In this document: positions 1 to 64,000 of the stretch, piece by piece
Layout: every line of letters starts with the position of its first letter
How positions within the stretch are numbered: position 1 is the stretch's first letter
Assembly (NCBI GenBank): GCA_004297935.1
Contig: SCRE01000004.1
Location: forward strand, 28,357-92,356
DNA: 64,000 nucleotides
Direction of reading: 5' to 3'
Source of the DNA: Microbacteriaceae bacterium
Lineage (GTDB): Bacteria; Actinomycetota; Actinomycetes; Actinomycetales; Microbacteriaceae
Notes under the pieces: model-generated
The model's database searches: none
Told to the model about the DNA's origin: nothing
The model's input: only the letters and a program-made list of their open reading frames with translations
Translations under genes and position numbers: made by a program

Positions 1-386
1 CGGAGAAGGAACATCTGAAGAACCATCAGGATGCCGTCGCGCAGACCCAGCGCTACCTGGACGATGCCAACCACCAGCTCGCCGAAGCGATCAAGCACAC
101 CGCGCAAGCTCGTGAGGAGGCGGAATCGGTTGAGGCAGATGCCCGCGCAGAGGTCAAGAACGCACGCAAGGACGCGGAGGCGACCGCACAACAGATCGTG
201 CGCAGCGCCGAAGATCGTGCTAAGGCGATCATCGAGGAGGCAGACGAGCGCACCCGGAATCTCGTGTCGGACGCCGAGGAGCGGCTCGCACAGATTAGGA
301 TCGAGCGCGAGGCTGTCGCAGGCTACTTCGAGTCTCTGAGGGGGGTCCTGACTCAGGCAGAGCAGGTCGCTGCGGACAACAGCTGA
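1..386 (+). CDS. 3' part of a coiled-coil (DivIVA/Scy/FilP-like) protein; 5' end lies outside the window
   Basis: Frame open from base 3 (EKEHLKNHQDAVAQTQRYLD...AEQVAADNS*); A/E/R-rich heptad-like sequence. Confidence 0.6.
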   Translation, partial: EKEHLKNHQDAVAQTQRYLDDANHQLAEAIKHTAQAREEAESVEADARAEVKNARKDAEATAQQIVRSAEDRAKAIIEEADERTRNLVSDAEERLAQIRIEREAVAGYFESLRGVLTQAEQVAADNS

Positions 387-406
387 CGATGAAGCGGGGA
401 TAACCG

Positions 407-1447
407 ATGAAGATCCAGAATGCGTTCCGCGTCGGCTTGATCGGAACGCTGGGGGTCGGTCTCGGCATGTTCATCCTCGTGTCGATCGTGAGCCTGTCCA
501 CGGTGCTGACCTACATCGGCGCCGCACTGTTCCTCGCGCTCGGACTGGAACCGGTCGTCGGCTTCGTCGAACGCAGGAAGGTGCCACGCTGGGCCGCCCT
601 GCTGATCGTCGTCGTCGTGCTGATCGGCCTGCTGTCACTTCTGGTCTGGGCGATCGTCCCGATCATCGTCGACCAGTCGACCCAGCTGGTCAAGCAGGTC
701 ACCCGTTTCGTGCAAACCGGCACCTACCAGACCTGGTATCACGATCTCCAGCGCCAGTTCCCGGCCGTCAATTTCGATAGCGCCTTGCAGCAGGCCTGGT
801 CCTACATCCAGAAGAACGTCGGCGGGATCACCGGTGGCATTCTGCAGGCCGGGATCGGGATCATCAGTGGATTCTTCGGCGCCGTGGTCGTGCTCATCCT
901 GACGCTCTACTTCACCGCATCGCTCAACAACATCAAGCGCGCAACATATCAACTGGTTCCGGCATCGAAGCGGGCTCGGTTCTCCGATCTGGCAGAGCAG
1001 ATCTCGGAGTCGGTCGGCAAATACGTCATGGGCCAGGTCACCCTCGCCCTGTGCAATGGTGTGCTGAGCGCGATCTTCCTGACGATCATCGGCGCGCCGT
1101 TCCCGCTGCTGCTCGCGGTGATCGCGTTCTTGTTCTCGCTGATCCCACTGGTGGGAACGCTCAGCGGCTCGGTGGTCATCGTGCTGCTGTCGCTGCTGCT
1201 CGCGTCGCCTCTGACGGCTCTGGTGGCCGCGATCTGGTATGTCATCTATATGCAGATCGAGGCATATGTGCTCAGCCCGAACATCATGAACCGTGCGGTC
1301 GCCGTGCCGGGTGCCGTCGTCGTGATTGCGGCGTTGGCCGGCGGTTCACTGCTCGGCATACTTGGCGCCCTGATCGCGATCCCGGTTGCCGCCTCGATCA
1401 TGCTCATCATCAAGCAGGTCGTTATCCCGCACCAGAACGAGCTGTAG
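407..1447 (+). CDS. AI-2E (PerM) family transporter
   Basis: Multi-TM protein with FLFSLIPLVG, YMQIEAYVLSPNIM and GALIAIP motifs. Confidence 0.9.
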   Translation: MKIQNAFRVGLIGTLGVGLGMFILVSIVSLSTVLTYIGAALFLALGLEPVVGFVERRKVPRWAALLIVVVVLIGLLSLLVWAIVPIIVDQSTQLVKQVTRFVQTGTYQTWYHDLQRQFPAVNFDSALQQAWSYIQKNVGGITGGILQAGIGIISGFFGAVVVLILTLYFTASLNNIKRATYQLVPASKRARFSDLAEQISESVGKYVMGQVTLALCNGVLSAIFLTIIGAPFPLLLAVIAFLFSLIPLVGTLSGSVVIVLLSLLLASPLTALVAAIWYVIYMQIEAYVLSPNIMNRAVAVPGAVVVIAALAGGSLLGILGALIAIPVAASIMLIIKQVVIPHQNEL

Positions 1448-1470
1448 CGCCCGACAGCCGGTCTGTGCCG

Positions 1471-2250
1471 TCAGGCCGCCGGCCACCGCGTCGGCAACGG
1501 CAGTGCTGCAGGATTGACGACGTTCACGATTTCGGTCAGAACACGGCGGGTGAGGTTCTCCCCGACCCAGAGATGCTTGCCGCCGTCGACGGCGATCACG
1601 CGGGCGAGCGGCGCGGCCGCAAAGCGACGGCGAGCCTCTTCAGGCTGCAGATAGGTGTCGTGCTCCGGAATCAGCGCAACGAGCGGACGGGTATCCCCCG
1701 CCCACGCGGCCAGCTCTCCGTCGGTGGTCCTGTGCAACGGCGGCGACAGCAGAATGGCCCCGTCGATCGGATGCTCTCTGCCGTATTTCAGTGCGATCTC
1801 TGTGCCGAACGACCATCCGAGAAGCCACGGGTGTGGCAACCCGCGCTCGCGGACGAATGCCATGGCCGCTGCGAGGTCGAAGCGCTCCGCCACGCCGCCG
1901 TCGAAGCTGCCATCACTTGTGCCGCGCGGCGAATGCGTTCCGCGCGTGTTGAAGCGCAGTACGGCGAGATCGGCCAGCGCGGGCAGCCGCGCGGCCGCCT
2001 TCCGCAGGATGTGCGAATCCATGAACCCGCCCGCGGTGGGCAGCGGATGCAGCGTCACAAGCGTCGCGATCGGCGCGCCCTCGAGCGGGAGGGCGAGTTC
2101 GCCGACCAGCGTCAACCCGTCTTCCGTGCGCAGGTCGATGTCTTCACGCCGTGCCGGCAGCTCGATCCCGCCGCGGATCTCCACCGGCTGTTGCGACGTC
2201 GGCTGCTGCGACGTCGGCTGCTGCGCCACCGACTGTTGTGTTCCGGTCAT
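1471..2250 (-). CDS. Alpha/beta hydrolase
   Basis: LHPLPTAGGFMDS, RFNTRG, nucleophile elbow GWSFG, GGKHLW; start placed at MTGTQQ (2250). Confidence 0.85.
   Translation of the reverse strand: MTGTQQSVAQQPTSQQPTSQQPVEIRGGIELPARREDIDLRTEDGLTLVGELALPLEGAPIATLVTLHPLPTAGGFMDSHILRKAAARLPALADLAVLRFNTRGTHSPRGTSDGSFDGGVAERFDLAAAMAFVRERGLPHPWLLGWSFGTEIALKYGREHPIDGAILLSPPLHRTTDGELAAWAGDTRPLVALIPEHDTYLQPEEARRRFAAAPLARVIAVDGGKHLWVGENLTRRVLTEIVNVVNPAALPLPTRWPAA
2185..2225 (-). repeat. In-frame 15-bp tandem repeat (about 2.7 copies) encoding SQQPT units
   Basis: cggctg(t/c)tgcgacgt at 2185-2199 and 2200-2214, partial copy 2215-2225. Confidence 0.9.
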
Positions 2251-2255
2251 CGCGG

Positions 2256-2573
2256 TCAGCTCACCTTCCAGCAGTGCGTATGCCAATGTCGACGCGCCGC
2301 GATGTCCGAGACGTCGCCGAGCACGCCATCCGCGCGCCAGGCGACCAGGTGAGCCATGCCGGGCTCGATCTCCGATTCGCAGCCGGGGCAGACGTAGGTC
2401 TTGACCGCCTGGACGGAGGAGACCGGTTGCACGTTCCACGCGAAGCCGCGCCGATGCTCGGTGCGGCGCCAGCCGGACATGAGATGGTTCAGCGACAACT
2501 CGTCTTCGTCAGCCTGGGACGTCTTGCGCCCCGGAGAGGGTTTGCGACCGCGGGGTCGGTTGCTGCGCGGCAT
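2256..2573 (-). CDS. Small conserved actinobacterial protein with CPGC and HWHxxCW motifs (often annotated ATP/GTP-binding protein); possible metal finger
   Basis: MPRSNRPR...KTYVCPGC...RRHWHTHCW; TAGACT -10 hexamer 6 nt before the ATG. Confidence 0.8.
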   Translation of the reverse strand: MPRSNRPRGRKPSPGRKTSQADEDELSLNHLMSGWRRTEHRRGFAWNVQPVSSVQAVKTYVCPGCESEIEPGMAHLVAWRADGVLGDVSDIAARRHWHTHCWKVS

Positions 2574-2646
2574 GAGACCAGTCTAGAAGGTCATACTCGA
2601 CCCACGAGCGCGCTCAGGGTCTCCGGCGCGCGTATCAGCCTCCAGT

Positions 2647-2684
2647 ATCGGCTGGTCTAGTACCAGCCGATCTAGTACCAGCCG
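2647..2684 (-). terminator. 10-bp-stem hairpin plus a 14-bp tandem duplication of the upstream gene's 3' end
   Basis: atcggctggt-ctagt-accagccgat (2647-2671); tctagtaccagccg at 2656-2669 and 2671-2684; no U-tract. Confidence 0.55.
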
Positions 2685-3445
2685 GTCGACTGGGAGTGCG
2701 CCCATGCGCCACACGGCGTTCCGTATCGGCCGATCACATACCCCAGGCCCCAGTTGACCTGGGTTTCGGCGTTCGTCTGCCAGTTGGGGCCCGCCGAGGC
2801 CATCTTGCTACCAGGAAGTGCTTGCGGAATGCCGTAAGCGCCGCTCCCTGCGTTGTAGGCGTACACATTCCAACCCGACTCGCGATTCCAGAGCGCGACC
2901 AGGCAGTTGAATTGGTCTGCGCCCATGCCGCGCGCCTGCAACGCCGTCAGTGCGTACGCCTGCGCGCTTCCAGGGTTCGGCGTGCCGACGGCCGGCGCAC
3001 CACCGCGACTCGACGACCCGGCGGGGGCCACGACGACCGGCGGAGGCTTCGGCTTTTCCTTCACCGTGTATGCCTCACGGGTCACCGTGTTCGCGTAGCC
3101 GCTGGAAACGGCAAGGTCCTGGATCGGCTGCCCCTCGAAGCGGTCGCTGTGGCCGATGGCGAAGTCGGGAGATGCAGTCGCCCCAGAATACGGGTCGACG
3201 ATATTCACCAGCAGAAAACCGATCGCCGCCAAGAAGGCGAGGCTGACGAAGAACGGACGCGACCGTTTGCGACGTTCCGCAGGGATGGGGCGGCCGCCGT
3301 GCGGCTGCTCTGGCACCGGCGCCTGTTCCCGCGACCGATCCGCCGTTGCAGAGGCTACGTGGGAGTGGGGTCCCCGGCGCACGGCCCTGCCCGGTTTCAC
3401 CGATCCAAGGGGCGTCGTCGTTCCTTGATGCCTACCCACGATCAC
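2672..3445 (-). CDS. Exported lytic transglycosylase-like protein (SLT / aggregation-promoting-factor-like C-terminus)
   Basis: One TM segment, LWNRESGWN, AYGIPQALP, YVIGRYGTPCGAWAH...GWY; start uncertain. Confidence 0.85.
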   Translation of the reverse strand: MIVGRHQGTTTPLGSVKPGRAVRRGPHSHVASATADRSREQAPVPEQPHGGRPIPAERRKRSRPFFVSLAFLAAIGFLLVNIVDPYSGATASPDFAIGHSDRFEGQPIQDLAVSSGYANTVTREAYTVKEKPKPPPVVVAPAGSSSRGGAPAVGTPNPGSAQAYALTALQARGMGADQFNCLVALWNRESGWNVYAYNAGSGAYGIPQALPGSKMASAGPNWQTNAETQVNWGLGYVIGRYGTPCGAWAHSQSTGWY

Positions 3446-3493
3446 AAAACCATAACGAAGATTGCGGCATCATGCCAACCCGGACTCACAAAC

Positions 3494-4042
3494 TCAGCGA
3501 ACAGCCAGCATCACGTCCGTCACGCTGTCCAGGAACAGATCGACCTGGATCTCGCGGTAGCCACCCCGTTTCGGCCGGAAGACGGCAGTGCGCACCTCAT
3601 CGACGCTCATCGGTTTGCCGTCCCGAAAATAGCGCAGCAGGCGCTTCGCAAACCGGTCGACATCCGCTCGGTTGTAGCCCTGCGAGAGAAAGCTCGTCCG
3701 GGCGAAACGCCGCCCTTGTTCGCGGCCGAGCCGGTTGATGATCACCTGCGCCGTCGCCCGCGCGTCATCGAGCAGCTGCTGCCGCTGCGCACCTGTCAGC
3801 GCGCGCTCGCGTTCGCGGGCGGCAAAGGCGTCCTCGAGCCGTTCCAGGGCCGCGTCGACCAGCTCCGTGACGTAGCCGCCCCTGTGCATCGAGAACGCGG
3901 TGTGCCGGATCTCCTCCGCGGTCAGCGGCGCGCCATCCGGGTCGCTGCCGTCGTATGCGACGCGGGCACGCCGAAGGAACGCGTCGACCTCCGCGATCTT
4001 GTAGCCGCGCTTGGATTTTCGGGCCGTGGGGAAGGTGCTCAC
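3494..4042 (-). CDS. DivIVA domain-containing protein (tandem DivIVA-type motifs)
   Basis: RGYKIAEVDAFL, GGYVTELVDAALERL, GYNRADVDRF, GGYREIQVDLFLD. Confidence 0.85.
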   Translation of the reverse strand: MSTFPTARKSKRGYKIAEVDAFLRRARVAYDGSDPDGAPLTAEEIRHTAFSMHRGGYVTELVDAALERLEDAFAARERERALTGAQRQQLLDDARATAQVIINRLGREQGRRFARTSFLSQGYNRADVDRFAKRLLRYFRDGKPMSVDEVRTAVFRPKRGGYREIQVDLFLDSVTDVMLAVR

Positions 4043-4063
4043 CGCCCTATTGTGCCAAATCCG

Positions 4064-5056
4064 CTAGCCGAATATCTGGAACAACGCGTAGGCTGCGACC
4101 GCCGAGGGCAGAATCGAGTCGAGCCGATCCAGGAAACCACCGTGCCCCGGCAGCCAGGAGCTCATGTCTTTCACGCCGATGTCTCGCTTGATCAGCGACT
4201 CTGCAAGATCGCCGAGAGTCGCCGTCAAAAGGATGACCACACCGAAGATGACGCCGAACCAGACCGGTTGGTGCACCATGAACACCGCGAGCAGGATGCC
4301 GGCGATCACACTCGTCACGGCAGCACCCGCAAAACCCTCCCAGGTCTTCTTCGGACTGATCGACGGCGCCATCGGATGCTTGCCGAACAACAGGCCGCTG
4401 GCATAGGCACCGGTGTCCGTCGCGACGACCAGCACGATGAACGCGAGCGTCCACCATTGACCGCCGTCCTTCTCCAACAGCAGCACAGAGAAGCTCGCCA
4501 GCAGCGCGGCATACAGCTGCACGAGAGCGATCGCGCCGAGATCTCTGCCGAGTGCGCGCCAGCCGCGGCGATGGTCGGGTGCCAGTGCCATGCCGAGGCG
4601 CCATACCCAGCACAGCACGAGTCCGGCACCGAGCGCGATCAGCTGACCGGTCTCCTGCCCGTAGTAGGCCGCCGGAATGATCGCGACGGCCGCGAGGACC
4701 GCCGGGGTCCGCGGCAGCAGGTAGCCCGCGCCGCGCAGTGCGTGAGTCAACTCGAATGCGCCGAACGCCGCGCACGCCGCGGCGACGACCATGAAGATCT
4801 CCTTGACGAAGATCAGGCTGATCAGCAGCACGGCGCCGAATGCGAGGCCGATCAAGATCGCCAGAATCAGATTGCGGCCGGTGCGGGCTTGGATGCGCTC
4901 ATTCGTCGCATCGAGTTGCGCCTTCGTCGCCTGCATCTGGCGCTCGATGTCCGCGCGGGTCGACTTCACCTGTGCCCGAAACTCGGCGTGCGACAGGTGC
5001 CCGGTTCCCGTAGGCGCCGCGGGCCTGTCCGGATCCTTCGACGGATCGTTCGCCAT
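4064..5056 (-). CDS. cdsA: Phosphatidate cytidylyltransferase
   Basis: DTGAY, ISPKKTWEG, GDLAESLIKR, PGHGGFLDRLDS; follows frr. Confidence 0.97.
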   Translation of the reverse strand: MANDPSKDPDRPAAPTGTGHLSHAEFRAQVKSTRADIERQMQATKAQLDATNERIQARTGRNLILAILIGLAFGAVLLISLIFVKEIFMVVAAACAAFGAFELTHALRGAGYLLPRTPAVLAAVAIIPAAYYGQETGQLIALGAGLVLCWVWRLGMALAPDHRRGWRALGRDLGAIALVQLYAALLASFSVLLLEKDGGQWWTLAFIVLVVATDTGAYASGLLFGKHPMAPSISPKKTWEGFAGAAVTSVIAGILLAVFMVHQPVWFGVIFGVVILLTATLGDLAESLIKRDIGVKDMSSWLPGHGGFLDRLDSILPSAVAAYALFQIFG

Positions 5057-5061
5057 GGCTG

Positions 5062-5616
5062 CTATACCTCGAGCAGTTCTGCTTCCTTGCGCACGAGTGC
5101 CTCGTCGATGGCATCCACGTGGCGCTTGGTGACCTGTTCCAGCTCCTTCTCGCCGCGCGCCACCTCGTCGTCCCCGATCTCGGATTTCAGTGCGTCGAGC
5201 TCATCCTTGGCCTTGCGGCGAACGTTGCGCACCGATACCTTGGCGTCCTCCGCCTTGCTGCGCACGATCTTCACATATTCGCGACGACGCTCCTCTGTGA
5301 GCTCCGGCATCGTCACCCGGATGATCGTGCCGTCGTTGTTCGGGTTCGCCCCGAGGTTCGGGGTCGCCACGATCGCCTTCTCGATCTCCTTCAGCGCCGT
5401 CTTGTCGTACGGTGTGATGACCAGCATCCGCGCTTCGGGATTCTGCATGGACGCAAGCTGCCCGAGCGGCGTCGGCGACCCGTAGTAGTCGACCAGGATC
5501 TTCTGGAACAACTGCGGATTGGCACGGCCGGTTCGCACGGTCGCGAAGTCGTCTTTGGCCACCTCGACGGCTTTGCCCATGCGCTCGGCCGCTGCCGAAA
5601 GTACGTCCGCGATCAC
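5062..5616 (-). CDS. frr: Ribosome recycling factor
   Basis: [27 protein letters not shown]; GTG start after AGGAG. Confidence 0.98.
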
Positions 5617-5649
5617 GGTCACTCCTTTGAAGAATCGATTGGGTCCAGC

Positions 5650-6366
5650 TTAGTTGGAGACCAACGTGCCGAGCGCCTTGCCGAGAATGGCGGCGGTCAC
5701 GTTGCCCGCCGGCTGCATCCCGAACACCTGCATCGGCATCCCGTTGTCCATGCAGAGGCTGAACGCTGTCGAGTCGACGACCTTGAGACCCTTCTGCAGG
5801 GCATTCTGATAGGTGATGCGCTCGATCTTCACGGCATCCGGATTCGTCCGCGGGTCGTCGCTGTACACGCCGTCCACGCCGTTCTTCGCGACCAATACGA
5901 CGTCCGCGTCGATCTCCAGCGCGCGTTGTGCCGCGACGGTGTCCGTCGAGAAGTACGGCAGCCCCGCACCCGCACCGAAGATGACGACGCGCCCCTTCTC
6001 GAGGTGGCGCTCCGCACGACGAGGGATATACGGTTCGGCGACCTGGGTCATCGCGATGGCGGACTGCACGCGAGTGGCGGCGCCGGCCTGTTCCAGGAAA
6101 TCCTGCAGCGCCAACGCGTTCATCACGGTTCCCAGCATGCCCATGTAATCGGCCCGTCCGCGATCCATGCCGCGCTGACTGAGCTCCGCGCCGCGGAAGA
6201 AGTTGCCTCCGCCGACGACGATCGCCACCTCGACGTCCTCTGCCGCCCGCGCGATCTCCCGGGCGAGAGCGCTGACGACATCCGGATTCACGCCGAGCAG
6301 GCCGCCTCCGAACGCCTCCCCGGAGAGCTTGAGAAGGACTCGGCGCCTCTTCGGTAGTTCCGTCAT
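5650..6366 (-). CDS. pyrH: UMP kinase
   Basis: [33 protein letters not shown]. Confidence 0.98.
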
Positions 6367-6420
6367 GTCTGCGTGCATCCTTCCCGTTGGATCTGCTTAA
6401 AACTACCGGGTGCGGAGACG

Positions 6421-6455
6421 AAAGGGGCCCGGATCGGCGTGATCCGAGCCCCTTT
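6421..6455 (-). terminator. Intrinsic terminator hairpin downstream of tsf
   Basis: aaaggggc-c-cggatc / gatccg-a-gccccttt stem, followed by UUUCGUCU on the minus strand. Confidence 0.75.
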
Positions 6456-6466
6456 CTCGCCTCGCG

Positions 6467-7306
6467 TCAGGCGCCGACCTTGAATCGGACGAAACCGGTC
6501 ACCGTCAAACCCGCGTCGGCCAGGACGGTGCCGACGGCGAGCTTGTTGTCCTTCGCGTAGTCCTGCTCCAACAGCGCGACCTGCTTGAAGTACGCGTGCA
6601 GACGGCCCTCGATGATCTTCGGCAGCGCAGCCTCGGGCTTGCCCTCGTTACGCGAGATCTCCTCGACGATGCGACGCTCGTTCTCGACGGCATCCGCCGG
6701 GACGTCTTCGCGGGCGAGATACTCGGGGTTGGCGAACGAGATGTGCTGCGCGATGCTGCGAGCGGTCTCGACGTCCGATCCGCTGTAGCCGACGATGACG
6801 CCGACCTGTGGCGGCAAGTCCTTCGATGTCTTGTGCAGATAGATCGCGAAGTGCTCGCCGGAGACAACCGCGACGCGGCGAAGTTCGATCTTCTCACCGA
6901 GGATCGCGGCCTCGCCGTCGATCAACTCGGCGACCGTGCCCGCCCCTGTCGGCGTGGACACGGGCGCGGCCAATGCCGCTTCCACACTGGTCGCGCCGGC
7001 GGCGGACACCGCGTTCAGCACCGCGTCGGCGAGCGCGATGAACTTCTCACCCTTCGCGACGAAGTCGGTCTCACAGGCCAGCTCGATCAGCGTCGCTGTG
7101 TTGCCATTCTCCTTGGCCGCTACCAGCCCCTCACTGGTGGAGCGATCGGCGCGCTTCGCGTTGCCCTTCGCTCCCTTCAGGCGAAGAATCTCCGTCGCCT
7201 TCTCAAGATCGCCCTCCGCCTCGACGAGCGCGTTCTTGGTGTCGACCATTCCCGTGCCGAGCTGCTCGCGCAGCGTCTTGACATCGGCAACGCTGAAATT
7301 TGCCAT
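6467..7306 (-). CDS. tsf: Elongation factor Ts
   Basis: VKTLREQLGTGMVDTKNAL, ELACETDFVAK. Confidence 0.98.
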   Translation of the reverse strand: MANFSVADVKTLREQLGTGMVDTKNALVEAEGDLEKATEILRLKGAKGNAKRADRSTSEGLVAAKENGNTATLIELACETDFVAKGEKFIALADAVLNAVSAAGATSVEAALAAPVSTPTGAGTVAELIDGEAAILGEKIELRRVAVVSGEHFAIYLHKTSKDLPPQVGVIVGYSGSDVETARSIAQHISFANPEYLAREDVPADAVENERRIVEEISRNEGKPEAALPKIIEGRLHAYFKQVALLEQDYAKDNKLAVGTVLADAGLTVTGFVRFKVGA

Positions 7307-7338
7307 TGCTTGTGAACTCCTTGAATTGAAGAAAACGT

Positions 7339-8307
7339 CTATTCGGACTCGACGGCGGTTTCGGTGGCCTTCTCATCTGCCGCGGCCTCGACTGCTGAGG
7401 TCTCGTCAGCCTCGGTCTCCGCGTCGGCGCTCGCCGCTTCGACCTCCTCCGGGGTGGCGACCTCGACCGTCGCCGCCTCCTTCTTGGCCTCATCGAGGTT
7501 CGCGACCTTGTCGGTGTCGGCGCTGGACTGCGTCGGAGTGTCGCTCTGAGTTGCCTGCAACAGCTCGCGCTCCCACTCGGCGAGCGGCTCGGCCTGCTCT
7601 TCGCCCTCTTCCGGCTTCTGGTGACGCTGGATCAGGCCCTCGGCCGCCGCATCCGCGACGATCCGCGTCAGCAGGCTGACCGACCGTATGGCGTCGTCGT
7701 TGCCCGGAATCGGGTACTGCACCTCATCGGGGTCGCAGTTCGTGTCGAGGATACCGATGACCGGGATGCCCAGCTTCTTGGCCTCGTCGATCGCCAGGTG
7801 CTCCTTCTTGGTGTCGACCACCCAGAGCGCGCTTGGCGTCTTGGTCAGGTTGCGGATGCCGCCCAGCGACTTGTGCAGCTTGTCCAGCTCGCGCTTCTTG
7901 ATCAGCAGCTCTTTCTTAGTGAAGCCGCTCGTCGTGCCTTCGTAGTCGAGCTCCTCGAGCTCCTTCATGCGCGCCAGACGCTTGGAGACGGTCTGGAAGT
8001 TGGTCAACAGACCCCCCAGCCAGCGCTGGTTGACGTAGGGCTGGCCGACGCGGGTCGCCTGCTCAGAGATCGCGTTCTGCGCCTGTTTCTTGGTACCGAC
8101 GAAAAGGATCGTTCCGCCGTGGGCGACGGTCTCCTTGACGAAGTCATAGGTCTTGTCGATGTAGGTGAGCGACTGCTGCAGGTCGATGATGTAGCTGCCG
8201 CTGCGCTCGGTGAGGATGAAGCGCTTCATTTTCGGGTTCCAGCGGCGGGTCTGGTGCCCGAAGTGGACGCCGCTGTCGAGCAGCTGGCGCATTGTGACGA
8301 CGGCCAT
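7339..8307 (-). CDS. rpsB: 30S ribosomal protein S2
   Basis: [27 protein letters not shown]; acidic C-terminal tail. Confidence 0.99.
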
Positions 8308-8540
8308 GGCCGTTCTCCTTGTCTTGACAGCGCACAGCGCACGGCTGCAACGATGTCATTCGGTTTTCTGTGCGGATCGGTCGATCCCACTCCTGGTGCC
8401 CGACAGGCATCCGCCCCGATGTTCATGAACACATATTCATCGGGGACCGGTGGATGCGACTGCTCTAGCTGTCACGCGGTGATCAGCATCGGGGGCACGC
8501 GTAGTCACCCCGACTGGCGAGGTGCAAGAAGAATCATAAC
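8308..8540 (-). promoter_or_regulatory. rpsB promoter (-10 TATGAT) and roughly 220-nt structured 5' leader
   Basis: atcata at 8533-8538 reads TATGAT on the minus strand; hairpin ccccgatg...catcgggg near 8414-8445. Confidence 0.45.
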
Positions 8541-8556
8541 ATCTGCGACGCCGCGA

Positions 8557-10031
8557 TCAGCTCGCGCCCGTGTGCTCCTTGTGGACATGGCTGAGCTTGC
8601 CTTTGTCTTCCAGCTCCAGCCCGGTGACCTCGGGCAGGAGCGTGCCGACGAACCAGAACGACAGCGCCGCGAAGAACGCGAACCCGGCATAGACGTACCC
8701 GAGCCCGACCGCTGCGCTCAGGATCGGGAACAGCAGGGTGACGAGGAAGTTGAAGATCCAGTTGAACGCCGCCGCGATGCCGAGGCCCAGACCACGGATC
8801 TTGTTCGGGAAGACCTCGCCGAGCACGACCCACATGACCGGCCCCCAGGTGGCCGCGAAGAAGATCACAAACAGGTTCGCGCCGATCAACGCGATCGGAC
8901 CCCATGGCGCGCCCAGGCGGATGTCTGCGCCGGAACCGGTTGCATTCGCGAACGAGACGGCCGCCGCCAGCAGCCCGACGAACATGCCGGCAGAGCCGAT
9001 GAGCAGCAGCTTCTTACGCCCCACCCTGTCGACGAAGAAGATCGCCACAAATGTCAGGACGACGTTGATCACCGAGGTGATCACCGAAGTGACGAACGAG
9101 TCGCCCTTGCTGAATCCGACGGAACTCCACAGCGTCGTCGAATAGTAGAAGATCGCATTGATGCCGACGAGCTGCTGGAACGCGGCCATCCCGATGCCGA
9201 TCCAGAGGATCGGTTGGAGCCCCCAGGCTGTGCCGCGCAGGTCGCGGTAACTGGCGCGCCGCTGCGTTTCGAGGCTGTCCCTGATTTCGTCCAGTCGACT
9301 CTCCGGGTGCGGCGCGCCGGTGACATCCCGCACGACGGTGAGTGCTTGCTCGCTTTTACCCTTGCGGATGAGGAACTGGGCGACTCGGGGATGCTCAGCG
9401 CGAGGACTCCGTAGACGGCGGCCGGGATGACGCCGACCAGCAGCATCCAGCGCCAGGCGGGCACGCCGAACCAGAGCCCGCGCATCGCGTCGCCCGCCGG
9501 CCCGGCGAGTGCGGCGTCGGACAGCAACGCGAGGAAGATGCCGAGCGTGATCGCCAATTGCTGCAGAGAGCTCAAGGCTCCGCGCATCTTCGCCGGGGCG
9601 ATCTCGCCGATGTAAGCGGGGGCGATAACGGATGCGATGCCGATGGCGAGACCGCCGATCAGCCGCCACGCGCTGAGCTCCCAATCGGAGAACGCAAGTC
9701 CCGATCCGATCGAACTCGCGACGAAGAGGATCGCCGCCAGCACCATGACGGGCTTGCGGCCGAACGCATCGGCAAGCTGGCCGGCGAACCAGGCGCCGAC
9801 GGCACAGCCGAGCAGAGTGATGGCGACCGTGAACCCGATCGCCGCCGATCCGAGAGTGAAGGTGTGCTGAATCGAATCCACCGCGCCGTTGATCACCGAG
9901 GTGTCGAACCCGAACAGCAGACCACCGAGAGCCGCTGCCAGAGTGACGCCGATGACCTTGCCGCGACGCGGCCGCCCTGCGTTCGAGCCGCTGGCGCGTG
10001 CTCCCCTGCCATGCGTCTGAAAGTCGGACAT
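8557..10031 (-). pseudogene. Sugar porter family MFS transporter split by a single-base frameshift (real pseudogene or sequencing error)
   Basis: N-half GGLLFGFDTSVING...LSIPESP (ORF 9081-10058) continues as QFLIRKG...VVFPNKIRG-type C-half (ORF 8557-9684); one extra G in the run at 9378-9380 restores PESPQFLIRK. Confidence 0.9.
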
Positions 10032-10082
10032 TCGCCCCCCGTTGCGCGTGTTTGTCACGCTACACCGCGGCCGCGTCCGCTG

Positions 10083-10844
10083 CTAGGGATGCGTGCGTCC
10101 CGCAGAGGTGTCGACGGGCCATCCCTCGGGCACGTCCGTCGCGAGCATGCGGCGGAGCACGTCGTGGCACGTCGTGCGATCGCCGGCAGGGAGGGCGCGC
10201 GCAAGGTCGTGCAGGAGTGAGTGGTCCGCGTCGATGGCGAACAGGATGACCAGGAGCGATCCCGCATTGCCGGGACCCGCTACCGACCGCACGGCCAGTC
10301 CGAACAGGTGCAGATAGGCGCTCAACGACTCCAACAGGGTTCGATTGCGGGAGTACGACACGACGCTCTGGAAGTATGCAGAGACGCTGGCGATGGCAGC
10401 GTTGTCATCGGCAGCGTCCAGCGCGTGCCGCAGGTCGGCCAGGTTCCGATTGAGCTGGTCGCGAAGCATCGCCGGTGGATTCGCTGCGATCTCCTCCACG
10501 ATCGCACCGAGCAGCGCAACCCAGACCACGCGTCCCTCGATGAGCGCGTTGCGTCCAGGATGCGCGATGCGGGTGTATCTGCTGGCCGCCGTCTCGATCA
10601 CGCAAAAGACGCGGAGGCGTTGCAGCGCCTCGCGTACCGGGGTGCGCGACACCCCGAAACGCGCTGCCATGTCGACGTCGTTGATGGCCTCTCCCGGCAT
10701 GAACTCGCCTGCGTCGATGGCGCGCAGGATCTCCTCGACGACCTGGTCGGCGATGGTGTTGGTCGGCGTCAGGCCGAGTCGGTGACCGGGGCCGGAAAAA
10801 CCGGGGCCAGGAGAATCAGGGCCGGGAAGAGCGTTGAAAGCCAT
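10083..10844 (-). CDS. GntR family transcriptional regulator
   Basis: N-terminal wHTH with FGVSRTPVREAL; FCD-like C-terminus. Confidence 0.85.
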   Translation of the reverse strand: MAFNALPGPDSPGPGFSGPGHRLGLTPTNTIADQVVEEILRAIDAGEFMPGEAINDVDMAARFGVSRTPVREALQRLRVFCVIETAASRYTRIAHPGRNALIEGRVVWVALLGAIVEEIAANPPAMLRDQLNRNLADLRHALDAADDNAAIASVSAYFQSVVSYSRNRTLLESLSAYLHLFGLAVRSVAGPGNAGSLLVILFAIDADHSLLHDLARALPAGDRTTCHDVLRRMLATDVPEGWPVDTSAGRTHP

Positions 10845-11003
10845 GGAGATACCCTACTTATACCGATATATTACCCGATTCATCGGGAAGGGCCGTCTGC
10901 TCGATCGCGCGAAGCTCTCCCCACAGCGGCGCCAGCGACGCGGTTCTGCACAGGTTCGCATGCCCGCATCCCGCGGGCGCCGACGCGGCATGAGACTGGG
11001 GAG

Positions 11004-11651
11004 GTGATCTGCTCCCTCCGTCGGCCCGCCGCCCGTTGCGCGCAGGCGTGTATCGTCGGGGCGTTCGCACTCGGATCGCTCGTGATCGTACCCACTGGCG
11101 GCGCCTCGATGGCGGACGCAGCAGCCGGGCAAGCAGCGGTCGACCCCTCCCTGCCCGGCGCGAGGCCGGCTGCAGCGCTCGCGTCGTCCGCTGCGCGCTC
11201 CGAAGGCAGATGGGCCTGGCCGATCGATCCGCCGCATCGCATCCTCAGCGGATTTCAGGCGCCGCAGACGCGGTACAGCGCCGGGCACCGCGGCATCGAC
11301 ATCGCCGCGAGCGCTGGTGCAGCCGTCCGCGCGCCGTCCGACGCCGAAGTGTACTTCTCGGGCACCGTGGTCGACCGGCCGGTGCTTACCCTCGAAACCG
11401 ATGCGGGCGTGCTGGTCAGCATGGAACCCGTTGCGGGATCCATCGCGTTGCACACGCGAGTGCGCGCCGGTGATGTCGTCGGCACGGTCGGCTCGGGCGG
11501 CCATTGCGATCGGGGATGCGTCCATCTCGGGGTACGGGTGGCTGGCGCGTACGTCTCGCCCTTGCTCTTCCTCGGCGGCGCCCAGCGCGCGGTGCTCCTG
11601 CCGCTGGGCTGCGTGCGCAGCACTCAGGCCCGGGGATGCGCAAGCCGGTAG
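11004..11651 (+). CDS. M23 family metallopeptidase (murein hydrolase activator-like)
   Basis: WAWP, GHRGID, CVHLGVR, YVSPL; hydrophobic N-terminus; GTG start at 11004 after GGGGAG is inferred. Confidence 0.8.
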
Positions 11652-12541
11652 CTCTCCACCAGCCGCTGCGTCGACACATGCGTGTAGATCTGGGTCGTCC
11701 CGAGGCTGGCATGGCCGAGCAGTTCCTGCACGGCACGCAGGTCGGCGCCGCCGTCCAGCAGGTGAGTCGCGGCGGTGTGCCTGAGTGCGTGCGGTCCGGC
11801 GGGGCCGGAGCCCGGCAGCTCGGCAAGGATCCCCGAGACCAGGCCGTAGACGGCCCGCGTGCCGAGGCGCGCACCGCGCGCACCGAGGAACAGCGCGGCC
11901 GTGGACTCGGGCGCCCGCGCACCGGCTCGCAGCACCGGGCGTGCCAGCCGTAGGTAATCGACGATCGCGGCACGCGCGGGAACCCCGAACGGCACGACGC
12001 GTTCCTTCGACCCCTTGCCGAGGACGCGGACGGTCAACCGATCGAGGTCGACGTCGTCGATGTCGACCCCGGTCAACTCCGAGACCCGCAACGCGGAGGC
12101 ATAGAGCAGTTCGATCACAGCGAGGTCGCGGACGGCGAGGGGATCCCCGCCGGCCGCCGCGACGCCGAGCCTGCGCACGATGTCGTCCATTTGTGCACGG
12201 GTGAGAACGCGTGGCAGTTTCCGGTCGGCTTTCGGCGCGCGCAACCGCGCCCCGGCGTCGCGGGCGGAGTGCTTCGTGCGGGCCGCCCACCCGCTGAAGC
12301 TCTTGGCCGCAGCGGAGCGTCGGGCCAGCGTCGCCTTGGCGAGGCCGGCCTGTGCACCATGCCAGAGCCAATCGCGCAGGAGGTCGAGCGTCAGGGCATC
12401 CGAGTCTTCGATTGCTCGACCGGCGGCGAACTCACGCAGCTGTCCGAGATCGGCGCGGTAGGCGCGAACCGTTTGCGGCGAATAGCCGCGCTCGGCCGTC
12501 AGATAGAGCGCGAAATCGTCGATTGCCTGCTGCAGGTCCAC
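11624..12541 (-). CDS. xerC: Tyrosine recombinase XerC
   Basis: [31 protein letters not shown]; conserved position after dprA. Confidence 0.9.
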
Positions 12542-12616
12542 CCCTCCAGCTTCGCGCACCCGGTAGCGGATGCGCTCTGCCACCCTTCCGACACGCCGCG
12601 GCAGGGCACGGCGCGG

Positions 12617-13840
12617 TCAGGAAGCCCGGACCCAGCCGGTGCCACGCTCGCGGACTCGCCCGTTCAACTCCAACAGGCCGAGCACCGCCGCTACCGTCGA
12701 TGCGGCCATCCCCGCACGCGCGGCGACATCCTGCACATCCCGCGCCGATCGGGCACTCAACGCATCGAAGACACGCGTCTCCTCGGACGTCGGATCGCCG
12801 CCAACCGGCCCTCCGGCATCCGCCGCGCCGTCGACCAGCTCTGCCATCTCCTCGACCGTGGTCACGCACACGGCGTCGTAGTCACGAATCAGCCGATGGC
12901 AGCCCGCCGAGGTCGGCGAGGTGACCGGCCCGGGAACCGCCCCGAGCGGCCGGCCGAGCGCTGCGGCGTGTCCGGCGGTGTTCAACGACCCGCTTCGCTT
13001 GCCGGCTTCCACCACGACGGTCGCGCTGGCGCTCGCCGCTATCAAACGATTGCGTTGCAAAAAACGCCACTTGGTCGGTGCGGCGCCGCACGGCACCTCC
13101 GACAGCACCGCGCCGTTGGCGGCTATTCTGCCGAGCAGCGCGTGGTGGCCGCTCGGGTAGAACCGATCGACGCCGCCTGCCAAGAACGCGACGGTGGTGC
13201 CGTCCCCAGCAAGCGCTGCCCGATGTGCCATGCCGTCGATACCATAGGCCGCACCGGAGACGATCGCGAAACCGCGTTCCACAAGCCCCGCTGAAGCGTT
13301 CATCGTGACATGCTCCCCGTAGCCCGAGGCGGCACGTGCGCCGACCAGGGCGACCGACCGCCCGATCCGATCGCAGGCGACAGTGTTTCCGCGCAGCCAG
13401 AGGGTGATCGGGGCGTGCCGGCCCAGGTCGTCCAGTCCGCCGGGCCAGCCCGGGTCGCCGGGCGCGACGAGTGTGGCTCCGACGCGCGCGGCCTGCTCGA
13501 GCGCGTGCAGCACCTCGGCGGACTTCAGTCGCGGCTGCCAGCGCTCGACCGCGCCGGCGAGTTCGGGTTCGAGCATCGTCGCCGTGTGCGCGTCCGCCTC
13601 GCTGACCACCCCGAGGGTGCGCTTGACGGGCCAGGCCTCGAGCACGGTGCGCAAGGCTACGACGGGACCGACGGCGCAGATCAGGCCACCGGCGCTGCCG
13701 TCACCCGGTTCTGCAATGCCGGACCAGGCGGCTCGGGCGAACCGGGCGGCGCGCTCCGCACGCTCGGGCGGGCGTTCCGGATCAGAGACGGCGGCGATGA
13801 GCCCGTCGATGGTGTGCTCGTCGAATCCAAAGATCGTCAT
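12617..13840 (-). CDS. dprA: DNA-processing protein DprA
   Basis: VALVGARAASGYG, VSGAAYGIDGMAH, FLQRNRLIA, VVEAGKRSGSLNTA. Confidence 0.95.
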   Translation of the reverse strand: MTIFGFDEHTIDGLIAAVSDPERPPERAERAARFARAAWSGIAEPGDGSAGGLICAVGPVVALRTVLEAWPVKRTLGVVSEADAHTATMLEPELAGAVERWQPRLKSAEVLHALEQAARVGATLVAPGDPGWPGGLDDLGRHAPITLWLRGNTVACDRIGRSVALVGARAASGYGEHVTMNASAGLVERGFAIVSGAAYGIDGMAHRAALAGDGTTVAFLAGGVDRFYPSGHHALLGRIAANGAVLSEVPCGAAPTKWRFLQRNRLIAASASATVVVEAGKRSGSLNTAGHAAALGRPLGAVPGPVTSPTSAGCHRLIRDYDAVCVTTVEEMAELVDGAADAGGPVGGDPTSEETRVFDALSARSARDVQDVAARAGMAASTVAAVLGLLELNGRVRERGTGWVRAS

Positions 13841-15372
13841 GGGCTCATTCCCCTTCTCAGGTACAGCGCGGCACCGATGTGTTCCGCGTTCGGACGAGCC
13901 GCCCCCTCGACGTCTGCGACGGTCCATGCCAGACGCAACGTCCTGTCGTAGCCGCGCATGGTGATGCCGCCGCGCTCGAGTGCACGATCGAGACTCGCGG
14001 TGGTGTTCGGGCCGAGCCGCCGTACCCGGTCACGCAGCCACGGCCCTGAGACCTGGCCATTCATCGTCCACGGTGTGGACCGGAGTCGTTCCCGAGCGGC
14101 CTCGCGTGCTTCGCGCACGCGCACACGAGCCGTCGCGGTGTTCGGGCGCGCGGCGCCGTCCGCCAGACGCAGCTGGGTTGCGGTGACTCTGTGCAGCGTC
14201 AGGCGGATATCGATCCGATCCATCAGCGGCCCGGAGACTCGGCCGAGATATCGTCGGCGGGCGGACGGGGAGCAGGTGCAGGTGTCCTCCGGTGCCCCGT
14301 ATTGCCCGCACGGGCAGGGATTCGCGGCCATCACCAGCTGGAATCTGCCGGGAAAGTGAGCCACTCCGTTCGCGCGATGGATCGTGATCCGCCCCGACTC
14401 AAGCGGCTGGCGCAGCACATCGAGCACGGCGGTGGCGAATTCGGGCGCCTCGTCGAGGAACAGCACTCCGTGCGACGCGCGAACGGCGGCACCGGGGCGG
14501 ATGCGTCCGCTCCCGCCGCCGATGATCGCAGCGGCCGTCGCCGTGTGGTGCGGCGCTTCCCACGGCGGCCTGATCACCAACTGTCCGCCGACATGCTGCC
14601 CGGCCAGCGATCGGATCGAGGTCGCCTCGAGGGCGGCCTGTTCGCCCAGATCGGGGAGAAGGCCGGGCAGCCGCTCAGCGAGCATGGTCTTGCCGGCGCC
14701 GGGTGGTCCGAGCAGGAACGCATGGTGGCCGCCGGCGGCCGCAATCGACAGCGCGTGCACGGCCGCATCATTGCCGACGATGTCGGCCACGTCGCTCTCG
14801 CTCCCGACGCCATCCGGCTCGATGCCGGGAATCAACGGATCGACGGGGATCGGGTCATAGCGACCGCCGTGGTGGATGGCGGCTTCCCGCAACGAAGCAA
14901 CGGGCAGCACCCTGATGCCGGGGACCAGCGAGGCCTCATCCGCGTTGCCGGCTGGCACCATCACGGCGTCCTTACCCGCCCGAGCCGCGGCCAGCACGGC
15001 GGGCAGGATGCCCGCCATCGGTCGTAGCCTGCCGTCCAGGCCCAACTCCCCCAGATGCACGACTGCTTCGACGGAGTCGGCCGACACGTTCCCGGCGGCA
15101 GCGAGGCTTGCCAGGGCGATCGCCAGGTCGAAGCCCGACCCGTGCTTCGGCAGGGCAGCGGGGGACAGATTCACCGTGAGCTTGCGCCCGGTGAGCGGGC
15201 AGCCGGAGTTGGCCGCGGCGGCCCGAACACGGTCGCGCGCCTCCGTCAGCGCGGCATCCGGCAGACCGATCAGCACGATCGACGGGAGATTGCTGGAGAT
15301 GTCTGCCTCGACCTCGACGATCGAACCGTCGAGCCCGAGCAGCGCCACCGAGTAGGTGCGTCCGATCGCCAT
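13837..15372 (-). CDS. comM: YifB/ComM Mg-chelatase-like AAA+ ATPase
   Basis: VNLSPAALPKHGSGFDLAIA, GPPGAGKT, LFLDEAPEF, MNPCPCG-type motif, DRIDI. Confidence 0.92.
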   Translation of the reverse strand: MAIGRTYSVALLGLDGSIVEVEADISSNLPSIVLIGLPDAALTEARDRVRAAAANSGCPLTGRKLTVNLSPAALPKHGSGFDLAIALASLAAAGNVSADSVEAVVHLGELGLDGRLRPMAGILPAVLAAARAGKDAVMVPAGNADEASLVPGIRVLPVASLREAAIHHGGRYDPIPVDPLIPGIEPDGVGSESDVADIVGNDAAVHALSIAAAGGHHAFLLGPPGAGKTMLAERLPGLLPDLGEQAALEATSIRSLAGQHVGGQLVIRPPWEAPHHTATAAAIIGGGSGRIRPGAAVRASHGVLFLDEAPEFATAVLDVLRQPLESGRITIHRANGVAHFPGRFQLVMAANPCPCGQYGAPEDTCTCSPSARRRYLGRVSGPLMDRIDIRLTLHRVTATQLRLADGAARPNTATARVRVREAREAARERLRSTPWTMNGQVSGPWLRDRVRRLGPNTTASLDRALERGGITMRGYDRTLRLAWTVADVEGAARPNAEHIGAALYLRRGMSP

Positions 15373-15725
15373 CAGCCGACGCCTTCCAAGTGTTCGATCG
15401 TGACGTCGTCGCCGTCGGCGATCACGGCGACGGCATCGACCCTGACGCGCCCGACGGGCTGCTCGGATTCGGCACACCAGGCACCGGCCAGGCGCCGAAG
15501 TCGCGCCATCTTGGCCGGTGTGATCGCCTCGAACGGGTGCCCGAAGTGCGTCGAACGGCGCGTCTTCACCTCGACGAACACCGTTTCACCGCCGCGCTCG
15601 ACGATCAGATCGACCTCGCCCTGATTGCACCGCCAATTGCGATCGATCAACCGATAGCCATGCCCCTGCAGATAGTCGGCGGCCAGTTCCTCGCCGCGCC
15701 TGCCGAGCATGTCTTTCGCCGCCAT
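15372..15725 (-). CDS. yraN: YraN family protein (UPF0102)
   Basis: GRRGEELAA, RNWRCNQGEVDLI, FVEVKTR. Confidence 0.93.
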   Translation of the reverse strand: MAAKDMLGRRGEELAADYLQGHGYRLIDRNWRCNQGEVDLIVERGGETVFVEVKTRRSTHFGHPFEAITPAKMARLRRLAGAWCAESEQPVGRVRVDAVAVIADGDDVTIEHLEGVG

Positions 15726-15846
15726 GTGCCCCTCCTGCTACGAGGGTGCCCGAGGTCGGTGACCCGCAGGATCGGATAGCACGAATCTGCGGACAACCAG
15801 TATTCAGCCCCGAATTTGGGGACAAGTCGCACGAACCGGAGGCGGC

Positions 15847-16170
15847 CTACTCGTCGAGTGCCAGTTCTTTCGGCAGTTCGAAATCCTTGGTGGACAGTTC
15901 TTCGATGTTGACGTCTTTGAAGGTCAGGACACGCACGGACTTCACGAACCGATCGGCGCGGTAGACGTCCCAAACCCACACGTCGTTCATCGTCAACTCG
16001 AAATAGAAGTCGTGCTCGGTGTCACGACGCACGAAGTCCACCTCGTTCGCGAGATAGAAACGACGTTCGGTCTCGATGACATACTTAAACTGGGCGACGA
16101 CATCCCGATATTCGCGATAGAGCGCAAGCTCGACCTCGCGGTCATAGTCGTCGAACTCGTCTTCATCCAT
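15847..16170 (-). CDS. DUF2469 family protein
   Basis: ELALYREYRDVV, ERRFYLAN, WVWDVYR; conserved after rnhB in Actinobacteria. Confidence 0.9.
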   Translation of the reverse strand: MDEDEFDDYDREVELALYREYRDVVAQFKYVIETERRFYLANEVDFVRRDTEHDFYFELTMNDVWVWDVYRADRFVKSVRVLTFKDVNIEELSTKDFELPKELALDE

Positions 16171-16182
16171 GGTGTTTCCAGT

Positions 16183-16830
16183 CTACGCTGTGGCCTGCTT
16201 GAGCCAGGTGCGCCGGTGGAAGTCGCTGGCGCCGAGTGCGGCGATCGCGGCGAGGTGCGCCGCACTGCCGTAGCCCTTGTTGCCGGCCCAGCCGTACCCC
16301 GGAGTGAGCGCGTCGCGCTCGATCATCAGCCGATCCCGGTGGACCTTCGCGATGACGGATGCCGCGGCCACCACCGCGCAGGTCTGGTCCGCCTTGACCT
16401 TCGTCAGCACGGCCGGCGTCGCCGAGTGCAGTGCCGGACCGAGGTAGTCGTGGTTGCCGTCGAGGATGACCGTCGCATCCCGGATCGGCACGCCCTGTTC
16501 GTGCAGCGCCAGCAGAGCGCGCTTGCCGGCGAGGCCGAGACAGGCGATGATGCCGAGCGCGTCGACCTCCTGTGCGGAGGCGAGACCGATCGCGCTGAAT
16601 CGCGCCCACGTTCTGCACAGCGGTGCGAGGGCTTCGCGTCTGGCTTCGCTGAGCAGCTTCGAGTCGCGCAGTCCGGGCGGCATGTCGTCGACCTCGGCGT
16701 CGACGACGACCATGCCGACGGCGACGGGGCCGGCGAGCGCGCCACGGCCGACCTCGTCACAGCCGATCACCCAGTGGACGCCGTTCGAGTGCAGCGCACT
16801 TTCGAAGTCACGGGTCGGGGTGATGATCAT
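16183..16830 (-). CDS. rnhB: Ribonuclease HII
   Basis: GCDEVGRGALAGP, RDSK, ILDG, AAASVIAKVHRD, KGYG. Confidence 0.96.
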   Translation of the reverse strand: MIITPTRDFESALHSNGVHWVIGCDEVGRGALAGPVAVGMVVVDAEVDDMPPGLRDSKLLSEARREALAPLCRTWARFSAIGLASAQEVDALGIIACLGLAGKRALLALHEQGVPIRDATVILDGNHDYLGPALHSATPAVLTKVKADQTCAVVAAASVIAKVHRDRLMIERDALTPGYGWAGNKGYGSAAHLAAIAALGASDFHRRTWLKQATA

Positions 16831-16843
16831 GACGCGACGAACA

Positions 16844-17587
16844 TCAGTGATTGCTCTCGATCCCCTGGAACACCCCAGGGTAGTTGTCGAGATACGCCCA
16901 TCGGCTGATCGGCCAGCTGATCAGCACGGCGCGGCCGACGACATCCTTGATCGGCACGAACCCCTTGCCCGGCAGGTTCTGATTGCGGCTGGAGTCCTGC
17001 GAATCCCATCGGTTGTCTCCCATCACCCACAGGTCGCCCGGCGGAACCGTCACGTCGAAGGAGACCGATGCGGCGTTCACCTCACCAGGCGGAATGATGA
17101 TGTACGGCTCCTTGAGCGGCACGCCGTTCACGCTGAGCTGGCCGAGAGCGTTGCAGCACGCCACATGGTCACCGGGCAGGCCGATGACCCGTTTGATGAG
17201 GTGATCGTCACTGTCCGGTGCGGACAGGCCGACGACGGACAGCGCCCAGTCGATTCCGGCCGCAATCGGATTCTGCTTCACGGGGGTAGCAGGTGGCAGC
17301 CATCCGCCGGGATCGGTGAACACGACGACGTCGCCGTGATGGATCGGCATCAGGTTCGGCTCGAGTTCGTTGACGATGATGCGATCGTTGATCAGCAGGG
17401 TGTTCTCCATCGAGCCTGACGGAATGTAGAACGACCGAACGAGGAAGGTCTTGATCAGGAACGAGACCAGGACGGCGACGACGAAGATGATCAGGATGTC
17501 TCTGATGAAGAGCTTGACGCTGCGCTGCCGCTTACCCTTGTTCGATGCCACGCGGTCGGACCGAGTGGACACAGTGTCGTCTGTCAT
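16844..17587 (-). CDS. lepB: Signal peptidase I
   Basis: IPSGSMENTL, IKRVIGLPGD, VMGDNRWDSQDS. Confidence 0.97.
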   Translation of the reverse strand: MTDDTVSTRSDRVASNKGKRQRSVKLFIRDILIIFVVAVLVSFLIKTFLVRSFYIPSGSMENTLLINDRIIVNELEPNLMPIHHGDVVVFTDPGGWLPPATPVKQNPIAAGIDWALSVVGLSAPDSDDHLIKRVIGLPGDHVACCNALGQLSVNGVPLKEPYIIIPPGEVNAASVSFDVTVPPGDLWVMGDNRWDSQDSSRNQNLPGKGFVPIKDVVGRAVLISWPISRWAYLDNYPGVFQGIESNH

Positions 17588-17686
17588 GCAGTGTTGTCCG
17601 TCATTTAAGCGCTTGAGCTCCCGAACTCAAAGTGTAGAGGATCGGGAGCCCAGGCCTCGCGTCGCGTGAGTCGCCAGCGGCGCAGG

Positions 17687-18034
17687 TTACGCGTCGCGCT
17701 TTTCCTTGATCTTGGCCTTCTTGCCGCGCAGCTCGCGCAGGTAGTACAGCTTGGCGCGACGCACATCCCCGCGTGTCACGACCTCGATGTGGTCGATCAC
17801 CGGAGAGTGCACCGGGAAGGTGCGCTCGACGCCGACCTGGAAGCTGACCTTGCGAACGGTGAACGTCTCGCGGACGCCTTCTCCGCTGCGGCCGATCACG
17901 ACGCCCTGGAAGACCTGGATGCGGGAGCGAGTTCCTTCGATGATGTTGACGTGGACCTTGACGGTGTCACCGGCACGGAAAGCCGGAATGTCGCTGCGCA
18001 GCGATGCCGCGTCGACCTGGTCGAGAATGTGCAT
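17687..18034 (-). CDS. rplS: 50S ribosomal protein L19
   Basis: [27 protein letters not shown]. Confidence 0.99.
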
Positions 18035-18222
18035 GGGGATTCGCTTCCTGCGCCCGCCACGGGTCGAACGCTCTGTCGCGCCCGTGCCGTGCATTGCACG
18101 CCGGACGAATGATCATCAATGGGATGTGTCCGCCGTTATCGCTGGCTCCCCTGTGGCAGAGCTCGGGCCGCGGCACAATCGTCAATTGTGTCATGGATGG
18201 CGTGGGAATCGCAAAGCGATCG

Positions 18223-18732
18223 CTAGCGCCTGGTCGGCCCGCTTCCGTCCGCCGGTTTCTCCTGCACGATGATGACCGTCGCGTCCGGGGAGAAGCTGCC
18301 CCGCGGACCGGGATTCGCCGAAGATTGCGGCTCGCGTACCACCGGTGCGAACGCCGCGGCCACCCGCCGGCCGGCGTCCGTCACCAGAGCCCAGAGCGCA
18401 TACCAGAACGCGACGATCGCCAGGACGATCGCAGCGAAAGCGAACCATGCGCCGCTCGCCCCGAAGAATCCGACCCCGACGATCGACAGCTGCCACGCCG
18501 CGAGGATGCCTGTGTCGCGCCATGACACGGCTCGAGCCTTGCGCACCGACGTGCGCGCATAGTTCAGCAGAGCGATCGTGAGCAGGGCGATGAAGGCAAC
18601 GGGGCACACCAGCACCAACCCGAAGAATCCCCAGCCGCCGGAGCCGAACACGCCCCAGCCGACGAGCAACCACACCGGAAGCACGACCGCGGCAATGAAC
18701 TGGCCATAGTAGAAGGCCCGACGCACGATCAT
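18223..18732 (-). CDS. Hypothetical four-TM membrane protein
   Basis: Four hydrophobic segments and a polar tail; codon usage matches neighbours. Confidence 0.7.
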   Translation of the reverse strand: MIVRRAFYYGQFIAAVVLPVWLLVGWGVFGSGGWGFFGLVLVCPVAFIALLTIALLNYARTSVRKARAVSWRDTGILAAWQLSIVGVGFFGASGAWFAFAAIVLAIVAFWYALWALVTDAGRRVAAAFAPVVREPQSSANPGPRGSFSPDATVIIVQEKPADGSGPTRR

Positions 18733-18752
18733 GTGACTCAGCGTAATCGCGA

Positions 18753-19493
18753 CTACCCGGGATTCTGCTCGGAGTTCGCTGGGGAGGCGAGACCGGCGCG
18801 GGCCGGCCCGCCGTCGATCAGATCGGGGCGAACGCGTGAGGTGCGGTCCAGTTGCTGTTGCCGTCGCCAGGCCGCTATCGCGCCGTGATTTCCGCTCAAC
18901 AGCACCGGCGGAACCACCCGGTCGCGCCAGCTCGGCGGTTTCGTGTAGCTCGGATACTCCAGGAGTCCGGCTTCGTGCGATTCCTCCACCAGGCTCTCCG
19001 GGTTGCCGATCACGCCGGGGACGAGCCGCCCCAACGCCTCGATCATGGCCATCACCGCCACTTCCCCCCCGTTCAGCACGTAATCGCCGAGGCTGATCAA
19101 TCGCATTCGCGCGCGGGATGCTGTGTCGTCGAACACACGCTGATCGATGCCCTCATAGCGTCCGCAGCCGAAGACGAGGTGCTGTTCCGTCGAGAATTCG
19201 CGTGCGGTGGCCTGAGTGAACACCTCGCCTGCCGGTGACGGGAATATCACGAGTGGGTCATCCGAGGCGGGCAGGATGCTGTCGAGCACCTCGCCCCATG
19301 GCTCCGGCTTCATCACCATGCCTGCTCCCCCGCCGTATGGGGTGTCGTCCACGGTTCGATGCTTGTCGTGTGCATGATTCCGCAGATTGTGCACGTTGAG
19401 TTCGAGCAGCCCGGACTGGCGCGCCTTGCCGAGCAAGGACAGGTCGAGCACGTCGAAGAACTCGGGGAAGATCGTGACGATGTCGATGCGCAC
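18753..19493 (-). CDS. trmD: tRNA (guanine37-N1)-methyltransferase
   Basis: [42 protein letters not shown]. Confidence 0.98.
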
Positions 19494-19513
19494 AGCCACG
19501 AGTCTAGGCCGCG

Positions 19514-20137
19514 CTACGAAGCGTCAGACCCGCCCGCGTCAGATACGCCCGTCTCGGGTTCTCCCGCGGCCTCTGAGCCGGAACCCTCGTCCGGGAGTTC
19601 CTCGAACAGGCCAGGCGGCGGCGTGACCGTCACCGTGCCCGCTGCGATGTCGACGCTCGGCACGATGGCCTTGACGAAGGGAACAAGCACCTCGCCGGCA
19701 TCCGTCTTGATCGCCAGAAGATCCTGCGCGGGCAGGTGGTCGACGCGGCTGACGGTGCCGATGGTCACCGCGTCGCGCACAACGGCGAGACCGACGAGCT
19801 GGTGATCATACCAGGCGTCTTCCTCCTGCGGCAGTTCCGCGGAGTCCTGATCGACCCAGAGGATCGCCTTCGCCAGCGTTTCGGCCTCCGAACGGTCGCA
19901 GACGCCGACGAAGAAGCCGACCGGCTGGCTGTTGTACCAGCGCAGCTCGACCAGTTCGAGGGACTTGCCGTGCCATTTCGAACCACTGGGAACCTGTACG
20001 GAGAACACGGCGCCCGGAACGAAACGATGCTCGGGGTCGTCGGTGTACAGCTCGAGTTTGAGCGCACCCTTCAGGCCGTGCGCCTTGGTGAGGCGACCGA
20101 CTCGCAGCTGAGTGCGCTGCGGTTGTTTTTCGGCCAC
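19514..20137 (-). CDS. rimM: Ribosome maturation factor RimM
   Basis: [31 protein letters not shown]. Confidence 0.96.
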
Positions 20138-20138
20138 C

Positions 20139-20375
20139 TCAGGAGTCGGTGTCGATGACGTCGACGCGTACCCGGCGACCGTCGGCCAGCGCGGACACCA
20201 GTGTGCGGAGAGCCTTCGCGGTGCGACCGGAACGGCCGATGACCCGGCCGAGGTCCTCGGGGTTCACACGAATCTCGAGGACCTCGCCACGGGGGGAATT
20301 CTTTGCGACGACCACCACGTCGTCAGGATTGTCGACAATCCCCTTGACGAGGTGCTCGAGAGCGGGAGCGAGCAA
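20139..20375 (-). CDS. khpA: KH-domain RNA-binding protein KhpA
   Basis: DLGRVIGRSGRTAKALR; between rpsP and rimM. Confidence 0.93.
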   Translation of the reverse strand: MLAPALEHLVKGIVDNPDDVVVVAKNSPRGEVLEIRVNPEDLGRVIGRSGRTAKALRTLVSALADGRRVRVDVIDTDS

Positions 20376-20377
20376 TC

Positions 20378-20815
20378 TCAGGCCTTCTCGGTCTCGGATG
20401 CCTCGGCTGCGACGTCTTCTGCAGCCTCGGTGGGCGCCTGTTCCGCGGTCTTGGCGGCCGGCTTGTCGGCCTTCGGCTTCAAGACCGGCTTCTTCTTCTC
20501 GTCGGCGACGAAGACAGCCTTGGCTTGCTTCATCTTGACGGTGTTCGCGACCTTCTTGGAACCCTTGAAGGTGCCCCAGTCGCCGGTCAGACGCAGCAGG
20601 GCCTGCACCTGGTCGGTCGGCTGCGCGCCCACGGAAAGCCAGTACTGCGCACGCGCGGAGTCGACCTCGATGACCGAGGGCTCCTGCGTCGGGTGGTAGA
20701 TGCCGATCTCCTCGATGACGCGACCATCACGCTTGGTGCGTGAGTCGGCGACGACGATGCGGTAGTACGGTGCGCGGACCTTGCCCATGCGCTTCAGACG
20801 GATCTTGACAGCCAC
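20378..20815 (-). CDS. rpsP: 30S ribosomal protein S16
   Basis: [28 protein letters not shown]. Confidence 0.99.
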
Positions 20816-20952
20816 AATTCTCCTGTGTTGTATGAGGTGTTTGTCGAACTGACTGCCGGGGGCGTGGGGGCACACGCGGCAGGAGGTCTAGGGGGTTCCA
20901 CGCACGGTTTGATGAGAGGGTCGAACCGCGCAGAACTCAGGGGACCATTCTG
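20816..20952 (-). promoter_or_regulatory. rpsP promoter (extended -10 TGGCAGAAT) and structured 5' leader
   Basis: attctg at 20947-20952; stems gcacggtt/aaccgcgc (20902-20931) and ctgccg/cggcag (20853-20882). Confidence 0.45.
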
Positions 20953-20989
20953 CCAGACCGATCGGGAAACGGCTAATCCGGCGCGGCGC

Positions 20990-23083
20990 TCACCGAACAC
21001 TCAGGCGACGAGCGGCCGCGAGTCCCTCGCTCGTGGCTCGCACCGCATCCACCGCAGTCGCATCGCGAGCGCCGCCGACCACCTCACAGCGGATGCCTGC
21101 CTCGCGCAATTGTGCAGCCAGCGCCGTGTTCGGCTCCTGGCCGGCGCACACGATCACGGTGTTCCCCGGGATCAGTTCGGTGCCTCCATGCGTGTGCTCG
21201 ATGACGACGCCGGCCGGAGTGATCTCGCGGTAGGCGATGTCGGTCAGCATCCGCACCCCCGCCGCACGGAGCGCGCCGAGCGCGACCCAGCGTGAGGTGA
21301 TGCCGATTCCGTGGCCGAATCGGCCGTTGCGTCTCAACATCGTCACGAGGCCGCCTGCTCGCGGTGCCATCCGGATTCGCGGCCCCGCGAACGGCGGCTC
21401 GCCGTCTGCCAGAGCGCCGACGGACTCGGCCAGTTCGAACCGATCGGCGAATCCGGCGGCGCGTGCACGTCGATCGTGGGGTTCGACGAGGAATGCGGCG
21501 ACATCGACGCCGATGCCGCCGCCGCCGATGATGGCGACCGAGCCGTCCGGCACTCCATCGCGAAGGGCACGCTCGTATGACAGAACGTGCGGCAGTTCCG
21601 CGCCAGGCATGTCGATCCGGCGCGCCAGAACACCGGTCGCCACAACGACTGCGGTGAAGTCGCCGAGGAGTTCGACAGACGCCCGCGTGCCGGTTCTGAT
21701 GTCTGCACCGAGCATCGTCAGACGCGCCCGCGCGGACTCGGCCGTCCGCGCGTAGTCTTCCTTGCCGGGAACACGGGCCGCAAGCCTGAACTGCCCGCCG
21801 AGACCGTCGGCCGCTTCGAACACTGTGACGGCGTGCCCGCGCTCGGCCAGGTCGATCGCGGCCGCCAGCCCTGCCGGCCCCGCACCCACGACGGCGAATC
21901 GACGCCGACGCCGTGTTGTGCGCGCCGGAAACTGTGTTTCACGTCCGGCGCGGGGATTGACCAGGCACGACACCGGCTGAAAGACGAGTGAGCGGTCGAT
22001 GCAGGCCTGATCGCACCCGATGCAGGTGTTGACGGTGCCGAAGTCACCGCCGAGGCTGCGCGCGACGATGCGTGGATCGGCCAGGAACGGGCGCGCCAGC
22101 GCGACCGCGTCGACCGTCCCGCGCTCCAGGATGCGCTCGGCCTGACGCAGATCCGTGATCCGATTGCTCGCGATCACCGGAACACGTCGTGCACCGGCAT
22201 CGGCGATGGCCTCGGCGATTCGTTCCGCGTAGCCCAGCCATGCCCCGTGCGGCACGGATGCCTGAACCGTCGGCACCTGCGACTCGTGCCAGCCGATGCC
22301 GACGCTGAGCGCGTCTGCACCGGCGTCCACCAGCGCAGCGGCCAGGCCGCTCACTTCGTCCGGTGTGGATGAGCCGGGCATCAGGTCGTTTCCCGACATG
22401 CGCACGAGCACGGGGGTGGCCGCGGGCAGCGCCGCACGCACGGCACGCACCACGGCGAGCGCGAATCGGCGTCGGCGATCGCTGTCCCCACCCCACTCGT
22501 CGTCCCGCAGATTGGTCAGCGGCGAACAGAACTGGTTGATCAGATACCCTTCGGATGCCATGATCTCGACCGCGTCGAATCCGGCGTCGAGAGCGCGGCA
22601 AGCCGCATCCGCATAGTCCTGTACGGTCGCCGCGATCTCATCGGCGGTCAGCGCGCGCGGCACGGTGCCGCGAGCGGCACGCCAGGGCACGGCTGACGGC
22701 GCGACCGTCTGCTCGGCGCGACCGGCCGCATCCGCGAGCCCATCGAGAATCGCGTAACGGCCGGCGTGGAACAGTTGCGCTGCGATCACCCCGCCCGCAT
22801 CGTGCACGGCCTGCACGGCCCTGCTCAGTCGTTCATGCACGTCCGGCTCACCCAGAACCGCATAGTCGGGGCCGCCGCGACCGGCCGAGTTCACGGCGAG
22901 CCCGCCGGTGACGATCAGCGCCGCGCCGCCATCGACGCGTTCCCGGTAGAACGCGGCCAGACCCGCGCCGCCATCGTCCGAGACCTCGAGTCCGGTGTGC
23001 ATGCTGCCCATGACGATGCGGTGCGGCAATGCCAACGCGCCGATCGACCACGGCGTGCGCACCCGTGGCAGGAGGCCGTCCAC
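20990..23083 (-). CDS. FMN/4Fe-4S/FAD 2,4-dienoyl-CoA reductase (FadH-like; PlmM/AnsM equivalent in CHC-CoA synthesis)
   Basis: GSMHTG, MASEGYLINQF, CIGCDQAC...CLVNP iron-sulfur motif, VVGAGPAG; last gene of the chcA operon. Confidence 0.9.
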   Translation of the reverse strand: MDGLLPRVRTPWSIGALALPHRIVMGSMHTGLEVSDDGGAGLAAFYRERVDGGAALIVTGGLAVNSAGRGGPDYAVLGEPDVHERLSRAVQAVHDAGGVIAAQLFHAGRYAILDGLADAAGRAEQTVAPSAVPWRAARGTVPRALTADEIAATVQDYADAACRALDAGFDAVEIMASEGYLINQFCSPLTNLRDDEWGGDSDRRRRFALAVVRAVRAALPAATPVLVRMSGNDLMPGSSTPDEVSGLAAALVDAGADALSVGIGWHESQVPTVQASVPHGAWLGYAERIAEAIADAGARRVPVIASNRITDLRQAERILERGTVDAVALARPFLADPRIVARSLGGDFGTVNTCIGCDQACIDRSLVFQPVSCLVNPRAGRETQFPARTTRRRRRFAVVGAGPAGLAAAIDLAERGHAVTVFEAADGLGGQFRLAARVPGKEDYARTAESARARLTMLGADIRTGTRASVELLGDFTAVVVATGVLARRIDMPGAELPHVLSYERALRDGVPDGSVAIIGGGGIGVDVAAFLVEPHDRRARAAGFADRFELAESVGALADGEPPFAGPRIRMAPRAGGLVTMLRRNGRFGHGIGITSRWVALGALRAAGVRMLTDIAYREITPAGVVIEHTHGGTELIPGNTVIVCAGQEPNTALAAQLREAGIRCEVVGGARDATAVDAVRATSEGLAAARRLSVR

Positions 23084-23091
23084 GCGAGTGC

Positions 23092-23931
23092 TCAGAGCTC
23101 GGCTGACGCGCCGTAGACCGCGGCGCGCAGCTCACCGGTCGTGTCCGCCCAGAACGGCGGGGCGACGATGGTCAGCCCGCCGTCGACGGACAGCACCTGA
23201 CCTGTGATATAGCCCGCGTGCTCGGACAGCAGGAACTCGATGGCTGATGCCATATCGTCCGCCGTCCCCGGTCGGCCGAGCGGCAGTTTCTCGATCACCG
23301 ACTGCATGGGCGGGATGCCGGGGACGCGCTCATAGAAGAATTCGAGCGAGTCCGTGTCGATCAGGCCGCCGTTGACGGCGTTGACGGTGATGCCGCGCGG
23401 GCCGAACTCCGTGGCCATGTAGCGCATGTAGGTCTCTGCGGCCGCCTTGGCCGCACCGAGCGAGGCATAGGTCGGGAACGAGCGCAGCGAGCCGTAGCTG
23501 GTGACGACGACGATGCGGCCACCACCGGTCATCAGGTCGGCAGCGCGCTGGGCGCCGAGCACGAACGAGCGCACGTTCATCGCCCAGCTGCGGTCCAGGT
23601 GGTGCTGCTTCAACAGTGCGACCGGCTTGAACGCACTGGCCGCGGCGTTCGCAACGAACGCGTCGAGCCGGCCGTAGTGTGCCGCGACCGCTTCGAACAG
23701 CGCGTCGATGTCGTCCGGCTCCTCGACGTTCGCCTGAACGACTATGCCGTCCGCCCCCGCCGCGCGCACGTCCTCAAGTGTGCGCTGTGCGAGTTCGCGG
23801 TTCGCCTTGTAGTTGATCACCACGTTGGTGCCCGCTGCGGCGAGCTTGAGCGCGAGCACTCTGCCGATACCACGCGACGAGCCCGTGATCAGGGCGACGG
23901 GCGCACCGGTGCTTTCTGGGTTGGATGCCAT
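23092..23931 (-). CDS. chcA: 1-cyclohexenylcarbonyl-CoA reductase (SDR)
   Basis: TGSSRGIG, NAAASAFK, HHLDRS, SYGS, YPTY-type PTYASLGAAK, NGGLIDTDSLEFFY, IVAPPFWAD; these match my recollection of Streptomyces collinus ChcA along the whole length. Confidence 0.88.
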   Translation of the reverse strand: MASNPESTGAPVALITGSSRGIGRVLALKLAAAGTNVVINYKANRELAQRTLEDVRAAGADGIVVQANVEEPDDIDALFEAVAAHYGRLDAFVANAAASAFKPVALLKQHHLDRSWAMNVRSFVLGAQRAADLMTGGGRIVVVTSYGSLRSFPTYASLGAAKAAAETYMRYMATEFGPRGITVNAVNGGLIDTDSLEFFYERVPGIPPMQSVIEKLPLGRPGTADDMASAIEFLLSEHAGYITGQVLSVDGGLTIVAPPFWADTTGELRAAVYGASAEL

Positions 23932-23950
23932 GCTGCCGGGTCTCCTCGCG

Positions 23951-25105
23951 TCAGACGGCGCCCGCGACAACGGCGCGCGCCACGATCAATTTCTGAATCT
24001 CGTTGGTGCCCTCCTCGAAGCGCTGAGCCCGCGCGTCGCGGTAGACACGTTCGATCGCATTGCGTTTCCAGTATCCTTGCCCGCCATAGATCTGCAACGC
24101 TTTGTCGGTCACGCGCGTGAGCATGTCGACGGCGATCATCTTGGACGCGCTCGAGAGCACGCCGGCGTCGGCCGACCCGGTCGCGAAGGCGCGCCCTGCC
24201 TGCATCACCAGAGCGCGCGCCGCCGCGATGTCCGCGTAGTTCTCGGCCAGATAGAACTGGATCGCCTGTCGCTGTGACAGCGCCTTGCCGAACGTCTCAC
24301 GCCGGTTCGCGTAGTCGACGGCGAGTTCCTGCGCCCGCTCGGCGAGGCCGACACAGCTCATCGCCACGGATACCCTGCTCGGCAACAGGAATCCGCCGAG
24401 CATCACGGCCAGCCCGTCGCCCTCAGCGCCGAGGCGAGCGGAGACGGGAACCGGCGTGTTGTCGAAGTGCAGCACCGCGTGGTCGGTGCCGCGCACGCCC
24501 ATCGTCTGCGAGTCGTCGATCACCTCGGCACCGGGCAGGCCGGAATTGGGCACCAGAAGGGCGACCGTGCCATCCTGGCCGTTCGTCCCCTCCAGACGCG
24601 CTGCCAGCAGCCAGTAGTCACAGTGAACGCCGAACGTGATCAGATGCTTCTCGCCGCTGAGATAGTACGTGTCCCCGTCGCGGCGAACACTGGTGCGGAT
24701 GTCCGCCCCCGTGCCGGCCGTTGCTTCCGTCAGCGTGAACGCGACCAGCACATCGCCCGCGACGGACGGCTTGATGATCTGCTCTCGCTGCGCATCGGTG
24801 GCGAAGGGATCCATGGCGCGCCAGGTTCCGTTGACGACGTGCACAAGCATCCGGATCGATGCGTGGGAGTGCGAGAAGAGCTCCATCAGCTCGAGATAGC
24901 GGACGAAGTCGATGTCGCGCCCGCCGAGTCGCCCGGGCGCCGCAAGGCTGAGGTAGCCTCGTGCCTTCAGTTCCGCGAACAACGCGGGCGGCACCTGACC
25001 GGTCTCCTCGATGACGTTCGCGTAGTCCTCGCCGGGGCCCCGCACCCAGGCGTCGATCTCGTCTTTGAGGGCGGTGAACGTGTCGGCGTCGACTGCCGGT
25101 GTCAT
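23951..25105 (-). CDS. Acyl-CoA dehydrogenase family protein (PlmL/AnsL equivalent)
   Basis: FTLTEATAGTG, GEKHLITFG, MGVRG, RETFGKALSQRQAIQ, QIYGGQGY, FEEGTNEIQK. Confidence 0.92.
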   Translation of the reverse strand: MTPAVDADTFTALKDEIDAWVRGPGEDYANVIEETGQVPPALFAELKARGYLSLAAPGRLGGRDIDFVRYLELMELFSHSHASIRMLVHVVNGTWRAMDPFATDAQREQIIKPSVAGDVLVAFTLTEATAGTGADIRTSVRRDGDTYYLSGEKHLITFGVHCDYWLLAARLEGTNGQDGTVALLVPNSGLPGAEVIDDSQTMGVRGTDHAVLHFDNTPVPVSARLGAEGDGLAVMLGGFLLPSRVSVAMSCVGLAERAQELAVDYANRRETFGKALSQRQAIQFYLAENYADIAAARALVMQAGRAFATGSADAGVLSSASKMIAVDMLTRVTDKALQIYGGQGYWKRNAIERVYRDARAQRFEEGTNEIQKLIVARAVVAGAV

Positions 25106-28100
25106 ATCGTCTCCTTTGTCGCCGCAACCAGGGCGGCTGCCATTTCTCTGAGTATGGTCTTCTGGATCTTGCCGATCGCATTGCGGGGCAGCTCATCGAC
25201 GAGCTCGAGCCGCTCCGGCCAGTAGTACTTTGACACGCCGGCTGCGGCCAAATACTGTTGCAGCGCCTTGAAGCTCAGCGGACGATCCGTCCGCGTCGAC
25301 ACGACGAACGCGCAGGCCCGCTCCCCCAACCGCGCGTCGGGCATGGCCACGACCGCGACGTCCGCGACCAGCGGATGCTGGTACAACAGATTTTCCACTT
25401 CCACGACGGGCACTTTCTCGCCGCCGCGGTTGATGACGTCCTTGACCCGACCCGAAATGCGCAGAAACCCTTCATCGTCGACGGCGGCGAGATCGCCTGT
25501 GCGATACCACCCGTCGGTGGTGAACACGTCTGCCGTCAGGTCGGGGCGCTCGAGGTAGCCGCCGAAGATCGTCGGCGACCGCAGTTCGAAATTCCCCTCC
25601 GTTCCTGTCGGCACCGGCATCCCCGCGTCGTCCACGATGCGGATGTCGATGCCGGCCAGCGCACGCCCGTCGCTGCCCCACGCGTGCTCGGGTGCGTCCT
25701 CGGGCGAGGCCAGCGTGCCCAGACAGGTTTCCGTGGTTCCGAACGCGCCGAGCACCGTTGTGCCGAGCACCGCGGTCGCGTGCTCGGCGAGCGAGCGCGG
25801 CACGGCCGCCCCCGTGGCCACGAAGATCCGCAGCGACTCTGGCGACTGCGCCCCGGCCTCGACCTCGCGGACAAGGTCCATCAGGAACGGTGTCGCCGCT
25901 TGCACGAACGTCGCCTTTGCCTGGCCGAATCCCTGTTCGAGGGCGAGCGGCGCATCCCACACCGGCTGGATCACGGCCGCGGCGCCGAGCTGCCAGGAGA
26001 GCAGCATCCCATACAGGAATCCGGTCTGATGCGCCAGCGGCGACGGCACGAAGATCCGGTCGTCCGTGTCGAGCCCGAGGTGCGCGATCTCCATCTCCAC
26101 CGCGCGCGCAAGGGTGCCGTGCGTGTGTTGCACCCCCTTGGGCTCTCCGGTCGTGCCCGAGGTGAACAACAGCTGGCACACATCGTCTGGATGGGGCGCA
26201 CGGGACCGGATGTGCGGCAGATCGGGCGTCACCGACGCCAATGCCGCGTCGTAGTAGTGCCAGGTCCAGTCCACGGTTTCGACGATGGCGGCCGCAGAAT
26301 CGGGGATCGGTGGCAGATCGGTCGACACATCGGCGGAGTGTCTGTTCTCGGTCTGCAGCACGATCACGTGTTCGAGTGCGAGCGGTCGCGACTGCCGACG
26401 AGCCCGCACACCCACGTCCAGCAGTTCGATGGCCGGCCGGCGGTGCCGGAACAGGTTCGGCAGGAACAGCACTCGAGCGTGAGATCGTGCCAGTGTCATC
26501 GTGGTCTCACGCGGGCCGAACGCCGGCATGATCGGTGTGACGACCGCGCCCACCTGGATGATTCCCAGCGTGATGGCCACGAACTCGCGCCAGTTCGGCA
26601 GTTGCACGGCCACCGCCTCCCCGCGACGCACGCCGAGATCGAGCAGCAGCGCCGATACCTGATCCGCCTCGCGCTGCAGCGCGCTCCAACTCACGACCGC
26701 CGGCGCGTCCGGCCCGACCTCGATGACGCCGGGCTCATCCGACCGCTCCTGCGACAGCGTGAGCACATGTTCCACGGGACCGTGGACACCGAAAGCACCG
26801 TAGCCGTATCCGACGGCTCCGGACCCGGCCGCCGAACGGCGTGCAGCCTCCTGGGGCGTGACGCGGTCGGTGTCTGCGCCCGTCGCGTAGCCGGAGTCCG
26901 GATCGCTCGCGTCCGGCTGACGCGCCGAGCTGACGTCGATCTCCAGCCCGATGCCGTTCATCGCATCGAGGAATTCCGGATAGGAAACGCGGTATGCGTG
27001 CGGGTAGGTCAACGCCGAACTGCCCTCCGCGCGCGTCGCGGCGACCGCCAAGGCCATCAGCACCCGGTGATCGTTGAACGAGGACAGTGCGGCGGAACGC
27101 AGGTGTTCGACACCGGTGATCCGCAGCTCGGAGTCGCTCTGCCGCGCCGACGCACCCATCCGGTTCAATTGCAGCATCGCCGAGACACGATCGGATTCCT
27201 TCAACCGGATATGTCCGACGTTGCGCAGCGTACTGGTGCCGTCGGCGACGCCCGCCATCGCCGAGAGCACCGGCAGCAGGTCCGGAATGGGCGCGCAGTC
27301 GATATCGAGCGGGTTCAGCCGGATGCCATCGTGCCGCACCCGCACGAACCCGGTCGCCCTGTCCAGGCGCAACGGCACCCCCATCCTCGCCGCCAGGTCG
27401 AGGAATTCCGACTCCGGGTGATCTGTGTCGGCGGCCCGGATGGCGGACAGCCCGCTGAACAGCACGTCCGACGGGTGCAATGCGGTCGCCGCGACACCGA
27501 ACGCTGCCGCGCCGATGTCCGGTGGGAGTCGGTAATCGGCGGGCGTTGCCGTCTGATTGCCCGGAATGCGATAGTTGAGCCAGTCGTCATCGTGTTCCAC
27601 GACCAGGCCGAAGGTGCGCATCATCCGAATCGTCAGGTCGACATACGGCTGCTCGTTGAGTGCCCCACCGGTCACGTGCACCGTCGTGTCCGTGCGAGCG
27701 AACGGGGCGAGCAGGAGCAGCCCGCTCAGCCATTGCGAGAGTGTTCCTGCGATCTCCACGTCGCCGCCACGGGGTCGCACCGGTTGCACGGTGATCGGCG
27801 GGCATCCGTCTGTGGCCGTCAGCTCCACGCCCATTTGCTGCAGCGAGGCGAGCAGGGCGCTGATCGGCCGCCTGCGGAAATACTTCATGCCGGTGAGTGT
27901 CATCGGTCGATCGGCGAGGCTGGCGAGCCCCGTCATGAAGTACAGCGTCGTGCCGGACGACCCCACGTTGAGCAGGCCGTTCCTGCCGTTGCTGCCGTTC
28001 TCGTCGATGTCCGCAGCCCGGTACGGACCTCCCGTCACGAGGTAGTCGTCACCGACGATGCGGATGTCCGTGCCGAGCGCGCGTAAGACGCTGATCGTCC

Positions 28101-28254
28101 ATTCGACCTGCCGTGTCGCGGAGATGCCGGAGACCACGCTGGTGCCTTCGGCGAGCGAGGCGAGCACCAAGGCACGGTGTGCGTGATACTTCGACACCGG
28201 GATCTCAAGTTCCCCGGTCAGCCGGCCTTCCGTGCCATGAACGATGAGTTGCAT
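25102..28254 (-). CDS. Fusion of an EPSP-synthase-like domain and an ANL-family acyl-CoA ligase (PlmJK / AnsJ+AnsK equivalent)
   Basis: N-half SKYHAHRAL, GSSGTT, PDLLP, RLKESDR, NDHR; C-half FTSGTTGEPKG, AFGTTET, YRTGD, GRVKDVINRGGEK, GKIQK; one continuous frame. Confidence 0.92.
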   Translation of the reverse strand: MQLIVHGTEGRLTGELEIPVSKYHAHRALVLASLAEGTSVVSGISATRQVEWTISVLRALGTDIRIVGDDYLVTGGPYRAADIDENGSNGRNGLLNVGSSGTTLYFMTGLASLADRPMTLTGMKYFRRRPISALLASLQQMGVELTATDGCPPITVQPVRPRGGDVEIAGTLSQWLSGLLLLAPFARTDTTVHVTGGALNEQPYVDLTIRMMRTFGLVVEHDDDWLNYRIPGNQTATPADYRLPPDIGAAAFGVAATALHPSDVLFSGLSAIRAADTDHPESEFLDLAARMGVPLRLDRATGFVRVRHDGIRLNPLDIDCAPIPDLLPVLSAMAGVADGTSTLRNVGHIRLKESDRVSAMLQLNRMGASARQSDSELRITGVEHLRSAALSSFNDHRVLMALAVAATRAEGSSALTYPHAYRVSYPEFLDAMNGIGLEIDVSSARQPDASDPDSGYATGADTDRVTPQEAARRSAAGSGAVGYGYGAFGVHGPVEHVLTLSQERSDEPGVIEVGPDAPAVVSWSALQREADQVSALLLDLGVRRGEAVAVQLPNWREFVAITLGIIQVGAVVTPIMPAFGPRETTMTLARSHARVLFLPNLFRHRRPAIELLDVGVRARRQSRPLALEHVIVLQTENRHSADVSTDLPPIPDSAAAIVETVDWTWHYYDAALASVTPDLPHIRSRAPHPDDVCQLLFTSGTTGEPKGVQHTHGTLARAVEMEIAHLGLDTDDRIFVPSPLAHQTGFLYGMLLSWQLGAAAVIQPVWDAPLALEQGFGQAKATFVQAATPFLMDLVREVEAGAQSPESLRIFVATGAAVPRSLAEHATAVLGTTVLGAFGTTETCLGTLASPEDAPEHAWGSDGRALAGIDIRIVDDAGMPVPTGTEGNFELRSPTIFGGYLERPDLTADVFTTDGWYRTGDLAAVDDEGFLRISGRVKDVINRGGEKVPVVEVENLLYQHPLVADVAVVAMPDARLGERACAFVVSTRTDRPLSFKALQQYLAAAGVSKYYWPERLELVDELPRNAIGKIQKTILREMAAALVAATKETI

Positions 28255-28287
28255 CAGATGCACCGTTTCTTCCGGTCGCCGTGGCAC

Positions 28288-28331
28288 CTGCCTGCATGCA
28301 GGCAGTGTGGCAACCTCCGTCGAGTTGTCAA
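28288..28331 (-). promoter_or_regulatory. Candidate sigma70-type promoter of the CHC operon with an 18-bp perfect palindrome at the predicted start site
   Basis: TTGACA (28331-28326), 16-nt spacer, CACACT; palindrome ctgcctgcatgcaggcag at 28288-28305. Confidence 0.55.
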
Positions 28332-28505
28332 ACACCCGAGAACTTACTCGCACCACGCTGTCGCGGCAAACCCGGCCGTAACGTGTTCGAGGTTCGCGTG
28401 TTTTCGCGCGCCGGCAGCGCTGGACCGGTAAAATCACCGCGTCGGTTCGGCAGAATCATCAGCCCGGCAAAGCCCAACCACATGAATTCAGTTTAGGGTG
28501 GAGCC

Positions 28506-29210
28506 ATGCTTCGCCGCCTCGGGCACATCCCGATCGTCCGCATCGTCGCGGTGGTACTGGCCGTCGGCACTGTGACGGCCGCGTTGGTCACGGCGGCGAC
28601 CGCTGTGGCTGCCCAACCGCATATCGTTCCGCAGACGACCAAAGGCTCGCCGAAGGGCCCGCTCGTGGTCACCATCGGCGATTCGATCATGGCGGGCCAT
28701 GGGCTCACCCCAGCAGAGGCGTGGCCCGCGCTGCTGGCAGTAGCCGACGAATGGCGCGTCACCAACTTGGCCAGCGACGGTTCCGGATTCGTCGCAATCG
28801 GCGACGAACGCGATACGTTCGCCAACCAGGTGAGTGCCGCGATCGCTCTGCACCCCGACGTGATCATCGTCGAGGGCAGTAGCAATGATGTCGGTGTCTC
28901 GAACACCGTGCTCGAGGCCGCGACCGACTCGACCATCGCGCACCTGCGGCAGGCACTGCCGAAGGCGACACTGATCGGCCTCAGTGCCGTGTGGGGCGAT
29001 ACAGCACCGCCGAGTCAACTGGCCGACATCGATGACCAAGTCGACAGCGCCGTGACCGGCAACGGCGGGTACTACCTCAACGTCGGCCAGCCGCTTGGTG
29101 GGCATGCTGACCTGATGCAGAGTGACGATGTGCACCCGACGGCATCCGGGCAACGCACGCTCGCTCAGGCGGTCAGCGAAGCACTGACCGCGTCTGCCAT
29201 TCGATTCTGA
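28506..29210 (+). CDS. Exported SGNH/GDSL hydrolase
   Basis: Signal peptide; blocks GDS, GSG, GSSND, DDVHP; TAGGGT -10 hexamer 6 nt before the ATG. Confidence 0.88.
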   Translation: MLRRLGHIPIVRIVAVVLAVGTVTAALVTAATAVAAQPHIVPQTTKGSPKGPLVVTIGDSIMAGHGLTPAEAWPALLAVADEWRVTNLASDGSGFVAIGDERDTFANQVSAAIALHPDVIIVEGSSNDVGVSNTVLEAATDSTIAHLRQALPKATLIGLSAVWGDTAPPSQLADIDDQVDSAVTGNGGYYLNVGQPLGGHADLMQSDDVHPTASGQRTLAQAVSEALTASAIRF

Positions 29211-29238
29211 GCACGATGTTGAACATGGACGGCCCCGA

Positions 29239-30882
29239 TCAGCGCCCGAGGTACTTCTGCAGGGTCGCGAGTTCTTCCTCGGTCGGAGCATTCGTCTTGC
29301 CCGCAGCCCTGCTGCCGGCCAGGCCGAAGCCCGACCCGCCACCGATAGCCGTACCCGTGGGTACGGCACCGGCCGCCAGTGCGGCGTTCTCCGCCGCACG
29401 CTTGGCCGGGTTCCCCGAACGAGAACCTCTCCTCTTCTGCTGCTTGGCCTTGCCGACGTAGCCGGCGCCCGGAATCGGGCCCATCCCGGGCACATTCGGC
29501 ACGCCACCCTTCGCCACGGTCTTCATCATCTTCGCCGCCTGCTCGAAGCGGGTCACGAGTTGATTCACGTCGGTGACCGTCCTGCCGGAACCGCGGGCGA
29601 TGCGCACACGACGTGACCCGTTCAGCAATCTCGGGTTGGCCCGCTCCGCTTTCGTCATGGACTGGATGATCGCCTCGGTGCGCACGATCTCCTTCTCGTC
29701 GAAGTTGTCGAGCTGCTGCTTCATGGCGCTGGCGCCGGGGAGCATGCCCATCATCTTCTTGATCGAGCCCATGTTGCGCAGCTGCTGCATCTGCTTGAGG
29801 AAGTCATCGAGCGTGAACGTGTCCGTCGCGAACTTCTCCGCGACCTTGCGGGCTTCTTCCTCGTCGAACGCTTCCTGCGCCTGCTCGATCAGGGTGAGCA
29901 CGTCGCCGAGGTCGAGGATGCGGCCGGCCATGCGATCCGGGTAGAACGGCTCGAAGTCGTCCAGACCCTCGCCCGTGGAGGCGAAGATGATCGGCCGACC
30001 GGTGACGGATGCGACGGACAGTGCCGCCCCACCGCGCGCGTCGCCGTCGAGCTTGGAGAGCACGACACCGGTGAAGTCCACGCCGTCCTGGAACGCCTTG
30101 GCCGTCGCGACGGCATCCTGACCGATCATCGCGTCGATGACGAACAGCACCTCGTCCGGGTCTGTCGCCTTGCGTATGTCGGCAGCCTGCTTCATCAGTT
30201 CGGCGTCAACGCCGAGTCGCCCGGCCGTGTCGATGATGACGGTGTCGTACTGCTGCCGTTCCGCCTGCTTGACCGCGTCCTTCGCGACCCGCACCGGGTT
30301 GCCCACGCCGTTGCCGGGCTGCGCTGTCTGGGGCGCCGCCGCCCCTGCGGCGCCCTCCCCGGAAATGCCGTACCCGCCGCTGTTTCCGGGGTGTGGTGCG
30401 AACACGGGCACGCCGGCCTGCTCGCCGACGATCTGCAGCTGGGTGACCGCGTTCGGACGCTGCAGGTCGGCGGCGACGAGCATCGGCGTGTGTCCGCCTT
30501 TGACGAGCCACTTCGCGAGCTTGCCGGCGAGGGTGGTCTTTCCCGCACCCTGCAGGCCGGCGAGCATGATCACGGTCGGCGGCTTCTTCGCGAACCGCAA
30601 TTGACGCTGCTGTCCGCCGAGGATGCCGACAAGCTCCTCGTTGACGATCTGCACGACCTGTTGCGCCGGATTCAGCGCCTTGTTGACCTCGTCGCCGAGC
30701 GCCCGCTCCCGCACCGAGGCCGTGAACTGCTTGACCACGGGCAGAGCGACGTCCGCATCGAGCAGGGCGCGACGGATTTCGCGGACCGTGCCGTCGACAT
30801 CCGCAGCGGACAGTCTGCCCTTGGTGCGGAGGTTCTTGAAGGTGTCTGTGAGCCGTTCAGAAAGGGTGCCGAAAGTTGCCAT
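29239..30882 (-). CDS. ffh: Signal recognition particle protein Ffh
   Basis: GLQGAGKTT, DTAGR, SKLDGDARGG, M domain; carries a 24-aa insert in the G domain. Confidence 0.98.
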   Translation of the reverse strand: MATFGTLSERLTDTFKNLRTKGRLSAADVDGTVREIRRALLDADVALPVVKQFTASVRERALGDEVNKALNPAQQVVQIVNEELVGILGGQQRQLRFAKKPPTVIMLAGLQGAGKTTLAGKLAKWLVKGGHTPMLVAADLQRPNAVTQLQIVGEQAGVPVFAPHPGNSGGYGISGEGAAGAAAPQTAQPGNGVGNPVRVAKDAVKQAERQQYDTVIIDTAGRLGVDAELMKQAADIRKATDPDEVLFVIDAMIGQDAVATAKAFQDGVDFTGVVLSKLDGDARGGAALSVASVTGRPIIFASTGEGLDDFEPFYPDRMAGRILDLGDVLTLIEQAQEAFDEEEARKVAEKFATDTFTLDDFLKQMQQLRNMGSIKKMMGMLPGASAMKQQLDNFDEKEIVRTEAIIQSMTKAERANPRLLNGSRRVRIARGSGRTVTDVNQLVTRFEQAAKMMKTVAKGGVPNVPGMGPIPGAGYVGKAKQQKRRGSRSGNPAKRAAENAALAAGAVPTGTAIGGGSGFGLAGSRAAGKTNAPTEEELATLQKYLGR

Positions 30883-30906
30883 GGTCCGTCAATCTTAACC
30901 TGCTGT

Positions 30907-31407
30907 TCAGCTCGCCATGTCGACGGCCGACACGTCCCCCTGGATGTCGAAGCTGACCACCAGCAGATACTCGGTGTCGTCGGGGCTGATCGAGTAGTCA
31001 AATTCGGCGAACGCGTCGCCGTCGGCGTCCCGCTGCGGAAACAGGCCGACGTGCACCAGCTGGAGCGAGCGCAGCACATCCATCGGGATGTCGCCGGAGT
31101 TGTGCACGAGAAGATCGAGCAGGCTCTCGCCCATCGTGTCGACGTGCACGTCGACGTACTGCGCCGTGACGGATTCCCGCTCACTCAACTGCGCGATGAG
31201 TGCGTCACGTGCGCGCGCGTCGAAGCCCTCCAACGCGCGGATGACCGCGGCTGCCAAGGCCAACTGCGCGTCGCCGATGGCGGTCTCGTCATCGGCGGTG
31301 AGGTCGATCGCGACGACCTGATCGCCGAGCTCCGCTTCGCCCGTCCAGCGCAGGCCGCCGTAGCCGTTGTCTTCGATGACGCCGAAGAAGTCGTGCTCGA
31401 TCGACAT
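30907..31407 (-). CDS. Acidic hypothetical protein (DUF2004-like)
   Basis: IEHDFFG, FDYSISPDDTEYLLVVSFD; lies between ftsY and ffh. Confidence 0.7.
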   Translation of the reverse strand: MSIEHDFFGVIEDNGYGGLRWTGEAELGDQVVAIDLTADDETAIGDAQLALAAAVIRALEGFDARARDALIAQLSERESVTAQYVDVHVDTMGESLLDLLVHNSGDIPMDVLRSLQLVHVGLFPQRDADGDAFAEFDYSISPDDTEYLLVVSFDIQGDVSAVDMAS

Positions 31408-31413
31408 CGGCTG

Positions 31414-32289
31414 CTATCCCACCAGCTGCGCGGCGAACACGTGCGGGGTGAAGCCGGTGAGGTCGTTGATGCCCTCGCCCTGGCCGACGAGCTTGATCGG
31501 CAGGCCCGTCTTCTCCTGCACGGCGAGCACGAACCCGCCCTTGGCCGAACCGTCCAGCTTGGTCAGCACGAGCCCGGTCACGCCGGCATGCTCGATGAAC
31601 GCGTGCGCCTGAGCCAACCCGTTCTGCCCAGTCGTCGCATCGAGCACGAGCAGCACCTCGGCGATCGGCGCCTGACGTTCCAGCACGCGCTTGATCTTCG
31701 ACAGCTCGTCCATCAGACCGCCCTTGGTCTGCAACCGCCCCGCTGTGTCGATGATGACGACCTCCGTGCCATCCGCTTTGGCCTTTTCGACCGTTTGGAA
31801 GGCGACGGATGCCGGATCCTGGCCCTGCTGCTGCGGCCGCACGATCTCGGCGCCCGCGCGCTCGGCCCAGGTCGCCAGCTGTTCGACGGCGGCGGCACGG
31901 AAGGTGTCTGCCGCGCCGACGACGACACTGCGACCGTAGGTGCGCAGGAACTTGGCGAACTTGCCGATCGTCGTCGTCTTGCCCACGCCGTTGACGCCGA
32001 CGACCAGCACGACGGCCGGGCGCTCGGTGAGCTTCAGAGTGGGGTCCAGTTTCGAAAGGCGTTCCTCGATGCCTTCGCGCAGCATCCGCTGGAGGTCGGC
32101 CGGGTCTGTCGTGTGGAAGCGAGCCACCTTGGAACGGAGCTCGGCGACGACCGCGTCCGTGACATCCGGGCCGAAATCGGCGGTGATGAGCGCGGACTCG
32201 AGGTTCTCCCAGGTCTCGTCATCGATGGTCCTCTTCGCGAACATGCCGCGCAGTGCGCTGGAGAGCGACCAGGAGGTGTGTTCGGCCAT
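31414..32289 (-). CDS. ftsY: SRP receptor FtsY
   Basis: GVNGVGKTT, DTFRAAA, DTAGR, TKLDGSAKGG. Confidence 0.98.
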   Translation of the reverse strand: MAEHTSWSLSSALRGMFAKRTIDDETWENLESALITADFGPDVTDAVVAELRSKVARFHTTDPADLQRMLREGIEERLSKLDPTLKLTERPAVVLVVGVNGVGKTTTIGKFAKFLRTYGRSVVVGAADTFRAAAVEQLATWAERAGAEIVRPQQQGQDPASVAFQTVEKAKADGTEVVIIDTAGRLQTKGGLMDELSKIKRVLERQAPIAEVLLVLDATTGQNGLAQAHAFIEHAGVTGLVLTKLDGSAKGGFVLAVQEKTGLPIKLVGQGEGINDLTGFTPHVFAAQLVG

Positions 32290-32361
32290 GCGCACAGTCT
32301 ATTCGCCGGTGTGCGCCCTCTTGATGCCGCTCGCGTGGCGAGAGTCACCGGCATCACAGAG

Positions 32362-32799
32362 TCATGGCGGGTCGACCGGGGCATTGGGGTCCATCGTTGT
32401 GAGACCCAGTGCATTCCACGCTTTGAGAAGGGCACGATCCCCACTGGCAGCGAATTCGTGACCACCGAGTTCCGCAGCGGCCGCACAGTGGACCGCATCG
32501 TCTCCGCGGAGCCCGAACCGTCGCGCCAAGTGACCGGCCGCGATCATGAGCTGCGCATCGAGCTCGCGTATGTTGCATTGTCGCCACACGGCGGCGACCA
32601 GCAACAACGCATCGTCGTGATCGTTAGATGTAATCCGGCCAAGGCGCTCTGCCGTGGCCAATGCGGCTGACATTTCGACGTGGACGAGACGTGTCACCAC
32701 GATCTGGTCGGCCGTATCCCATAGTCGCCGACACCGAGCGGAGCCTGCCTCATCGACAGCGAGCGGCAAGAATGCCGAGGTGTCGAAATAGGCGATCAC
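32362..32799 (-). CDS. vapC: PIN-domain VapC toxin
   Basis: YFDTSA, HVE, DAVH, SGDR acidic active-site residues; GTGA overlap with the upstream antitoxin. Confidence 0.9.
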   Translation of the reverse strand: MIAYFDTSAFLPLAVDEAGSARCRRLWDTADQIVVTRLVHVEMSAALATAERLGRITSNDHDDALLLVAAVWRQCNIRELDAQLMIAAGHLARRFGLRGDDAVHCAAAAELGGHEFAASGDRALLKAWNALGLTTMDPNAPVDPP

Positions 32800-33005
32800 G
32801 CTCGCTGCGCCTCCACCAAATCACTGACGGGGCCGCTCGCGACGACGGGCTGCGGCAACGGCGTGCGAGGAGCCGTTGGAGCCGTCAAAAGGTGTTCAGC
32901 CAGTAGCTGTTCGAACGCCGACGCACGATCGACCGGAACGATGCGGGCAATTGCATGCCCGTGATCGGTGACGGTCAACGTCGCACCATCGCAGACGGCA
33001 TAAAG
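32796..33005 (-). pseudogene. 5'-truncated Phd/YefM family antitoxin
   Basis: AVCDGATLTVTDHGHAIARIVP core is present; in-frame TAG at 33021-33023 and no N-terminal DNA-binding segment; TTG at 32978 could start a 60-aa product. Confidence 0.75.
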
Positions 33006-33295
33006 CTGCCACTGATCGGGCTAACGATGAATCTGGCGTTGGTGTTGGCTGCACGCTTTACATCTTTTGGACCCAGGACTGTGCCGATACCGAAATGAAT
33101 GCCATCCTGCTGCAAGTTTCATTCATCCACTGCACCGTACCTGGTTCGTTCGGTGTCGAAAGCGATACTTCGATGACGCGTAGGCCACCGTCGAGCAGGC
33201 GTTCAGCTTCACGCTTGGCATCGTCTTTCGACCGCTCACGTATGGTCGCGATGATTCTTGACGCACGGATGGATGGCCTCTGCGGTGTCCGGCAA
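32975..33295 (-). pseudogene. KDPG/KHG aldolase (Eda-like) pseudogene with two frameshifts and a 3' truncation
   Basis: TTG-PDTAEAI, 4-bp duplication (ggatggatgg 33267-33276), IRASRIIATIR...LLDGGLRVIEVSLSTP, shift near 33105-33115, FGIGTVLGPKDVKRAANTNARFIVSP, then homology ends. Confidence 0.8.
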
Positions 33296-33305
33296 TGCCG
33301 CTTTG

Positions 33306-34493
33306 TTACCCGTTGAACGCGATCGTGTCCGCCACGGACCTATCACGTGAGGCGAGCAGGGATTGGAACATGCTGCCCTTTCGCAGGCGCCACAGTGCCT
33401 CGGTGTAGTAGCTGTCGCCGACGATGACGGCGGCCTCCTCGCCTACGCCATGTTCATGAGGTACGTCAAGTGCAGCGCCGCGCAGGATCCCAAGCCCGCG
33501 ATGGTTGACCACATACTTGTCCGACAGCTGAGCGACCATTGCCGCCGTGTAGGCCCCTAGCTCCTCCGCGCGCGTGGGATCGCTCCAACTGGCGAGCTCG
33601 AGTAGGCCAGCATATGCAAGGCTCGCGGCGAAACTGTCTCTGACGCGTGGTTGTGTGGCTGGGAGGCTGAAGTCCCAAAGCGGAGACGCATCATCCTGGA
33701 CCTTGCCCATCCAGTAACTCGCCATCGACTGCGCGAGCTCAAGATGGAACGGGTCCTGGGACAGGCTGTACATGAGGGCGTAGCCGTAGATGCCCCACGC
33801 CAGACCACGAGACCAGCAACCGTCTGCGGAGTAACCCTGATAGGTGTCCACGCCGGACGGCTTCCCATCCGGGCCGAACAGGAGCACTTGGATCGTTGAC
33901 CCGTCCGGCCGGACCAGGTGTTGGCCGATGAGCGTCGCGGCACGGACGGCTTCGGCTGCGAGCTGCTCGTCACCCACCTGCCTGGCATACCAGAGCGGCA
34001 CGCACAGGTTGATCACATCGTCGATAGTCGTGAACGGGTATTCGGGGCTGCCCGCCGGGCCGAACGACTTCATATATCCGATCTGTCTGAATCGTTCGGA
34101 GACGGTTCCCCCTGCCTCCAACATCATCGGCCGCAGCTCCTCCATGCCATGCGTCTCGAGTGGGATGAGCACGCCCCGTAAGAACATGTGCGCCACCGAC
34201 GCGAAACTTTTGATCTTTGTCCGATTTGAAAGCCGCTCGCTCCACTGCAATGCGCGCGCACGGTAGGTGTACGAATCAGACGACTGGGACTCGGATGCGG
34301 CGACGAACCAGAGAATCGACGGCAGATCGCCTGCCATCCACGACCCATGGTGAGGCAGCACACCGCGATCGCCCTCGTCGACAGACGCCGTGACCCACTT
34401 CTCACCATTTGTCCACAGCGGGAAGCCGTCCAGCCGGGACATCTCCTTCGCCTTTGCCAGAACCTGAGTCCAGGCATCGCTCAGCTTTGTCAC
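33306..34493 (-). CDS. Glycoside hydrolase family 88 (unsaturated glucuronyl hydrolase-like)
   Basis: WMAGDLPSILW, TIDDVINL, VRPDGST, QGYSADGCWSRGLAWGIYG, RDSFAASL, GDSYYTEAL. Confidence 0.8.
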   Translation of the reverse strand: MTKLSDAWTQVLAKAKEMSRLDGFPLWTNGEKWVTASVDEGDRGVLPHHGSWMAGDLPSILWFVAASESQSSDSYTYRARALQWSERLSNRTKIKSFASVAHMFLRGVLIPLETHGMEELRPMMLEAGGTVSERFRQIGYMKSFGPAGSPEYPFTTIDDVINLCVPLWYARQVGDEQLAAEAVRAATLIGQHLVRPDGSTIQVLLFGPDGKPSGVDTYQGYSADGCWSRGLAWGIYGYALMYSLSQDPFHLELAQSMASYWMGKVQDDASPLWDFSLPATQPRVRDSFAASLAYAGLLELASWSDPTRAEELGAYTAAMVAQLSDKYVVNHRGLGILRGAALDVPHEHGVGEEAAVIVGDSYYTEALWRLRKGSMFQSLLASRDRSVADTIAFNG

Positions 34494-34498
34494 TATTC

Positions 34499-35671
34499 CT
34501 ACTTTCTCAAACGGTTGATGATTTCGTCGGTGTGCTGCCCAAGCCGAGGTGCCGGGCCGCCAGGCCCTACGATCGAACGCGACATCTTGAACGGCGTGTT
34601 TACGACGGCGATGTCTCCTCGTACGAGATCGGGGACCCGCACAAATGAGCCCCGGGAACGAGCCGGTTCGGTCACCGCGACCTCGCGCACCTGCCGGACC
34701 GGACCGGCCGGGACTCCTGCGATCTCCAATGCCTTCAGCGCCTTGTCGGCTCCGCCGACCCGAACCGCCCAGGATTCGATGAGGTGTTTCACCTCGGCTC
34801 GATGGGTGATCCGCAAATCATTGGACGACAGGTCGGAGGATGACGGACTGTCCGCCTGGACGAGCGCAGACAGGCGTTGCCAAAGGCGCTCCGTGCCGGC
34901 GGCGATGGCCAAATATCCGTCCCCCGCGTCATAGACGCCGTACGGTACGACCGCCCGATGCTCCGCACCGTTCCTCGTCGGGTTCACGGATGACCCGCCA
35001 ACCTCCACCTCGACGAACGCAGTCTCGTGGAACGGCAGAGTCGCATCGAACAGGGCGACGTCGACATACTCACCGAGTCCGTCGCCGCGGTCGCGTCGAT
35101 ACAGGGCTGTGACGATCGCCGCATACGCATGAATGCCTGCTGAGACGTCCGCCAGCGAAATCCCCAGGGGAAGCGGTGGCCCACCTAGGACCCCGGTCAT
35201 GTCGATGACTCCTGAGTACCCTTCGGCAATGATGCCCTGGCCCGGCCTCCCCGCGAACGCACCAGTGTTGCCAAAAGCCGAAATCGAAGCCATGATCAGC
35301 CGCGGATTAACTGCAGAGAGTTCGTCGTAACCCAGGCCTTTCGCCGTTAGCGCTCCGGGACGCATGTTCTCCACGAGCACATCCGTGTCGACGGCCAAAG
35401 CGTGAACCATCTCGACGCCTGTCGCCTCACGCAGGTCAGCTGTCACACTGAGCTTGCCAACGTTCAGATTGGCGAAGTACCCGCTGTGTTCATCGCTGAC
35501 GTACGGCGGAAGCTTGCGCGACGGGTCCCCGGCCGGCGGTTCGATTTTGATCACTTCAGCACCGGCATCCGCCAAGAGCCGCGTGCAATAGGGCCCAGCC
35601 AGAATCTGGCTGAGGTCGAGAACTTTCACCCCGGCCAGAGGCGTGCGTGCCGTGTTGTCCGTCATAGTCAT
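34499..35671 (-). CDS. Family III (CaiB/BaiF) CoA-transferase
   Basis: LAGVKVLDLSQILAGP, VIKIEPP, ENMRPG, catalytic Asp in SLADVSAG, APRLGQHT. Confidence 0.93.
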   Translation of the reverse strand: MTMTDNTARTPLAGVKVLDLSQILAGPYCTRLLADAGAEVIKIEPPAGDPSRKLPPYVSDEHSGYFANLNVGKLSVTADLREATGVEMVHALAVDTDVLVENMRPGALTAKGLGYDELSAVNPRLIMASISAFGNTGAFAGRPGQGIIAEGYSGVIDMTGVLGGPPLPLGISLADVSAGIHAYAAIVTALYRRDRGDGLGEYVDVALFDATLPFHETAFVEVEVGGSSVNPTRNGAEHRAVVPYGVYDAGDGYLAIAAGTERLWQRLSALVQADSPSSSDLSSNDLRITHRAEVKHLIESWAVRVGGADKALKALEIAGVPAGPVRQVREVAVTEPARSRGSFVRVPDLVRGDIAVVNTPFKMSRSIVGPGGPAPRLGQHTDEIINRLRK

Positions 35672-35859
35672 CCGAGTTCGCCCGTTCCATGAGCACCGGC
35701 AGGTGTGAAGCCGCCAACGCCCTCGCTCATCGACATGACAAGAGAACTCTGATTGACGGACTGTGAGCTGCCGGCGTCGTCAGGTCCGCTGGATGCCGAT
35801 GACCGTGGCTTGGTATGGCCCGAACGATCATCAAGTTGAACTGCTGTTTCACGCTTCAC
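35668..35859 (-). CDS. 63-aa ORF, possibly an internally deleted gene remnant
   Basis: AAGGAGG before a GTG start; stop overlaps the CoA-transferase ATG (ATGA); no recognisable motif. Confidence 0.35.
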   Translation of the reverse strand: MKRETAVQLDDRSGHTKPRSSASSGPDDAGSSQSVNQSSLVMSMSEGVGGFTPAGAHGTGELG

Positions 35860-36117
35860 GCGTGTCCCTCCTTATACATACATGTGGCCGATGAGCGGAT
35901 TGACACCGGGCAGAGAGTTCATCCGACGGGCGTGACCATCGACGCGAAATGATTCGTGATTCGGCTCAGTTCACGTCCATGTGCGGCGGTGCTTGACCGA
36001 AGTGTGCAAGCCGCGCCATCCGTCATCCGCACATCCGCAGAACCTGAAACGGCGTAGGTCGTCAACCTGCACTCTCGTGATCAAAGCCATCGCGTTCAGC
36101 CTCTGGAATCCGCCTGT

Positions 36118-37617
36118 TCAGTTCCGTAGCCCAAAGGTTCCTGCGCGCTTCCCGGTCCGGATCTGGACTGATTTCAGCTGGGTGAACTCTTCCAAGCCCA
36201 TTCGCCCCATTTCCCGTCCATAACCGGACGCCTTGTAACCGCCGAACGACATCTGCGGCGCCCCATCGATGGAGGTGTTCACCCAAACGGTGCCGCTACG
36301 CAGCTTGCGCATGACGTCAAGGGCTGTGCCGATGTTCGACGTCCAAATCGTGTTCCCAAGTCCGTATGCGACGGCGTTGGCCAGGCGTACAGCGTCGTCT
36401 GTAGTGTCGAACTCGGTCACGGTAAGCACAGGCCCGAAGATCTCTTCACGGAAAGCAGCAGACTCTGGGGTTACATTGCCGAGCACCGTCGCCGACATGA
36501 ACAGCCCGTCGTCGTATCCGGCGCCGCTGAGCCGGCTGCCGCCGGCCAACACGATCGCACCACTCTGCTCGGCAACCTCGACCGCGCGGAGGACCTTGTC
36601 GAGGTGCTGCTCGTGAATCATGGCACCGAAGTCGGAGTCGGTCTCGCCGGCACCCACCTTGAGGCGACGGGTTCGCCCGATCAGCCGCTGGTTGAATTCC
36701 TCTGCGATGCTGGACTGCACGAGCAGGCGCGCCCCGGCCACACAGCACTCCCCCTGATTGTGCGTGGCACCGAACACAACACCCTCAACGGCGTCATCAA
36801 GATCGGCATCGGCGAACACGACCTGGGCTGCCTTCCCGCCAAGCTCTAACGAGGTTTTCTTGAGGTTGCCCTTGGAGGCGTCCAGGATGCGACGGCCGGT
36901 CACGGTCGACCCGGTGAAGGTGATCATGTCGACATCCATATGCTCGGCAAGTGCCTGACCGGCTTCGCCTGTGCCGGTGACGACGTTGAAGACACCCGCG
37001 GGGACACCGGCCTCGAGTGCAAGCTCTGCAAGCCGCAATGCTGAAGCCGAGGTGAACTCCGACGGTTTTGCCACGAGACTGCAGCCCGCAGCGAGTGCGA
37101 ACGCCACTTTCTGGCAGAGGATCAGTAGCGGGAAATTCCACGGCACGATCGCGCCAACAACACCTATGGGCTCGCGCACGAGCAGGCCGGTATAGTCCTC
37201 GCCCAGGTTCGTGTGGATGTCGCCATGCTCTGCTGCGGCGAGGCTGCCTGCGAACTCCATCAACCCGATCGCACCATCGGCGTCATTGAGCGCGACACGC
37301 AACGGTTTGCCGGCCTCGGCCGCGTCGAGCCTGGCAAGTTCTTCACGATGGCCATGCATCAGCTGCGCAAGTGCGAGAAGGGTACGCATGCGGTGCATTC
37401 CGGTGGCACGCGCCCATGTTCCGGCATCGAACACGCGACGCGCGGCGGCAACCGCATCGTCGATCTCATCACGGAAACCAGCTGCATACACCGACACAAC
37501 GGTGCCAGTGGCAGGATTGCGGCGCTCAATCGTCTTGCCGTCATCCCCCAAGACCACCTGGCCATCGATGATGTGACCGTATCGAGTGGACGTTGAAACC
37601 TCATCGAGAACTGTCAT
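36118..37617 (-). CDS. NAD(P)-dependent aldehyde dehydrogenase
   Basis: IVPWNFP, KPSE, FTGST, SLELGGK, NQGECCVAG, EEIFGP. Confidence 0.95.
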   Translation of the reverse strand: MTVLDEVSTSTRYGHIIDGQVVLGDDGKTIERRNPATGTVVSVYAAGFRDEIDDAVAAARRVFDAGTWARATGMHRMRTLLALAQLMHGHREELARLDAAEAGKPLRVALNDADGAIGLMEFAGSLAAAEHGDIHTNLGEDYTGLLVREPIGVVGAIVPWNFPLLILCQKVAFALAAGCSLVAKPSEFTSASALRLAELALEAGVPAGVFNVVTGTGEAGQALAEHMDVDMITFTGSTVTGRRILDASKGNLKKTSLELGGKAAQVVFADADLDDAVEGVVFGATHNQGECCVAGARLLVQSSIAEEFNQRLIGRTRRLKVGAGETDSDFGAMIHEQHLDKVLRAVEVAEQSGAIVLAGGSRLSGAGYDDGLFMSATVLGNVTPESAAFREEIFGPVLTVTEFDTTDDAVRLANAVAYGLGNTIWTSNIGTALDVMRKLRSGTVWVNTSIDGAPQMSFGGYKASGYGREMGRMGLEEFTQLKSVQIRTGKRAGTFGLRN

Positions 37618-37646
37618 CTCTTCTTTTCCTCTCTTTCGACGTAGGT

Positions 37647-38447
37647 TCACTTGCCGCGGTCCAGGAACGCGCGAACGGCTGCGACCTGTTCGACGGTGCC
37701 ACTGCAGGCGGCGACACCGCACCGCTCGGCGCGCATCCCGGCCTCGTTGCCGCCGGCGATGCCGACGTGCAAAGCTTCTTTGATCGCATGAACTGCGCGT
37801 GGCGATCTGCTGCTGAGATCGCGTGCCAGCCCGAGGGCACGTTCACGCAGTTGCTCTGGTACGAGCACTTCCGTCACGAGGCCGTAGCTGAGTGCTGTTT
37901 CGGCGTCGACCGGCTGGCCGACGAGCATCATCGCGGTAGCACGCCCAACGCCGACCACATGCGGTAGGCGCTGAGTGGCACCCCAGCCAGGCGTGTTCGC
38001 GAGGGTGATCTCCGGCTGACCCAGGTAGGCGGTGTTCGCTGCAATGCGGATGTCGCAAGCGAGTGCGAGCTCTAGACCGCCACCGAATGCAGCACCGTTG
38101 ATTGCCGCGATCACCGGCTTAGGCAAGTCCTCTAGCTGGTTGAAAATGAATTGTCCGGTGGCCGAGAATTGGTAGGCGGCTGCCCCCTGCAGACCGTCCA
38201 GTTCACTGATGTCAGCACCGGCGCTGAATGCACGATCGCCGGCGCCGGTGATAATGACCGCCCGAACCGTTGCGTCGTTGTGCAGCCGTGAGACAACGGC
38301 GTTCAGCTCTCGGAAGACCGAAAGGTTCAGCGAGTTGCTCTTGTGCGGCCGGTTCAGGGTGACCGTTGCGACGCCGTCATCGACGGCGCATAGCACTACA
38401 CGCTCCGCGCCGGCACCGCCGGTCATCGTTGTTGGGTTCCAGGCCAC
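37647..38447 (-). CDS. Enoyl-CoA hydratase (crotonase fold)
   Basis: FSAGADI, AAFGGGLELALACD, GQPE (both catalytic Glu present), PGWGATQRL; AGGAGG before GTG. Confidence 0.93.
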   Translation of the reverse strand: MAWNPTTMTGGAGAERVVLCAVDDGVATVTLNRPHKSNSLNLSVFRELNAVVSRLHNDATVRAVIITGAGDRAFSAGADISELDGLQGAAAYQFSATGQFIFNQLEDLPKPVIAAINGAAFGGGLELALACDIRIAANTAYLGQPEITLANTPGWGATQRLPHVVGVGRATAMMLVGQPVDAETALSYGLVTEVLVPEQLRERALGLARDLSSRSPRAVHAIKEALHVGIAGGNEAGMRAERCGVAACSGTVEQVAAVRAFLDRGK

Positions 38448-38544
38448 GTTCAGGACCCTCCTATCCTCTCGCGTCGAAATACCGCATGAGGCGACGGCCC
38501 GGCCAAGCAGCAGCCGTCACCTTTCGGATTCGCCGGCCAGTGCG

Positions 38545-38997
38545 TCATACAGAATCACCGACATTCAGCCGAGCCCCGCTTTGGTGAGGACAGGCGTTCC
38601 GGTATTCAGGTCCCCGAGCTATGACCGCCGCGACAAGGTCGAGGTAGTCGGGCTCTACCGCGTCGGACAGCGGCCGAGGGGTGGCGCCGTCGTAGTGCAG
38701 TTGTTCACAGACGTTTCGATTCAGGAAGTAGGCACCGCGGATGAGGAGAAACAGCAAGTCAAAGGATTCCGGTCTCTGTGCCGACCAGGTTGCGACCACT
38801 TCGGCCGCAGGTGTGCCATTGGCGACCGCGGCCGCGGCTTCGTCGAGGACAGGGATTAGATCGGGCCGGGCTGTGGCCGCGGCGTCGAGGCAGGCGCCGG
38901 GCACACCGGCCTGGGAACCTGAAAGGTATCCTGCGGAGGGCGGGATAAGTGCATCCGCTAGCGCTGCAATCGCAGCAAGTCGTCGATCGTCGGTCAT
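38545..38997 (-). CDS. Gluconate 2-dehydrogenase subunit-3-like small partner protein
   Basis: LAAIAALADALIP, GAYF, LHYDG; ATGA-coupled directly behind the GMC gene; no signal peptide. Confidence 0.7.
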   Translation of the reverse strand: MTDDRRLAAIAALADALIPPSAGYLSGSQAGVPGACLDAAATARPDLIPVLDEAAAAVANGTPAAEVVATWSAQRPESFDLLFLLIRGAYFLNRNVCEQLHYDGATPRPLSDAVEPDYLDLVAAVIARGPEYRNACPHQSGARLNVGDSV

Positions 38998-40601
38998 GCC
39001 GCCGACACCTCCCTGCGTACCTGCACCAGGTGTTCGGTCCATCGCAGGGCGAGAGCTGCGATCGTCGCGGTCGGGTTCATGCCGGCTGAGGTGGGCCACA
39101 CGCTGCCGTCGAAGATGTACAGGTTGTCGATGTCGTGGGTCTTTCCCCACTCATCGACAACGGAGCTTTCGGGGTCGGTCCCCATGACCGCCGTGCCCAG
39201 CAGGTGCCATCCGCTTTGACGGATCTGCGGTGCGACGATCACTTCGGTGGCACCCGCCTCACGGAAGGTGTCCGCCATCCGCTCGTTGTGCCAGCCGAGC
39301 ATCCTTGTGGAGTTCTCACTCGTCCGGTAGACAAGTTTCGCTGCCGGCAGGCCACTGGAGTCGGTCGCGGCCGTGTCGAGGGTGACGCTGTTGCTCTCCT
39401 CTGGCAGATCCTCGCCGCAACTGACCCATAAGAGTGAGCGGCCGAGGCGGCGCTGAAGTTGGGCCTGGAATCCCTCGCCCCAGATGGGCACCGAGCTCCA
39501 CGGGTACGCGCCCGTCGTGCGCTGCGGGCCACCGGTCGGTTGAAGGCCCCATTTCGCACCGCGCAGGAAACCGCGCGCCGCATCGGTCTCGTAGAACTGC
39601 AACGAATAAAGCGTCTGTCCCCACGAACCACGTTCGGTTCCGAGGTCCTCATCGAAGAGGCCGATGACAGAGCTGGCCGGGTGCATCATCAATCGCTTGC
39701 CGACCAGTCCGCTCGAATTGGCAAGACCGCCCACATGCGACGGCGTCTCCGACAGCAGGAGCAGCCGGGGAGTGCCGACGCCATTCGCACAGACGATGAT
39801 GACACCTGCCGGCTGAAACTGCAGCACTCCGCTCTCATCAAAATACTCGACGCCGGTTGCCCGGTCCTGTCGGTCGACCGCGATACGGGATGCGCGCGAG
39901 TTGGTGCGTAGGATGACACCGGCGGTGATCAGGTCGGGCCAATGGGTGACGTCGACGGTTCCCTTCGAACGGTCGAGGTTTCCCCACATGCAATCGCCAC
40001 GCTGGGCCGACGCGTTAAGGTGGCGGTAAGGGCGTGTGGCAATCGCATTCGTCCCCGGCCACCAGTGCCAGCCGAGCCGGTTCATGGCGGCGGCGACCTT
40101 GCGTCCGCCTGCGCCGAGCGGCACTGGCGGTAACGGGTAGCCCTTGGCGTCGGGGTAGGCCGGGTCGCCATCGAGGCCAGAGATACCGAAGTCGGCTTCG
40201 ACCTGTTCATAGAACGGTATGAGGTCTTCGTACGTCATCGGCCAATCGTCGCCGACACCGTCTAGGGTCTTGACCCGGAAGTCGGAAGGCATGTTGCGCA
40301 TCCACTGGGAGGCATAGACGACGGCGCTGCCGCCGACACCGTTCCACATGAGTGCGGAGACGTCCGATTCGGAGTCGTCTACCGGGTAGTCAGCCCGACC
40401 GTTACGGATGTTCGGGTTCCACTGCCAGTCCAGATCCTGCCGGAGTTCAAAATCTGGATGGTTGCCACGTGACTTCGAATGGTCGGGCCACCCGCCCTGT
40501 TCCAAAACGGTGACACTGAACCCGGCCTCGCGCATCCGTTTGGCGGTGACGGCGCCTGATGGGCCGGCGCCGACAACACACACGTCCGCATAATCTGTCA
40601 T
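38994..40601 (-). CDS. GMC family FAD oxidoreductase
   Basis: VVGAGPSG, GVGGS, DDWPMTYEDL, GTPRLLLLS, GWHLLGTAVMG, NPTATIAALA. Confidence 0.92.
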   Translation of the reverse strand: MTDYADVCVVGAGPSGAVTAKRMREAGFSVTVLEQGGWPDHSKSRGNHPDFELRQDLDWQWNPNIRNGRADYPVDDSESDVSALMWNGVGGSAVVYASQWMRNMPSDFRVKTLDGVGDDWPMTYEDLIPFYEQVEADFGISGLDGDPAYPDAKGYPLPPVPLGAGGRKVAAAMNRLGWHWWPGTNAIATRPYRHLNASAQRGDCMWGNLDRSKGTVDVTHWPDLITAGVILRTNSRASRIAVDRQDRATGVEYFDESGVLQFQPAGVIIVCANGVGTPRLLLLSETPSHVGGLANSSGLVGKRLMMHPASSVIGLFDEDLGTERGSWGQTLYSLQFYETDAARGFLRGAKWGLQPTGGPQRTTGAYPWSSVPIWGEGFQAQLQRRLGRSLLWVSCGEDLPEESNSVTLDTAATDSSGLPAAKLVYRTSENSTRMLGWHNERMADTFREAGATEVIVAPQIRQSGWHLLGTAVMGTDPESSVVDEWGKTHDIDNLYIFDGSVWPTSAGMNPTATIAALALRWTEHLVQVRREVSAA

Positions 40602-40660
40602 GCCATTACTCCCTTACAGCCAATCGCCGAACTCATCCCCGCCTGCGCGGATATTCGTAC

Positions 40661-40688
40661 CGGGCTGACGGGCCTACCAGTCAGCCCG
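40661..40688 (-). terminator. Intercistronic hairpin between the ABC permease and GMC genes
   Basis: cgggctgac / gtcagcccg 9-bp stem; no U-tract, so possibly a stabiliser or partial terminator. Confidence 0.5.
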
Positions 40689-40721
40689 CGAGAAGGATCA
40701 TCCACCATGTGCATCCTTGCT

Positions 40722-41672
40722 TCATCCCTTGGTCGAGCCGAGTGTGAGCCCGGCGACGAATTGTTTCTGCAACACGATGAAAATGATCAGCGTCGGCAGC
40801 GCCGCCAGTAACGCTGCAGCCGCGATCATGTTCTGGTTTGCCACGAATTCTCCCTGCAGGTCGGTCAACGCGGACGTTATCGGCCGTAGTTTTCCGGTTG
40901 AGATCAGTGTGATTGCCCAGAAGAAGTCGTTGTAGATCCACGTCGTGAGCAGCGTGGCCAGTGCAGCCAGGGCCGGTTTGATCACCGGCAGTGTCAAGCG
41001 CCAATACCTGGACCACAGTGAGGTGCCGTCTACGATGGCCGCTTCGTACATTTCTTGCGGGATGGTCTTCATATAGTTGCTGAGGACGAAGACGCAGAAT
41101 CCGATTTGGAATGCCGCGTTGATGACGACTAACCCGAAAATGGAGTTGTACATTGTCCCGCTCGCGCTCAAGAAGTTTGGCAACGGGATCATCAGATACA
41201 GGCGATAGAGCGGGGTGATGATCACCTGCTGGGGCAGTAGGTTCCCCGCCGTGAACACCATCAGCAATGCCAGATTCAGTTTGGTGCTCTTACGGGTGAT
41301 GATGAACGCTACAGCCGAGGCAAAGAACAGCGTGATGATGACAGCCGGGACAGTGATCAGGAGGGAGTTCTTGAAATAGACAAGCATGTCCGACTGATTC
41401 CAAGCTTCTATGAAGTTGTTCAGACTCAGGCTATGGGCAATGGAGACGTACCCGTACTTGTTCGTCTCCTGAATCGGACGGAGCCCCACATATAGAGCAA
41501 ACAAGACCGGCAGAAGCCACAGCAGCGCCATGCAAATCATGAACACTTCTGCCACGAGCGTCCAGGGTCTTAGCTTCCGCTTGTGCCGTACGGAAGCAGT
41601 CCGCGGTTTGTTGCTATGCCCATCGGGTGATTGCTCTGCCCTGCGAATCCACTGTCGAGTAGTTCCGGTCAT
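40722..41672 (-). CDS. Carbohydrate ABC transporter permease (MalG-like)
   Basis: EAA motif ([13 protein letters not shown]), WNDF-type IYNDFFW, six TM segments. Confidence 0.93.
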
Positions 41673-42658
41673 TGTGCAGTCTTCTCTCGCTTGAAGGTCT
41701 GCCACAAGAAGATGGTGATCGGCACCAGCGAAACGATCAGGAGCACAACACCGAGCGAGGAGCCGAAGCCGATGCGCTTGACCTCACCCACGATGTTGTT
41801 GGTGATGAGTACTGACAGCAATTCCAGGCCGTTGTAGCCTCGATTTGTGATGTAGACCAGGTCAAATGCGCGCAGTGACTCGATCACCGTCACGATGAGC
41901 ACGACGATGTTGATCGGGCGCATTGTCGGGAATGTGACATGCCAGAATCGTTGCCATGCGTTCACGCCGTCGAGTGATGCCGCTTCCTTCAAGGCCGGGT
42001 CCACGGACTTCAGTCCAGCCAGGTACAGCACCATGACGTATCCGGCTTGCCGCCAGCTTGCCTCCACCAGAACTGCCCAAAGGTTGAGCTTCGGGTTCCC
42101 CAACCAGTCGATGAGATTTGCGTTGGAGGTTCGCCCAAGAAATGAGTTCACCAGACCAAAGTTGGAAGAATACATGAACTCCCAAATAATGCCGATGAGT
42201 GCCAGCGACAACAGTACGGGCAAGAAGAGCGCACTTTGATAGAGACGGCCTCCTTTTAGTCCGCTGTCAAGGATGAGTGCGAACAACATGCCTAGCGGTG
42301 TCGCAATCATCATGAAGACTGCTAGCCAGATGATGTTGTGCAATACCGCCGGCCAGAACGGCGGGTAGATGGTGGCTGCTTGCACGTAGTTGTTCGCCCC
42401 GTTCAAGCAGCCGTTGCTCAGCCCCGGTGACATCGGCGATGACTGGCATGTGCCTAGGTGCAGGCCACCGATTCCGTTCCATTTGGTGAAGGATAAGAAG
42501 ATCGACGCCAAAGCGGGTCCCCAGACGAAGGCCAGGACCGCCAATGTCGGTATCCCGACAAGGGCAGCGGCAATCCACCTATCCGCTTTGGTCAGGCTCG
42601 TCAATCGACGCTTGCGCCCGCCTTGGCGGCGATCTCGAACTGTTAGTGTGCGCGTCAT
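41669..42658 (-). CDS. Carbohydrate ABC transporter permease (MalF-like)
   Basis: [25 protein letters not shown]-type [16 protein letters not shown]. Confidence 0.93.
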
Positions 42659-42665
42659 TGCGTGT

Positions 42666-44000
42666 TCAGGCGAAGATCGACTTGGCCTGTGCTTCAAGGC
42701 TCTTCTGGATCGCCTTGATGTTCGACGTGCTCGGATTCTCGATGAAGTTCTGAACACCGGCAAATGCGGCAGCTGCCATGGCCGGGTCCGTATCCCGATC
42801 CAGGAACTGCGTCACAGCTTTCTTCGAGGCGATGAGCTCGGTGGACTTCTTTTGGATTGCGTTGTATTTCGATGTGTCCACATCTTTGGCCATCCCGACG
42901 TCCCACTTGTCCGTCTCCAGAAAGGTCCCCTCGGCCTTACCCGTGCCGAGATACTCCAGAACTTTCTTTCCACCTGCAGTGTTTTTGGCCTTGGCCGCGC
43001 ACATGTAACCGTCTGCAGGGGCTTCCATGTAGTCGGTACCGAATTTCGGGTTGATCGCCGGGAATTCGAAGAAATCCAGATCCGGCAGATTCTCGGGCGC
43101 GTAGTTCGCCCCAACCTGGTTCGACCCTTGGAACATCATTCCGGCGTTCTTGTTCTCCAGGTCCTTTGCGGCATCTTGCCAGATTCGTCCGTTGGCGCCG
43201 TTCTGGCAGTACGGAAGCAGCTCGGCATATTGTTGGAAGACTGTGGTCACCCCAGGGTCCGTCCAGGGAATCTCATGGCGCATGAGGCGTTTGTGGTAGT
43301 CGTACCCATTGATCCTCAGATCGATGGTGTCGAAGAAGCCGCACCCGGGCCAGAGGTCCTTATCGGCAAAAGCGATCGGCACGATCCCGTCTGCCTTCAT
43401 CTGCTTGGCCAACGTGAGGAGGTCATCCCAGGAGGTCGGGGCCGTGTACCCCTTGTCGGAGAAGACACTCTTGTTATGGAAGAAGACCCACGGATAGTTG
43501 TACATCGGCACGAAGTAGTAGTGGCCGTCGAGGCCTTTCGACAGCGCCTTCGCCGCCGGGCCGAAGTTGGCGCCGATCTTCTCCCACACGTCGTCGATCG
43601 GTGTTGCGAGGCCCTGTGCGGCGAAGAATTGCATCCGGTACCCGGCGAACCAGGTGAACACATCGTCCGGAGTCGCCTGGAGATAGTTGCTGATGTTGCT
43701 CTTGAAGGTCTCGTGATCCACGAGGTTCAATGAAATGTTGGTGCCGGTCCGCGCCTCGGCCTCTTTGACCAGGGCCTTCTGGGACTCTTTGACGCCGGGG
43801 TTGGAGTTGTACGAGCCCATGCTGACGTTCTTGCTGGCTCCACCGCCAGCGCCCGACGTGGACTTTCCGCCTGGGGTGCTACAGGCCGCAAGGCTTGACG
43901 CGGTTGCTCCTGCCAGCGCGGCAGCGGCAACACCACCGAGCAAGCTCCTGCGCGTGAGGATAAAGCGTTGCGACGCCTGCCGCAAGGATGGTTCAGCCAT
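42666..44000 (-). CDS. Tat-exported sugar-binding lipoprotein of an ABC transporter
   Basis: TRRSLL twin-arginine motif, LAAC lipobox, family 1 SBP features; no cognate ATPase gene (MsiK-type sharing is common in Actinobacteria). Confidence 0.92.
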   Translation of the reverse strand: MAEPSLRQASQRFILTRRSLLGGVAAAALAGATASSLAACSTPGGKSTSGAGGGASKNVSMGSYNSNPGVKESQKALVKEAEARTGTNISLNLVDHETFKSNISNYLQATPDDVFTWFAGYRMQFFAAQGLATPIDDVWEKIGANFGPAAKALSKGLDGHYYFVPMYNYPWVFFHNKSVFSDKGYTAPTSWDDLLTLAKQMKADGIVPIAFADKDLWPGCGFFDTIDLRINGYDYHKRLMRHEIPWTDPGVTTVFQQYAELLPYCQNGANGRIWQDAAKDLENKNAGMMFQGSNQVGANYAPENLPDLDFFEFPAINPKFGTDYMEAPADGYMCAAKAKNTAGGKKVLEYLGTGKAEGTFLETDKWDVGMAKDVDTSKYNAIQKKSTELIASKKAVTQFLDRDTDPAMAAAAFAGVQNFIENPSTSNIKAIQKSLEAQAKSIFA

Positions 44001-44051
44001 GGTTAGCCTCTCAGAGATAGTTGCGAACTAATTCCCTTGAGCTTGTACCAA

Positions 44052-44088
44052 GCAATTGGCAATAGTTATTGTTGTTTGGCAATGCCAA
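44052..44088. promoter_or_regulatory. Candidate operator upstream of the ABC operon
   Basis: Palindrome ttggcaatgccaa at 44076-44088; half-site ttggcaat 20 bp away at 44056-44063. Confidence 0.5.
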
Positions 44089-44209
44089 TGCTTTGTTAGA
44101 AGAACGAGACTCGAAAACGCTGCGGAGGCGTAAAACAACTGGTCGACAGAATCGAGGCGCAGACGTACCGAATGACGGGCCGTCCCACCTGGCAGTCAGC
44201 GCGCCAGGG

Positions 44210-45109
44210 TCAAGCGACTGGGCCGGGCCGGGCCTGTTCCTTACTGAATGACACGGCTAACCCATCCTTGGCCGCAATCTCGCCTGAGCTCGCAGGCGGG
44301 GTGTATCCCAACCGCGACTCGATCGCTCGCACGGCGGAGCGGAGCGGGCTCAGATGCTGCCGTATCGTCAAATTGTTCAATCGGACCGACATGCCGACGA
44401 TGGTCAGTGCGGCAACCACCCGACTTCGATGGTCATGCACCGGCATGGCAATTGAGCACAGACCGACCTCGCCCTCCTGCCAGCATGTCGCAAATCCACG
44501 GCGTCGCGCCTGCGCAAGCTCGCGGCGCATGAGCTCCGGATCAGTAATCGTGGCGCTTGTCATTTTCGGCAACGGGCCTCTCAGCGTGCGTTCGATGAGG
44601 TCGTTGTCCGCGCTGAAGGCCATCAGTGCCTTCCCTGACGCGGTCGCGTGCAGGGGAAACCGACGCCCTGTATTCGCCGTCACACGAAAGCTTGAAGGTG
44701 CCTCTCCTCTGTCCAGATACAGAACCGATTCGCCCTCCAGGATTCCCAGTAGCACGAACTCATCCGTTTGGGCCGCAAGAAGATCCAAGTAATGGCGGGC
44801 GATTCTGCTCACCTCGACGCTTTGCACAACGCTTGAGCCCAACTCATACAGCGCCCAGTCCAGTCGGTATGCTCCTGAGTCCGGGTCTCGCGCGACGAGG
44901 TGTCGTGTTTCGAGCGTGCCGAGCAGGTGGTAGACCGCCGTCTTGCTCATCCCGCTTCGGTGGGCAATGTCGCCTATGCCAAGACCGCGTTTCGCGGCGC
45001 CAAGTATCTGCAAGATATCCACCGCGTGATCAACTGCCTGTACACGACGTGAGCGCCGGCTCGGCTCAGTTGATTCCGATTCCCGCTCACCCTGATCTTT
45101 ATCCGTCAC
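44210..45109 (-). CDS. IclR family transcriptional regulator
   Basis: VQAVDHAVDIL, GMSKTAVYHLL, PLHATASGKA, SIAMPV; GTG start at 45109 preferred over TTG at 45139. Confidence 0.93.
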   Translation of the reverse strand: MTDKDQGERESESTEPSRRSRRVQAVDHAVDILQILGAAKRGLGIGDIAHRSGMSKTAVYHLLGTLETRHLVARDPDSGAYRLDWALYELGSSVVQSVEVSRIARHYLDLLAAQTDEFVLLGILEGESVLYLDRGEAPSSFRVTANTGRRFPLHATASGKALMAFSADNDLIERTLRGPLPKMTSATITDPELMRRELAQARRRGFATCWQEGEVGLCSIAMPVHDHRSRVVAALTIVGMSVRLNNLTIRQHLSPLRSAVRAIESRLGYTPPASSGEIAAKDGLAVSFSKEQARPGPVA

Positions 45110-45122
45110 CTGATACTCTCGT

Positions 45123-45135
45123 TTGGCAGTACCAA
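45123..45135. promoter_or_regulatory. Second copy of the candidate operator, upstream of iclR
   Basis: ttggcagtaccaa, two mismatches to ttggcaatgccaa. Confidence 0.45.
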
Positions 45136-45330
45136 CCAATGCTAGCCAAAGCCAAGACTAGTTCATAATCTTGCGACATAGCCCGGAGTGTGAGAAACAG
45201 TTCTCAGTGCCGTACACGACCAAAGTCTCGAGCGTTGACGCCGCACTACCGGCTGCATACGAATACCGCACGGTGAGCATTTTGTCGGTAGTCTTGGGCT
45301 CTGCCGAGAGTCTGACAGATCAAAGCTGCC

Positions 45331-45545
45331 GATGATGAGCGCCTCACGCACCGGATCGCGGTGGGGTGCTGACATCGACATTCCCGCCGGGACTTATCGA
45401 CGCGGCGCTTGAGTCGACGGACCGAATGGAGCAACGCCACCGGCTGTTGCCGGCCCGCGTGGTCGTCTATTTCGTGCTGGCGATGTGGCGGAAATCGTGG
45501 CGGGTGCCGACCACAGGGGCGCTCACACAGGTCCGGCCAGGCTGA
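45331..45545 (+). mobile_element. IS4-family transposase N-terminal remnant (frameshifted, internally deleted)
   Basis: DDERLTHRIAVG, shift, VLTSTFPPGLIDAALESTDRMEQRHRLLPARVVVYFVLAM, then WRVPTTGALTQVR*. Confidence 0.75.
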
Positions 45546-45750
45546 CGCTTCCGTATCGACGACCGAGGCCAGGTCTGGTTCACCCGTCGCCACAGGTGAA
45601 TCCCGACCAGAAACCCCGCATCGGCGGCAAAGCACGCTACGGACTACCCGAACTCGACGAAACCGCCTAACCCAGCCCAACCCGATCAACTGGCCAGTGA
45701 GCCACGACGGCCGCAACTCATCCGTCGAGCATGCAAGCCGATGCGCGGCG
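45535..45750 (+). mobile_element. Possible IS110-family transposase C-terminal remnant with part of its non-coding end
   Basis: GQADASVSTTEARSGSPVATGE keeps the QAxxxVxxxxxRxxxxVxTG spacing I recall from actinobacterial IS110 C-termini; followed by gtgagccacgacggccgcaactcatccgtcgagcatg; from memory, not searched. Confidence 0.35.
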
Positions 45751-45754
45751 ACCG

Positions 45755-48700
45755 CTAAGCGCGCTGCAAATGTTCCTCGGACGCGACCCGCTGCCCGATG
45801 ACCGCCGAAACACCGTCTTGCCGCATCGAGACACCGTAGAGGGCATCCGCGATCTCCATGGTGCGCTTCTGGTGCGTGATGACGATCAACTGACTGGCCT
45901 CCCGCAATGACTCGAAGATCGACAGCAGCCGGCCGAGGTTCGCATCGTCCAAGGCGGCTTCAACCTCATCCATGATGTAGAACGGGCTCGGCCGCGCCTT
46001 GAAAATCGCAATCAGCAACGCGACAGCCGCCAACGAACGCTCACCACCGGACAGCAGCGACAATCGCTCGATCTTCTTGCCCGCGGGTTTCACCGAGACC
46101 TCGATGCCCGTGGTCAACATGTTCTCCGGATCGGTCAAGAAGATGCTGCCCGCGCCGCCCGGGAACAACACAGGGAACACGTCCGCGAAAGCGGCCCTCG
46201 TGTCTTCGAACGCGTCCGAAAAGATCGACTCCATCTTGCCGTCGATCTCCTCGATGATCGTCAGGAGATCCTTACGCGTTTTCGTCAAATCCGTGAGCTG
46301 TTCTGTCAAGAACTTGTGCCGCTGCTCGAGCGCAGCAAACTCCTCGAGCGCGAGCGGATTGACCCGACCTAACTGGGCGAACTTACGCTCCGCCCGCTCC
46401 AAGCGCTTCTGCTGCTGCTCACGATTGAACGGGATACCGGTCGGCTCGGGCTCCGCCGAGTCATCTCGGTCTCGATACACTCGTTCCTCGCTACTCGACC
46501 ACCGAGGTGCCGGTGCCGGCGAGTCATCCGACGGGATCGGCACGTCGGGGCCGTACTCCGCGACGAGCACGTCCTCGACCAGCCCGAGTTCGCTGCCGGC
46601 GCGCTCCAGCAGGCCGGAGAGGTGCAGCTTCTTCTCGTAGATCTGCAATTCCAGCCCGTGCACGCTCTCGCTGATCGCCTGCAGCCGCTCCCGCAGTACC
46701 GCCTCCTCGAGGCGCAACGCCGTCAATTCCTGATTCTGCTCGGCCCGCGCCGCCTCGGCGGTGGCGAGCTCGACCCTCGCCTGGGCCACCGACCGGTCGA
46801 CGGAATCCAGCACGGCGGGCAGCGACGCGATCACCGCACGTGCCGCCTCGATCTGTCGATTGCGGATGACGGCACGCCGCGCGGCCGCTTCGGCCGCAGC
46901 CCGCTCGGCCTCCAGCTGGCGCAGGAGCGCGTCCGCGCGCGCCTGCTCGGCTCTCACCCGCTCCTTCGCCGTCTCCAGCGTCAACCGGGCTTCGACCTCG
47001 CTCTCCCGTGCGGCTTCCAGTTCGGCGAACAGCGCGTCCCGCGCGCCGACGTCGAGGATCGGCCGGGGTCTGGCCTGTGCCGTCTCGAGAGCGGCCTTGG
47101 CGCGCTCGGCGGCGGCCTCGGCATCCGCGACGCTCTCGCCTGCCACCGCCAGCGCGACCCGGAGTCGCTCCGATTCCGCAGCGGATGCCTCCACCTGCAC
47201 CCTGAGCCGGTTCAGCTGCTCCGTCTGTGCGGCCAGCGATGCATCGAACTCCCGCAGCGACGCCAGCGCCCGCGCCGACTGATCCTTCGACACCTGATGG
47301 ATGCCGCGCTGCTCGGCCAGCGCGAATTTCGCCCGGTCGATCAGGGAGAGCACCTGGCCGTGCCGCTCCGCGGCCGCGTCCCGATCGGCCACCAGCTCCA
47401 GTCTGCTGCGCTTCGCGCCGGACCCGCCGCGCAGCACGTATCGACTGAGCACGTCGCCTGCCTTCGTGATCACGGTGATCCCGCTCGCGTCCGTACCGGC
47501 ACCCGCGTCCGCCGTGTCGAACCTCGCCCACACGGCGCGAGCGACCTCGAGGTCATCGGCGATCACGACGTGCGAGAGCAATCCGAGCACCCCGGACGGC
47601 GCCGTCACGACGCTACGGGCGCCGACGGCGCCACCCGGCAACGCCCCATTCGCGACACCGGCAACAACGGATGCTCCCGGACCGGCCGATGCCCCTGGAC
47701 CAGCAGACGCTCCTGGACCAGCAGACGCTCCTGGACCAGCAGACGCTCCCGTCCCAACTGTGCCTCCGTCTGCATCCTCTGCCAGCAGCAGTTCGACGCG
47801 GCCCAGCTCGGCGGTTCTGGCTCGCTCCAGCGCATCGATGCCGGCGTCGCGATTCTCGGCGAGCACGGCGTCGGCGAGCGTGCCCAGCGCTGCGGCAATT
47901 GCTGCCTCGAAGCCCGGCTTCACCTGCACGTGCTCGGCGACGAGCCCTCGGATGCCGGGCAACCGGGCAGCGACCAGTGCGCTCGAACCGTCCTTCTGAT
48001 CGAGCGCGGACGACAACGCGCTGGTTCGGGCGGCCAGTGCGTCCCGTTCCCGTTCGAGCGTGTGCAGTTCCTCGCGCAGTCGTTCGATCTCGCCCTCCGC
48101 CTCGAACACCTCTGCCTGAGCATGTTCGTACGCCTCGTCGAGGTCGTTCTCGCCGGCATCAGACACGGCGGCTTCAGCCTCGGCCGCGGCGAACTGTCCG
48201 CGCGCCGCATCGTGCCGCTCGGTGGCCGCGTCGAGCGCATTGCTCTGGCGCAGCACCGCACCGCGCACCGCCGCCAGTCGCGAGGCAGCGGCGTCCGCCT
48301 GTCCGGAAAGCTTCGTGATCTCCAGGTCGTGTTTGGAGACCAGGGCGCTCTGGGCGGCGATCTCCTCGTCGAGCGCGTCGAGCCGGGTGCGCGCTGTCAG
48401 GGTCGCGGCACGCGCGGCATTCCATGCGGCATCCGATTCCTCGACCGTTTCGAGAAGCCGCGCTGATTCCTCCCGTGCGGCGTCCACCAGTTGCTGGCTC
48501 ACGGTCACGGCCGGGTCGCCGGACTCCGCCTGCGAGCCGAGCAGCGCGAGCCGCTGATTGGCCAGTGTGTACAGGCCGCGCAGCCGTTCCTGCACGGATT
48601 CGAGACCGAATGTCGTGCGGCGCGCGCCGTCGACGGCGTCGGACACCTGCGCCTGCTCGAGACGGCCGATGCGCAACTGCTTCTGCTCCAACTGCTCCTG

Positions 48701-49474
48701 CAGCACGATGCGCTCGCTGTGCCGCTCGTTCTCCGAACGATTGTGCACGTCGAGCGCCTGCCGCAGCGACACGACCTCGTCTGCCAGCAGCCGGGCACGG
48801 GCATCCCGCACGACCGCTGCGATCGACTGAGCCTCGCGCGCGATCTCCGCCTGGTGCCCGAGCGGCTTGAGCTGCCTGCGGATCTCACCCGCTAGATCGC
48901 TGAGTCTCGTGAGGTTGGTCTGCATCGCATCGAGTTTGCGCAGGGTCTTCTCCTTGCGTCGACGATGCTTCAGGATGCCCGCAGCCTCTTCGATGAACCC
49001 GCGCCGCTCCTCGGGCGACGCCCGCAACACGGCATCCAGTTGGCCCTGCCCGACGATCACGTGCATCTCCCGGCCGAGGCCGGAGTCGCTCAGCAGCTCC
49101 TGCACGTCCAGCAGTCGACAAGCCTGCCCGTTGATGGCATATTCGCTGCCGCCGTTGCGGAACAGCGTGCGGCTGATCGTGACCTCGGAGTATTCGATCG
49201 GCAGAGCACCGTCGGCGTTGTCGATCGTCAGAGTCACTTCGGCACGGCCGAGGGGGCCGCGCAACGACGTGCCGGCGAAGATGACGTCTTCCATCTTTCC
49301 GCCGCGCAACGTCTTGACTCCCTGCTCGCCCATCACCCAGGCGAGCGCGTCGACGACATTCGACTTGCCCGACCCGTTCGGGCCGACCACGCAGGTGACG
49401 CCGGGCTCGAACGCGAAGGTGGTCGCCTGCGCGAAGGACTTGAACCCCTTCAGGGTCAGGCTCTTCAAGAACAC
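45755..49474 (-). CDS. smc: Chromosome segregation protein SMC
   Basis: LKGFKSFA, GPNGSGKSN, long coiled coils, LSGGERS, IMDEVEAALD, ITHQKRTM. Confidence 0.98.
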   Translation of the reverse strand: MFLKSLTLKGFKSFAQATTFAFEPGVTCVVGPNGSGKSNVVDALAWVMGEQGVKTLRGGKMEDVIFAGTSLRGPLGRAEVTLTIDNADGALPIEYSEVTISRTLFRNGGSEYAINGQACRLLDVQELLSDSGLGREMHVIVGQGQLDAVLRASPEERRGFIEEAAGILKHRRRKEKTLRKLDAMQTNLTRLSDLAGEIRRQLKPLGHQAEIAREAQSIAAVVRDARARLLADEVVSLRQALDVHNRSENERHSERIVLQEQLEQKQLRIGRLEQAQVSDAVDGARRTTFGLESVQERLRGLYTLANQRLALLGSQAESGDPAVTVSQQLVDAAREESARLLETVEESDAAWNAARAATLTARTRLDALDEEIAAQSALVSKHDLEITKLSGQADAAASRLAAVRGAVLRQSNALDAATERHDAARGQFAAAEAEAAVSDAGENDLDEAYEHAQAEVFEAEGEIERLREELHTLERERDALAARTSALSSALDQKDGSSALVAARLPGIRGLVAEHVQVKPGFEAAIAAALGTLADAVLAENRDAGIDALERARTAELGRVELLLAEDADGGTVGTGASAGPGASAGPGASAGPGASAGPGASVVAGVANGALPGGAVGARSVVTAPSGVLGLLSHVVIADDLEVARAVWARFDTADAGAGTDASGITVITKAGDVLSRYVLRGGSGAKRSRLELVADRDAAAERHGQVLSLIDRAKFALAEQRGIHQVSKDQSARALASLREFDASLAAQTEQLNRLRVQVEASAAESERLRVALAVAGESVADAEAAAERAKAALETAQARPRPILDVGARDALFAELEAARESEVEARLTLETAKERVRAEQARADALLRQLEAERAAAEAAARRAVIRNRQIEAARAVIASLPAVLDSVDRSVAQARVELATAEAARAEQNQELTALRLEEAVLRERLQAISESVHGLELQIYEKKLHLSGLLERAGSELGLVEDVLVAEYGPDVPIPSDDSPAPAPRWSSSEERVYRDRDDSAEPEPTGIPFNREQQQKRLERAERKFAQLGRVNPLALEEFAALEQRHKFLTEQLTDLTKTRKDLLTIIEEIDGKMESIFSDAFEDTRAAFADVFPVLFPGGAGSIFLTDPENMLTTGIEVSVKPAGKKIERLSLLSGGERSLAAVALLIAIFKARPSPFYIMDEVEAALDDANLGRLLSIFESLREASQLIVITHQKRTMEIADALYGVSMRQDGVSAVIGQRVASEEHLQRA
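46467..46504. repeat. REP-like palindromic element embedded in frame in smc
   Basis: cggtctcgatacactcgttcctcgctactcgaccaccg; resembles GGTCTCGATAC...CTACTCGACC repeats I recall from actinobacterial intergenic regions; translates as RWSSSEERVYRDR. Confidence 0.6.
47676..47747 (-). repeat. 18-bp VNTR in the SMC hinge region (GASAGP x4)
   Basis: Three perfect copies of cctggaccagcagacgct (47694-47747) plus one degenerate copy (47676-47693). Confidence 0.95.
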
Positions 49475-49564
49475 CCGGCGCCCCTCCCCGTCCGCTGCCC
49501 GCGACACCTGGTAATACGGTACCGGACTCGGCCGGTGCAGCCGCGCAACGCCGCGACCCCGCAG

Positions 49565-50455
49565 CTACAGACTGAAGCCGCCGTCGCTGGTCAACACCTG
49601 CCCGACGACCCACCGCCCGTCGTCGGAGACAAGCCAGCCGATCAGGCGTGCAGGGTCGTCCGGAGCGCCGAAACGTCCGAACGGCATCGAGCGCAGGTGC
49701 TCCTCGATGATTCCCGCCGGACGATCGCTGCTGTCCGGGTCGAGATATCCGGTGTTCACCGGCCCAGGATTGACCGTGTTGAGGATGATCCCTCGGGTCA
49801 GCAGCTCACTCGCCACCGTCACCGTCAGACCCGCCAATGCGGCTTTGCTGCCCGCGTACGCGACTTCGCCCGGCATCGGACCGAGAAGCTGGCCTGAGGT
49901 CAACCAGATCACGCGACCCGTTGCGAACTCATCGAACGGCCCGACGGACACCTGTCGCACACCCGGTTGCGTCGCCTCCTCCCGCACGGTCTCGCCGGAG
50001 AACTGCGCGGCGAATCGTCGGGTCAACAGCACCGTCGACCGGGTGTTGACCTGCCAGTGGGCGTCCAGCCGCTCAGCCGTCATGTCGAAGATCGAACCGT
50101 CACCGCCGCCACGGGCGTGATTGCAGACGAGGATCCGCAAACGGCCGACGGCGGACACGGCAGCATCGATCACGCGCCCGGGGGCCGCCGGATCCGCCAT
50201 GTCCGCGCTGAGGTCTCCGAACAGGGCGTCCGGATGCTGTGCCGAACGGATTCCATCGCGCACGGCATCGAGATCGTCCGCACCCCACGGCTGTGTCGCA
50301 TCGTGCGCCGAAAAGTGGTGGACGAACACGTTCGCGCCGAGTTCTGCCAGCCGCACGGCGATCGCATAGCCGATCCCCCGCCGGCGCGACACCCCGGTGA
50401 CCAGCGCGGAACGCCCCAGCAATGGATAGGCGGTGCTCGCACGATCCTCAGGCAT
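49565..50455 (-). CDS. SDR family oxidoreductase
   Basis: LVTGVSRRRGIG, VCNHA, YAGSKAAL, VNPGPVNTG, VVGQVLTSDGG. Confidence 0.9.
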   Translation of the reverse strand: MPEDRASTAYPLLGRSALVTGVSRRRGIGYAIAVRLAELGANVFVHHFSAHDATQPWGADDLDAVRDGIRSAQHPDALFGDLSADMADPAAPGRVIDAAVSAVGRLRILVCNHARGGGDGSIFDMTAERLDAHWQVNTRSTVLLTRRFAAQFSGETVREEATQPGVRQVSVGPFDEFATGRVIWLTSGQLLGPMPGEVAYAGSKAALAGLTVTVASELLTRGIILNTVNPGPVNTGYLDPDSSDRPAGIIEEHLRSMPFGRFGAPDDPARLIGWLVSDDGRWVVGQVLTSDGGFSL

Positions 50456-50457
50456 GA

Positions 50458-51405
50458 TCACGACTGTAGCAAGCGGGGCGCGCGCAGCCTCTGGCAGTGC
50501 GGACAGAAGTGCGACGAGCGGTTCATGAACGCCTCGCGCACCATCGCCCGCCCGCAGCGCGGGCACGGTTTGCCGTGCTGCCCGTAGGCGTTGAGGCTGT
50601 GCGAGAAGTAGCCGGATGCCCCATTCACGTTCACATAGTGCGCGTCGAAGCTGGTCCCGCCCTCCGCCAACGCCTTGGCGAGCACGAGCCGAACCTCGGT
50701 CAGCAGCGTCTGAGCCTTTCGACGGCTCAGCGTTGCTGCCGGCTGGGCGAAGTGCACGCGCGCCGCCCAGAGCGCCTCATCCGCGTAGATGTTGCCGATT
50801 CCGCTGATCAGGGTCTGGTCGAGCAGCGCCCGCTTGATTCCCGTGTTCTTGTGCTGAAGCACCGCTAGGAAGGCGGCATCCGAAAACGCCGGATCGAGCG
50901 GATCGCGCGCGATGTGCGCGACCTGGCTCGGGACCAGTGCCGCAGCATCGCCGAATCCGCCTGACGCGGCATCCGCGGTGGCGACCATGCGGTCCACTGC
51001 CATCGAGCCGAAGATGCGCTGGTCGACGAAATGCAGCGCGAGCTCTCCGTGACCCGGATGCTGCACCAGCAGACGGATGCGCACGGGCCCGTCATCCGCC
51101 AGCGGCGCGCCGGCCTCACGCAGCAGCACCTGCCCGCTCATCCCGAGGTGCACGAGCAATGCCGAAACCGAGGCGGCAGATCGGGCGGAGGCAACCGGGT
51201 CTACCAGCGGCAGCCACAGGAACTTCCCTCGCCGCACCGCCGCACCGATTCGCTGCCCGGTCAGCCGGGCAGCGAAGTCGCCTGCGGCAGGATCGTGCCG
51301 GCGCAGCGAACGCGTGTCGAACACCTCGACGGACAAGACCGTCGCGCCGGTCACGGCGGGCGCAAGGCCTGCCCGCACGACTTCGACCTCAGGAAGTTCG
51401 GGCAT
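50458..51405 (-). CDS. mutM: Formamidopyrimidine-DNA glycosylase
   Basis: MPELPEVE, HLGMSG, GIGNIYADE, CPRC...FCPHCQ zinc finger. Confidence 0.98.
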   Translation of the reverse strand: MPELPEVEVVRAGLAPAVTGATVLSVEVFDTRSLRRHDPAAGDFAARLTGQRIGAAVRRGKFLWLPLVDPVASARSAASVSALLVHLGMSGQVLLREAGAPLADDGPVRIRLLVQHPGHGELALHFVDQRIFGSMAVDRMVATADAASGGFGDAAALVPSQVAHIARDPLDPAFSDAAFLAVLQHKNTGIKRALLDQTLISGIGNIYADEALWAARVHFAQPAATLSRRKAQTLLTEVRLVLAKALAEGGTSFDAHYVNVNGASGYFSHSLNAYGQHGKPCPRCGRAMVREAFMNRSSHFCPHCQRLRAPRLLQS

Positions 51406-52105
51406 TCAACCGCGTCCATGCATCGAGCGCGGCGGCCATCTCGGCGTGCTTCTTGCTGGTGCCTTCACCCGTCGCAGTAATCACACCGGGCACAGTGACG
51501 GTCGCACGGAACAACTTGTTGTGATCCGGGCCGGAGTCGGTGACCGCATAGCTCGGTGCCGGGGCGCCGAGTTGCGATGCGGCCTCCTGCAGGCTGGTCT
51601 TGGGGTCCACCGCGGCCCCGAACCGACTCGGGTCGTCGAGCAGCGGCGCGATCAGGCGCAGCACGAGCGCGGTCGCGACGTCGCCGCCGGCACTGATGTA
51701 GGTCGCGCCGATGATCGCCTCGACGGTGTCGGCAAGGATCGACGACTTCTCGGCGCCGCCGCTCCGCGCTTCGCCGCGGCCGAGGCGCAGATACGCACCG
51801 AGCCCGATCCCCCGTGCGACTTCTGCCAGCGCGACGCTGCTGACAAGCCCTGCCCTTCGCTTTGCGAGGTCGCCCTCGTCCAACGACGGATGCGTGCGGT
51901 ACAGCATGACCGTCACGGCCTGCCCCAGGATCGAATCCCCGAGGAACTCGAGTCGCTCGTTGTTCGGGATGCCGCCGTGCTCATATGCGTATGAACGATG
52001 CGTCAGGGCAAGAGTCAGCAGCTCGATGTCGATGGCGACACCGAGCGTGCGCTGCAGTGCGTCGAGTTGGTCTGTGCGCTCTCGCGCGTCGTCCGCTCCC
52101 GGCAT
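51389..52105 (-). CDS. rnc: Ribonuclease III
   Basis: NNERLEFLGD, ILADTVEAIIGA, dsRBD DPKTSLQE...SKKHAEMAAA. Confidence 0.98.
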   Translation of the reverse strand: MPGADDARERTDQLDALQRTLGVAIDIELLTLALTHRSYAYEHGGIPNNERLEFLGDSILGQAVTVMLYRTHPSLDEGDLAKRRAGLVSSVALAEVARGIGLGAYLRLGRGEARSGGAEKSSILADTVEAIIGATYISAGGDVATALVLRLIAPLLDDPSRFGAAVDPKTSLQEAASQLGAPAPSYAVTDSGPDHNKLFRATVTVPGVITATGEGTSKKHAEMAAALDAWTRLNARTS

Positions 52106-52118
52106 CCGGCGCCGCCGA

Positions 52119-52322
52119 TCAGACGTCGGCGACCTTACGACCCTTGTATTCCAGGAACAGCGGGGTACCTGCCGAGTCTTCGACAACCTTCGCACGGTGC
52201 GGCAGGCTGTAGGTGACCTTGCCGTTTTCGACGGTCTTGACGAGCGTGGGGACCTCGGCCTTCCACTGCGAACGGCGCGAGTGCGTGTTCGAGCGGGACT
52301 TCTTCCGCTTCGGTACGGCCAT
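52119..52322 (-). CDS. rpmF: 50S ribosomal protein L32 (zinc-free type)
   Basis: [26 protein letters not shown]; no CxxC. Confidence 0.97.
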
Positions 52323-52324
52323 GT

Positions 52325-52957
52325 CTATCTCTCTTCTCTGTTGTCCAAATCGGTGCGGGCAAAATCGGTGTCGTGCACGTGGTCGTCGTGGGTTCCAGCA
52401 GTACTGGCCGCACGGTCCGAGGCGGCAAACCCTGCCAGCGCAGACCACCGTGGATCTGTGTCCTCTGGTGGCGAATAGTCGAAGGGCTCCGCCAGCCGTT
52501 CCCCCGTGTCGGGGTCGAGACCGGGGCAGTCGGCTTGACATACCGGCTGAAACGGCAACGCGAGGACCACCGCGTCTCTGACCAGAGGTTCAAGATCCAC
52601 ATGGTCATCGTGAACCTCGGAGTCAAAAGCTTCTCCAGAAGAATACGCGAAAAGTTCCTGGAAATCGACTTCAACGGGCAGCGCGATGTCTTTCAGACAG
52701 CGCCCGCACTCACCGACCGCCGTCGCGGAAGCCTCCGCGCTGACCAGGATACCCTCGTGAACGGACTCCATCCGCAGCCGCAGTTCGAGCGTGTCACCCT
52801 GCGCGACGGCGACGAGTCCTTCGCCGAGACGCTCCGCGACGATGATCGTCAACTCCTGTTCCCGCATCTCGCCGGGCCGATGCATCAGATCGTGAACACC
52901 GATGACGAACGGGCTGCGCTGGTTGTCAGTCTGATTGCCGACTTTGTTGCTTGCCAC
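52325..52957 (-). CDS. YceD/DUF177 family protein
   Basis: [37 protein letters not shown]. Confidence 0.93.
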
Positions 52958-52984
52958 TGCACAATTCTACCCGGAGCGTCCTGC

Positions 52985-55246
52985 CTACGCGGTCAGCCTG
53001 GCCCGCCCGCGCAATTGATCGGTCTGCGGCAGCAGGGAGACCGGCAGCAGCACGGCGCGCGCACGCGCGGCCAGAGGCGCATGGGCGGCCAACGCCGCGA
53101 GCACTGCATGGAGTTCGCCCGCCCGATCGGGGTCGATCATCCCCTGCCCCGGACGACCGTATTCTTCCCGTTCCGTTGCCTCAAGCAGTGACTCCAACGC
53201 CGTCTGCGCATTGGCATCGGAATCGATGAGCTCTGCGATCCGCGCGGCGAATTCCCGCGGCGTCTGGGTGTCCGGTACGGCGATGCGCAGATCGCGGGCG
53301 CTCTGCCTGAGCTCCTTCCAGGCCAGCCGCGGACTTCCCCAGTCATCCCGCAGCAGCCGCAGGCGGGAATGCCGTTGCCAGCGACGCGCGCCAGCCGGCA
53401 GGAGCAGCAGCACCAGCACGAACAGGCCGACCAGAACACTCGACAGAACGGCGCCGAGCGCCTGCGCCGCGGTGGCTTGCGTCGTTCCACTCCCCCGGTT
53501 CGCCCTGTCCGACCCCGGCGCGGGTGCGCCGGGCGAACGCGCCGGGGCCGTCGCGTTGGACTGGCCGGTGCTTGCGCCACCGGGGATCGTATACGCCGGA
53601 AGCGAACCGCGACTGACGGTCGGCTCGAACTGCACCCAGCCGACCCCGGCGAAGTACAGCTCGGGCCACGCGTGCAGTTCGTCCGACGTGACCTCGAAGA
53701 GCGTCTGGCCGTTGCGGGCACCCGCGACGGTACCGGGCAGATAGCCGATGCCGATGCGCGATGGAATGCCGAGCGTGCGCGCCATGATCGCCATCGCGGA
53801 TGCGAAGTGCACGCAGTATCCGCTCTTCACCTTCAAGAACGCGGCAATGGACTGCATGCTGTCGCCGTCGTAGGAGTTGTGCACCGGCGCGGTGGTCGAG
53901 TAGACGAAACCGTCATTCTGGAAGTAGTTCTGCAGGGCCACCGCCTTCTGATACTCGGTCGTGGCTCCCTGCGTGACCGTCGCCGCGGTGCGGGCGATGA
54001 TCGATGGGGCGTCGAACGGCACGAACAGATCGTGTGCGGAGACGCTGGTCGGAATCGCGCCGACTGCATCCGTCAGTTGCTGAGCCGTCGGCTCCAGGGC
54101 GAGGCCGTCCACTCGATACGACTGCCCCTGCGACGTCGAGGTGACCCCGGACACCGTCAGGTCGGCGGTGTTCCACAGCCACGAACCCTGCAGTCCCTGC
54201 ACACCGGTCGCCGGATACGGCGCCGGGATCCAGGCGCTCTCCATGTTCTGGATCTGGACATCCGTTCGGATCTTCGTCGAGGCGATCGCCGTGGACAGTC
54301 CAGGCACCGGACCGAAAACGCCGTCATCGGGCAAAGCCTTCGTCGAGCCGTCCCGGTGGCGCCAGATCGTTCCGGTGAACTGATCCAGTGAGGTCAGCCG
54401 CAGATACGGGGTGGTCCTGGAGGTTGTCGTATAGGTGAACACGGGCACGGGAACCGGCCTGCGCAGGTCCGCGCCCAGGTCGATCAGCGGATTGACCCCG
54501 GCACCGATCAGAATGCCGCTGCCGGAGATCCCTTGGCGCCCGATCTGCTGGAATCCGGGGGCGGTGGTCGACAGGGTCAGTGCGACCACGGTCACAGCGG
54601 CGGCGACGGACAGGGACATTCCGAGTTCGCCCCAGCCGTTGCTGCGCCGTCGCGTGTCCACGCGGAGGACGAGCAGGTATGCGACAACGCAGGCCACCAG
54701 TGCCAACGGCGGGATACCGGTCGGCAGCAGCAGTGACGGCACGATCAACATGATCGCCACGACGAGCGCGGTCAGCGCCGGCCGGCGCGCCCCGCACGCA
54801 ATGAGGTCGAGCAACAAGGCAGCGAGTCCGGCGAACAGCGTGATCAGGAACAAGAACTCCGGAAGGGAGTCGGCCGGAACCGCCTGCTGATCGAGCGAGA
54901 CGCGAGCAAGCGCCGACAGTTCGCCGAACCGCTGGAAGGTGGCGGCCGTCGGCAGAAATCCTCCGATGGCATGCCCGCCGTCGAACGCTGCCGTGAGTAT
55001 GATGAGCAACTCGACAGCGCCGATGGCCGGCACGAGAAGGCGCGGCACGCGGAGCATGCGCAGCGTCGCGGCGCTGACCAGCAGCAGAACGGATATCCCG
55101 ATGAACGCGAACCACCAACTCGGGCCGTCGATCAACCCGATCAGCCCGGTACTCGCGGCCACCACGAGCACGATGAGCGCTCCGGTCATCCGCCACTGGC
55201 CGTCGCGTACGCGCACGATGCCCTGCTGCGGCGCGACGCTAACCAT
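52985..55246 (-). CDS. Membrane-anchored transglutaminase-like protein (DUF3488/TgpA-type)
   Basis: N-terminal TM bundle; GYCVHFASAMA, HAWPE, WVQFEPT catalytic triad; C-terminal TM. Confidence 0.9.
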   Translation of the reverse strand: MVSVAPQQGIVRVRDGQWRMTGALIVLVVAASTGLIGLIDGPSWWFAFIGISVLLLVSAATLRMLRVPRLLVPAIGAVELLIILTAAFDGGHAIGGFLPTAATFQRFGELSALARVSLDQQAVPADSLPEFLFLITLFAGLAALLLDLIACGARRPALTALVVAIMLIVPSLLLPTGIPPLALVACVVAYLLVLRVDTRRRSNGWGELGMSLSVAAAVTVVALTLSTTAPGFQQIGRQGISGSGILIGAGVNPLIDLGADLRRPVPVPVFTYTTTSRTTPYLRLTSLDQFTGTIWRHRDGSTKALPDDGVFGPVPGLSTAIASTKIRTDVQIQNMESAWIPAPYPATGVQGLQGSWLWNTADLTVSGVTSTSQGQSYRVDGLALEPTAQQLTDAVGAIPTSVSAHDLFVPFDAPSIIARTAATVTQGATTEYQKAVALQNYFQNDGFVYSTTAPVHNSYDGDSMQSIAAFLKVKSGYCVHFASAMAIMARTLGIPSRIGIGYLPGTVAGARNGQTLFEVTSDELHAWPELYFAGVGWVQFEPTVSRGSLPAYTIPGGASTGQSNATAPARSPGAPAPGSDRANRGSGTTQATAAQALGAVLSSVLVGLFVLVLLLLPAGARRWQRHSRLRLLRDDWGSPRLAWKELRQSARDLRIAVPDTQTPREFAARIAELIDSDANAQTALESLLEATEREEYGRPGQGMIDPDRAGELHAVLAALAAHAPLAARARAVLLPVSLLPQTDQLRGRARLTA

Positions 55247-56603
55247 GATGAGTCTCCTCGGCATAGCGACGAGCCGCCGTCTGCCATGCCCTCTGTGCGT
55301 CGTCGCCGGGTTCGACCGGCACACAGGTGAAGCCGACACGCCGCAGCTCATCCTCATCGAGCCGACGGGCTCCGCCGAAGAGGAACGCGACCGCAGGCTC
55401 ACACTGGTGGCGCACCGAGGCCAGCGCGGCCGTGCCCGTCAGCGCGCCGTCGACGAGAACAGCGAACACCGGCACCGCCTTGCCGCCGCGGCGCAGCCCG
55501 TCGGCAAGAACATCTATACCGGTCGATGCGTCAGAATCGCGCTGACCTGCCGACTGATCGACCTGGCGCACGGATGCGAGGTCGGCCAGCAGCAGCTGCT
55601 CGCCGGCCGGCAGTTCGAACGATGCGGGCGCTGCGCCGAGCACACCGAGCCTGCCGGCACCCGTGCGCCCGGAGAACTGCACACGACCGGTCTCGACGAC
55701 ATTCACCACGAAGCCCTCGTTCAGCAGATGCGAGCCGAGCGCCGCCACCAGGGCGACGGCCTGCTCGAACGCGGCGTTGCGTGGGTGGTGACGGGCGACA
55801 CGTCGATCGGTGCGCGGGGCGCGACGCGTGTCGAAGAGAATCCACGCGTTCGGATCGCTTCGCTGCTCCTCCTGCCGCACCATGAGTTTGTCGTGCCGGG
55901 CGGTCGCTCGCCAGTGCATGCGACGCAACGGGTCCCCCGTGCGATACTCGCGTGCGATCAATTCGTCTGCACTCGGGATGCTGTGCCGCAGCAACTCGTA
56001 CTCGGCACCCTCCGTCGTGGCCGTGTCCAGCTCGCCGCGAAGCAGCGGAACGACACGCGGAGTCACCACGAGCGGTCTTGCCCCACCGACCGCGTATTCG
56101 GCGTGAGCGAGCCCGAATGGGTCGAGGCGTGCCAGCAGCATGGGACCGACCTCGTAGACACCGCGGGTCTCGGTGTGGATGCGATAGCGCAACGTGGCGA
56201 CGTCGGGGCGGTGCCTGGTGGGCAGCCCGTGCTCGGCGAGCCACGGCAACGGCGCGAACCCCGGAGCGCTCAAGCCGGTGCCGACCGTATCACGCCAACG
56301 CATCGGCGACGGTGAGTGAGAACCCTGGTTGCGCACCGTCAAGGTTGCCTGAGTTTCTTCGCCGGTTGCCACGATCTCGGGTAAGAACGACCGCGAGACG
56401 CTCAGCCAGGGTCGATCGAGCACGAGCGCCAGCATTGCAGCGGGCGGAAGCACGGTCAGCGCCAGCCCGACGAACAGCAGGTCAACTCGCCCCAGCAGGA
56501 CGGCTCCGATGAAGGCGATGATTCCGGCCAAGGCGACCGCCCAGCCACGCAGAGTCGGTCGCGGGCGCGTCACCCGCGGCATCCGCTCGCGCGCCCTGTA
56601 CAT
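55239..56603 (-). CDS. DUF58 family protein
   Basis: REYRTGDPLRRMHWRATAR, LMVRQEE, FEQAVALVAAL. Confidence 0.9.
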   Translation of the reverse strand: MYRARERMPRVTRPRPTLRGWAVALAGIIAFIGAVLLGRVDLLFVGLALTVLPPAAMLALVLDRPWLSVSRSFLPEIVATGEETQATLTVRNQGSHSPSPMRWRDTVGTGLSAPGFAPLPWLAEHGLPTRHRPDVATLRYRIHTETRGVYEVGPMLLARLDPFGLAHAEYAVGGARPLVVTPRVVPLLRGELDTATTEGAEYELLRHSIPSADELIAREYRTGDPLRRMHWRATARHDKLMVRQEEQRSDPNAWILFDTRRAPRTDRRVARHHPRNAAFEQAVALVAALGSHLLNEGFVVNVVETGRVQFSGRTGAGRLGVLGAAPASFELPAGEQLLLADLASVRQVDQSAGQRDSDASTGIDVLADGLRRGGKAVPVFAVLVDGALTGTAALASVRHQCEPAVAFLFGGARRLDEDELRRVGFTCVPVEPGDDAQRAWQTAARRYAEETHHG

Positions 56604-56606
56604 GAG

Positions 56607-57635
56607 TCAACCCGTCGAACTCGGCACCGGGGTCGCTGCGACGATCCGCCCGATGATTTCTGCGATCAACGGCGCGCTTTCATGGTGCTGCCCCATCGCC
56701 CGGCTGGTCGGCAGGAGCCGATGGCCGAGCACCGGCACTGCCAGGATGTCCACGTCATCCGGCAGTACGAAGTCCCGTCCTTCCAGCGCGGCTCGCGCCT
56801 TCGCCGCGCGCACCAGCTGCAGCGTCGCGCGCGGGCTGGCGCCGAGGCGCAGCTCGCGATCCTCCCGGGTCGCTCTGGCAATATCGATCGCATACCGCTT
56901 GACGGCGACCGAAGCGAAGACCCGGCGAGCGGTGGCCATCATCGCCCGCAGCCGGTCGACCGTGACGACGGCGCCGATACGCGAGAGCGGGCTCGACGTG
57001 TCGCGCCCGTGCAGCATGTCCAGTTCCGCCTGCTCATCGGGGTAGCCCATGGCGATCCGCGCCATGAACCGGTCGCGCTGGGCTTCGGGCAGGGCGTAGG
57101 TGCCTTCCATCTCGATCGGGTTCTGCGTTGCGACCACGATGAACGGGCTCGACAGCGGATAGGTCGACCCGTCTACCGTCACCTGCCGCTCCTCCATGCA
57201 TTCGAGCAGCGCCGACTGGGTCTTCGGGCTGGCCCGGTTGATCTCGTCGCCGATCACGATGTTGGCGAACACCGCGCCCGGCTTGAACTCGAACCGCCGC
57301 TCCGCCTGGTTGTAGACGGACACGCCGGTGACGTCGCTGGGCAGCAGATCGGGTGTGAATTGGATGCGGCTGACCGAGCAGTCAACCGATTTCGCGAGGG
57401 ACTTCGCGAGCATCGTCTTGCCGACACCGGGGATATCCTCGATCAGCAGGTGCCCCTCCGCCAGCAGCACGGTCAGCGCGGTCTGCACCGCATCGTGTTT
57501 GCCGTCGATGACCGACTCGACATTCGCCGCGATCTGTGCGGCTGCGTGCTGCAGCTCAGCCGAATCCATCTCATCGGTCGCGGCCACAGGGGCCACGGAT
57601 GAGTCGGTCGGTTGACGAGTCGGAAAACTGTTCAT
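56607..57635 (-). CDS. moxR: MoxR family AAA+ ATPase
   Basis: EDIPGVGKT, QFTPDLLPSD, DEINRASPKTQSALLE, TQNP, LPEAQRDRF, LGASPRA. Confidence 0.95.
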   Translation of the reverse strand: MNSFPTRQPTDSSVAPVAATDEMDSAELQHAAAQIAANVESVIDGKHDAVQTALTVLLAEGHLLIEDIPGVGKTMLAKSLAKSVDCSVSRIQFTPDLLPSDVTGVSVYNQAERRFEFKPGAVFANIVIGDEINRASPKTQSALLECMEERQVTVDGSTYPLSSPFIVVATQNPIEMEGTYALPEAQRDRFMARIAMGYPDEQAELDMLHGRDTSSPLSRIGAVVTVDRLRAMMATARRVFASVAVKRYAIDIARATREDRELRLGASPRATLQLVRAAKARAALEGRDFVLPDDVDILAVPVLGHRLLPTSRAMGQHHESAPLIAEIIGRIVAATPVPSSTG

Positions 57636-57666
57636 GATTCGTGGAGGCTGTTCATGATTCGTGGAG
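57628..57666 (-). repeat. 19-bp direct repeat (period 20) duplicating the coaD-stop / moxR-start junction
   Basis: ctgttcatgattcgtggag at 57628-57646 and 57648-57666. Confidence 0.95.
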
Positions 57667-58134
57667 ATAGTCGTATACCACTCGCGGCACATACGGGCTG
57701 ACGTCGCCGCCGAGGGCGGCCACCTGCCGCACCAGGGAACTCGAAACGTGGGCATTCGCCGGGTTCGGCAGGAGGAAGATCGTCTCCACCTCGGCGAGAT
57801 TGCGGTTGACGATCGCCATCGGCGTCTCGTAGGCGACATCGATCTGCGACCGGATGCCCTTGACGAGCACCTGAGCGCCGACATCCGTGCAGTAGTCGAC
57901 CAGCAGGCCGACACTCCACGAGGCGACGAGGATGTCGCCTGCGATGCGGGCATCCTTGATGGATTGGTCCAGCAGCGCCACGCGCTGGGCGATCGGCAGC
58001 AGTGCGGCCTTGTCCGGGTTGTGCACGACGAGTACGTGCACCTCGTCGAACAGCCGGGCGGCACGCTCGATCACATCGAGGTGACCCAGCGTGACGGGGT
58101 CGAACGATCCAGGGACAACGGCGATCCTGTTCAT
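57652..58134 (-). CDS. coaD: Phosphopantetheine adenylyltransferase
   Basis: [25 protein letters not shown]. Confidence 0.98.
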
Positions 58135-58240
58135 GTGCCTCCACAATCCTGACTTCCAGGATAGTCGTTCACGGTTATCGTTTCGTTACCAATTGCTGGC
58201 CGAATGCCGACCGTGCGCCGTGACGATCAGACGGCAGCCA

Positions 58241-60511
58241 TCAGTTCTTCGCGAGGAAGTCGCGTTCCGACTCGTCGAGTCTGCGGGCCAGTGCGGCCGC
58301 CAGCGCCGGATGCGTGCTGAGCTGCGGATCCTCGGCGAGCACACCTTCGGCCAGCTCCCGTGCGAACATGATGACGGCGCCGTCGTGTGCGACGCGCAGA
58401 AGCCGCAACGACGAGCGCCCACCCGATTGCTCGCTGCCGAGAACGTCGCCTTCACGACGCAGCTCCAGATCCACCTCGGCCAGCGCGAACCCGTCGAGGG
58501 TCGCCGCGACGGCCTCGACCCGCTCACGGGACAACGTCTCCGCTTGCGCCCAGGTCACGAACAGGCAGAGGCCGGGATGCTCGCCTCGGCCGACTCGACC
58601 GCGCAGCTGGTGCAGCTGCGACACCCCGAACCGCTCGGCGTCGAGCACGATCATCGCGGATGCGTTCGGCACGTCCACCCCGACTTCGATCACCGTCGTG
58701 GCCACGAGCAGGTCGATCTCGCCGGCCGCGAAGGCGTGCATGACGGCATCCTTCTCATCGGCGGACATCCGACCGTGCAGTGCGCTGATCCGCGCTGAGG
58801 CAAGTGCCGGGTTCCGGTTGACCGCCGCCAGCACAGACTCGACGGATGCCATCGGGCGCGCGGGCGCAGCCGGCCCACCGTCGGCGATCCGCTCCGCGCC
58901 GGCACTCTCCGCGCCGGCGCTCTCCTGGCCGGCGCTCTCCTGGCCGACCTCAAGCACCTTCGCGCTGATCGCCGGGCAGACGACGAACACCTGACGGCCG
59001 GCGGCGATCTCCTCGGCCGCCCGGGTCCAGACCCGTCGCTCCCAGCCCGGGTGCTCAGCGAGCGGCGCGACGAAGCTCTGGATCGGCTGCCGACCGGCCG
59101 GCAGTTGTGCGATGGTCGACACGTCCAGATCTCCGAAGACGGTCATGGCGACCGTGCGCGGAATCGGTGTTGCGGTGAGTACGAGCACGTGCGGCGGCCT
59201 CGCCCCCTTCAGCCGAAGCGCCTCGCGCTGGTCGACTCCGAACCGATGCTGCTCGTCGACCACGATGAGGCCGAGGTCGTAGAACGTCACCGCGTCGTGC
59301 AGCAGGGCGTGGGTGCCGATGACGATGCGCGCCTGCCCGGAGATCGTGCGCAGCAGAGCCTTCTTGCGTGCCGCGACGGGGAGCTGCCCTGTGATCAGGG
59401 TCGGCATGAGCTCCGCCGCCAGGTCGGGGCCGAGGATCGCGGCGATGGAGTGCAGATGCTGCGCGGCAAGCACCTCGGTCGGCGCCAGCAGGGCCGCCTG
59501 GCCGCCCGCGTCGGCGACCGCAAGCATGGCGCGCAGTGCAACGAGTGTCTTGCCGCTGCCGACCTCCCCCTGCACCAGGCGATTCATCGGTGCTTCTGCG
59601 GCCAGATCACGTGCGATCTCCCCGCCGACGACGCGCTGGTCATCTGTCAGCGTGAACGGCAACACGGCGTCGAACCGTTCCAGATAGCCGCCTGCCCGTG
59701 GCACCCTGGGGATCGCACGCGCGCTCCGCGCCGCGGCCCGCTGCTGCAGCAACGCGGCCTGGAGCACGAACGCCTCGTGGAACCGCAGCGTGTCCCGGGC
59801 GCGCCGCCAGTCGGCATCCGTCTGCGGATTGTGGACGAGTTCGAGTGCCGACCGGTACGGCAGCAGCGAGGCCTCGGCGCGCACGGCATCCGGAATCGGA
59901 TCGGCGATGGCGTCGAGCGATCTGAACGCCTGGACGACACAGTCGTGCACCTGCCAGCTGGTGACGCTCGATGTGGCCGGGTAGATCGGCACCGGCGTCA
60001 TTGCCCAGCGCAGAGCGGCCGCGGAGTCGCCATCGAACGCGTCGGTCTGCTCGGCGAACAATTGGTAGTTCGGGTGGGTCAGCTGCAGCGTGCCGTGATA
60101 GTCGGTGACCGTGCCGGCGAACACACCGCGCAGCCCCGGCAGAAGCTGGTCGGCACGCCACGCCTGGTTGAAGAACGTCAGAGTCAGCACGCCGGTTCCG
60201 TCTGAGATCTTCGCCTCGACGATCGAGCCGTGCTTGGTCTTCATCGCGCGTTTGCTGACCGAGAGCACTTCGCCGACGATCGTCACGGCTTCGCCGACGG
60301 GCAGCCCGTTCAGTGCCGTCAACTCCCCGCGGCGCGCGTAGCGGCGCGGATAGTGGCTGAGCAGATCGCCGACGGTCGCCATGCCGAACGCCTTCTTCAA
60401 TGCGGCGGCGCTCCTGCCGCCGAGCAGTCCGGAGAGCTTGCTGTCCAGGCCGACCGTTGCGACGCGATCGACGGCCACCGACACGCCTCTGGCAGGTGAC
60501 GGAGCGGACAT
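58241..60511 (-). CDS. recG: ATP-dependent DNA helicase RecG
   Basis: HYPRRY, QGEVGSGKT, VDEQHRFG, TATPIPRT, TTVIEVGVD, QLHQLRGRVGRG. Confidence 0.97.
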   Translation of the reverse strand: MSAPSPARGVSVAVDRVATVGLDSKLSGLLGGRSAAALKKAFGMATVGDLLSHYPRRYARRGELTALNGLPVGEAVTIVGEVLSVSKRAMKTKHGSIVEAKISDGTGVLTLTFFNQAWRADQLLPGLRGVFAGTVTDYHGTLQLTHPNYQLFAEQTDAFDGDSAAALRWAMTPVPIYPATSSVTSWQVHDCVVQAFRSLDAIADPIPDAVRAEASLLPYRSALELVHNPQTDADWRRARDTLRFHEAFVLQAALLQQRAAARSARAIPRVPRAGGYLERFDAVLPFTLTDDQRVVGGEIARDLAAEAPMNRLVQGEVGSGKTLVALRAMLAVADAGGQAALLAPTEVLAAQHLHSIAAILGPDLAAELMPTLITGQLPVAARKKALLRTISGQARIVIGTHALLHDAVTFYDLGLIVVDEQHRFGVDQREALRLKGARPPHVLVLTATPIPRTVAMTVFGDLDVSTIAQLPAGRQPIQSFVAPLAEHPGWERRVWTRAAEEIAAGRQVFVVCPAISAKVLEVGQESAGQESAGAESAGAERIADGGPAAPARPMASVESVLAAVNRNPALASARISALHGRMSADEKDAVMHAFAAGEIDLLVATTVIEVGVDVPNASAMIVLDAERFGVSQLHQLRGRVGRGEHPGLCLFVTWAQAETLSRERVEAVAATLDGFALAEVDLELRREGDVLGSEQSGGRSSLRLLRVAHDGAVIMFARELAEGVLAEDPQLSTHPALAAALARRLDESERDFLAKN
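58892..58946 (-). repeat. In-frame 15-bp tandem repeat in recG (GQESA/GAESA)
   Basis: ctcc(gc/tg)gccggc(a/g)ct units at 58892, 58907, 58922 and a partial unit at 58937. Confidence 0.9.
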
Positions 60512-60603
60512 GCTCCGAGTCTAAAGCCCGCCACCGACAGCCTGTCCGAGCTAGAACACGGGGAGCCCGGGCCACGAGCGCTCGGGCGGTAGCGTTGAGT
60601 GCG

Positions 60604-61209
60604 ATGACACGAATCGTTTCCGGCTTCGCCGGCTCGCTCACCCTCGCGGTTCCGCGTTCGGGCACTCGTCCGACAAGCGATCGCGTGCGCGAGGCGATCT
60701 TCTCCGCGCTGTCTGCGCGCAACGCCGTGTACGGCGCGAATGTGCTCGACCTGTACGCCGGTTCAGGGGCGTTGGGACTCGAGGCGGCAAGCCGGGGGGC
60801 GGCATCCGTCGTGCTGGTCGAGCGCAACCGCGCCGCGGCGGCGGTCTGCCGCGGCAACGCGTCGGCGATCCTGCGAGCGGCGAAAGGCCGCGCTGCGCCG
60901 CGGGTGCAGACCGTGGTGTCGTCGGTGCGCGCTTTCCTTGCCGGGCCATCGGCCGCGGCCGGCGGTTTCGCACTGGTCTTTCTCGACCCGCCCTACGACC
61001 TTCCCGAAACGGAGCTGACCGCGGACCTGGCCGCACTGGCGCCGTTGCTCGCCGCAGACTCCGTTGTCGTCGTGGAGCGCGGTACCCGTTCACCGGAGCC
61101 GAGGTGGCCGAGGATGCTCATCCTCGATCGACGCAAGGACTACGGCGACACGGCGGTGTGGACGGCCGTGCACGCCGAGGCCGACGGGGGCGGACACCCG
61201 CTCCTGTAG
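60604..61209 (+). CDS. rsmD: 16S rRNA m2G966 methyltransferase
   Basis: MTRIVSG, RPTSDRVREAIF, LDLYAGSG, FLDPPY, YGDT. Confidence 0.95.
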   Translation: MTRIVSGFAGSLTLAVPRSGTRPTSDRVREAIFSALSARNAVYGANVLDLYAGSGALGLEAASRGAASVVLVERNRAAAAVCRGNASAILRAAKGRAAPRVQTVVSSVRAFLAGPSAAAGGFALVFLDPPYDLPETELTADLAALAPLLAADSVVVVERGTRSPEPRWPRMLILDRRKDYGDTAVWTAVHAEADGGGHPLL

Positions 61210-61222
61210 CCGGCCCGCCGGC

Positions 61223-62284
61223 TCAACCGTGCGCGCCATCCCAGCCGGCGTACGGGTCCCAACCGCCGAGGCCCGTGTACGGCTCGCCGTCGACCAGCAC
61301 GCCGTCACCGGCGACGACCCGGCCGATCCGGCGAAAGCCCGCAGCCAACGGCCGTTCCGGTGGAAAACAGGCCAGCAGGCTGTGGTCCTCCCCGCCGGCC
61401 AGTGACCGCTCCGGCTCCGCACCGAGCGCGGCTCGATCCAGATCGATGCAGACGCCGGATGCCTGCGCGATGCGCCGGGCGTCCAGCACGAGCCCGTCGC
61501 TGAGGTCGAGCATCGCCGTCGCGCCGCCCTGAGCGGCGAGTGCCCCTGCCCGGATCGGCGGACGCGGGCGCAGCTGCGCCTCGACGACGACACGGTGCTC
61601 GGCACGCAAGCCTGCGGCCGATTGCGCATCAGGCGTGCCCTCGGCATCCGTTGCACGCCGGAAGAGCAGCGCGAGCCCCGCCGCGGCCGCGCCGAGTTCA
61701 CCGGCGACCGCCACGGTGTCGCCGATCCGGGCGCCGGATCGCAGCACGGGCGGCCGGCCCTCGAGGTCGCCGAACGCTGTGACGGCGATGGTGAACGTGT
61801 CGGAGGCAGACAGGTCGCCACCGACGACACCACAGCCCGGTGCGAGGGCTGCGCAGGCCTGCCGCAACCCGTCGGCGATGCCCTCGAGCACGGCGACCGG
61901 CGTCGCCCGCGGCGCGGCGATCGCCACGAGCAGCGCGGTCGGACGGGCGCCCATGGCGGCGACGTCCGCGAGATTGGATGCCGCGGCCTTCCAGCCGAGA
62001 TCAGCCGGCGCCGACCACGCGAATCGAAAGTCCGGACCGTGCACCATCAGATCCGTCGTGACGACGTAGCGCCCATCAGGGGCGCTCAGCACGGCGGCAT
62101 CGTCGCCGGGGCCGACCAGGGCTGCATCCGAAGCCGGCAGCCGTGGAAAGATCCGCCGCAGCGCATCGATCTCCCGGACCGTCTGCAGCGTGTCGCTCGC
62201 GGTGTCGAATGCAGCGGGGTCGGGCTCAGTGGGGTCGGGTACAGCGGGGTCGGGTGCAGCGGGGTCGGGCTCAGGCGTCGTCAT
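61223..62284 (-). CDS. thiL: Thiamine-monophosphate kinase
   Basis: GPGDDAA, NLADVAAMG, VGGD, MLDLSDGL, GGEDHSL. Confidence 0.96.
   Translation of the reverse strand: MTTPEPDPAAPDPAVPDPTEPDPAAFDTASDTLQTVREIDALRRIFPRLPASDAALVGPGDDAAVLSAPDGRYVVTTDLMVHGPDFRFAWSAPADLGWKAAASNLADVAAMGARPTALLVAIAAPRATPVAVLEGIADGLRQACAALAPGCGVVGGDLSASDTFTIAVTAFGDLEGRPPVLRSGARIGDTVAVAGELGAAAAGLALLFRRATDAEGTPDAQSAAGLRAEHRVVVEAQLRPRPPIRAGALAAQGGATAMLDLSDGLVLDARRIAQASGVCIDLDRAALGAEPERSLAGGEDHSLLACFPPERPLAAGFRRIGRVVAGDGVLVDGEPYTGLGGWDPYAGWDGAHG
62212..62271 (-). repeat. Four 15-bp tandem units in the ThiL N-terminus (xPDPx)
   Basis: cag(c/t)ggggtcggg(ct/ta/tg) at 62212, 62227, 62242 and 62257. Confidence 0.9.
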
Positions 62285-62309
62285 GCATCAAACGGTAGCC
62301 TGGATCCCG

Positions 62310-62828
62310 ATGACTCTTCGGCTCGCACGCCTGTCGGCGGCACTTCCTCTGCTGCTGGTGGCCGGCCTGCTGAGCGGATGCGCCTCGGTCGTCGCGATGA
62401 CGGCTGCGCCCGACTCGAACAGTGTCGGCTGCGCGAACATCTCGGTGCGCCTGCCGGACACCGTCGCCGGCCGGGCGAAGCGCGAGACGGACGCGCAGGC
62501 GACCGGCGCCTGGGGGAACCCCGCCGTCGTGCTGCTGCGCTGCGGCGTGCCGCCGATCGGCCCGACCACGAAGCCGTGCCTGACGGCGAACGGCATCGAC
62601 TGGGTGCTGGAGAACGATCCGCTCTCCCCGGCGCTGCGCTACATCACTTTTGGACGCGTGCCCGCCACGGAAGTCGTCATCGAACACGGCAAGAACGGCG
62701 TCTCCGACGCGAGTGTGATGGCCGACCTGTCCGATGCGATCGGCAGCGTCAAGCAGACGCAGAAGTGCATCTCCGCTGCCGACGTGCCGGCCCCGACCAA
62801 CGCGCCTGCCGCCGTGCCTACACCCTGA
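62310..62828 (+). CDS. DUF3515 family lipoprotein
   Basis: LSGC lipobox, AWG, LRCG, NGIDW, TFGRVP; usual neighbour of thiL and ddl. Confidence 0.85.
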   Translation: MTLRLARLSAALPLLLVAGLLSGCASVVAMTAAPDSNSVGCANISVRLPDTVAGRAKRETDAQATGAWGNPAVVLLRCGVPPIGPTTKPCLTANGIDWVLENDPLSPALRYITFGRVPATEVVIEHGKNGVSDASVMADLSDAIGSVKQTQKCISAADVPAPTNAPAAVPTP

Positions 62829-63933
62829 CTGCGCCCTGATGGCCCGCACGGGCCAGTGCGACGTCGATCAGCTCGTCGATCAGTTGCGGATAGGCCAGCC
62901 CGCTGGCCTGCCAGCACTTCGGGAACATCGAGATCGGCGTGAACCCCGGCATGGTGTTGATCTCATTGATGACGAAGCCGGCTGCGGTCAAAAAGAAATC
63001 CACGCGCGCGAGGCCCTCGCCGCCGATCGCATCGAACGCGCGAACGGCCAAGGACTGCATGTCCGCCAACTCGTCAGCGGTGAGCGTGGCCGGGCAGATC
63101 AGCTCGACACCGGGTGCGTCGAGGTACTTGGCCGCGAAGTCGTAGAACTCCCGGCCGGACACCACGATCTCCCCGGCGACGGATGCTCGCGTCGGCTCTC
63201 CCGCTCGCCCGCCGAGCACCGCGATTTCGACCTCGCGGCCGACCAGGCCCGCTTCGATCAGCACCTTGTCGTCTTCCAGCAGTGCCGTTTCCATCGCAGC
63301 CGCGAGCTGGTCCAGCCCGGTCAGCTTCGTCACGCCGACGCTCGAGCCGGCCCGAGCCGGCTTGACGAACAGCGGAACGCCGAGCGGCGCGATCGTCGCG
63401 AGCACGGCATCCGGATCGGTGCGCCACTGGTAGCCGGACACGGTCCGCCACGGCGCGACCGGCAGTCCGGCGTGCTGCAGCACGGTCTTGGTGAAGTGCT
63501 TGTCCATGCCGAGTGCGCTCGCGAGCACGCCGCTGCCGACATACGGCAGCCCGATCAGTTCGAGCATGCCCTGCAGGGTGCCGTCCTCACCCCACGGTCC
63601 GTGCAGGATCGGGAAGACGAGGTCCGCGTCACCCAGTGCGCGTTCCGACCCATCGGCCTCCCGAACGGTCAGCGTGCAAGACGCCGCGCTGTCCGGCCAG
63701 CGCACACGTGTCCCATTGTCGACGACGGCGGGCATCGCGTGCGGGTTCAGCGTGAAAGCGGCGGCATCGTCGCGCTCGAGCACGTACGCCCCGTCTCGGG
63801 TGACCCCGACCGGGATGACGTCATACCGTTCGCGGTCAATGGCCGCCAGCACTCCGCCCGCCGTGGCGCAACTGATTGAATGCTCGCTGGAGCGACCCCC
63901 GAAGAGAAGTACGAGCGCGATCTTGTCCGCCAT
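62818..63933 (-). CDS. ddl: D-alanine--D-alanine ligase
   Basis: GGRSSEHSISC, HGPWGEDG, FVKPARAGSSVG, FYDFAAKY, NEINTMPG. Confidence 0.97.
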   Translation of the reverse strand: MADKIALVLLFGGRSSEHSISCATAGGVLAAIDRERYDVIPVGVTRDGAYVLERDDAAAFTLNPHAMPAVVDNGTRVRWPDSAASCTLTVREADGSERALGDADLVFPILHGPWGEDGTLQGMLELIGLPYVGSGVLASALGMDKHFTKTVLQHAGLPVAPWRTVSGYQWRTDPDAVLATIAPLGVPLFVKPARAGSSVGVTKLTGLDQLAAAMETALLEDDKVLIEAGLVGREVEIAVLGGRAGEPTRASVAGEIVVSGREFYDFAAKYLDAPGVELICPATLTADELADMQSLAVRAFDAIGGEGLARVDFFLTAAGFVINEINTMPGFTPISMFPKCWQASGLAYPQLIDELIDVALARAGHQGAVRV

Positions 63934-64000
63934 CCGTGGTCCTTTCGCCCTGGGGTCCGTCCGAATCCGTGGTCAGATGCGGTGCAATGTCTTTCGGGTC
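63836..64000 (-). CDS. 3' end of the upstream gene, probably NAD(P)H-dependent glycerol-3-phosphate dehydrogenase, overlapping ddl by 98 bp
   Basis: Frame open from 64000: DPKDIAPHLTTDSDGPQGERTTDGGQDR...GGRSAGGH*; gpsA-ddl synteny is typical of Actinobacteria, but no catalytic region is visible. Confidence 0.55.
   Translation of the reverse strand, partial: DPKDIAPHLTTDSDGPQGERTTDGGQDRARTSLRGSLQRAFNQLRHGGRSAGGH

Follow-up and report, generated by a model that had tools for sequence, protein, structure and literature searches.

Alicyclobacillus, Curtobacterium pusillum, Gryllotalpicola, and Humibacter are classically recognized in chemotaxonomy by their omega-cyclohexyl fatty acids, whose origin from shikimate has been known since the 1970s. 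The pathway in Alicyclobacillus and C. pusillum is said to have been defined by labeling and enzymology, in the work of Oshima and Ariga in 1975 and of Moore, Poralla, and Floss in 1993. The series of dehydrations and reductions is known from Streptomyces collinus as well as from Alicyclobacillus. In Streptomyces, the cassettes for cyclohexanecarboxyl-CoA (CHC-CoA) described for ansatrienin and mycotrienin comprise ansJ-ansK-ansL-chcA-ansM in S. collinus and MycA4 plus three neighbors in S. flaveolus and S. seoulensis. The phoslactomycin cluster of Streptomyces sp. HK803 contains a plmJK fusion followed by plmL, which encodes an acyl-CoA-dehydrogenase-like (ACAD-like) protein, then chcA and the FadH-like plmM. 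CHC-CoA is the starter of the phoslactomycin polyketide synthase (PKS) (PMC9730843), and S. flaveolus produces ansatrienin (PMC13304725). In the literature that we searched, genes for cyclohexyl fatty acids went unnamed outside antibiotic clusters, with no gene assignment for the lipid pathway in Microbacteriaceae; for Sulfobacillus, there is a one-line statement on genes for the pathway (PMC4378227).

We analyzed a 64,000-nt stretch of DNA (the window) from a soil actinobacterium of the family Microbacteriaceae. Open reading frame (ORF) listing together with Pfam and NCBIfam scans identified an operon of four codirectional, nearly touching genes on the minus strand, spanning positions 20990 to 28254. 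Number, strand, spacing, and gene types were all as the first-pass annotation had described them. The operon begins with a fusion of an AroA-like domain (EPSP-synthase fold) and an acyl-CoA ligase (25102 to 28254; 1,050 aa). It is followed by an ACAD-like flavoprotein, the AnsL/PlmL counterpart (23951 to 25105; 384 aa), a ChcA-like short-chain dehydrogenase/reductase (SDR), the counterpart of 1-cyclohexenylcarbonyl-CoA reductase (23092 to 23931 or 23970; 279 or 292 aa), and a FadH-type 2,4-dienoyl-CoA reductase, the AnsM/PlmM counterpart (20990 to 23083; 697 aa). The stop codon of the fusion overlaps the start of the ACAD gene (ATGA). Depending on the SDR start chosen, the ACAD and SDR genes are either separated by about 19 nt or overlap by 20 nt, and 8 nt separate the SDR from the reductase.

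Downstream of the operon lie rpsP-rimM-trmD, with rpsP starting at a GTG near position 20815 (MAVKIRLKR). Some 175 nt (20816 to 20989) lie between the last operon stop and rpsP; this stretch, which scored no terminator-like hairpin, presumably contains the end of the operon and the rpsP promoter or leader. Upstream lie ffh-ftsY, with a plus-strand gene for a GDSL/SGNH hydrolase (28506 to 29210) between ffh and the operon. The divergent intergenic region between this hydrolase gene and the operon (28255 to 28505) presumably holds the operon promoter; a consensus scan of it found neither a sigma-70-like promoter nor a terminator. A 339-aa ORF at 28488 to 29507 was judged not real, as it had no family matches, overlapped ffh, and was contradicted by the starts of homologs. 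The first-pass annotation had the operon inserted between ffh and rpsP. Both flanks were indeed seen, but the hydrolase gene intervenes before ffh, and the locus recurs across genera; it is an old arrangement common to several genera and not a private insertion. Furthermore, the third-position GC content of the operon (79 to 86%) is at the level of neighboring housekeeping genes, indicating that it was not recently acquired.

Both halves of the fusion were recognized by Pfam (EPSP_synthase, 255 bits; AMP-binding, 228 bits; plus AMP-binding_C), and the translation contains the ligase motifs TSGTTGEPKG and GKIQK. Across its full length, the protein shows 53% identity to both S. flaveolus MycA4 and the S. 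seoulensis homolog. In alignments with PDB structures, with AroA active-site residues numbered as in E. coli, the AroA-like half keeps the counterparts of Lys22, Arg27, Arg124, Ser170-Gln171, Tyr200, Asp313, Asn336, Lys340, Glu341, Arg344, and His385-Arg386, and carries substitutions at four positions (Ser23 to Tyr, Asn94 to Ser, Arg100 to Tyr, and Ser197 to Glu). This half scored just above the cutoff of the aroA NCBIfam model. The cutoffs of the curated NCBIfam models were reached by neither the ligase half, the ACAD-like protein, the SDR, nor the FadH-type reductase. The start at 28254 is preceded by GGAAG and aligns with that of MycA4 (MQLIVHG versus MHLLVHG); a longer frame reaching 28437 was judged not real on the evidence of these homolog starts. 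We predict that the fusion, the counterpart of MycA4, PlmJK, and AnsJ plus AnsK, acts as a shikimate (or cyclohexene-carboxylate) CoA ligase.

The ACAD-like protein has four ACAD domains and an EEGT catalytic-base motif, and it is 66% identical over its full length to the S. seoulensis cassette protein. It is also 55% and 52% identical to two ACADs of Alicyclobacillus cellulosilyticus, one of which adjoins a ligase homolog. The protein is predicted to be an FAD-dependent dehydratase or dehydrogenase acting on ring CoA esters. The SDR (adh_short_C2, 200 bits) had the enoyl reductase FabL as its best NCBIfam match and B. subtilis FabL as its best PDB match (3OIC at 190 bits, with the runner-up at 130 bits). 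It carries the Tyr-x6-Lys motif typical of enoyl reductases (TYASLGAAK) and is 62% identical to the SDR of the S. seoulensis cassette. Its likely start is the ATG at 23931, giving 279 aa; the TTG at 23970 opens the longest frame. Meanwhile, the FadH-type reductase, with Oxidored_FMN and Pyr_redox_2 domains, matched E. coli 2,4-dienoyl-CoA reductase over its full length (1PS9; E = 4e-143). It combines an FMN domain, an FAD/NADPH domain, and a Cys-x2-Cys-x3-Cys...Cys iron-sulfur motif (CIGCDQAC...C), and it is 53% identical to the S. seoulensis protein and 51% identical to a partial Alicyclobacillus OYE encoded beside the ligase. E. coli FadH and B. subtilis FabL are thus the closest solved structures for the reductase and the SDR, respectively. 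However, their substrates are linear dienoyl-CoA and enoyl-ACP, whereas those of the operon enzymes would be cyclohexadienyl- and cyclohexenyl-carbonyl-CoA.

Taken gene by gene, the operon is orthologous to the cassette within the AHBA/ansatrienin-type cluster of S. seoulensis, which has these four genes in an identical order and orientation, with full-length identities of 53, 66, 62, and 53%. The JK-L-chcA-M order is kept in the window, in locus L085, and across the loci of relatives. The AroA-like domain also shares two unusual motifs, SKYHxHRAL and GSSGTTLYF, with the ansatrienin/mycotrienin-type cassette. The first-pass annotation had recognized the gene set and order of a Streptomyces CHC-CoA cassette, and this match held against both the S. 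seoulensis cluster and MycA4; at the level of sequence comparison, the operon is confirmed as a full copy of the Streptomyces shikimate-to-CHC-CoA pathway. The architecture is also identical to that of the phoslactomycin cluster, and the genome has no phoslactomycin-type PKS. Unlike the ansatrienin/mycotrienin cassettes, the operon sits in the core chromosome between ffh and rpsP, with no AHBA, PKS, nonribosomal peptide synthetase (NRPS), or LuxR regulator genes nearby, and its AroA-like domain carries the insertion, about 10 residues long, that marks the Microbacteriaceae-type clade.

To place the operon within its family, we sampled 300 Microbacteriaceae genomes. It was present in 39 of them, from 18 of 101 genera, and absent from about 87%. 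The operon is conserved in 79 species loci, and identical gene content and order recur in 70-odd species, far beyond what chance would give. The proteins are 65 to 92% conserved in relatives, and all four frames are open in the window. Within the window's genus, each of the four genomes retains the fusion gene, and partner genes adjoin it in the loci of relatives. One carrier is C. pusillum ATCC 19096, where the operon occupies the same chromosomal place and is 67 to 77% identical to that of the window; others are C. ammoniigenes, six Gryllotalpicola, Humibacter albus, and Herbiconiux. The expectation that the operon would track cyclohexyl-fatty-acid taxa was thus borne out by its occurrence in C. 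pusillum, Gryllotalpicola, Humibacter, and Herbiconiux and its absence from most of the family sample. For carriers other than Herbiconiux and one Curtobacterium, the phenotypes are those reported in species descriptions. The operon is also found in taxa, much of Curtobacterium among them, whose published profiles contain only iso and anteiso acids, so that presence of the operon and a major cyclohexyl lipid may not always be equivalent. Omega-cyclohexyl fatty acids in Curtobacterium are cited in the literature, and according to the genus description of Herbiconiux, cyclohexyl-C17:0 may be present (PMC10011130).

Outside the family, a search of 1.84 billion representatives returned mostly adenylation domains of multimodule NRPSs, with about a dozen informative rows, one of which led to Alicyclobacillus. 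In A. cellulosilyticus, homologs of the ligase (46%), the ACAD (55%), and the OYE (51%) are adjacent and the SDR homolog (49%) lies elsewhere; an AroA-like paralog was not found in this draft genome. In a tree of the ligase half, copies from Microbacteriaceae, Propionibacteriaceae, and Kocuria formed one clade (support of 100/100, branch length of 0.83), while the antibiotic-cluster copies of Streptomyces and Pseudonocardiaceae fell outside it. In Lentzea and Actinosynnema, the cassette adjoins KAS III pairs or an NRPS.

Among named relatives, Rathayibacter soli SW19T is the nearest; its fusion protein is 91% identical to that of the window. In this strain, a single peak makes up 50.8% of the fatty acids and carries only a "summed feature" label from the MIDI system (PMC11294650). 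The species description names no cyclohexyl acid. This anomalous peak is a candidate for mislabeled cyclohexyl-C17:0. No PKS was found in R. soli by antiSMASH, and the strain grows at pH 6.5 to 9.5 and 10 to 30°C (PMC11294650). The proposal in the first-pass annotation that the lipids serve acid or heat tolerance is not supported, the nearest named relative being such a mesophilic neutrophile.

If the operon makes CHC-CoA, some enzyme would have to consume it. The whole genome encodes one PP-binding protein (AcpP) and one FabF-type ketosynthase, and within its 98.5% completeness we found no NRPS condensation domain and no modular PKS. The first-pass annotation had noted no PKS, NRPS, or ACP gene in the window; modular PKSs and NRPSs were likewise not found genome-wide, but an AcpP and one type III PKS do exist. 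With no assembly line able to use CHC-CoA, we infer that a KAS III takes it as the starter for fatty acid synthesis. Two FabH genes could supply this activity: FabH1, in a fabD-fabH-acpP-fabF operon, and FabH2, on the same contig. Genes for FabH2 (at least 59% identity) occurred in 14 of 39 operon-bearing and 0 of 261 operon-free Microbacteriaceae, and the first KAS III tree looked clean. However, this association failed to replicate in Micrococcaceae, where at least 10 operon-free genomes have FabH2-type genes (59 to 63% identity) and eight of nine operon-bearing genomes lack them. In a joint tree with Micrococcaceae, the FabH2 clade was a mixed polytomy, and the neighborhood of the gene is not conserved. 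FabH2 as a dedicated CHC-CoA KAS III was thus set aside and remains a lead.

Together, these observations make it probable that the four genes form one operon converting shikimate to CHC-CoA via CoA thioesters and that CHC-CoA primes omega-cyclohexyl membrane fatty acids, the same logic as in Alicyclobacillus and C. pusillum. The ligase half of the fusion would make the ring CoA ester. The ACAD-like flavoprotein, the FadH-type reductase, and the FabL-like SDR of the ChcA type would then carry out serial dehydrations and double-bond reductions, probably assisted by a housekeeping enoyl-CoA isomerase as in Streptomyces. Either FabH1 or FabH2 could pass CHC-CoA to the type II fatty acid synthase, which would yield omega-cyclohexyl C17 and C19 acids for membrane lipids. 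The role as a lipid primer is supported, by indirect evidence.

The sole PKS of the genome offers a different outlet. It is a type III, Srs-like enzyme whose gene forms an srsABC-like trio with those for an ICMT-type methyltransferase and an FAD monooxygenase. PKSs of this type accept acyl-CoA starters directly. CHC-CoA, or a cyclohexene or dihydroxy intermediate, might therefore go into a nonlipid small molecule, as the starter of a cyclohexyl resorcinol or pyrone or as the donor for an unrecognized acyltransferase, and cassettes in other lineages (Lentzea and Actinosynnema) do serve secondary metabolism. We consider this unlikely. The trio is on a different contig (C41) from the operon, and its counterpart in Streptomyces griseus, Srs, uses long-chain fatty acyl starters. 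Type III PKSs were equally frequent in CHC-positive genomes (15 of 39; 38%) and in the family sample (115 of 300; 38%), and none was found in the sampled operon-bearing genomes of Curtobacterium and Gryllotalpicola; with a distribution independent of the operon, the enzyme was rejected as the CHC-CoA consumer. In addition, the window copy belongs to a clade without antibiotic-cluster context.

Catabolism would also call for a CoA ligase and an ACAD working on cyclohexane-ring CoA esters, as in Ali/Bad degradation (AliA ligase, AliB dehydrogenase, and BadK/H/I), and the operon could in principle activate and degrade cyclohexanecarboxylate, naphthenic acids, shikimate, quinate, or other alicyclic or hydroaromatic acids. 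The best NCBIfam match of the ligase half is indeed a cyclohexanecarboxylate-CoA ligase, and the ACAD weakly matches cyclohexane-1-carbonyl-CoA dehydrogenase models. Yet the scores fall far below the curated cutoffs (TIGR03208, 430 versus 792 bits; NF043006, 168 versus 650; TIGR03207, 111 versus 575). In place of BadK, BadH, and BadI, which it lacks, the operon encodes a FadH-type reductase and an AroA-like domain, and both this domain and the order of the genes follow the biosynthetic cassette. With no hydratase, hydroxyacyl-CoA dehydrogenase, ring-opening hydrolase, thiolase, transporter, or regulator attached, and rpsP, the SGNH hydrolase gene, and ffh as neighbors, a catabolic role seems very improbable. 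There is also a small chance that the operon, though intact, sees little use in this strain, being conditional or vestigial, with cyclohexyl acids absent or minor in ordinary culture. For several carriers, including H. oxytropis, anteiso and iso acids dominate the published profiles, and no promoter-like site was scored upstream. Against disuse stand the four open, conserved frames with core-gene-like composition, the retention of the fusion throughout the genus with its partners adjoining in relatives, and the single dominant unusual fatty acid peak of the close relative R. soli (PMC11294650).

The pathway encoded by the operon is thus a known one, and its setting is new. The priming of membrane lipids, as preferred here, allows a broader and more tentative proposal: that the long stem branch and the 10-residue insertion define a distinct lipid lineage of the cassette that has moved between actinobacterial families (the Kocuria and Propionibacteriaceae copies being nested), that FabH2 is the CHC-CoA-specific initiator in Microbacteriaceae, and that cyclohexyl acids are the dominant membrane chain even where the host is a mesophilic or cold-tolerant neutrophile, as in the R. 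soli group. We regard this as possible but doubtful; if true, the large "summed feature" of R. soli would be mislabeled cyclohexyl-C17:0, and the lipids would have a function other than protection against acid or heat. As a compact four-gene cassette from outside Streptomyces, the operon could supply CHC-CoA for engineered polyketide or fatty acid production. For the Microbacteriaceae, the locus provides a simple genetic marker of the cyclohexyl trait. It predicts unrecognized carriers in the R. soli group, Frondihabitans, Subtercola, and the plant-pathogenic C. flaccumfaciens, and it flags probable MIDI mislabeling in species descriptions. Furthermore, it makes the trait testable by knockout in mesophiles.

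The proposed route from shikimate to cyclohexanecarboxyl-CoA (CHC-CoA) is encoded by four minus-strand genes. The largest (25102-28254) specifies a 1050-aa fusion in which an EPSP-synthase-fold (AroA-like) domain precedes a complete adenylate-forming CoA ligase. Its frame is open up to 28437, and the ATG at 28254 matches the N termini of homologues and has GGAAG upstream. Next come an acyl-CoA dehydrogenase (ACAD)-like protein with four acyl-CoA-dehydrogenase domains (23951-25105), a short-chain dehydrogenase/reductase (SDR; 23092-23931 or 23970), and a FadH-type dienoyl-CoA reductase (20990-23083). The top family match of the SDR is FabL, B. subtilis FabL (3OIC) is its nearest relative of known structure, and its translation shows Tyr and Lys spaced as in enoyl reductases (Tyr-x6-Lys). 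The dienoyl-CoA reductase matches E. coli 2,4-dienoyl-CoA reductase (1PS9; E 4e-143) over its full length and contains the Cys-x2-Cys-x3-Cys...Cys motif. The stop codon of the fusion gene overlaps the start codon of the ACAD gene in the sequence ATGA, and the remaining gaps are 8 to 19 nt. Two other open frames are probably artefacts of high G+C content: one of 942 aa (25258-28086, plus strand) is antisense to the fusion gene, and one of 339 aa (28488-29507, minus strand) lacks family matches and overlaps both a hydrolase gene and the end of ffh.

The first-pass annotation had equated this gene set and order with the CHC-CoA cassette of Streptomyces antibiotic clusters, and our comparisons bear this out. 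Searching with the Actinosynnema copy as query brought up many Streptomyces fusions, among them MycA4 (AFG19409.1) from the mycotrienin/ansatrienin cluster of S. flaveolus. The window fusion is 53% identical over its whole length to MycA4. S. seoulensis has a fusion followed by ACAD, SDR, and FadH-like genes, the same order as in the window, with pairwise identities of 53%, 66%, 62%, and 53%, respectively. Upstream of that cassette lies an AHBA set (type II dehydroquinase, aminotransferase, oxidoreductase, phosphatase, and class II DAHP synthase), and an A-PCP-TE protein also precedes the fusion; the locus is an ansatrienin-type cluster. Because gene order and pairwise identities agree with S. 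seoulensis and MycA4, the window operon has all the architectural features of a CHC-CoA cassette, and the corresponding chemistry is predicted from sequence. The enzymology of the cassette has reportedly been published, by Cropp et al. in 2000 and by Skyrud et al. in 2020. When aligned with E. coli AroA, the AroA-like half keeps most substrate-binding and catalytic residues, with four substitutions (Ser23 to Tyr, Asn94 to Ser, Arg100 to Tyr, and Ser197 to Glu, in E. coli AroA numbering). These substitutions are invariant over all cassette copies, whether within antibiotic gene clusters or outside them, and are therefore a trait of the family and not a peculiarity of the window.

To characterize the distribution of the cassette, we scanned species-level genomes and found 79 loci; tblastn with the window proteins showed the four genes in the same order in nearly all of them. 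In an even sample of Microbacteriaceae, 39 of the 300 genomes carried the fusion gene. These carriers fall in 18 of 101 genera, and each of the three further species in the window's genus is among them. The operon had been described as inserted between ffh and rpsP. Its flanks are as stated, with rpsP, rimM, and trmD downstream and ffh and ftsY upstream, except that ffh and the operon have between them an SGNH/GDSL hydrolase gene on the plus strand (28506-29210), divergent from the operon. This gene is outside the operon unit; it is shared only with the closest relative (85% identity), and a 41% homologue adjoins ffh in one further family genome (L101). The arrangement of ffh, operon, and rpsP-rimM-trmD recurs in Curtobacterium (pusillum ATCC 19096, ammoniigenes, flaccumfaciens, luteum, and others), Gryllotalpicola (six species), Humibacter, Frondihabitans, and Lacisediminihabitans. 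Since this position is found in several genera, the locus is old and common to them and is not an insertion private to this genome. Moreover, GC3 in the operon (79-86%) is the same as in the flanking core genes, so there is no sign of recent acquisition. In only 3 of 29 other family genomes does rpsP directly follow ffh, and the interval is thus a variable spot in Microbacteriaceae. The operon occupies other chromosomal sites in Subtercola, Herbiconiux, Kocuria sp. 36, the Arthrobacter citreus group, Lentzea, and Actinosynnema.

Some copies depart from the four-gene pattern. In Arthrobacter koreensis, gandavensis, luteolus, citreus, and one Arthrobacter sp. (loci L041, L042, L047, L071, and L077), the interval between ACAD and reductase has no SDR gene, so the ChcA step is either absent from the operon or encoded elsewhere. 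In Herbiconiux-type genomes (loci L061 to L070; genomes G110, G120, G185, and G248), the matches to the AroA-like half and to the ligase half fall in two distinct stretches, which are separate frames in some and are divided by a TGA in one. The fusion is therefore not universal in the clade of copies found outside antibiotic clusters.

A tree of the ligase half placed all Microbacteriaceae copies, together with those of Luteimicrobium, Propionibacteriaceae, and Kocuria/Rothia uropygioeca, in one clade (support 100/100; stem of 0.83 substitutions per site), with the Streptomyces/Pseudonocardiaceae group outside it. Members of the clade also share an insert in the AroA-like domain, about 10 residues long. 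Fusion genes of Kocuria sp. 36, Rothia uropygioeca, Propionibacterium sp., and Acidipropionibacterium thoenii nest among those of Microbacteriaceae, and the Kocuria copy groups with Gryllotalpicola (support 100/99). This nesting suggests that the operon was transferred between actinobacterial families. In the Actinosynnema and Lentzea lineages, the cassette serves secondary metabolism. An NRPS adjoins the Actinosynnema cassette, and two KAS III genes immediately precede the cassette in Lentzea sp. NBRC 105346 (L044:7736-9687), an arrangement reminiscent of asukamycin/manumycin-type pathways, which use CHC-CoA as starter and have a KAS III pair.

Carriers of the operon include taxa with reported cyclohexyl-C17:0, in keeping with the proposed role in membrane lipids. 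These include C. pusillum, C. ammoniigenes, Gryllotalpicola, Humibacter, and Propionibacterium cyclohexanicum, whose species descriptions reportedly list cyclohexyl acids. One Curtobacterium is cited as having omega-cyclohexyl fatty acids, and the genus description of Herbiconiux is explicit that cyclohexyl-C17:0 may be present (PMC10011130). In Alicyclobacillus cellulosilyticus, the ligase (46%), ACAD (55%), and a divergent OYE (51%) are encoded side by side and the SDR (49%) elsewhere, with no AroA-like paralogue in the draft genome. The nearest named relative of the window's organism is Rathayibacter soli SW19T, whose fusion is 91% identical. One database name for that protein reads Glaciibacter superstes, a hint that the genus assignment is unsettled. 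The R. soli genome comprises 4,740,677 bp with 64.2% G+C, and its fatty-acid profile differs from those of other Rathayibacter, with one peak of 50.8% given as summed feature 9 in the text and in the summed feature 8 row of Table 2 (PMC11294650). Herbiconiux strains have comparable "summed feature 8" fractions. For a Gram-positive member of the Microbacteriaceae, C18:1 w7c or 10-methyl-C16:0 as half of the acids would be odd; we suspect that the R. soli peak is mislabelled cyclohexyl-C17:0. A role in acid or heat tolerance, also put forward initially, is a misfit for this lineage because R. soli grows at pH 6.5-9.5 and 10-30 C (PMC11294650).

We considered other users of CHC-CoA across the window's own genome (98.5% complete). 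The absence of modular PKS or NRPS assembly lines, noted at first for the window, held genome-wide: the sole PP-binding protein is AcpP, within a fabD-fabH-acpP-fabF operon; FabF is the one genuine ketosynthase, two weak matches being 400-aa thiolase-sized frames; and no condensation domain was detected. A type III PKS is encoded beside an ICMT-family methyltransferase and an FAD monooxygenase (contig C41, 245536-248300; L095:5534-8299). This trio has an Srs-like (srsABC-like) arrangement and is probably a phenolic-lipid (alkylresorcinol-type) operon. Type III PKS genes are equally common among family genomes (115 of 300) and operon carriers (15 of 39), at 38% in both, and were not found in sampled Curtobacterium and Gryllotalpicola genomes; they cannot be the operon's general partner. 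A catabolic reading of the operon was rejected, as scores were far below curated cut-offs and every downstream Bad-type gene was absent.

Candidates for the priming step are the genome's two FabH (KAS III) genes, 39% identical to one another. FabH1 is inside the fab operon; FabH2 stands alone on the window's contig (C27, 109836-110795), about 17 kb past the window end, with an intact Cys-His-Asn triad and nonconserved neighbours (DUF308, Zn-ADH, and an F420-ligase-like gene). Within Microbacteriaceae, FabH2 orthologues of at least 59% identity occurred in 14 of 39 operon carriers vs 0 of 261 noncarriers, five of which had matches of 49-58%. FabH2 is present in C. pusillum, C. ammoniigenes, C. 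flaccumfaciens, H. albus, G. ginsengisoli, Herbiconiux ginsengi, and Kocuria sp. 36. In the Gryllotalpicola ginsengisoli DSM 22003 draft, a single KAS III gene was detected, of the FabH2 type. Both types occur in three further Gryllotalpicola genomes, and a gap in the assembly may explain the difference. However, this co-occurrence fails in Micrococcaceae, where at least 10 operon-free genomes carry FabH2-type genes (59-63% identity) and 8 of 9 operon carriers lack one, and the FabH2 clade in a joint KAS III tree is a mixed, unresolved set. We therefore regard FabH2 as a paralogue family of its own and as no more than a candidate CHC-specific initiator; either FabH1 or FabH2 may accept CHC-CoA.

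Both the CHC-CoA pathway and the cyclohexyl lipid are already known. In the searchable literature, we found no paper that traces the Microbacteriaceae lipid to the stand-alone operon, the one exception being a passing sentence on Sulfobacillus (PMC4378227). While it will not surprise a specialist, the locus is a useful marker linking gene to trait.

Follow-up and report, generated by a model that had tools for sequence, protein, structure and literature searches.

The closest described systems are the cyclohexanecarboxyl-CoA (CHC-CoA) cassettes of Streptomyces. The phoslactomycin cluster table (PMC5852498, Table 2) gives plmJK as a single gene ahead of plmL, chcA and plmM; the product, PlmJK (also PnP1 and LmP1 in the phoslactomycin/lactomycin clusters), unites an AnsJ-type and an AnsK-type part. 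The next genes in that table are, in order, an acyl-CoA dehydrogenase (ACAD) homologue, a cyclohexenylcarbonyl-CoA reductase of the SDR type and an NADH:FMN oxidoreductase (PMC5852498). A five-gene CHC-CoA cassette is likewise described for the ansatrienin cluster of Streptomyces collinus (Cropp et al. 2000, as cited in PMC10295569). At the level of the chemistry, the title of Skyrud et al. 2020 states that shikimoyl-CoA is made by a synthetase and dehydrated by an FAD-dependent enzyme in a reconstituted system.

The window (the whole 64,000-nucleotide stretch analysed here) contains on its minus strand an operon of this type, headed by a gene, JK, in which an AroA-like part (J) is joined to an ANL CoA ligase (K) in a single 1050-aa frame. 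Because the gene order matches plmJK-plmL-chcA-plmM, the fusion is of an already described kind and is not new; this likeness is one of domain layout and gene order. The locus also resembles AnsJ plus AnsK in that EPSPS-homologue and CoA-ligase functions head the cassette. AnsJ and AnsK, which we take to be two separate genes in the ansatrienin cluster, differ from JK in being unfused, and such split forms are a minority among the related loci (6/79, with J and K fused in the other 73). Unlike the PlmJK system, no polyketide synthase adjoins the operon or is detectable in the genome, the operon sits in the core chromosome, flanked by ffh and rpsP, and the linker of JK is long and of low complexity. 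Taken as a whole, the locus very probably specifies a two-domain protein of the PlmJK type as the entry point to a shikimate-to-CHC-CoA pathway with omega-cyclohexyl fatty acids as its likely outlet. The domain architecture, the operon, the paralogy, the signature residues and the distribution are observed directly; the substrates, the outlet and the role of J are those we infer.

Domain layout of the JK protein

25102..28254, minus strand: fused JK gene, 1050 aa, AnsJ/PlmJ-type AroA-like domain, linker and ANL CoA ligase, PlmJK type (open reading frame, translation, Pfam)
26932..28254, minus strand: J domain, residues 1-441, EPSPS fold with the clade signature (residue tables against E. coli AroA, AF2, Foldseek)
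26740..26931, minus strand: low-complexity inter-domain linker, residues ~442-505 (full-length model, homologue alignment)
25102..26739, minus strand: K domain, residues ~506-1050, complete ANL adenylating CoA ligase, presumed shikimate:CoA ligase (Pfam, ANL motifs)
23951..25105, minus strand: acyl-CoA dehydrogenase-fold gene in the PlmL/AnsL position (Pfam Acyl-CoA_dh_N/M/1)
23092..23970, minus strand: SDR enoyl-reductase-type gene in the ChcA position (Pfam adh_short_C2, 200.6 bits; position conserved)
20990..23083, minus strand: Old-yellow-enzyme plus Pyr_redox_2 flavoprotein of 2,4-dienoyl-CoA reductase architecture in the PlmM/AnsM position (Pfam Oxidored_FMN and Pyr_redox_2; position conserved)
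28255..28505, minus strand: intergenic region upstream of JK, between it and a divergent GDSL-hydrolase gene (sequence)

The initial annotation had described a single frame of about 1050 aa at 25102-28254, and these coordinates are correct, on the minus strand. The open frame itself spans 25102..28437 (minus), and the ATG at 28254, which yields the 1050-aa product, is the chosen start in view of homologues that begin at the same MxLxVxGT. Pfam assigns PF00275 (EPSP_synthase) to residues 10-432 (E 1.4e-75, 255 bits), PF00501 (AMP-binding) to residues 518-901 (E 1.5e-67) and PF13193 (AMP-binding_C) to residues 952-1029, a three-domain set shared by at least 120 full-length homologues. All the J-domain motifs quoted earlier (SKYHAHR, GSSGTTLY, PPDIGA, IPDLL, RLKESDR and NDHR) are found in the translation, as are the low-complexity linker QPDASDPDSGYATGADTD between J and K and the complete ligase fused at the C-terminus, with PF00501, PF13193 and the ANL motifs in place. 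The latter comprise A3 (698 TSGTTGEPK), A5 (836 GAFGTTE), A7 (917 YRTGD), the A8 hinge (935 GRVKDVINRGG) and the A10 lysine K1029, invariant in 34 homologues.

With respect to specificity, the best NCBIfam match of K (residues 506-1037) is the cyclohexanecarboxylate-CoA ligase family TIGR03208, at 430.7 bits against a cut-off of 792.3, so that K falls outside this equivalog; among solved structures it comes closest to FadD13 and aryl-acid adenylases. The AliA-type enzymes are the best-scoring named family for K, and like them K is an ANL ligase with a presumed six-membered-ring acid substrate, but it scores far under their 792-bit cut-off and is the biosynthetic partner of an AroA-like domain, whereas AliA belongs to a degradation operon.

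The linker is 38-99 aa long in 34 fused homologues, and its composition is not conserved. In the full-length AlphaFold model its residues 444-490 have pLDDT below 50 and no defined J-K interface is predicted (pTM 0.52). Conservation of the fusion in 73/79 loci keeps channelling between the two domains, proposed from the sequence at the outset, plausible, but the model offers no fixed interface for it.

The J domain as a remodelled AroA paralogue

The J domain is confidently modelled by AF2 (pLDDT 92.9, pTM 0.92), and its best Foldseek matches are closed structures of E. coli EPSPS with bound shikimate-3-phosphate (S3P) (TM 0.84-0.88), in agreement with the initial annotation of an EPSPS-type domain. 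J therefore has the two-lobed fold of E. coli AroA (PDB 1G6S) at 29% identity, and is 31% identical to the genome's own AroA. Both J and E. coli AroA contain K22, R27, G96, R124, S170, Q171, Y200, D313, K340, E341, R344, H385 and R386, a set that leaves all PEP-site and catalytic residues of the E. coli enzyme retained in J. In the numbering of J itself these include K22, R27, R129 (R124), S173/Q174, Y204, D325 (D313), K352/E353/R356 (K340/E341/R344) and H396/R397 (H385/R386). At the equivalents of K22, R124, D313, K340, E341, R344, H385 and R386, no substitution occurs among 30-34 homologues, even those as distant as 42-53% identity.

Against this conserved background, J departs from E. coli AroA clade-wide by S23Y, N94S, R100Y, deletion of S169, F172W and S197E, which in its own numbering appear as Y23, Y105 at the R100 position, W175, a one-residue deletion at S169 and E201 at the S197 position. 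The diagnostic changes are S23Y, R100Y, the S169 deletion and S197E: every canonical EPSPS representative (100/100) has R100, S169 and S197, whereas all three are altered throughout the J clade (13/13 members), and J, with Tyr, a gap and Glu at these sites, falls outside EPSP synthase as defined by them. Not every altered motif carries such weight. The change of EGDxSS to PPDIGA, present as the initial annotation quoted it, is not a distinguishing mark because proline occurs at position 240 in 34% of canonical EPSPS representatives. K411 is V or I in 29% of them, and by this sequence comparison its change in J lies within normal EPSPS variation and is not diagnostic.

The absence of any other aroA from the genome had been named beforehand as evidence against a repurposed domain. 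A canonical copy is present on another contig (TIGR01356, 369.6 bits), and murA also lies elsewhere; J is therefore an extra, ligase-fused and remodelled AroA paralogue beside the real aroA and not the housekeeping enzyme of the shikimate pathway. Similarly, each of five other cassette-bearing genomes contains at least three PF00275 genes. J is not the cell's EPSP synthase but a member of a monophyletic paralogue clade (SH-like support 97). A separate 'E197' EPSPS-like clade was also observed in Clostridiales and Fibrobacter MAGs.

Operon order and distribution

JK is the first gene of a four-gene operon and is followed by the acyl-CoA dehydrogenase, ChcA-type SDR and dienoyl-CoA reductase-type genes, in the order of the plmJK cassette. 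The start of the ACAD gene overlaps the JK stop by 4 bases, and this gene directly follows K across related loci. The best NCBIfam match of the SDR gene is a FabL-type enoyl reductase, under cut-off. A block upstream of JK that is conserved in two close relatives holds a TTGACA hexamer at ~28332-28327 and, at ~28306-28289, the 18-nt palindrome CTGCCTGCATGCAGGCAG; a promoter scan found no full consensus site.

Across 80 related loci, which belong to Actinomycetota, Eremiobacterota and Steroidobacteraceae, the J-K-L-ChcA-M order is kept in complete loci, and the J domain is found only within CHC-type operons. In a 400-genome phylum sample plus the source genome, J and the ACAD gene occupy identical genome sets (4 plus the source genome, of 401), J never being missing where the ACAD gene is present. 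The operon occurs at the conserved ffh-rpsP site in 30/200 sampled genomes and 17/101 genera, the genus of the source genome counted. The closest named relative is Rathayibacter soli, with a 91% identical homologue, and the Streptomyces J homologues (P0175, P0202 and P0218) are 55-56% identical and have the signature residues in common.

Roles of the J domain and fate of the product

In the proposed pathway, K would convert shikimate, ATP and CoA into the thioester. The ring would then lose its three hydroxyls through dehydrations that alternate with reductions, carried out by the ACAD-fold flavoprotein, the SDR of ChcA type and the dienoyl-CoA reductase, to yield CHC-CoA. We infer that the flavoenzyme responsible for dehydration is the neighbouring ACAD homologue. 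As for J, the S23Y, R100Y, S169-deletion and S197E changes would strip the S3P side of its pocket of anion-binding contacts; going by the E. coli EPSPS literature, the lost serines are presumed contacts of S3P. The reading preferred here, held tentatively, is that the ligand recognised by J is the unphosphorylated shikimate ring or its thioester, and that J, with the tethered ligase, captures or hands over substrate otherwise bound for aromatic amino acids. J may keep some chemistry at the conserved PEP-type subsite, and the invariance of the PEP-site and catalytic residues across phyla, which pure substrate capture leaves unexplained, counts against that simpler role.

That same invariance, together with the closed, ligand-bound conformation of the predicted structure and the constant presence of J beside the ACAD gene in the genomes sampled, would fit a catalytically active J that uses the retained subsite for an undescribed reaction on shikimate or shikimoyl-CoA. 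Preparation or protection of the ring through an enolpyruvyl or phosphate-dependent step would be an example, and J would then be required in vivo even where a minimal in-vitro system can dispense with it. This reading is possible but doubtful, as known pathway chemistry demands no candidate reaction, the title of Skyrud et al. 2020 names only a ligase and a flavin dehydratase, and the EPSPS-invariant R100 is gone.

The initial annotation had suggested instead that J performs the first 1,4-elimination or dehydration on shikimate or S3P, with its product channelled to the ligase. In formal terms the first pathway step is akin to the elimination that comes after the EPSPS reaction on the way to chorismate, the general acid/base residues are retained and the ligase fusion is strongly conserved. 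This proposal is nevertheless improbable: S3P is disfavoured as a substrate because S169 is deleted and S197 replaced by Glu, and the title of Skyrud et al. 2020 assigns activation, on shikimate itself, to the synthetase and dehydration to the FAD enzyme. Finally, a redundant or pathway-dedicated ordinary EPSP synthase, as might be read from the marginal TIGR01356 score of J (299.9 bits against a cut-off of 287.25) and from public annotations that call its homologues 3-phosphoshikimate 1-carboxyvinyltransferase without exception, is very hard to reconcile with the loss of R100, S169 and S197, the canonical aroA in the same genome and the confinement of J to CHC-type operons.

KAsynt_C_assoc, a type I PKS marker, has no match in the genome, which encodes one full-length FabF-type ketosynthase (plus two weak partial matches) and several FabH-type proteins. 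Since no polyketide synthase is seen, CHC-CoA is most likely destined for omega-cyclohexyl membrane fatty acids, with FabH taking it as the primer. Omega-cyclohexyl fatty acids have been reported in Curtobacterium pusillum, Propionibacterium and Herbiconiux taxa (PMC5023266, PMC10011130); the JK fusion is found in the first two and a split J in Herbiconiux. The main fatty acid of Rathayibacter soli, given as 'summed feature 9' and not a cyclohexyl acid (PMC11294650), counts against the lipid destination. An operon that takes up and degrades cyclohexanecarboxylate or some other alicyclic acid via CoA esters, evoked by the best NCBIfam names (cyclohexanecarboxylate-CoA ligase and, at 168 bits against a cut-off of 650, cyclohexane-1-carbonyl-CoA dehydrogenase), is highly improbable, as both scores are far under their cut-offs, genes for a hydratase, a hydroxyacyl-CoA dehydrogenase and a ring-opening hydrolase are all absent from the operon, the AroA-like domain indicates shikimate, and the cassette is the biosynthetic plmJK-L-chcA-M set.

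The 3-phosphoshikimate 1-carboxyvinyltransferase label of the J clade is almost certainly wrong, and Y23, the non-arginine at position 100, the missing S169 and E197, which give a clean separation of this clade from real AroA, could be used to put thousands of records right. The catalytic residues of J are invariant and the domain is never lost in the genomes sampled, yet no accepted pathway step needs it. It is conceivable, although rather unlikely, that J is a working enzyme whose PEP-type subsite carries out undescribed chemistry on unphosphorylated shikimate or shikimoyl-CoA, required in vivo to divert shikimate into cyclohexyl lipids and polyketide starters, and that with the 'E197' clade it would form a wider set of repurposed EPSP synthases. 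The JK protein described here, soluble-looking, naturally fused and from a fast-growing actinobacterium, is a reasonable one for settling the role of J. The operon, in turn, would offer a convenient genetic marker for omega-cyclohexyl fatty acids, which are of chemotaxonomic use and occur here and there across the Microbacteriaceae.

Architecture of the fused gene and its operon

The longest open reading frame at this locus runs from 25102 to 28437 on the minus strand, and the ATG at 28254 is taken as the start codon because homologues all begin at the corresponding MxLxVxGT. The single frame of about 1050 amino acids proposed by the initial annotation does exist, and the motifs quoted from it, together with the low-complexity linker, were all found in the translation. 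It comprises an N-terminal AroA-like domain (J) and a C-terminal CoA ligase (K), and the description of the latter as a complete ANL enzyme is borne out by the presence of core motifs A3, A5, A7 and A8 and of the A10 lysine. Three genes lie directly 3' of it on the same strand.

Features of the JK gene and the genes that follow it (Pfam assignments)
25102..28254, minus strand: JK fusion, 1050 residues
residues 10-432 of the fusion: EPSP_synthase (E 1.4e-75)
residues 518-901 of the fusion: AMP-binding
residues 952-1029 of the fusion: AMP-binding_C
25105..23951, minus strand: acyl-CoA dehydrogenase (ACAD)-fold gene, start overlapping the JK stop by 4 bases
23970..23092, minus strand: SDR of the enoyl-reductase type
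23083..20990, minus strand: old-yellow-enzyme/Pyr_redox_2 flavoprotein with 2,4-dienoyl-CoA reductase architecture

Gene content and order are the same as in the cyclohexanecarboxyl-CoA (CHC-CoA) sub-cluster of phoslactomycin and lactomycin, which consists of plmJK (one gene), plmL, chcA and plmM (PMC5852498 Table 2), so the J-K fusion is of a kind described before. The product is a PlmJK-type protein and a member of an orphan chromosomal CHC-CoA operon, flanked by the housekeeping genes ftsY and ffh upstream, with a divergent GDSL hydrolase gene, and rpsP, khpA, rimM and trmD downstream. A catabolic role of the operon was rejected, since scores against NCBIfam catabolic families fall far below their cut-offs (430.7 vs 792; 168 vs 650).

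The region 5' of the JK gene (window 28289-28332, minus-strand orientation) contains a TTGACA hexamer and, after it, a perfect 18-nt palindrome, CTGCCTGCATGCAGGCAG. The block is kept in two close relatives, has no adjoining regulator gene and may act as a promoter coupled to a repressor operator; a promoter/terminator scan gave no full consensus site. The GDSL/SGNH hydrolase gene (28506-29210, plus strand; PF13472, E 1.5e-16), whose product looks secreted, is placed between ffh and the operon, and an 85%-identical copy occupies the same position in the nearest MAG (L023). A tie of this hydrolase to cyclohexyl lipids is conceivable.

Distribution and chromosomal setting

The closest named homologue of the fusion is that of Rathayibacter soli (P0003, 91% identity), and full-length fused homologues are also found in Curtobacterium (including C. 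pusillum and C. flaccumfaciens), Subtercola, Frondihabitans, Gryllotalpicola, Humibacter, Rothia/Kocuria, Propionibacterium and Acidipropionibacterium. In a sample of Microbacteriaceae, 30 of 200 genomes carry the operon, representing 17 of 101 genera, the source organism's own included. The cross-phylum comparison covers 80 loci from species genomes, which also take in Streptosporangiaceae, Acidothermus, Acidimicrobiaceae, Eremiobacterota (Cybelea) and Steroidobacteraceae. Every locus on a sufficiently long contig keeps the order J-K-L-ChcA-M, where L is the ACAD homologue, ChcA the SDR and M the flavoprotein, and 73 of 79 loci encode J and K in a single reading frame. Across a phylum sample of 400 genomes, J-like and ACAD-like genes occur in the identical four genomes plus the present one, about 3 kb apart.

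The operon interrupts the otherwise universal ffh-rpsP-khpA-rimM-trmD string (window 20139-30882; loci L028-L070). At least one housekeeping flank gene (ffh, rpsP, rimM or trmD) adjoins it in 41 Microbacteriaceae loci, where, as in the present genome, the operon is mostly bracketed by ffh and rpsP; these flanks are common to Curtobacterium, Humibacter, Frondihabitans, Lacisediminihabitans and others. Flank genes of the ffh/rpsP/rimM/trmD type were not found at the four Subtercola loci. Partial or out-of-frame J and K matches were observed in two complete genomes, Curtobacterium flaccumfaciens strain Sample7_18 (L099), which has no full match for the ACAD or SDR gene, and Frondihabitans sucicola (L047), reflecting either operon decay or assembly frameshifts.

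The J domain and its possible role

The J domain is an extra AroA copy. The initial annotation had treated the existence of another aroA in the genome as bearing on repurposing, and a separate canonical aroA (TIGR01356, 369.6 bits) and a murA are encoded elsewhere; five other cassette-bearing genomes have at least three PF00275 genes each. J shares 29% identity with E. coli AroA and 31% with the source genome's own AroA, and scores 299.9 bits against TIGR01356, marginally over the 287.25 cut-off. The EPSPS fold is predicted to be intact, as the AlphaFold model of the domain (pLDDT 92.9, pTM 0.92) is nearest to closed E. coli EPSPS bound to shikimate-3-phosphate (S3P), with TM 0.84-0.88.

A search covering every 50%-identity representative of a large protein library allowed ligand-site positions (E. 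coli numbering) to be tabulated in 135 representatives, among them 13 AnsJ/PlmJ-type J domains, hereafter the clade.

Ligand-site positions in canonical EPSPS (n=100) and in the clade (n=13)
R100: canonical 100/100; clade none, mostly Y or Q
S169: canonical 100/100; clade deleted in all
S197: canonical 100/100; clade E in all
S23: canonical 91/100; clade Y in 12/12 with the position present
172: canonical F 76, Y 21; clade W in all

Another 20 homologues, some fused and some split, show this signature as well. Residues K22, R27, G96, R124, S170, Q171, Y200, D313, K340, E341, R344, H385 and R386 are kept in J and are invariant in alignments reaching down to 42-53% identity. The change of EGDxSS to PPDIGA, which the initial annotation had read as a sign of repurposing, is not diagnostic, and the K411 change was discarded as evidence too, because canonical enzymes vary at both. 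The clade is monophyletic (SH-like 97) in a FastTree phylogeny of 75 rows that comprised all 13 clade members, 22 rows with E197 and the first 40 canonical rows, leaving out 60 canonical rows, P0243, P0282 and P0316, and fragments under 380 aa.

A second EPSPS-like clade, also monophyletic (SH-like 98), was detected in Clostridiales and Fibrobacter MAGs (22 representatives within P0279-P0387, e.g. P0303 and P0373). In its members position 197 is likewise E, position 169 is T or some other residue, R100 is frequently replaced by Y, N or F, and the loop reads GNSGTT(L/T)Y; S23 is kept and there is no deletion. They may be either the housekeeping AroA of these organisms or another repurposed paralogue.

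The positions lost in the J clade are all on the S3P-binding lobe. From the E. coli structures, S169 and S197 are presumed to contact an anionic group of S3P. The deletion, the glutamate and the loss of R100 would remove positive or hydrogen-bonding contacts and add negative charge, which suggests that the ligand of J should be less anionic than S3P, such as shikimate or its thioester. To judge by the title of Skyrud et al. 2020 (doi 10.1021/acscatal.0c00406), which names a 'shikimoyl-CoA synthetase' and an 'FAD-dependent dehydratase', such a ligand would fit a pathway opened by the synthetase with dehydrations by the flavoenzyme. Elimination on shikimate or S3P by J, as formerly proposed, is not favoured, since that title puts dehydration on the FAD-dependent enzyme.

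With modest probability, J would capture the substrate and hand it over to the tethered ligase K. The J-K linker (38-99 residues across homologues) is unconserved and predicted to be disordered, and in the full-length AlphaFold model (pTM 0.52) J and K each fold confidently, with a disordered linker and no fixed interface in the prediction; such an arrangement would suit a tether better than a rigid channel. A close rival is that J is an enzyme with undescribed catalysis: its PEP-side residues do not vary and no loss of the domain is seen in the genomes sampled, and purely passive binding accounts for neither. The EPSPS homologue was reportedly not needed in the in vitro reconstitution by Skyrud and colleagues in 2020, a point given no weight here.

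Fate of CHC-CoA

The type I PKS marker KAsynt_C_assoc has no match in the source genome, whose completeness is 98.5%. Besides one full-length FabF-type ketosynthase match, it contains two ketoacyl-synt matches that are weak and partial, and three matches of the FabH type (ACP_syn_III_C), of which one is weak. One FabH-type match shares the operon's contig (C27, L017), about 17.5 kb past the window end and not adjoining the operon; contig C4 of the source genome (G000) carries the best FabH/FabF pair. Reports of omega-cyclohexyl fatty acids exist for Curtobacterium pusillum and Propionibacterium cyclohexanicum (PMC5023266), while in Herbiconiux they 'may be present' (PMC10011130); Curtobacterium pusillum, Propionibacterium and Herbiconiux all carry a fused or split JK gene. 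Given this co-occurrence, and a genome with FabH-type genes and without the PKS marker, CHC-CoA is most likely used as a fatty-acid primer in the source organism.

In Rathayibacter soli SW19T, 'summed feature 9 (C16:0 10-methyl and/or iso-C17:1 w9c)' accounts for 50.8% of fatty acids (PMC11294650), which is odd for Microbacteriaceae. In view of the CHC-CoA operon it may be speculated that this peak is a misnamed omega-cyclohexyl acid; a literature search on MIDI 'summed feature 9' concealing cyclohexyl-C17:0 found nothing.

To the PlmJK-type fusions already described, this analysis adds a four-residue signature that splits the clade from true AroA, evidence that the fused form predominates in three phyla, and an ffh-rpsP insertion site conserved in Microbacteriaceae.

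Follow-up and report, generated by a model that had tools for sequence, protein, structure and literature searches.

The minus strand of the window (the whole stretch of 64,000 nucleotides analysed here) carries what its gene content and conservation indicate is a real, conserved operon for sugar breakdown. The operon is apparently undescribed, and the literature yielded no account of a pathway of this kind. The best explanation overall, to which we give an even chance, is an IclR-controlled, cytoplasmic, CoA-dependent oxidative ring opening of a monosaccharide-sized substrate, without participation of a lyase.

Gene content of the operon

Positions 33306-45139 hold ten intact, tightly spaced, co-oriented genes, from the IclR regulator through the GH88 homologue (Table 1). 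The original prediction had described a single co-oriented unit devoid of polysaccharide lyases. Every gene that it named was found on the minus strand, and there is no match to a polysaccharide-lyase family among the genes of the cluster; lyase, KduI and KduD genes are absent from all clusters compared. The cluster contains neither an ATPase gene for the ABC importer nor a CoA ligase or other priming enzyme.

Table 1. Features of the operon and the basis of their assignment.
Feature	Coordinates	Strand	Basis and remarks
IclR-family transcriptional regulator, first gene of the unit	44210..45139	-	PF09339 + PF01614; start codon approximate
Lipoprotein solute-binding protein of CUT1 ABC importer, AcbH-like	42666..44000	-	PF01547 + lipobox
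ABC permease 1	41669..42658	-	PF00528; start is internal Met just past the binding-protein stop
ABC permease 2	40722..41672	-	PF00528; likely start overlaps permease 1 stop
Cytoplasmic GMC flavoprotein	38994..40601	-	PF00732 + PF05199
150-aa GMC partner ORF, putative small subunit, without signal peptide	38545..38997	-	Position only
Crotonase (enoyl-CoA hydratase/dehydratase)	37647..38447	-	PF00378
NAD(P)-dependent aldehyde dehydrogenase (ALDH)	36118..37617	-	PF00171, 528 bits
Putative 63-codon ORF in the 447-bp ALDH/CoA-transferase spacer	35668..35859	-	AAGGAGG sequence, stop overlap
Family III (CaiB/Frc-type) CoA-transferase	34499..35671	-	PF02515, positions 1-366 of 366
Divergent GH88 homologue, cytoplasmic	33306..34493	-	E=1e-33 vs UGL 1VD5
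Eda-type (KDPG-like) aldolase pseudogene stub	33014..33273	-	tblastn, two frames

The solute-binding protein is closely related to AcbH (PDB 3OO6; E=1e-164, 61% identity), for which β-D-galactopyranose is the only reported ligand. Its FMDRDT motif keeps the D and R that are altered in the AcbH variants in the PDB, and free galactose is therefore still a serious candidate substrate.

Among proteins of known structure, the GMC flavoprotein is closest to the large subunits of FAD-glucose and fructose dehydrogenases (E about 1e-55). The start codon of the 150-aa partner ORF overlaps the GMC stop codon (ATGA), and a 62%-identical copy occupies the same position in Microbacterium soli; searches of Pfam and the PDB gave no match to it. 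Of the predicted GMC enzyme with its small subunit, the enzyme is thus confirmed by its two domains, and we apply the subunit label by position and the M. soli copy only. The crotonase has both catalytic-Glu motifs intact (GGGLEL and QPEITLA), as had been predicted. The CoA-transferase contains the Asp motif SLADVSAG, finds its best solved relatives at about 1e-60, and is 62-73% identical to its counterparts in three related loci (L001, L002, L007). The ALDH scores below all NCBIfam equivalog cut-offs. In the spacer between the ALDH and CoA-transferase genes, the putative 63-codon ORF would start at a GTG preceded, at a distance of 7 nt, by an AAGGAGG sequence; its stop overlaps the ATG of the CoA-transferase as ATGA. 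The corresponding spacer in M. soli measures 76 bp against 447 bp in the window, and the ORF is not conserved there.

The product of the GH88 gene has no Pfam or NCBIfam match at all, even at E=10. It aligns over residues 39-373 with the unsaturated glucuronyl hydrolase of Bacillus sp. GL1 (PDB 1VD5/2AHF; E=1e-33), and retains the equivalents of W42, D149, Q211, W219, R221 and W225, with the invariant changes F46D, H87A, D88S, W134F, C150D and H193Q. Together with its homologues it forms a distinct Microbacteriaceae clade, with 47-75% identity within the clade and at most 34% to canonical GH88. The earlier designation as GH88 holds at the level of homology, with these qualifications. The accompanying premise, that GH88 enzymes act only on unsaturated uronyl residues, is not simply transferable to this homologue, because it lacks an equivalent of Asp88.

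The broken Eda-type aldolase noted earlier was confirmed as a frameshifted and truncated stub. Two segments, in different frames, correspond to residues 9-64 (33273-33106) and 61-95 (33118-33014) of a 208-aa aldolase. The stub is 60% identical to the Terrimesophilobacter orthologue (L009), and homology stops at about 33014. No DGOK homologue was found anywhere in the source genome. The kinase gene and half of the aldolase gene have thus been lost by deletion here, and the pathway of this genome is either decaying or dependent on the PfkB/Eda pair on contig C39.

Related operons and a second module

In M. soli the full gene order is kept, with 61-81% identity per protein. Metagenomic loci L007/L008 and L111 carry, in this order, IclR, ABC, crotonase, ALDH, CoA-transferase, GH88, Eda, DGOK and GMC genes. 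The intact neighbourhoods with an aldolase that the original prediction suggested looking for thus exist, and in them the set continues into Eda and a DGOK-family kinase. The adjacency of GH88, Eda and DGOK, in this order, recurs in L002/L012, L009, L010 and L014. With the arrangement preserved in M. soli and the set present again at several loci of metagenomic Microbacteriaceae, the co-occurrence of these genes is, on comparative grounds, not a matter of chance. Binding proteins are 75-81% identical across all AcbH-type loci, and IclR orthologues (51-73% identical) adjoin the same transporter in L001, L003, L004, L005 and L007.

One locus, L110, retains just the ABC, CoA-transferase, GH88 and crotonase genes, and its reduced content points to the trio of CoA-transferase, GH88 homologue and crotonase as the core. 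In four variant loci (L003, L004/L011, L005/L013 and L109) the GH88 homologue and the importer are accompanied by Gfo/Idh/MocA and SDR genes, and none of these loci has a GMC, ALDH, family III CoA-transferase or crotonase gene adjacent. There, the GH88 homologue must depend on enzymes from unlinked genes, or its substrate is formed in another way.

The same roles recur in a second, largely non-orthologous module, which comprises a CUT2 importer, an Fe-ADH or BetA-like GMC, an ALDH, a family I CoA-transferase, a crotonase, a fully canonical GH88, Eda and a PfkB kinase. Relative to the window operon, the family I enzyme replaces the family III CoA-transferase, PfkB replaces DGOK, and Fe-ADH or a BetA-like GMC replaces the GDH-like GMC. 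The module is present in seven genomes from at least four actinobacterial families. The source genome itself encodes ALDH, Fe-ADH, crotonase, family I CoA-transferase, IclR, canonical GH88 and a CUT2 ABC system on contig C41; the six others are the two Microbacteriaceae P. mesophilum and Leifsonella bigeumensis (in the latter the module runs on into Eda and PfkB), an Actinomycetales MAG, Arthrobacter sp. D3-18 (on a plasmid), Allosalinactinospora (as a single operon, GH88-CoAT-ECH-FeADH-ALDH-Eda-PfkB) and Embleya (with the BetA-like GMC in place of Fe-ADH). The two modules have ALDHs that are 55% identical and crotonases that are 47.5% identical (window versus second module). In the second module, substrates would enter through CUT2 systems with a XylF/ChvE-like binding protein, or through MFS Sugar_tr proteins, and the importers of both modules are, by their families, monosaccharide types. 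The GH88 site is remodelled in the galactose-type module and canonical (gluco-type) in the module that ends with a KdgK-like kinase. A Paralcaligenes locus pairs a canonical-type GH88 with UxuA and a mannitol-dehydrogenase-family gene.

The recurrence of these roles supports a sequence from alcohol to acid to CoA ester, followed by 4,5-elimination and hydration by GH88. In the sister loci the GMC slot is taken by a BetA-like GMC or Fe-ADH, such that alcohol oxidation is assigned to three unrelated enzyme types, each time adjoining an ALDH. Nor would a flavoenzyme of the GMC type work as a reductase, and both points support oxidation of a primary alcohol via an aldehyde to an acid. From the core scheme proposed earlier, synteny and the second module uphold that the five enzyme roles belong together; the glycoside substrate is not supported.

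Proposed pathway and substrate

We infer the step order, the chemistry, the cycling of CoA and the substrate from gene content and conservation, and regard the general chemical scheme as likely. After uptake of the substrate by the AcbH-like ABC system, the flavin-dependent GMC enzyme would oxidize the exocyclic CH2OH (C6-OH) to an aldehyde, which the ALDH would convert into a carboxylate, giving a uronate-type acid. The family III CoA-transferase would then form the thioester, from which the crotonase may remove H5 and the 4-OH to yield a 4,5-unsaturated cyclic enol ether, with CoA passed on to the next substrate molecule. The proposed handover resembles the carnitine cycle, in which CaiB and CaiD dehydrate a beta-hydroxy acid at the level of the CoA ester. 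Hydration of the C4=C5 enol ether in unsaturated uronates is the reaction of GH88 enzymes; the homologue, as an enol-ether hydratase, would hydrate C5, after which the hemiketal would collapse and the ring open. In the intact relatives, the DGOK-family kinase and Eda-type aldolase are predicted to turn the resulting 2-keto-3-deoxy acid into pyruvate and triose phosphate. Points against the scheme are the variant loci, the want of a CoA ligase or other priming enzyme in the cluster, the missing Asp88 equivalent in the GH88 homologue, and the loss of kinase and aldolase from the copy in the window.

A glycoside is probably not the substrate. From a glycoside, or from a free aldose, the pathway would produce a 4-deoxy-5-keto-uronate, on which an isomerase and/or a reductase must act ahead of the kinase; no KduI/KduD-type isomerase or reductase is encoded in the complete operons (L007, L111, L101, L105 and L097), though kinase and aldolase are present. 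The most economical substrate would be a ring-locked 1-deoxy sugar, a 1,5-anhydro-hexitol with the galacto or gluco configuration. Only from such a compound would GH88 directly form a 2-keto-3-deoxyhexonate whose primary alcohol the kinase can use, and no enzyme is then missing or surplus. We propose this substrate class tentatively, as one that is possible rather than probable. From a ring of gluco or galacto type the product would be 2-keto-3-deoxy-L-galactonate, with L-glyceraldehyde 3-phosphate after cleavage, and KDG would come from a manno ring only. It speaks against this class that galactose, the ligand of AcbH, has an anomeric OH, which a 1-deoxy sugar lacks. 1,5-Anhydroglucitol and 1,5-anhydromannitol are widespread, and anaerobes need two radical enzymes to open the ether ring; an oxidative pathway for these compounds has not been described (PMC13450708; PMC12441222). 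The ecology of such a substrate is plausible.

Competing explanations

Free D-galactose could be imported, oxidized at C6 to D-galacturonate and dehydrated as the CoA ester to an unsaturated monouronate, which the GH88 homologue would linearise in a KdgF-like manner to 4-deoxy-L-threo-5-hexosulose uronate; an unlinked reductase would then provide the 2-keto-3-deoxyhexonate for kinase and aldolase. The 61-66% identity of the binding protein to galactose-specific AcbH and its retained D/R pair speak for this route, and the SDR and Gfo/Idh/MocA genes of the variant loci could supply the reduction. The aldolases of the set have Thr/Ser at the Eda T161 position, which we take to mark the KDPG type (Val the KDPGal type), and this agrees with a product of 4S configuration such as 2-keto-3-deoxy-L-galactonate. 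Yet the complete operons lack the reductase or isomerase, a free unsaturated uronate opens by itself although it is GH88 that never varies in the cluster, and there is no obvious rationale for a CoA-dependent route of eight steps for a sugar that ordinary pathways handle. We consider the route unlikely. The glycoside scheme put forward originally, in which a neutral disaccharide or an aryl or alkyl glycoside is C6-oxidized, CoA-activated and dehydrated for GH88 to release the aglycone and a 4-deoxy-5-keto-uronate, draws on the same conserved enzymes. All characterized GH88 enzymes, by their PDB names, cleave glycosides, and galactose-type importers can carry small glycosides such as methyl galactoside, as the Mgl system of E. 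coli does. The monosaccharide-type importers, the AcbH-like binding protein and the lack of KduI/KduD or an equivalent for the released keto-uronate speak against the scheme; moreover, the cluster has no gene for the fate of the aglycone, and an ordinary glycosidase would be far cheaper. We therefore judge it distinctly improbable, and the same transporter grounds make the alternative that had been offered, degradation of an aglycone by the CoA enzymes, unlikely.

Still less probable is that unsaturated uronides or monouronates made by lyases are imported and meet GH88 as the first enzyme, with the oxidation and CoA enzymes separate or downstream. The variant loci, with importer, GH88 homologue and only SDR, Gfo/Idh/MocA and Eda, resemble DhuD/KduD-type processing, and the canonical GH88 of the second module and the gene neighbours in Paralcaligenes are in line with this. 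However, the binding protein is of the neutral galactopyranose type, and the CoA-transferase, GH88 and crotonase genes are contiguous and conserved in two non-orthologous versions. By our analysis, an alcohol oxidase, ALDH, CoA-transferase and crotonase acting on 4-deoxy-5-keto-uronate would have no chemically sensible path to a kinase substrate. We assign the lowest probability, a very small one, to a De Ley-Doudoroff variant, in which galactose is oxidized at C1 and the CoA-transferase and crotonase stand in for galactonate dehydratase, yielding 2-keto-3-deoxygalactonate for DGOK and aldolase. It would account for the pairing of a galactose-type importer with a kinase of the DGOK family and an aldolase of the Eda family, and the window GMC is homologous to glucose 1-dehydrogenases. 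Neither the ALDH nor the invariant GH88 homologue would have a function in it, and the Fe-ADH of the parallel module is no hemiacetal dehydrogenase. The aldolases, moreover, have the presumed KDPG-type Thr/Ser rather than the KDPGal-type Val, and the kinase is just 27-34% identical to E. coli DgoK.

Organization of the operon

All long ORFs with family matches between positions 33306 and 45139 are read from the minus strand, either overlapping or separated by short gaps (see the table), and a remnant of an Eda-type aldolase lies downstream. The original prediction of one co-oriented unit of these families followed by a broken aldolase is thus confirmed. The G+C content of the operon block (33000-46000) is 58-63%, versus 65-70% in the flanking housekeeping DNA (SMC gene, 45755-49507), which suggests that the block may have been acquired horizontally. 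At its 3' end the block abuts a toxin-antitoxin-like region, and the aldolase homology stops there. The spacer between the aldehyde dehydrogenase and CoA-transferase genes is unusually long (447 bp) and holds a 63-codon ORF, the stop codon of which overlaps the start codon of the CoA-transferase gene (ATGA). This ORF is not conserved in Microbacterium soli, because the spacer measures only 76 bp there.

Features of the operon and its 3' remnant, with positions in the window
Feature	Coordinates	Strand	Basis or remark
IclR regulator	44210-45139	minus	Pfam
Family 1 solute-binding lipoprotein	42666-44000	minus	Pfam
Two permeases	between binding protein and GMC	minus	Pfam
GMC oxidoreductase	38994-40601	minus	Pfam
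Crotonase	37647-38447	minus	PF00378, 194 bits
Aldehyde dehydrogenase	36118-37617	minus	Pfam
63-codon ORF in the aldehyde dehydrogenase/CoA-transferase spacer	35668-35859	minus	AAGGAGG ribosome-binding site
Family III CoA-transferase	34499-35671	minus	PF02515
GH88 homologue (last gene)	33306-34493	minus	phmmer versus UGL
Eda-type aldolase stub	ends ~33014		residues 9-95 of 208, two frames

The GMC oxidoreductase is homologous to the large subunits of FAD-GDH/FDH (E=1e-55). A 150-aa ORF begins on its stop codon and has a counterpart at the same place in M. soli, so the small subunit that had been predicted corresponds to a conserved ORF; its role is assigned by position only. The ORF has no match in Pfam, NCBIfam or the PDB and lacks a signal peptide. 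Heterotrimeric FAD-GDH/FDH enzymes combine a GMC-like large subunit with a Tat-signal small subunit and a cytochrome c subunit, and a cytochrome gene is absent here. With neither homology nor a signal peptide in the small ORF, and with no cytochrome gene, the GMC protein is therefore taken to be a cytoplasmic relative outside the membrane complex.

The crotonase carries both catalytic Glu residues, as predicted, in the motifs GGGLEL (at residue 122) and QPEITLA, and the oxyanion-hole motif is present. The CoA-transferase covers the entire PF02515 profile (positions 1-366 of 366, 347 bits) and contains the motif SLADVSAG, the Asp of which we take, by motif, to be equivalent to D169 of Frc. Against the NCBIfam CaiB model it scores 80 bits, versus a cut-off of 413.

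The GH88 homologue

The protein encoded by the last gene is homologous to the unsaturated glucuronyl hydrolase (UGL) of Bacillus sp. GL1 (PDB 1VD5/2AHF) over residues 39-373 (phmmer E=1e-33). In this respect the predicted GH88 assignment stands, but the protein is atypical: it matches no Pfam model (including PF07470) and no NCBIfam model, even at E=10. Database homologues fall into two groups, a Microbacteriaceae clade with 47-75% identity (Terrimesophilobacter, M. soli, Leifsonella bigeumensis, Rathayibacter soli and Parafrigoribacterium mesophilum) and, after a gap, ordinary GH88 proteins with at most 34% identity. The latter carry PF07470, and the whole window-type clade is without a precomputed match to it. 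The clade is rare: of 580 GH88 relatives in species-representative genomes, 6 loci exceed 50% identity, and most of the 80 loci examined have ordinary GH88 contexts without CoA enzymes.

When 23 clade members are aligned with UGL and canonical GH88 proteins, D158, which corresponds to the catalytic Asp149 (UGL numbering), is invariant. The second essential residue, Asp88, is missing and replaced by an invariant Ser (Ser99). Five further active-site changes are clade-invariant (F46D, H87A, W134F, C150D and H193Q). The equivalents of W42, D149, Q211, W219, R221 and W225 are kept, so that the carboxylate- and ring-binding residues are conserved. Judged from this alignment, the window-type enzyme retains the catalytic acid and the carboxylate-binding site, with the sugar-recognition side remodelled. 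Standard unsaturated uronyl hydrolase activity should not be assumed, and clade members should not be annotated as 'unsaturated chondroitin disaccharide hydrolase'. A GH88 paralogue on another contig of the same genome (C41, see below) keeps every canonical UGL residue.

Related operons and a second module

Conserved neighbourhoods, including intact copies with the aldolase, were found in other genomes. All ten genes recur in M. soli with their order unchanged (61-81% identity). The metagenomic loci L007/L008 and L111 contain genes for IclR, an ABC importer, crotonase, aldehyde dehydrogenase, CoA-transferase, GH88, Eda and a DGOK-family kinase, together with a BetA-like GMC protein that is unrelated to the one in the window. 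CoA-transferase, GH88, Eda, DGOK, a second crotonase and a DHDPS-family gene are present in L. bigeumensis and a Terrimesophilobacter MAG, and the order GH88, Eda, DGOK recurs in the loci L009 and L010. Since the intact relatives continue into Eda and DGOK, the copy in the window is truncated at its 3' end and has lost the kinase and half of the aldolase. There is no DGOK homologue anywhere in the window's genome; a PfkB/Eda pair is located on its contig C39. In M. soli, a divergent homoprotocatechuate-type set (11239-19850 of locus L001; HpcH/HpaI aldolase, FAA hydrolase, glyoxalase-fold dioxygenase, aldehyde dehydrogenase and GntR) directly follows the syntenic operon in place of Eda/DGOK, and this copy therefore also lacks the kinase and aldolase.

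Reduced and variant forms of the operon occur as well. The locus L110 (5494-13216) is a minimal LacI-regulated operon with a different binding protein, two permeases, a family III CoA-transferase, a window-type GH88, a crotonase and a MalK-type ATPase. Genes for oxidation, kinase and aldolase are all missing from it, suggesting that the imported substrate is already an acid. In a variant type, found at four loci (R. soli, P. mesophilum, an Actinomycetales MAG and the metagenomic contig L109), the importer and GH88 are accompanied by a Gfo/Idh/MocA gene, an SDR and, in some cases, Eda, without adjacent oxidation or CoA genes. A Streptosporangiales locus (L083) with GH88 near a family III transferase and a crotonase was judged to be a different system, because acyl-CoA dehydrogenase, TRAP and LacI genes are found there.

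A parallel, largely non-orthologous gene set, hereafter the second module, came to light on contig C41 (404000-423900) when the cluster proteins were searched against the window's own genome. Genes for an aldehyde dehydrogenase, an Fe-ADH, a crotonase and a family I CoA-transferase lie on one strand, and the locus continues with IclR, the canonical GH88, a second IclR and a CUT2 ABC importer, then an SDR and an alpha/beta hydrolase. Conservation of the second module extends to at least six further actinobacterial genomes. P. mesophilum has the same set; in L. bigeumensis it continues into a KDPG-type aldolase and a PfkB kinase; and in the Actinomycetales MAG it forms a single operon. On a plasmid of Arthrobacter sp. 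D3-18 it is joined by Eda and PfkB as well as genes for a HAD phosphatase and an MFS sugar transporter, Allosalinactinospora lopnorensis has one operon with the order GH88-CoA-transferase-crotonase-Fe-ADH-aldehyde dehydrogenase-Eda-PfkB, and in Embleya sp. a BetA-like GMC protein takes the place of the Fe-ADH. All three genomes with the variant type (R. soli, P. mesophilum and the Actinomycetales MAG) also carry the second module; in P. mesophilum it lies directly beside the variant locus, and on L109 its CUT2 importer genes adjoin the variant locus.

Comparison of the two modules shows paralogous aldehyde dehydrogenases (55% identity) and crotonases (47.5%); the GH88 proteins share only 28% identity. 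The alcohol-oxidising enzymes, CoA-transferases and kinases belong to unrelated families. The same functional slots are thus repeatedly filled by different proteins, which argues for one pathway consisting of alcohol oxidation, aldehyde oxidation, CoA transfer, a crotonase step, GH88, kinase and aldolase. We consider this refilling of slots, as read from gene content, the strongest evidence for a single pathway, and it supports the core of the scheme originally predicted.

Several observations concern the surroundings of the second module and its homologues. In Arthrobacter (L099, 12518-13396) and Allosalinactinospora (L101, 18518-18760) the module is found with an MFS sugar transporter and a Cof-type HAD phosphatase (Hydrolase_3); we speculate that the phosphatase rescues adventitiously phosphorylated sugar analogues. 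A close relative of its canonical GH88 (61-63% identity) in a Paralcaligenes MAG (L100) adjoins UxuA and a mannitol-dehydrogenase-family gene, with a family III CoA-transferase and a crotonase fragment a few kb away. One rhizobial plasmid homologue of the family I transferase was traced to a PHA locus.

Proposed pathway and candidate substrates

The original prediction held that an imported glycoside is oxidised at C6, activated as a CoA ester, dehydrated at C4-C5, cleaved by GH88 and finally split by the aldolase. As a whole this interpretation is partly supported. Its core, a lyase-free, CoA-dependent route to the GH88 substrate, is well supported by comparative genomics: neither a polysaccharide lyase nor KduI and KduD or DhuI and DhuD occur among the cluster genes of the window and 18 related loci. 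The classical route (lyase, GH88/GH105, KduI/KduD or DhuI/DhuD, KdgK, Eda) shares with the proposed one a homologous (alpha/alpha)6 enzyme and an end consisting of a keto-deoxy-acid kinase and an Eda-type aldolase. In contrast to that route, the cluster encodes no lyase, KduI or KduD and has a monosaccharide-type importer, and the unsaturated substrate would arise inside the cell by CoA-thioester chemistry.

A precedent for such chemistry is the carnitine pathway of E. coli, in which CaiB and CaiD dehydrate a beta-hydroxy acid as its CoA ester and the CoA is recycled. Both enzyme families are side by side here too, and the adjacency of family III transferase and crotonase is conserved across the related loci. 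The proposed logic is the same, in that the thioester would acidify the alpha-H, the hydroxyl group would be beta-eliminated and the CoA passed to the next substrate. The differences are that the proposed substrate is a sugar acid rather than carnitine, that the cluster encodes neither a CaiC-like ligase nor any other CoA ligase or priming enzyme, and that the second module carries a family I transferase. If the scheme holds, it would constitute a new way to make and use 4,5-unsaturated uronates, by CoA-thioester elimination inside the cell instead of by polysaccharide lyases outside, and would be one of few instances in which CoA-ester chemistry acts on an intact sugar ring. GH88-type enzymes would gain a role in monosaccharide ring opening, and a widespread, unannotated actinobacterial operon would be explained. 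Our literature searches found no description of a pathway that joins GH88/UGL with a CoA-transferase, a crotonase or anhydroglucitol.

The importers bear on the size of the substrate. The window's binding protein is 61% identical to AcbH of Actinoplanes sp. SE50/110 (PDB 3OO6) over the whole mature protein (E=1e-164 and 1e-175 in separate comparisons), with 61-66% as the overall range. AcbH is reported to bind beta-D-galactopyranose with exclusive preference (Licht et al. 2011, as cited in PMC8233162). In the AcbH variants of the PDB, the D and R of FMDRDT are the sole positions altered from the wild type, and the corresponding QFLDRDT is kept in all eight AcbH-like orthologues. With high identity and the probed residues conserved, a galactose-type ligand is putatively assigned to the window's protein, although AcbH belongs to an acarbose cluster and the present gene to a catabolic operon. 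AcbH-like binding proteins are 75-81% identical to that of the window, whichever cluster variant they serve. In the second module the importer is either an MFS Sugar_tr transporter or a CUT2 system whose binding protein is related to XylF and ChvE. Because the importers of both modules are of monosaccharide types, neither a di- or oligosaccharide nor a bulky aryl glycoside is likely to be taken up. This argues against the predicted import of a glycoside, as does the absence of KduI/KduD-type steps from complete operons, and it leads us to reject the alternative that the CoA enzymes degrade an aglycone.

The substrate is probably a monosaccharide, either free or ring-locked, and the end product a keto-deoxy acid for the kinase and aldolase. 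Free galactose is still a candidate, given the exclusive specificity reported for AcbH. Passed through the scheme, a glycoside or free aldose yields a 4-deoxy-5-keto-uronate with an aldehyde at C1 after hydration by GH88, and this compound needs an isomerase and a reductase (KduI/KduD, DhuI/DhuD), or at least a reductase, before it can enter a kinase step. The complete operons encode no such isomerase or reductase, though kinase and aldolase are each right after or near GH88. A substrate without oxygen at C1, such as a 1,5-anhydro-hexitol, would on ring opening give a 2-keto-3-deoxyhexonate directly, and every encoded enzyme would be used exactly once: after C6 oxidation and thioester-assisted 4,5-elimination, hydration by GH88 would open the otherwise inert cyclic ether for kinase and aldolase. 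We know of no hydrolase that opens 1,5-anhydro ethers, which would explain both the elaborate route and GH88 as its invariant element. Other assignments were rejected: oxidation of the GH88 product by the aldehyde dehydrogenase to 5-keto-4-deoxyglucarate leaves no kinase substrate, a ketose oxidised at C1 has no alpha-H to eliminate, and a kojic/comenic acid route does not fit the sugar importer and the kinase/aldolase end.

We tentatively suggest, with less than even confidence, that both modules may encode an oxygen-tolerant, CoA-dependent pathway for 1,5-anhydro-hexitols (1,5-anhydroglucitol, -galactitol or -mannitol); of the two, the module on C41 is widespread in Actinomycetota. Both 1,5-anhydroglucitol and 1,5-anhydromannitol are widespread, and for such compounds, ubiquitous in food and plants, the modules would then supply a missing aerobic catabolic route and GH88 would have a physiological role unconnected with polysaccharide lyases. 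Gut anaerobes open 1,5-anhydroglucitol and 1,5-anhydromannitol with two epimer-specific glycyl-radical enzymes (PMC13450708). If our substrate assignment is right, this 'anhydroglycolysis' and the route proposed here would both open a 1,5-anhydro ether ring and both use two parallel epimer-specific systems. However, the systems share no homology; the C-O lyases YbiW and PflD are radical-based, oxygen-sensitive and act on phosphorylated substrates (1,5-anhydroglucitol-6-P and 1,5-anhydromannitol-6-P), whereas the window route would be oxygen-tolerant, CoA-dependent and oxidative. According to a 2025 review, no oxidative or aerobic degradation of 1,5-anhydroglucitol has been described, and oxygen-tolerant enzymes are needed to lower this metabolite in G6PC3 and GSD Ib neutropenia (PMC12441222). 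The modules would represent this undescribed system and supply such enzymes, were the substrate a 1,5-anhydro-hexitol.

Derived from Fischer projections, the acid formed would be of the L-threo type (2-keto-3-deoxy-L-galactonate) for a gluco or galacto ring and KDG for a manno ring. At the position of T161 in E. coli Eda and V154 in DgoA, the aldolases of both modules have Thr or Ser, which suggests that both products are 4S. The end of the operon in the intact relatives, where GH88 is immediately followed by genes for an Eda-family aldolase and a DGOK-family kinase, resembles the end reactions of the De Ley-Doudoroff pathway of E. coli (DgoK/DgoA). Unlike there, the aldolase has Thr instead of the Val of DgoA, and in the window one of the two genes is missing and the other disrupted; the window-type kinases share only 27-34% identity with E. 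coli DgoK. The pairing of GH88 site and kinase is the reverse of the simplest expectation: the module with the canonical (gluco-type) site ends in a KdgK-like kinase, and it is the galactose-type module that has the remodelled site.

The 1,5-anhydro-D-fructose pathway of Sinorhizobium morelense, of which a reductase of the Gfo/Idh/MocA family (AFR) is the identified step, could match in substrate class. The variant loci contain a Gfo/Idh/MocA gene distantly similar to AFR (2GLX, E=2e-27), but this gene is not an AFR orthologue, and the published route proceeds by C1 oxygenation to mannose. Comparisons gave neither this gene nor the SDR of the variant loci a specific assignment. A further homologue of the family I transferase, on S. 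meliloti pSymA (L102/L108), was set aside; its sugar/CoA cluster is free of GH88 and of a recognisable AFR. This cluster comprises a sugar ABC importer, Zn-ADH, aldehyde dehydrogenase, BetA-like GMC protein, family I CoA-transferase, crotonase and glycerate kinase, as well as an acyl-CoA dehydrogenase, an SDR, a DHDPS-family gene, a TIM-barrel isomerase and ETF, and appears to represent a different design of a sugar-plus-CoA pathway.
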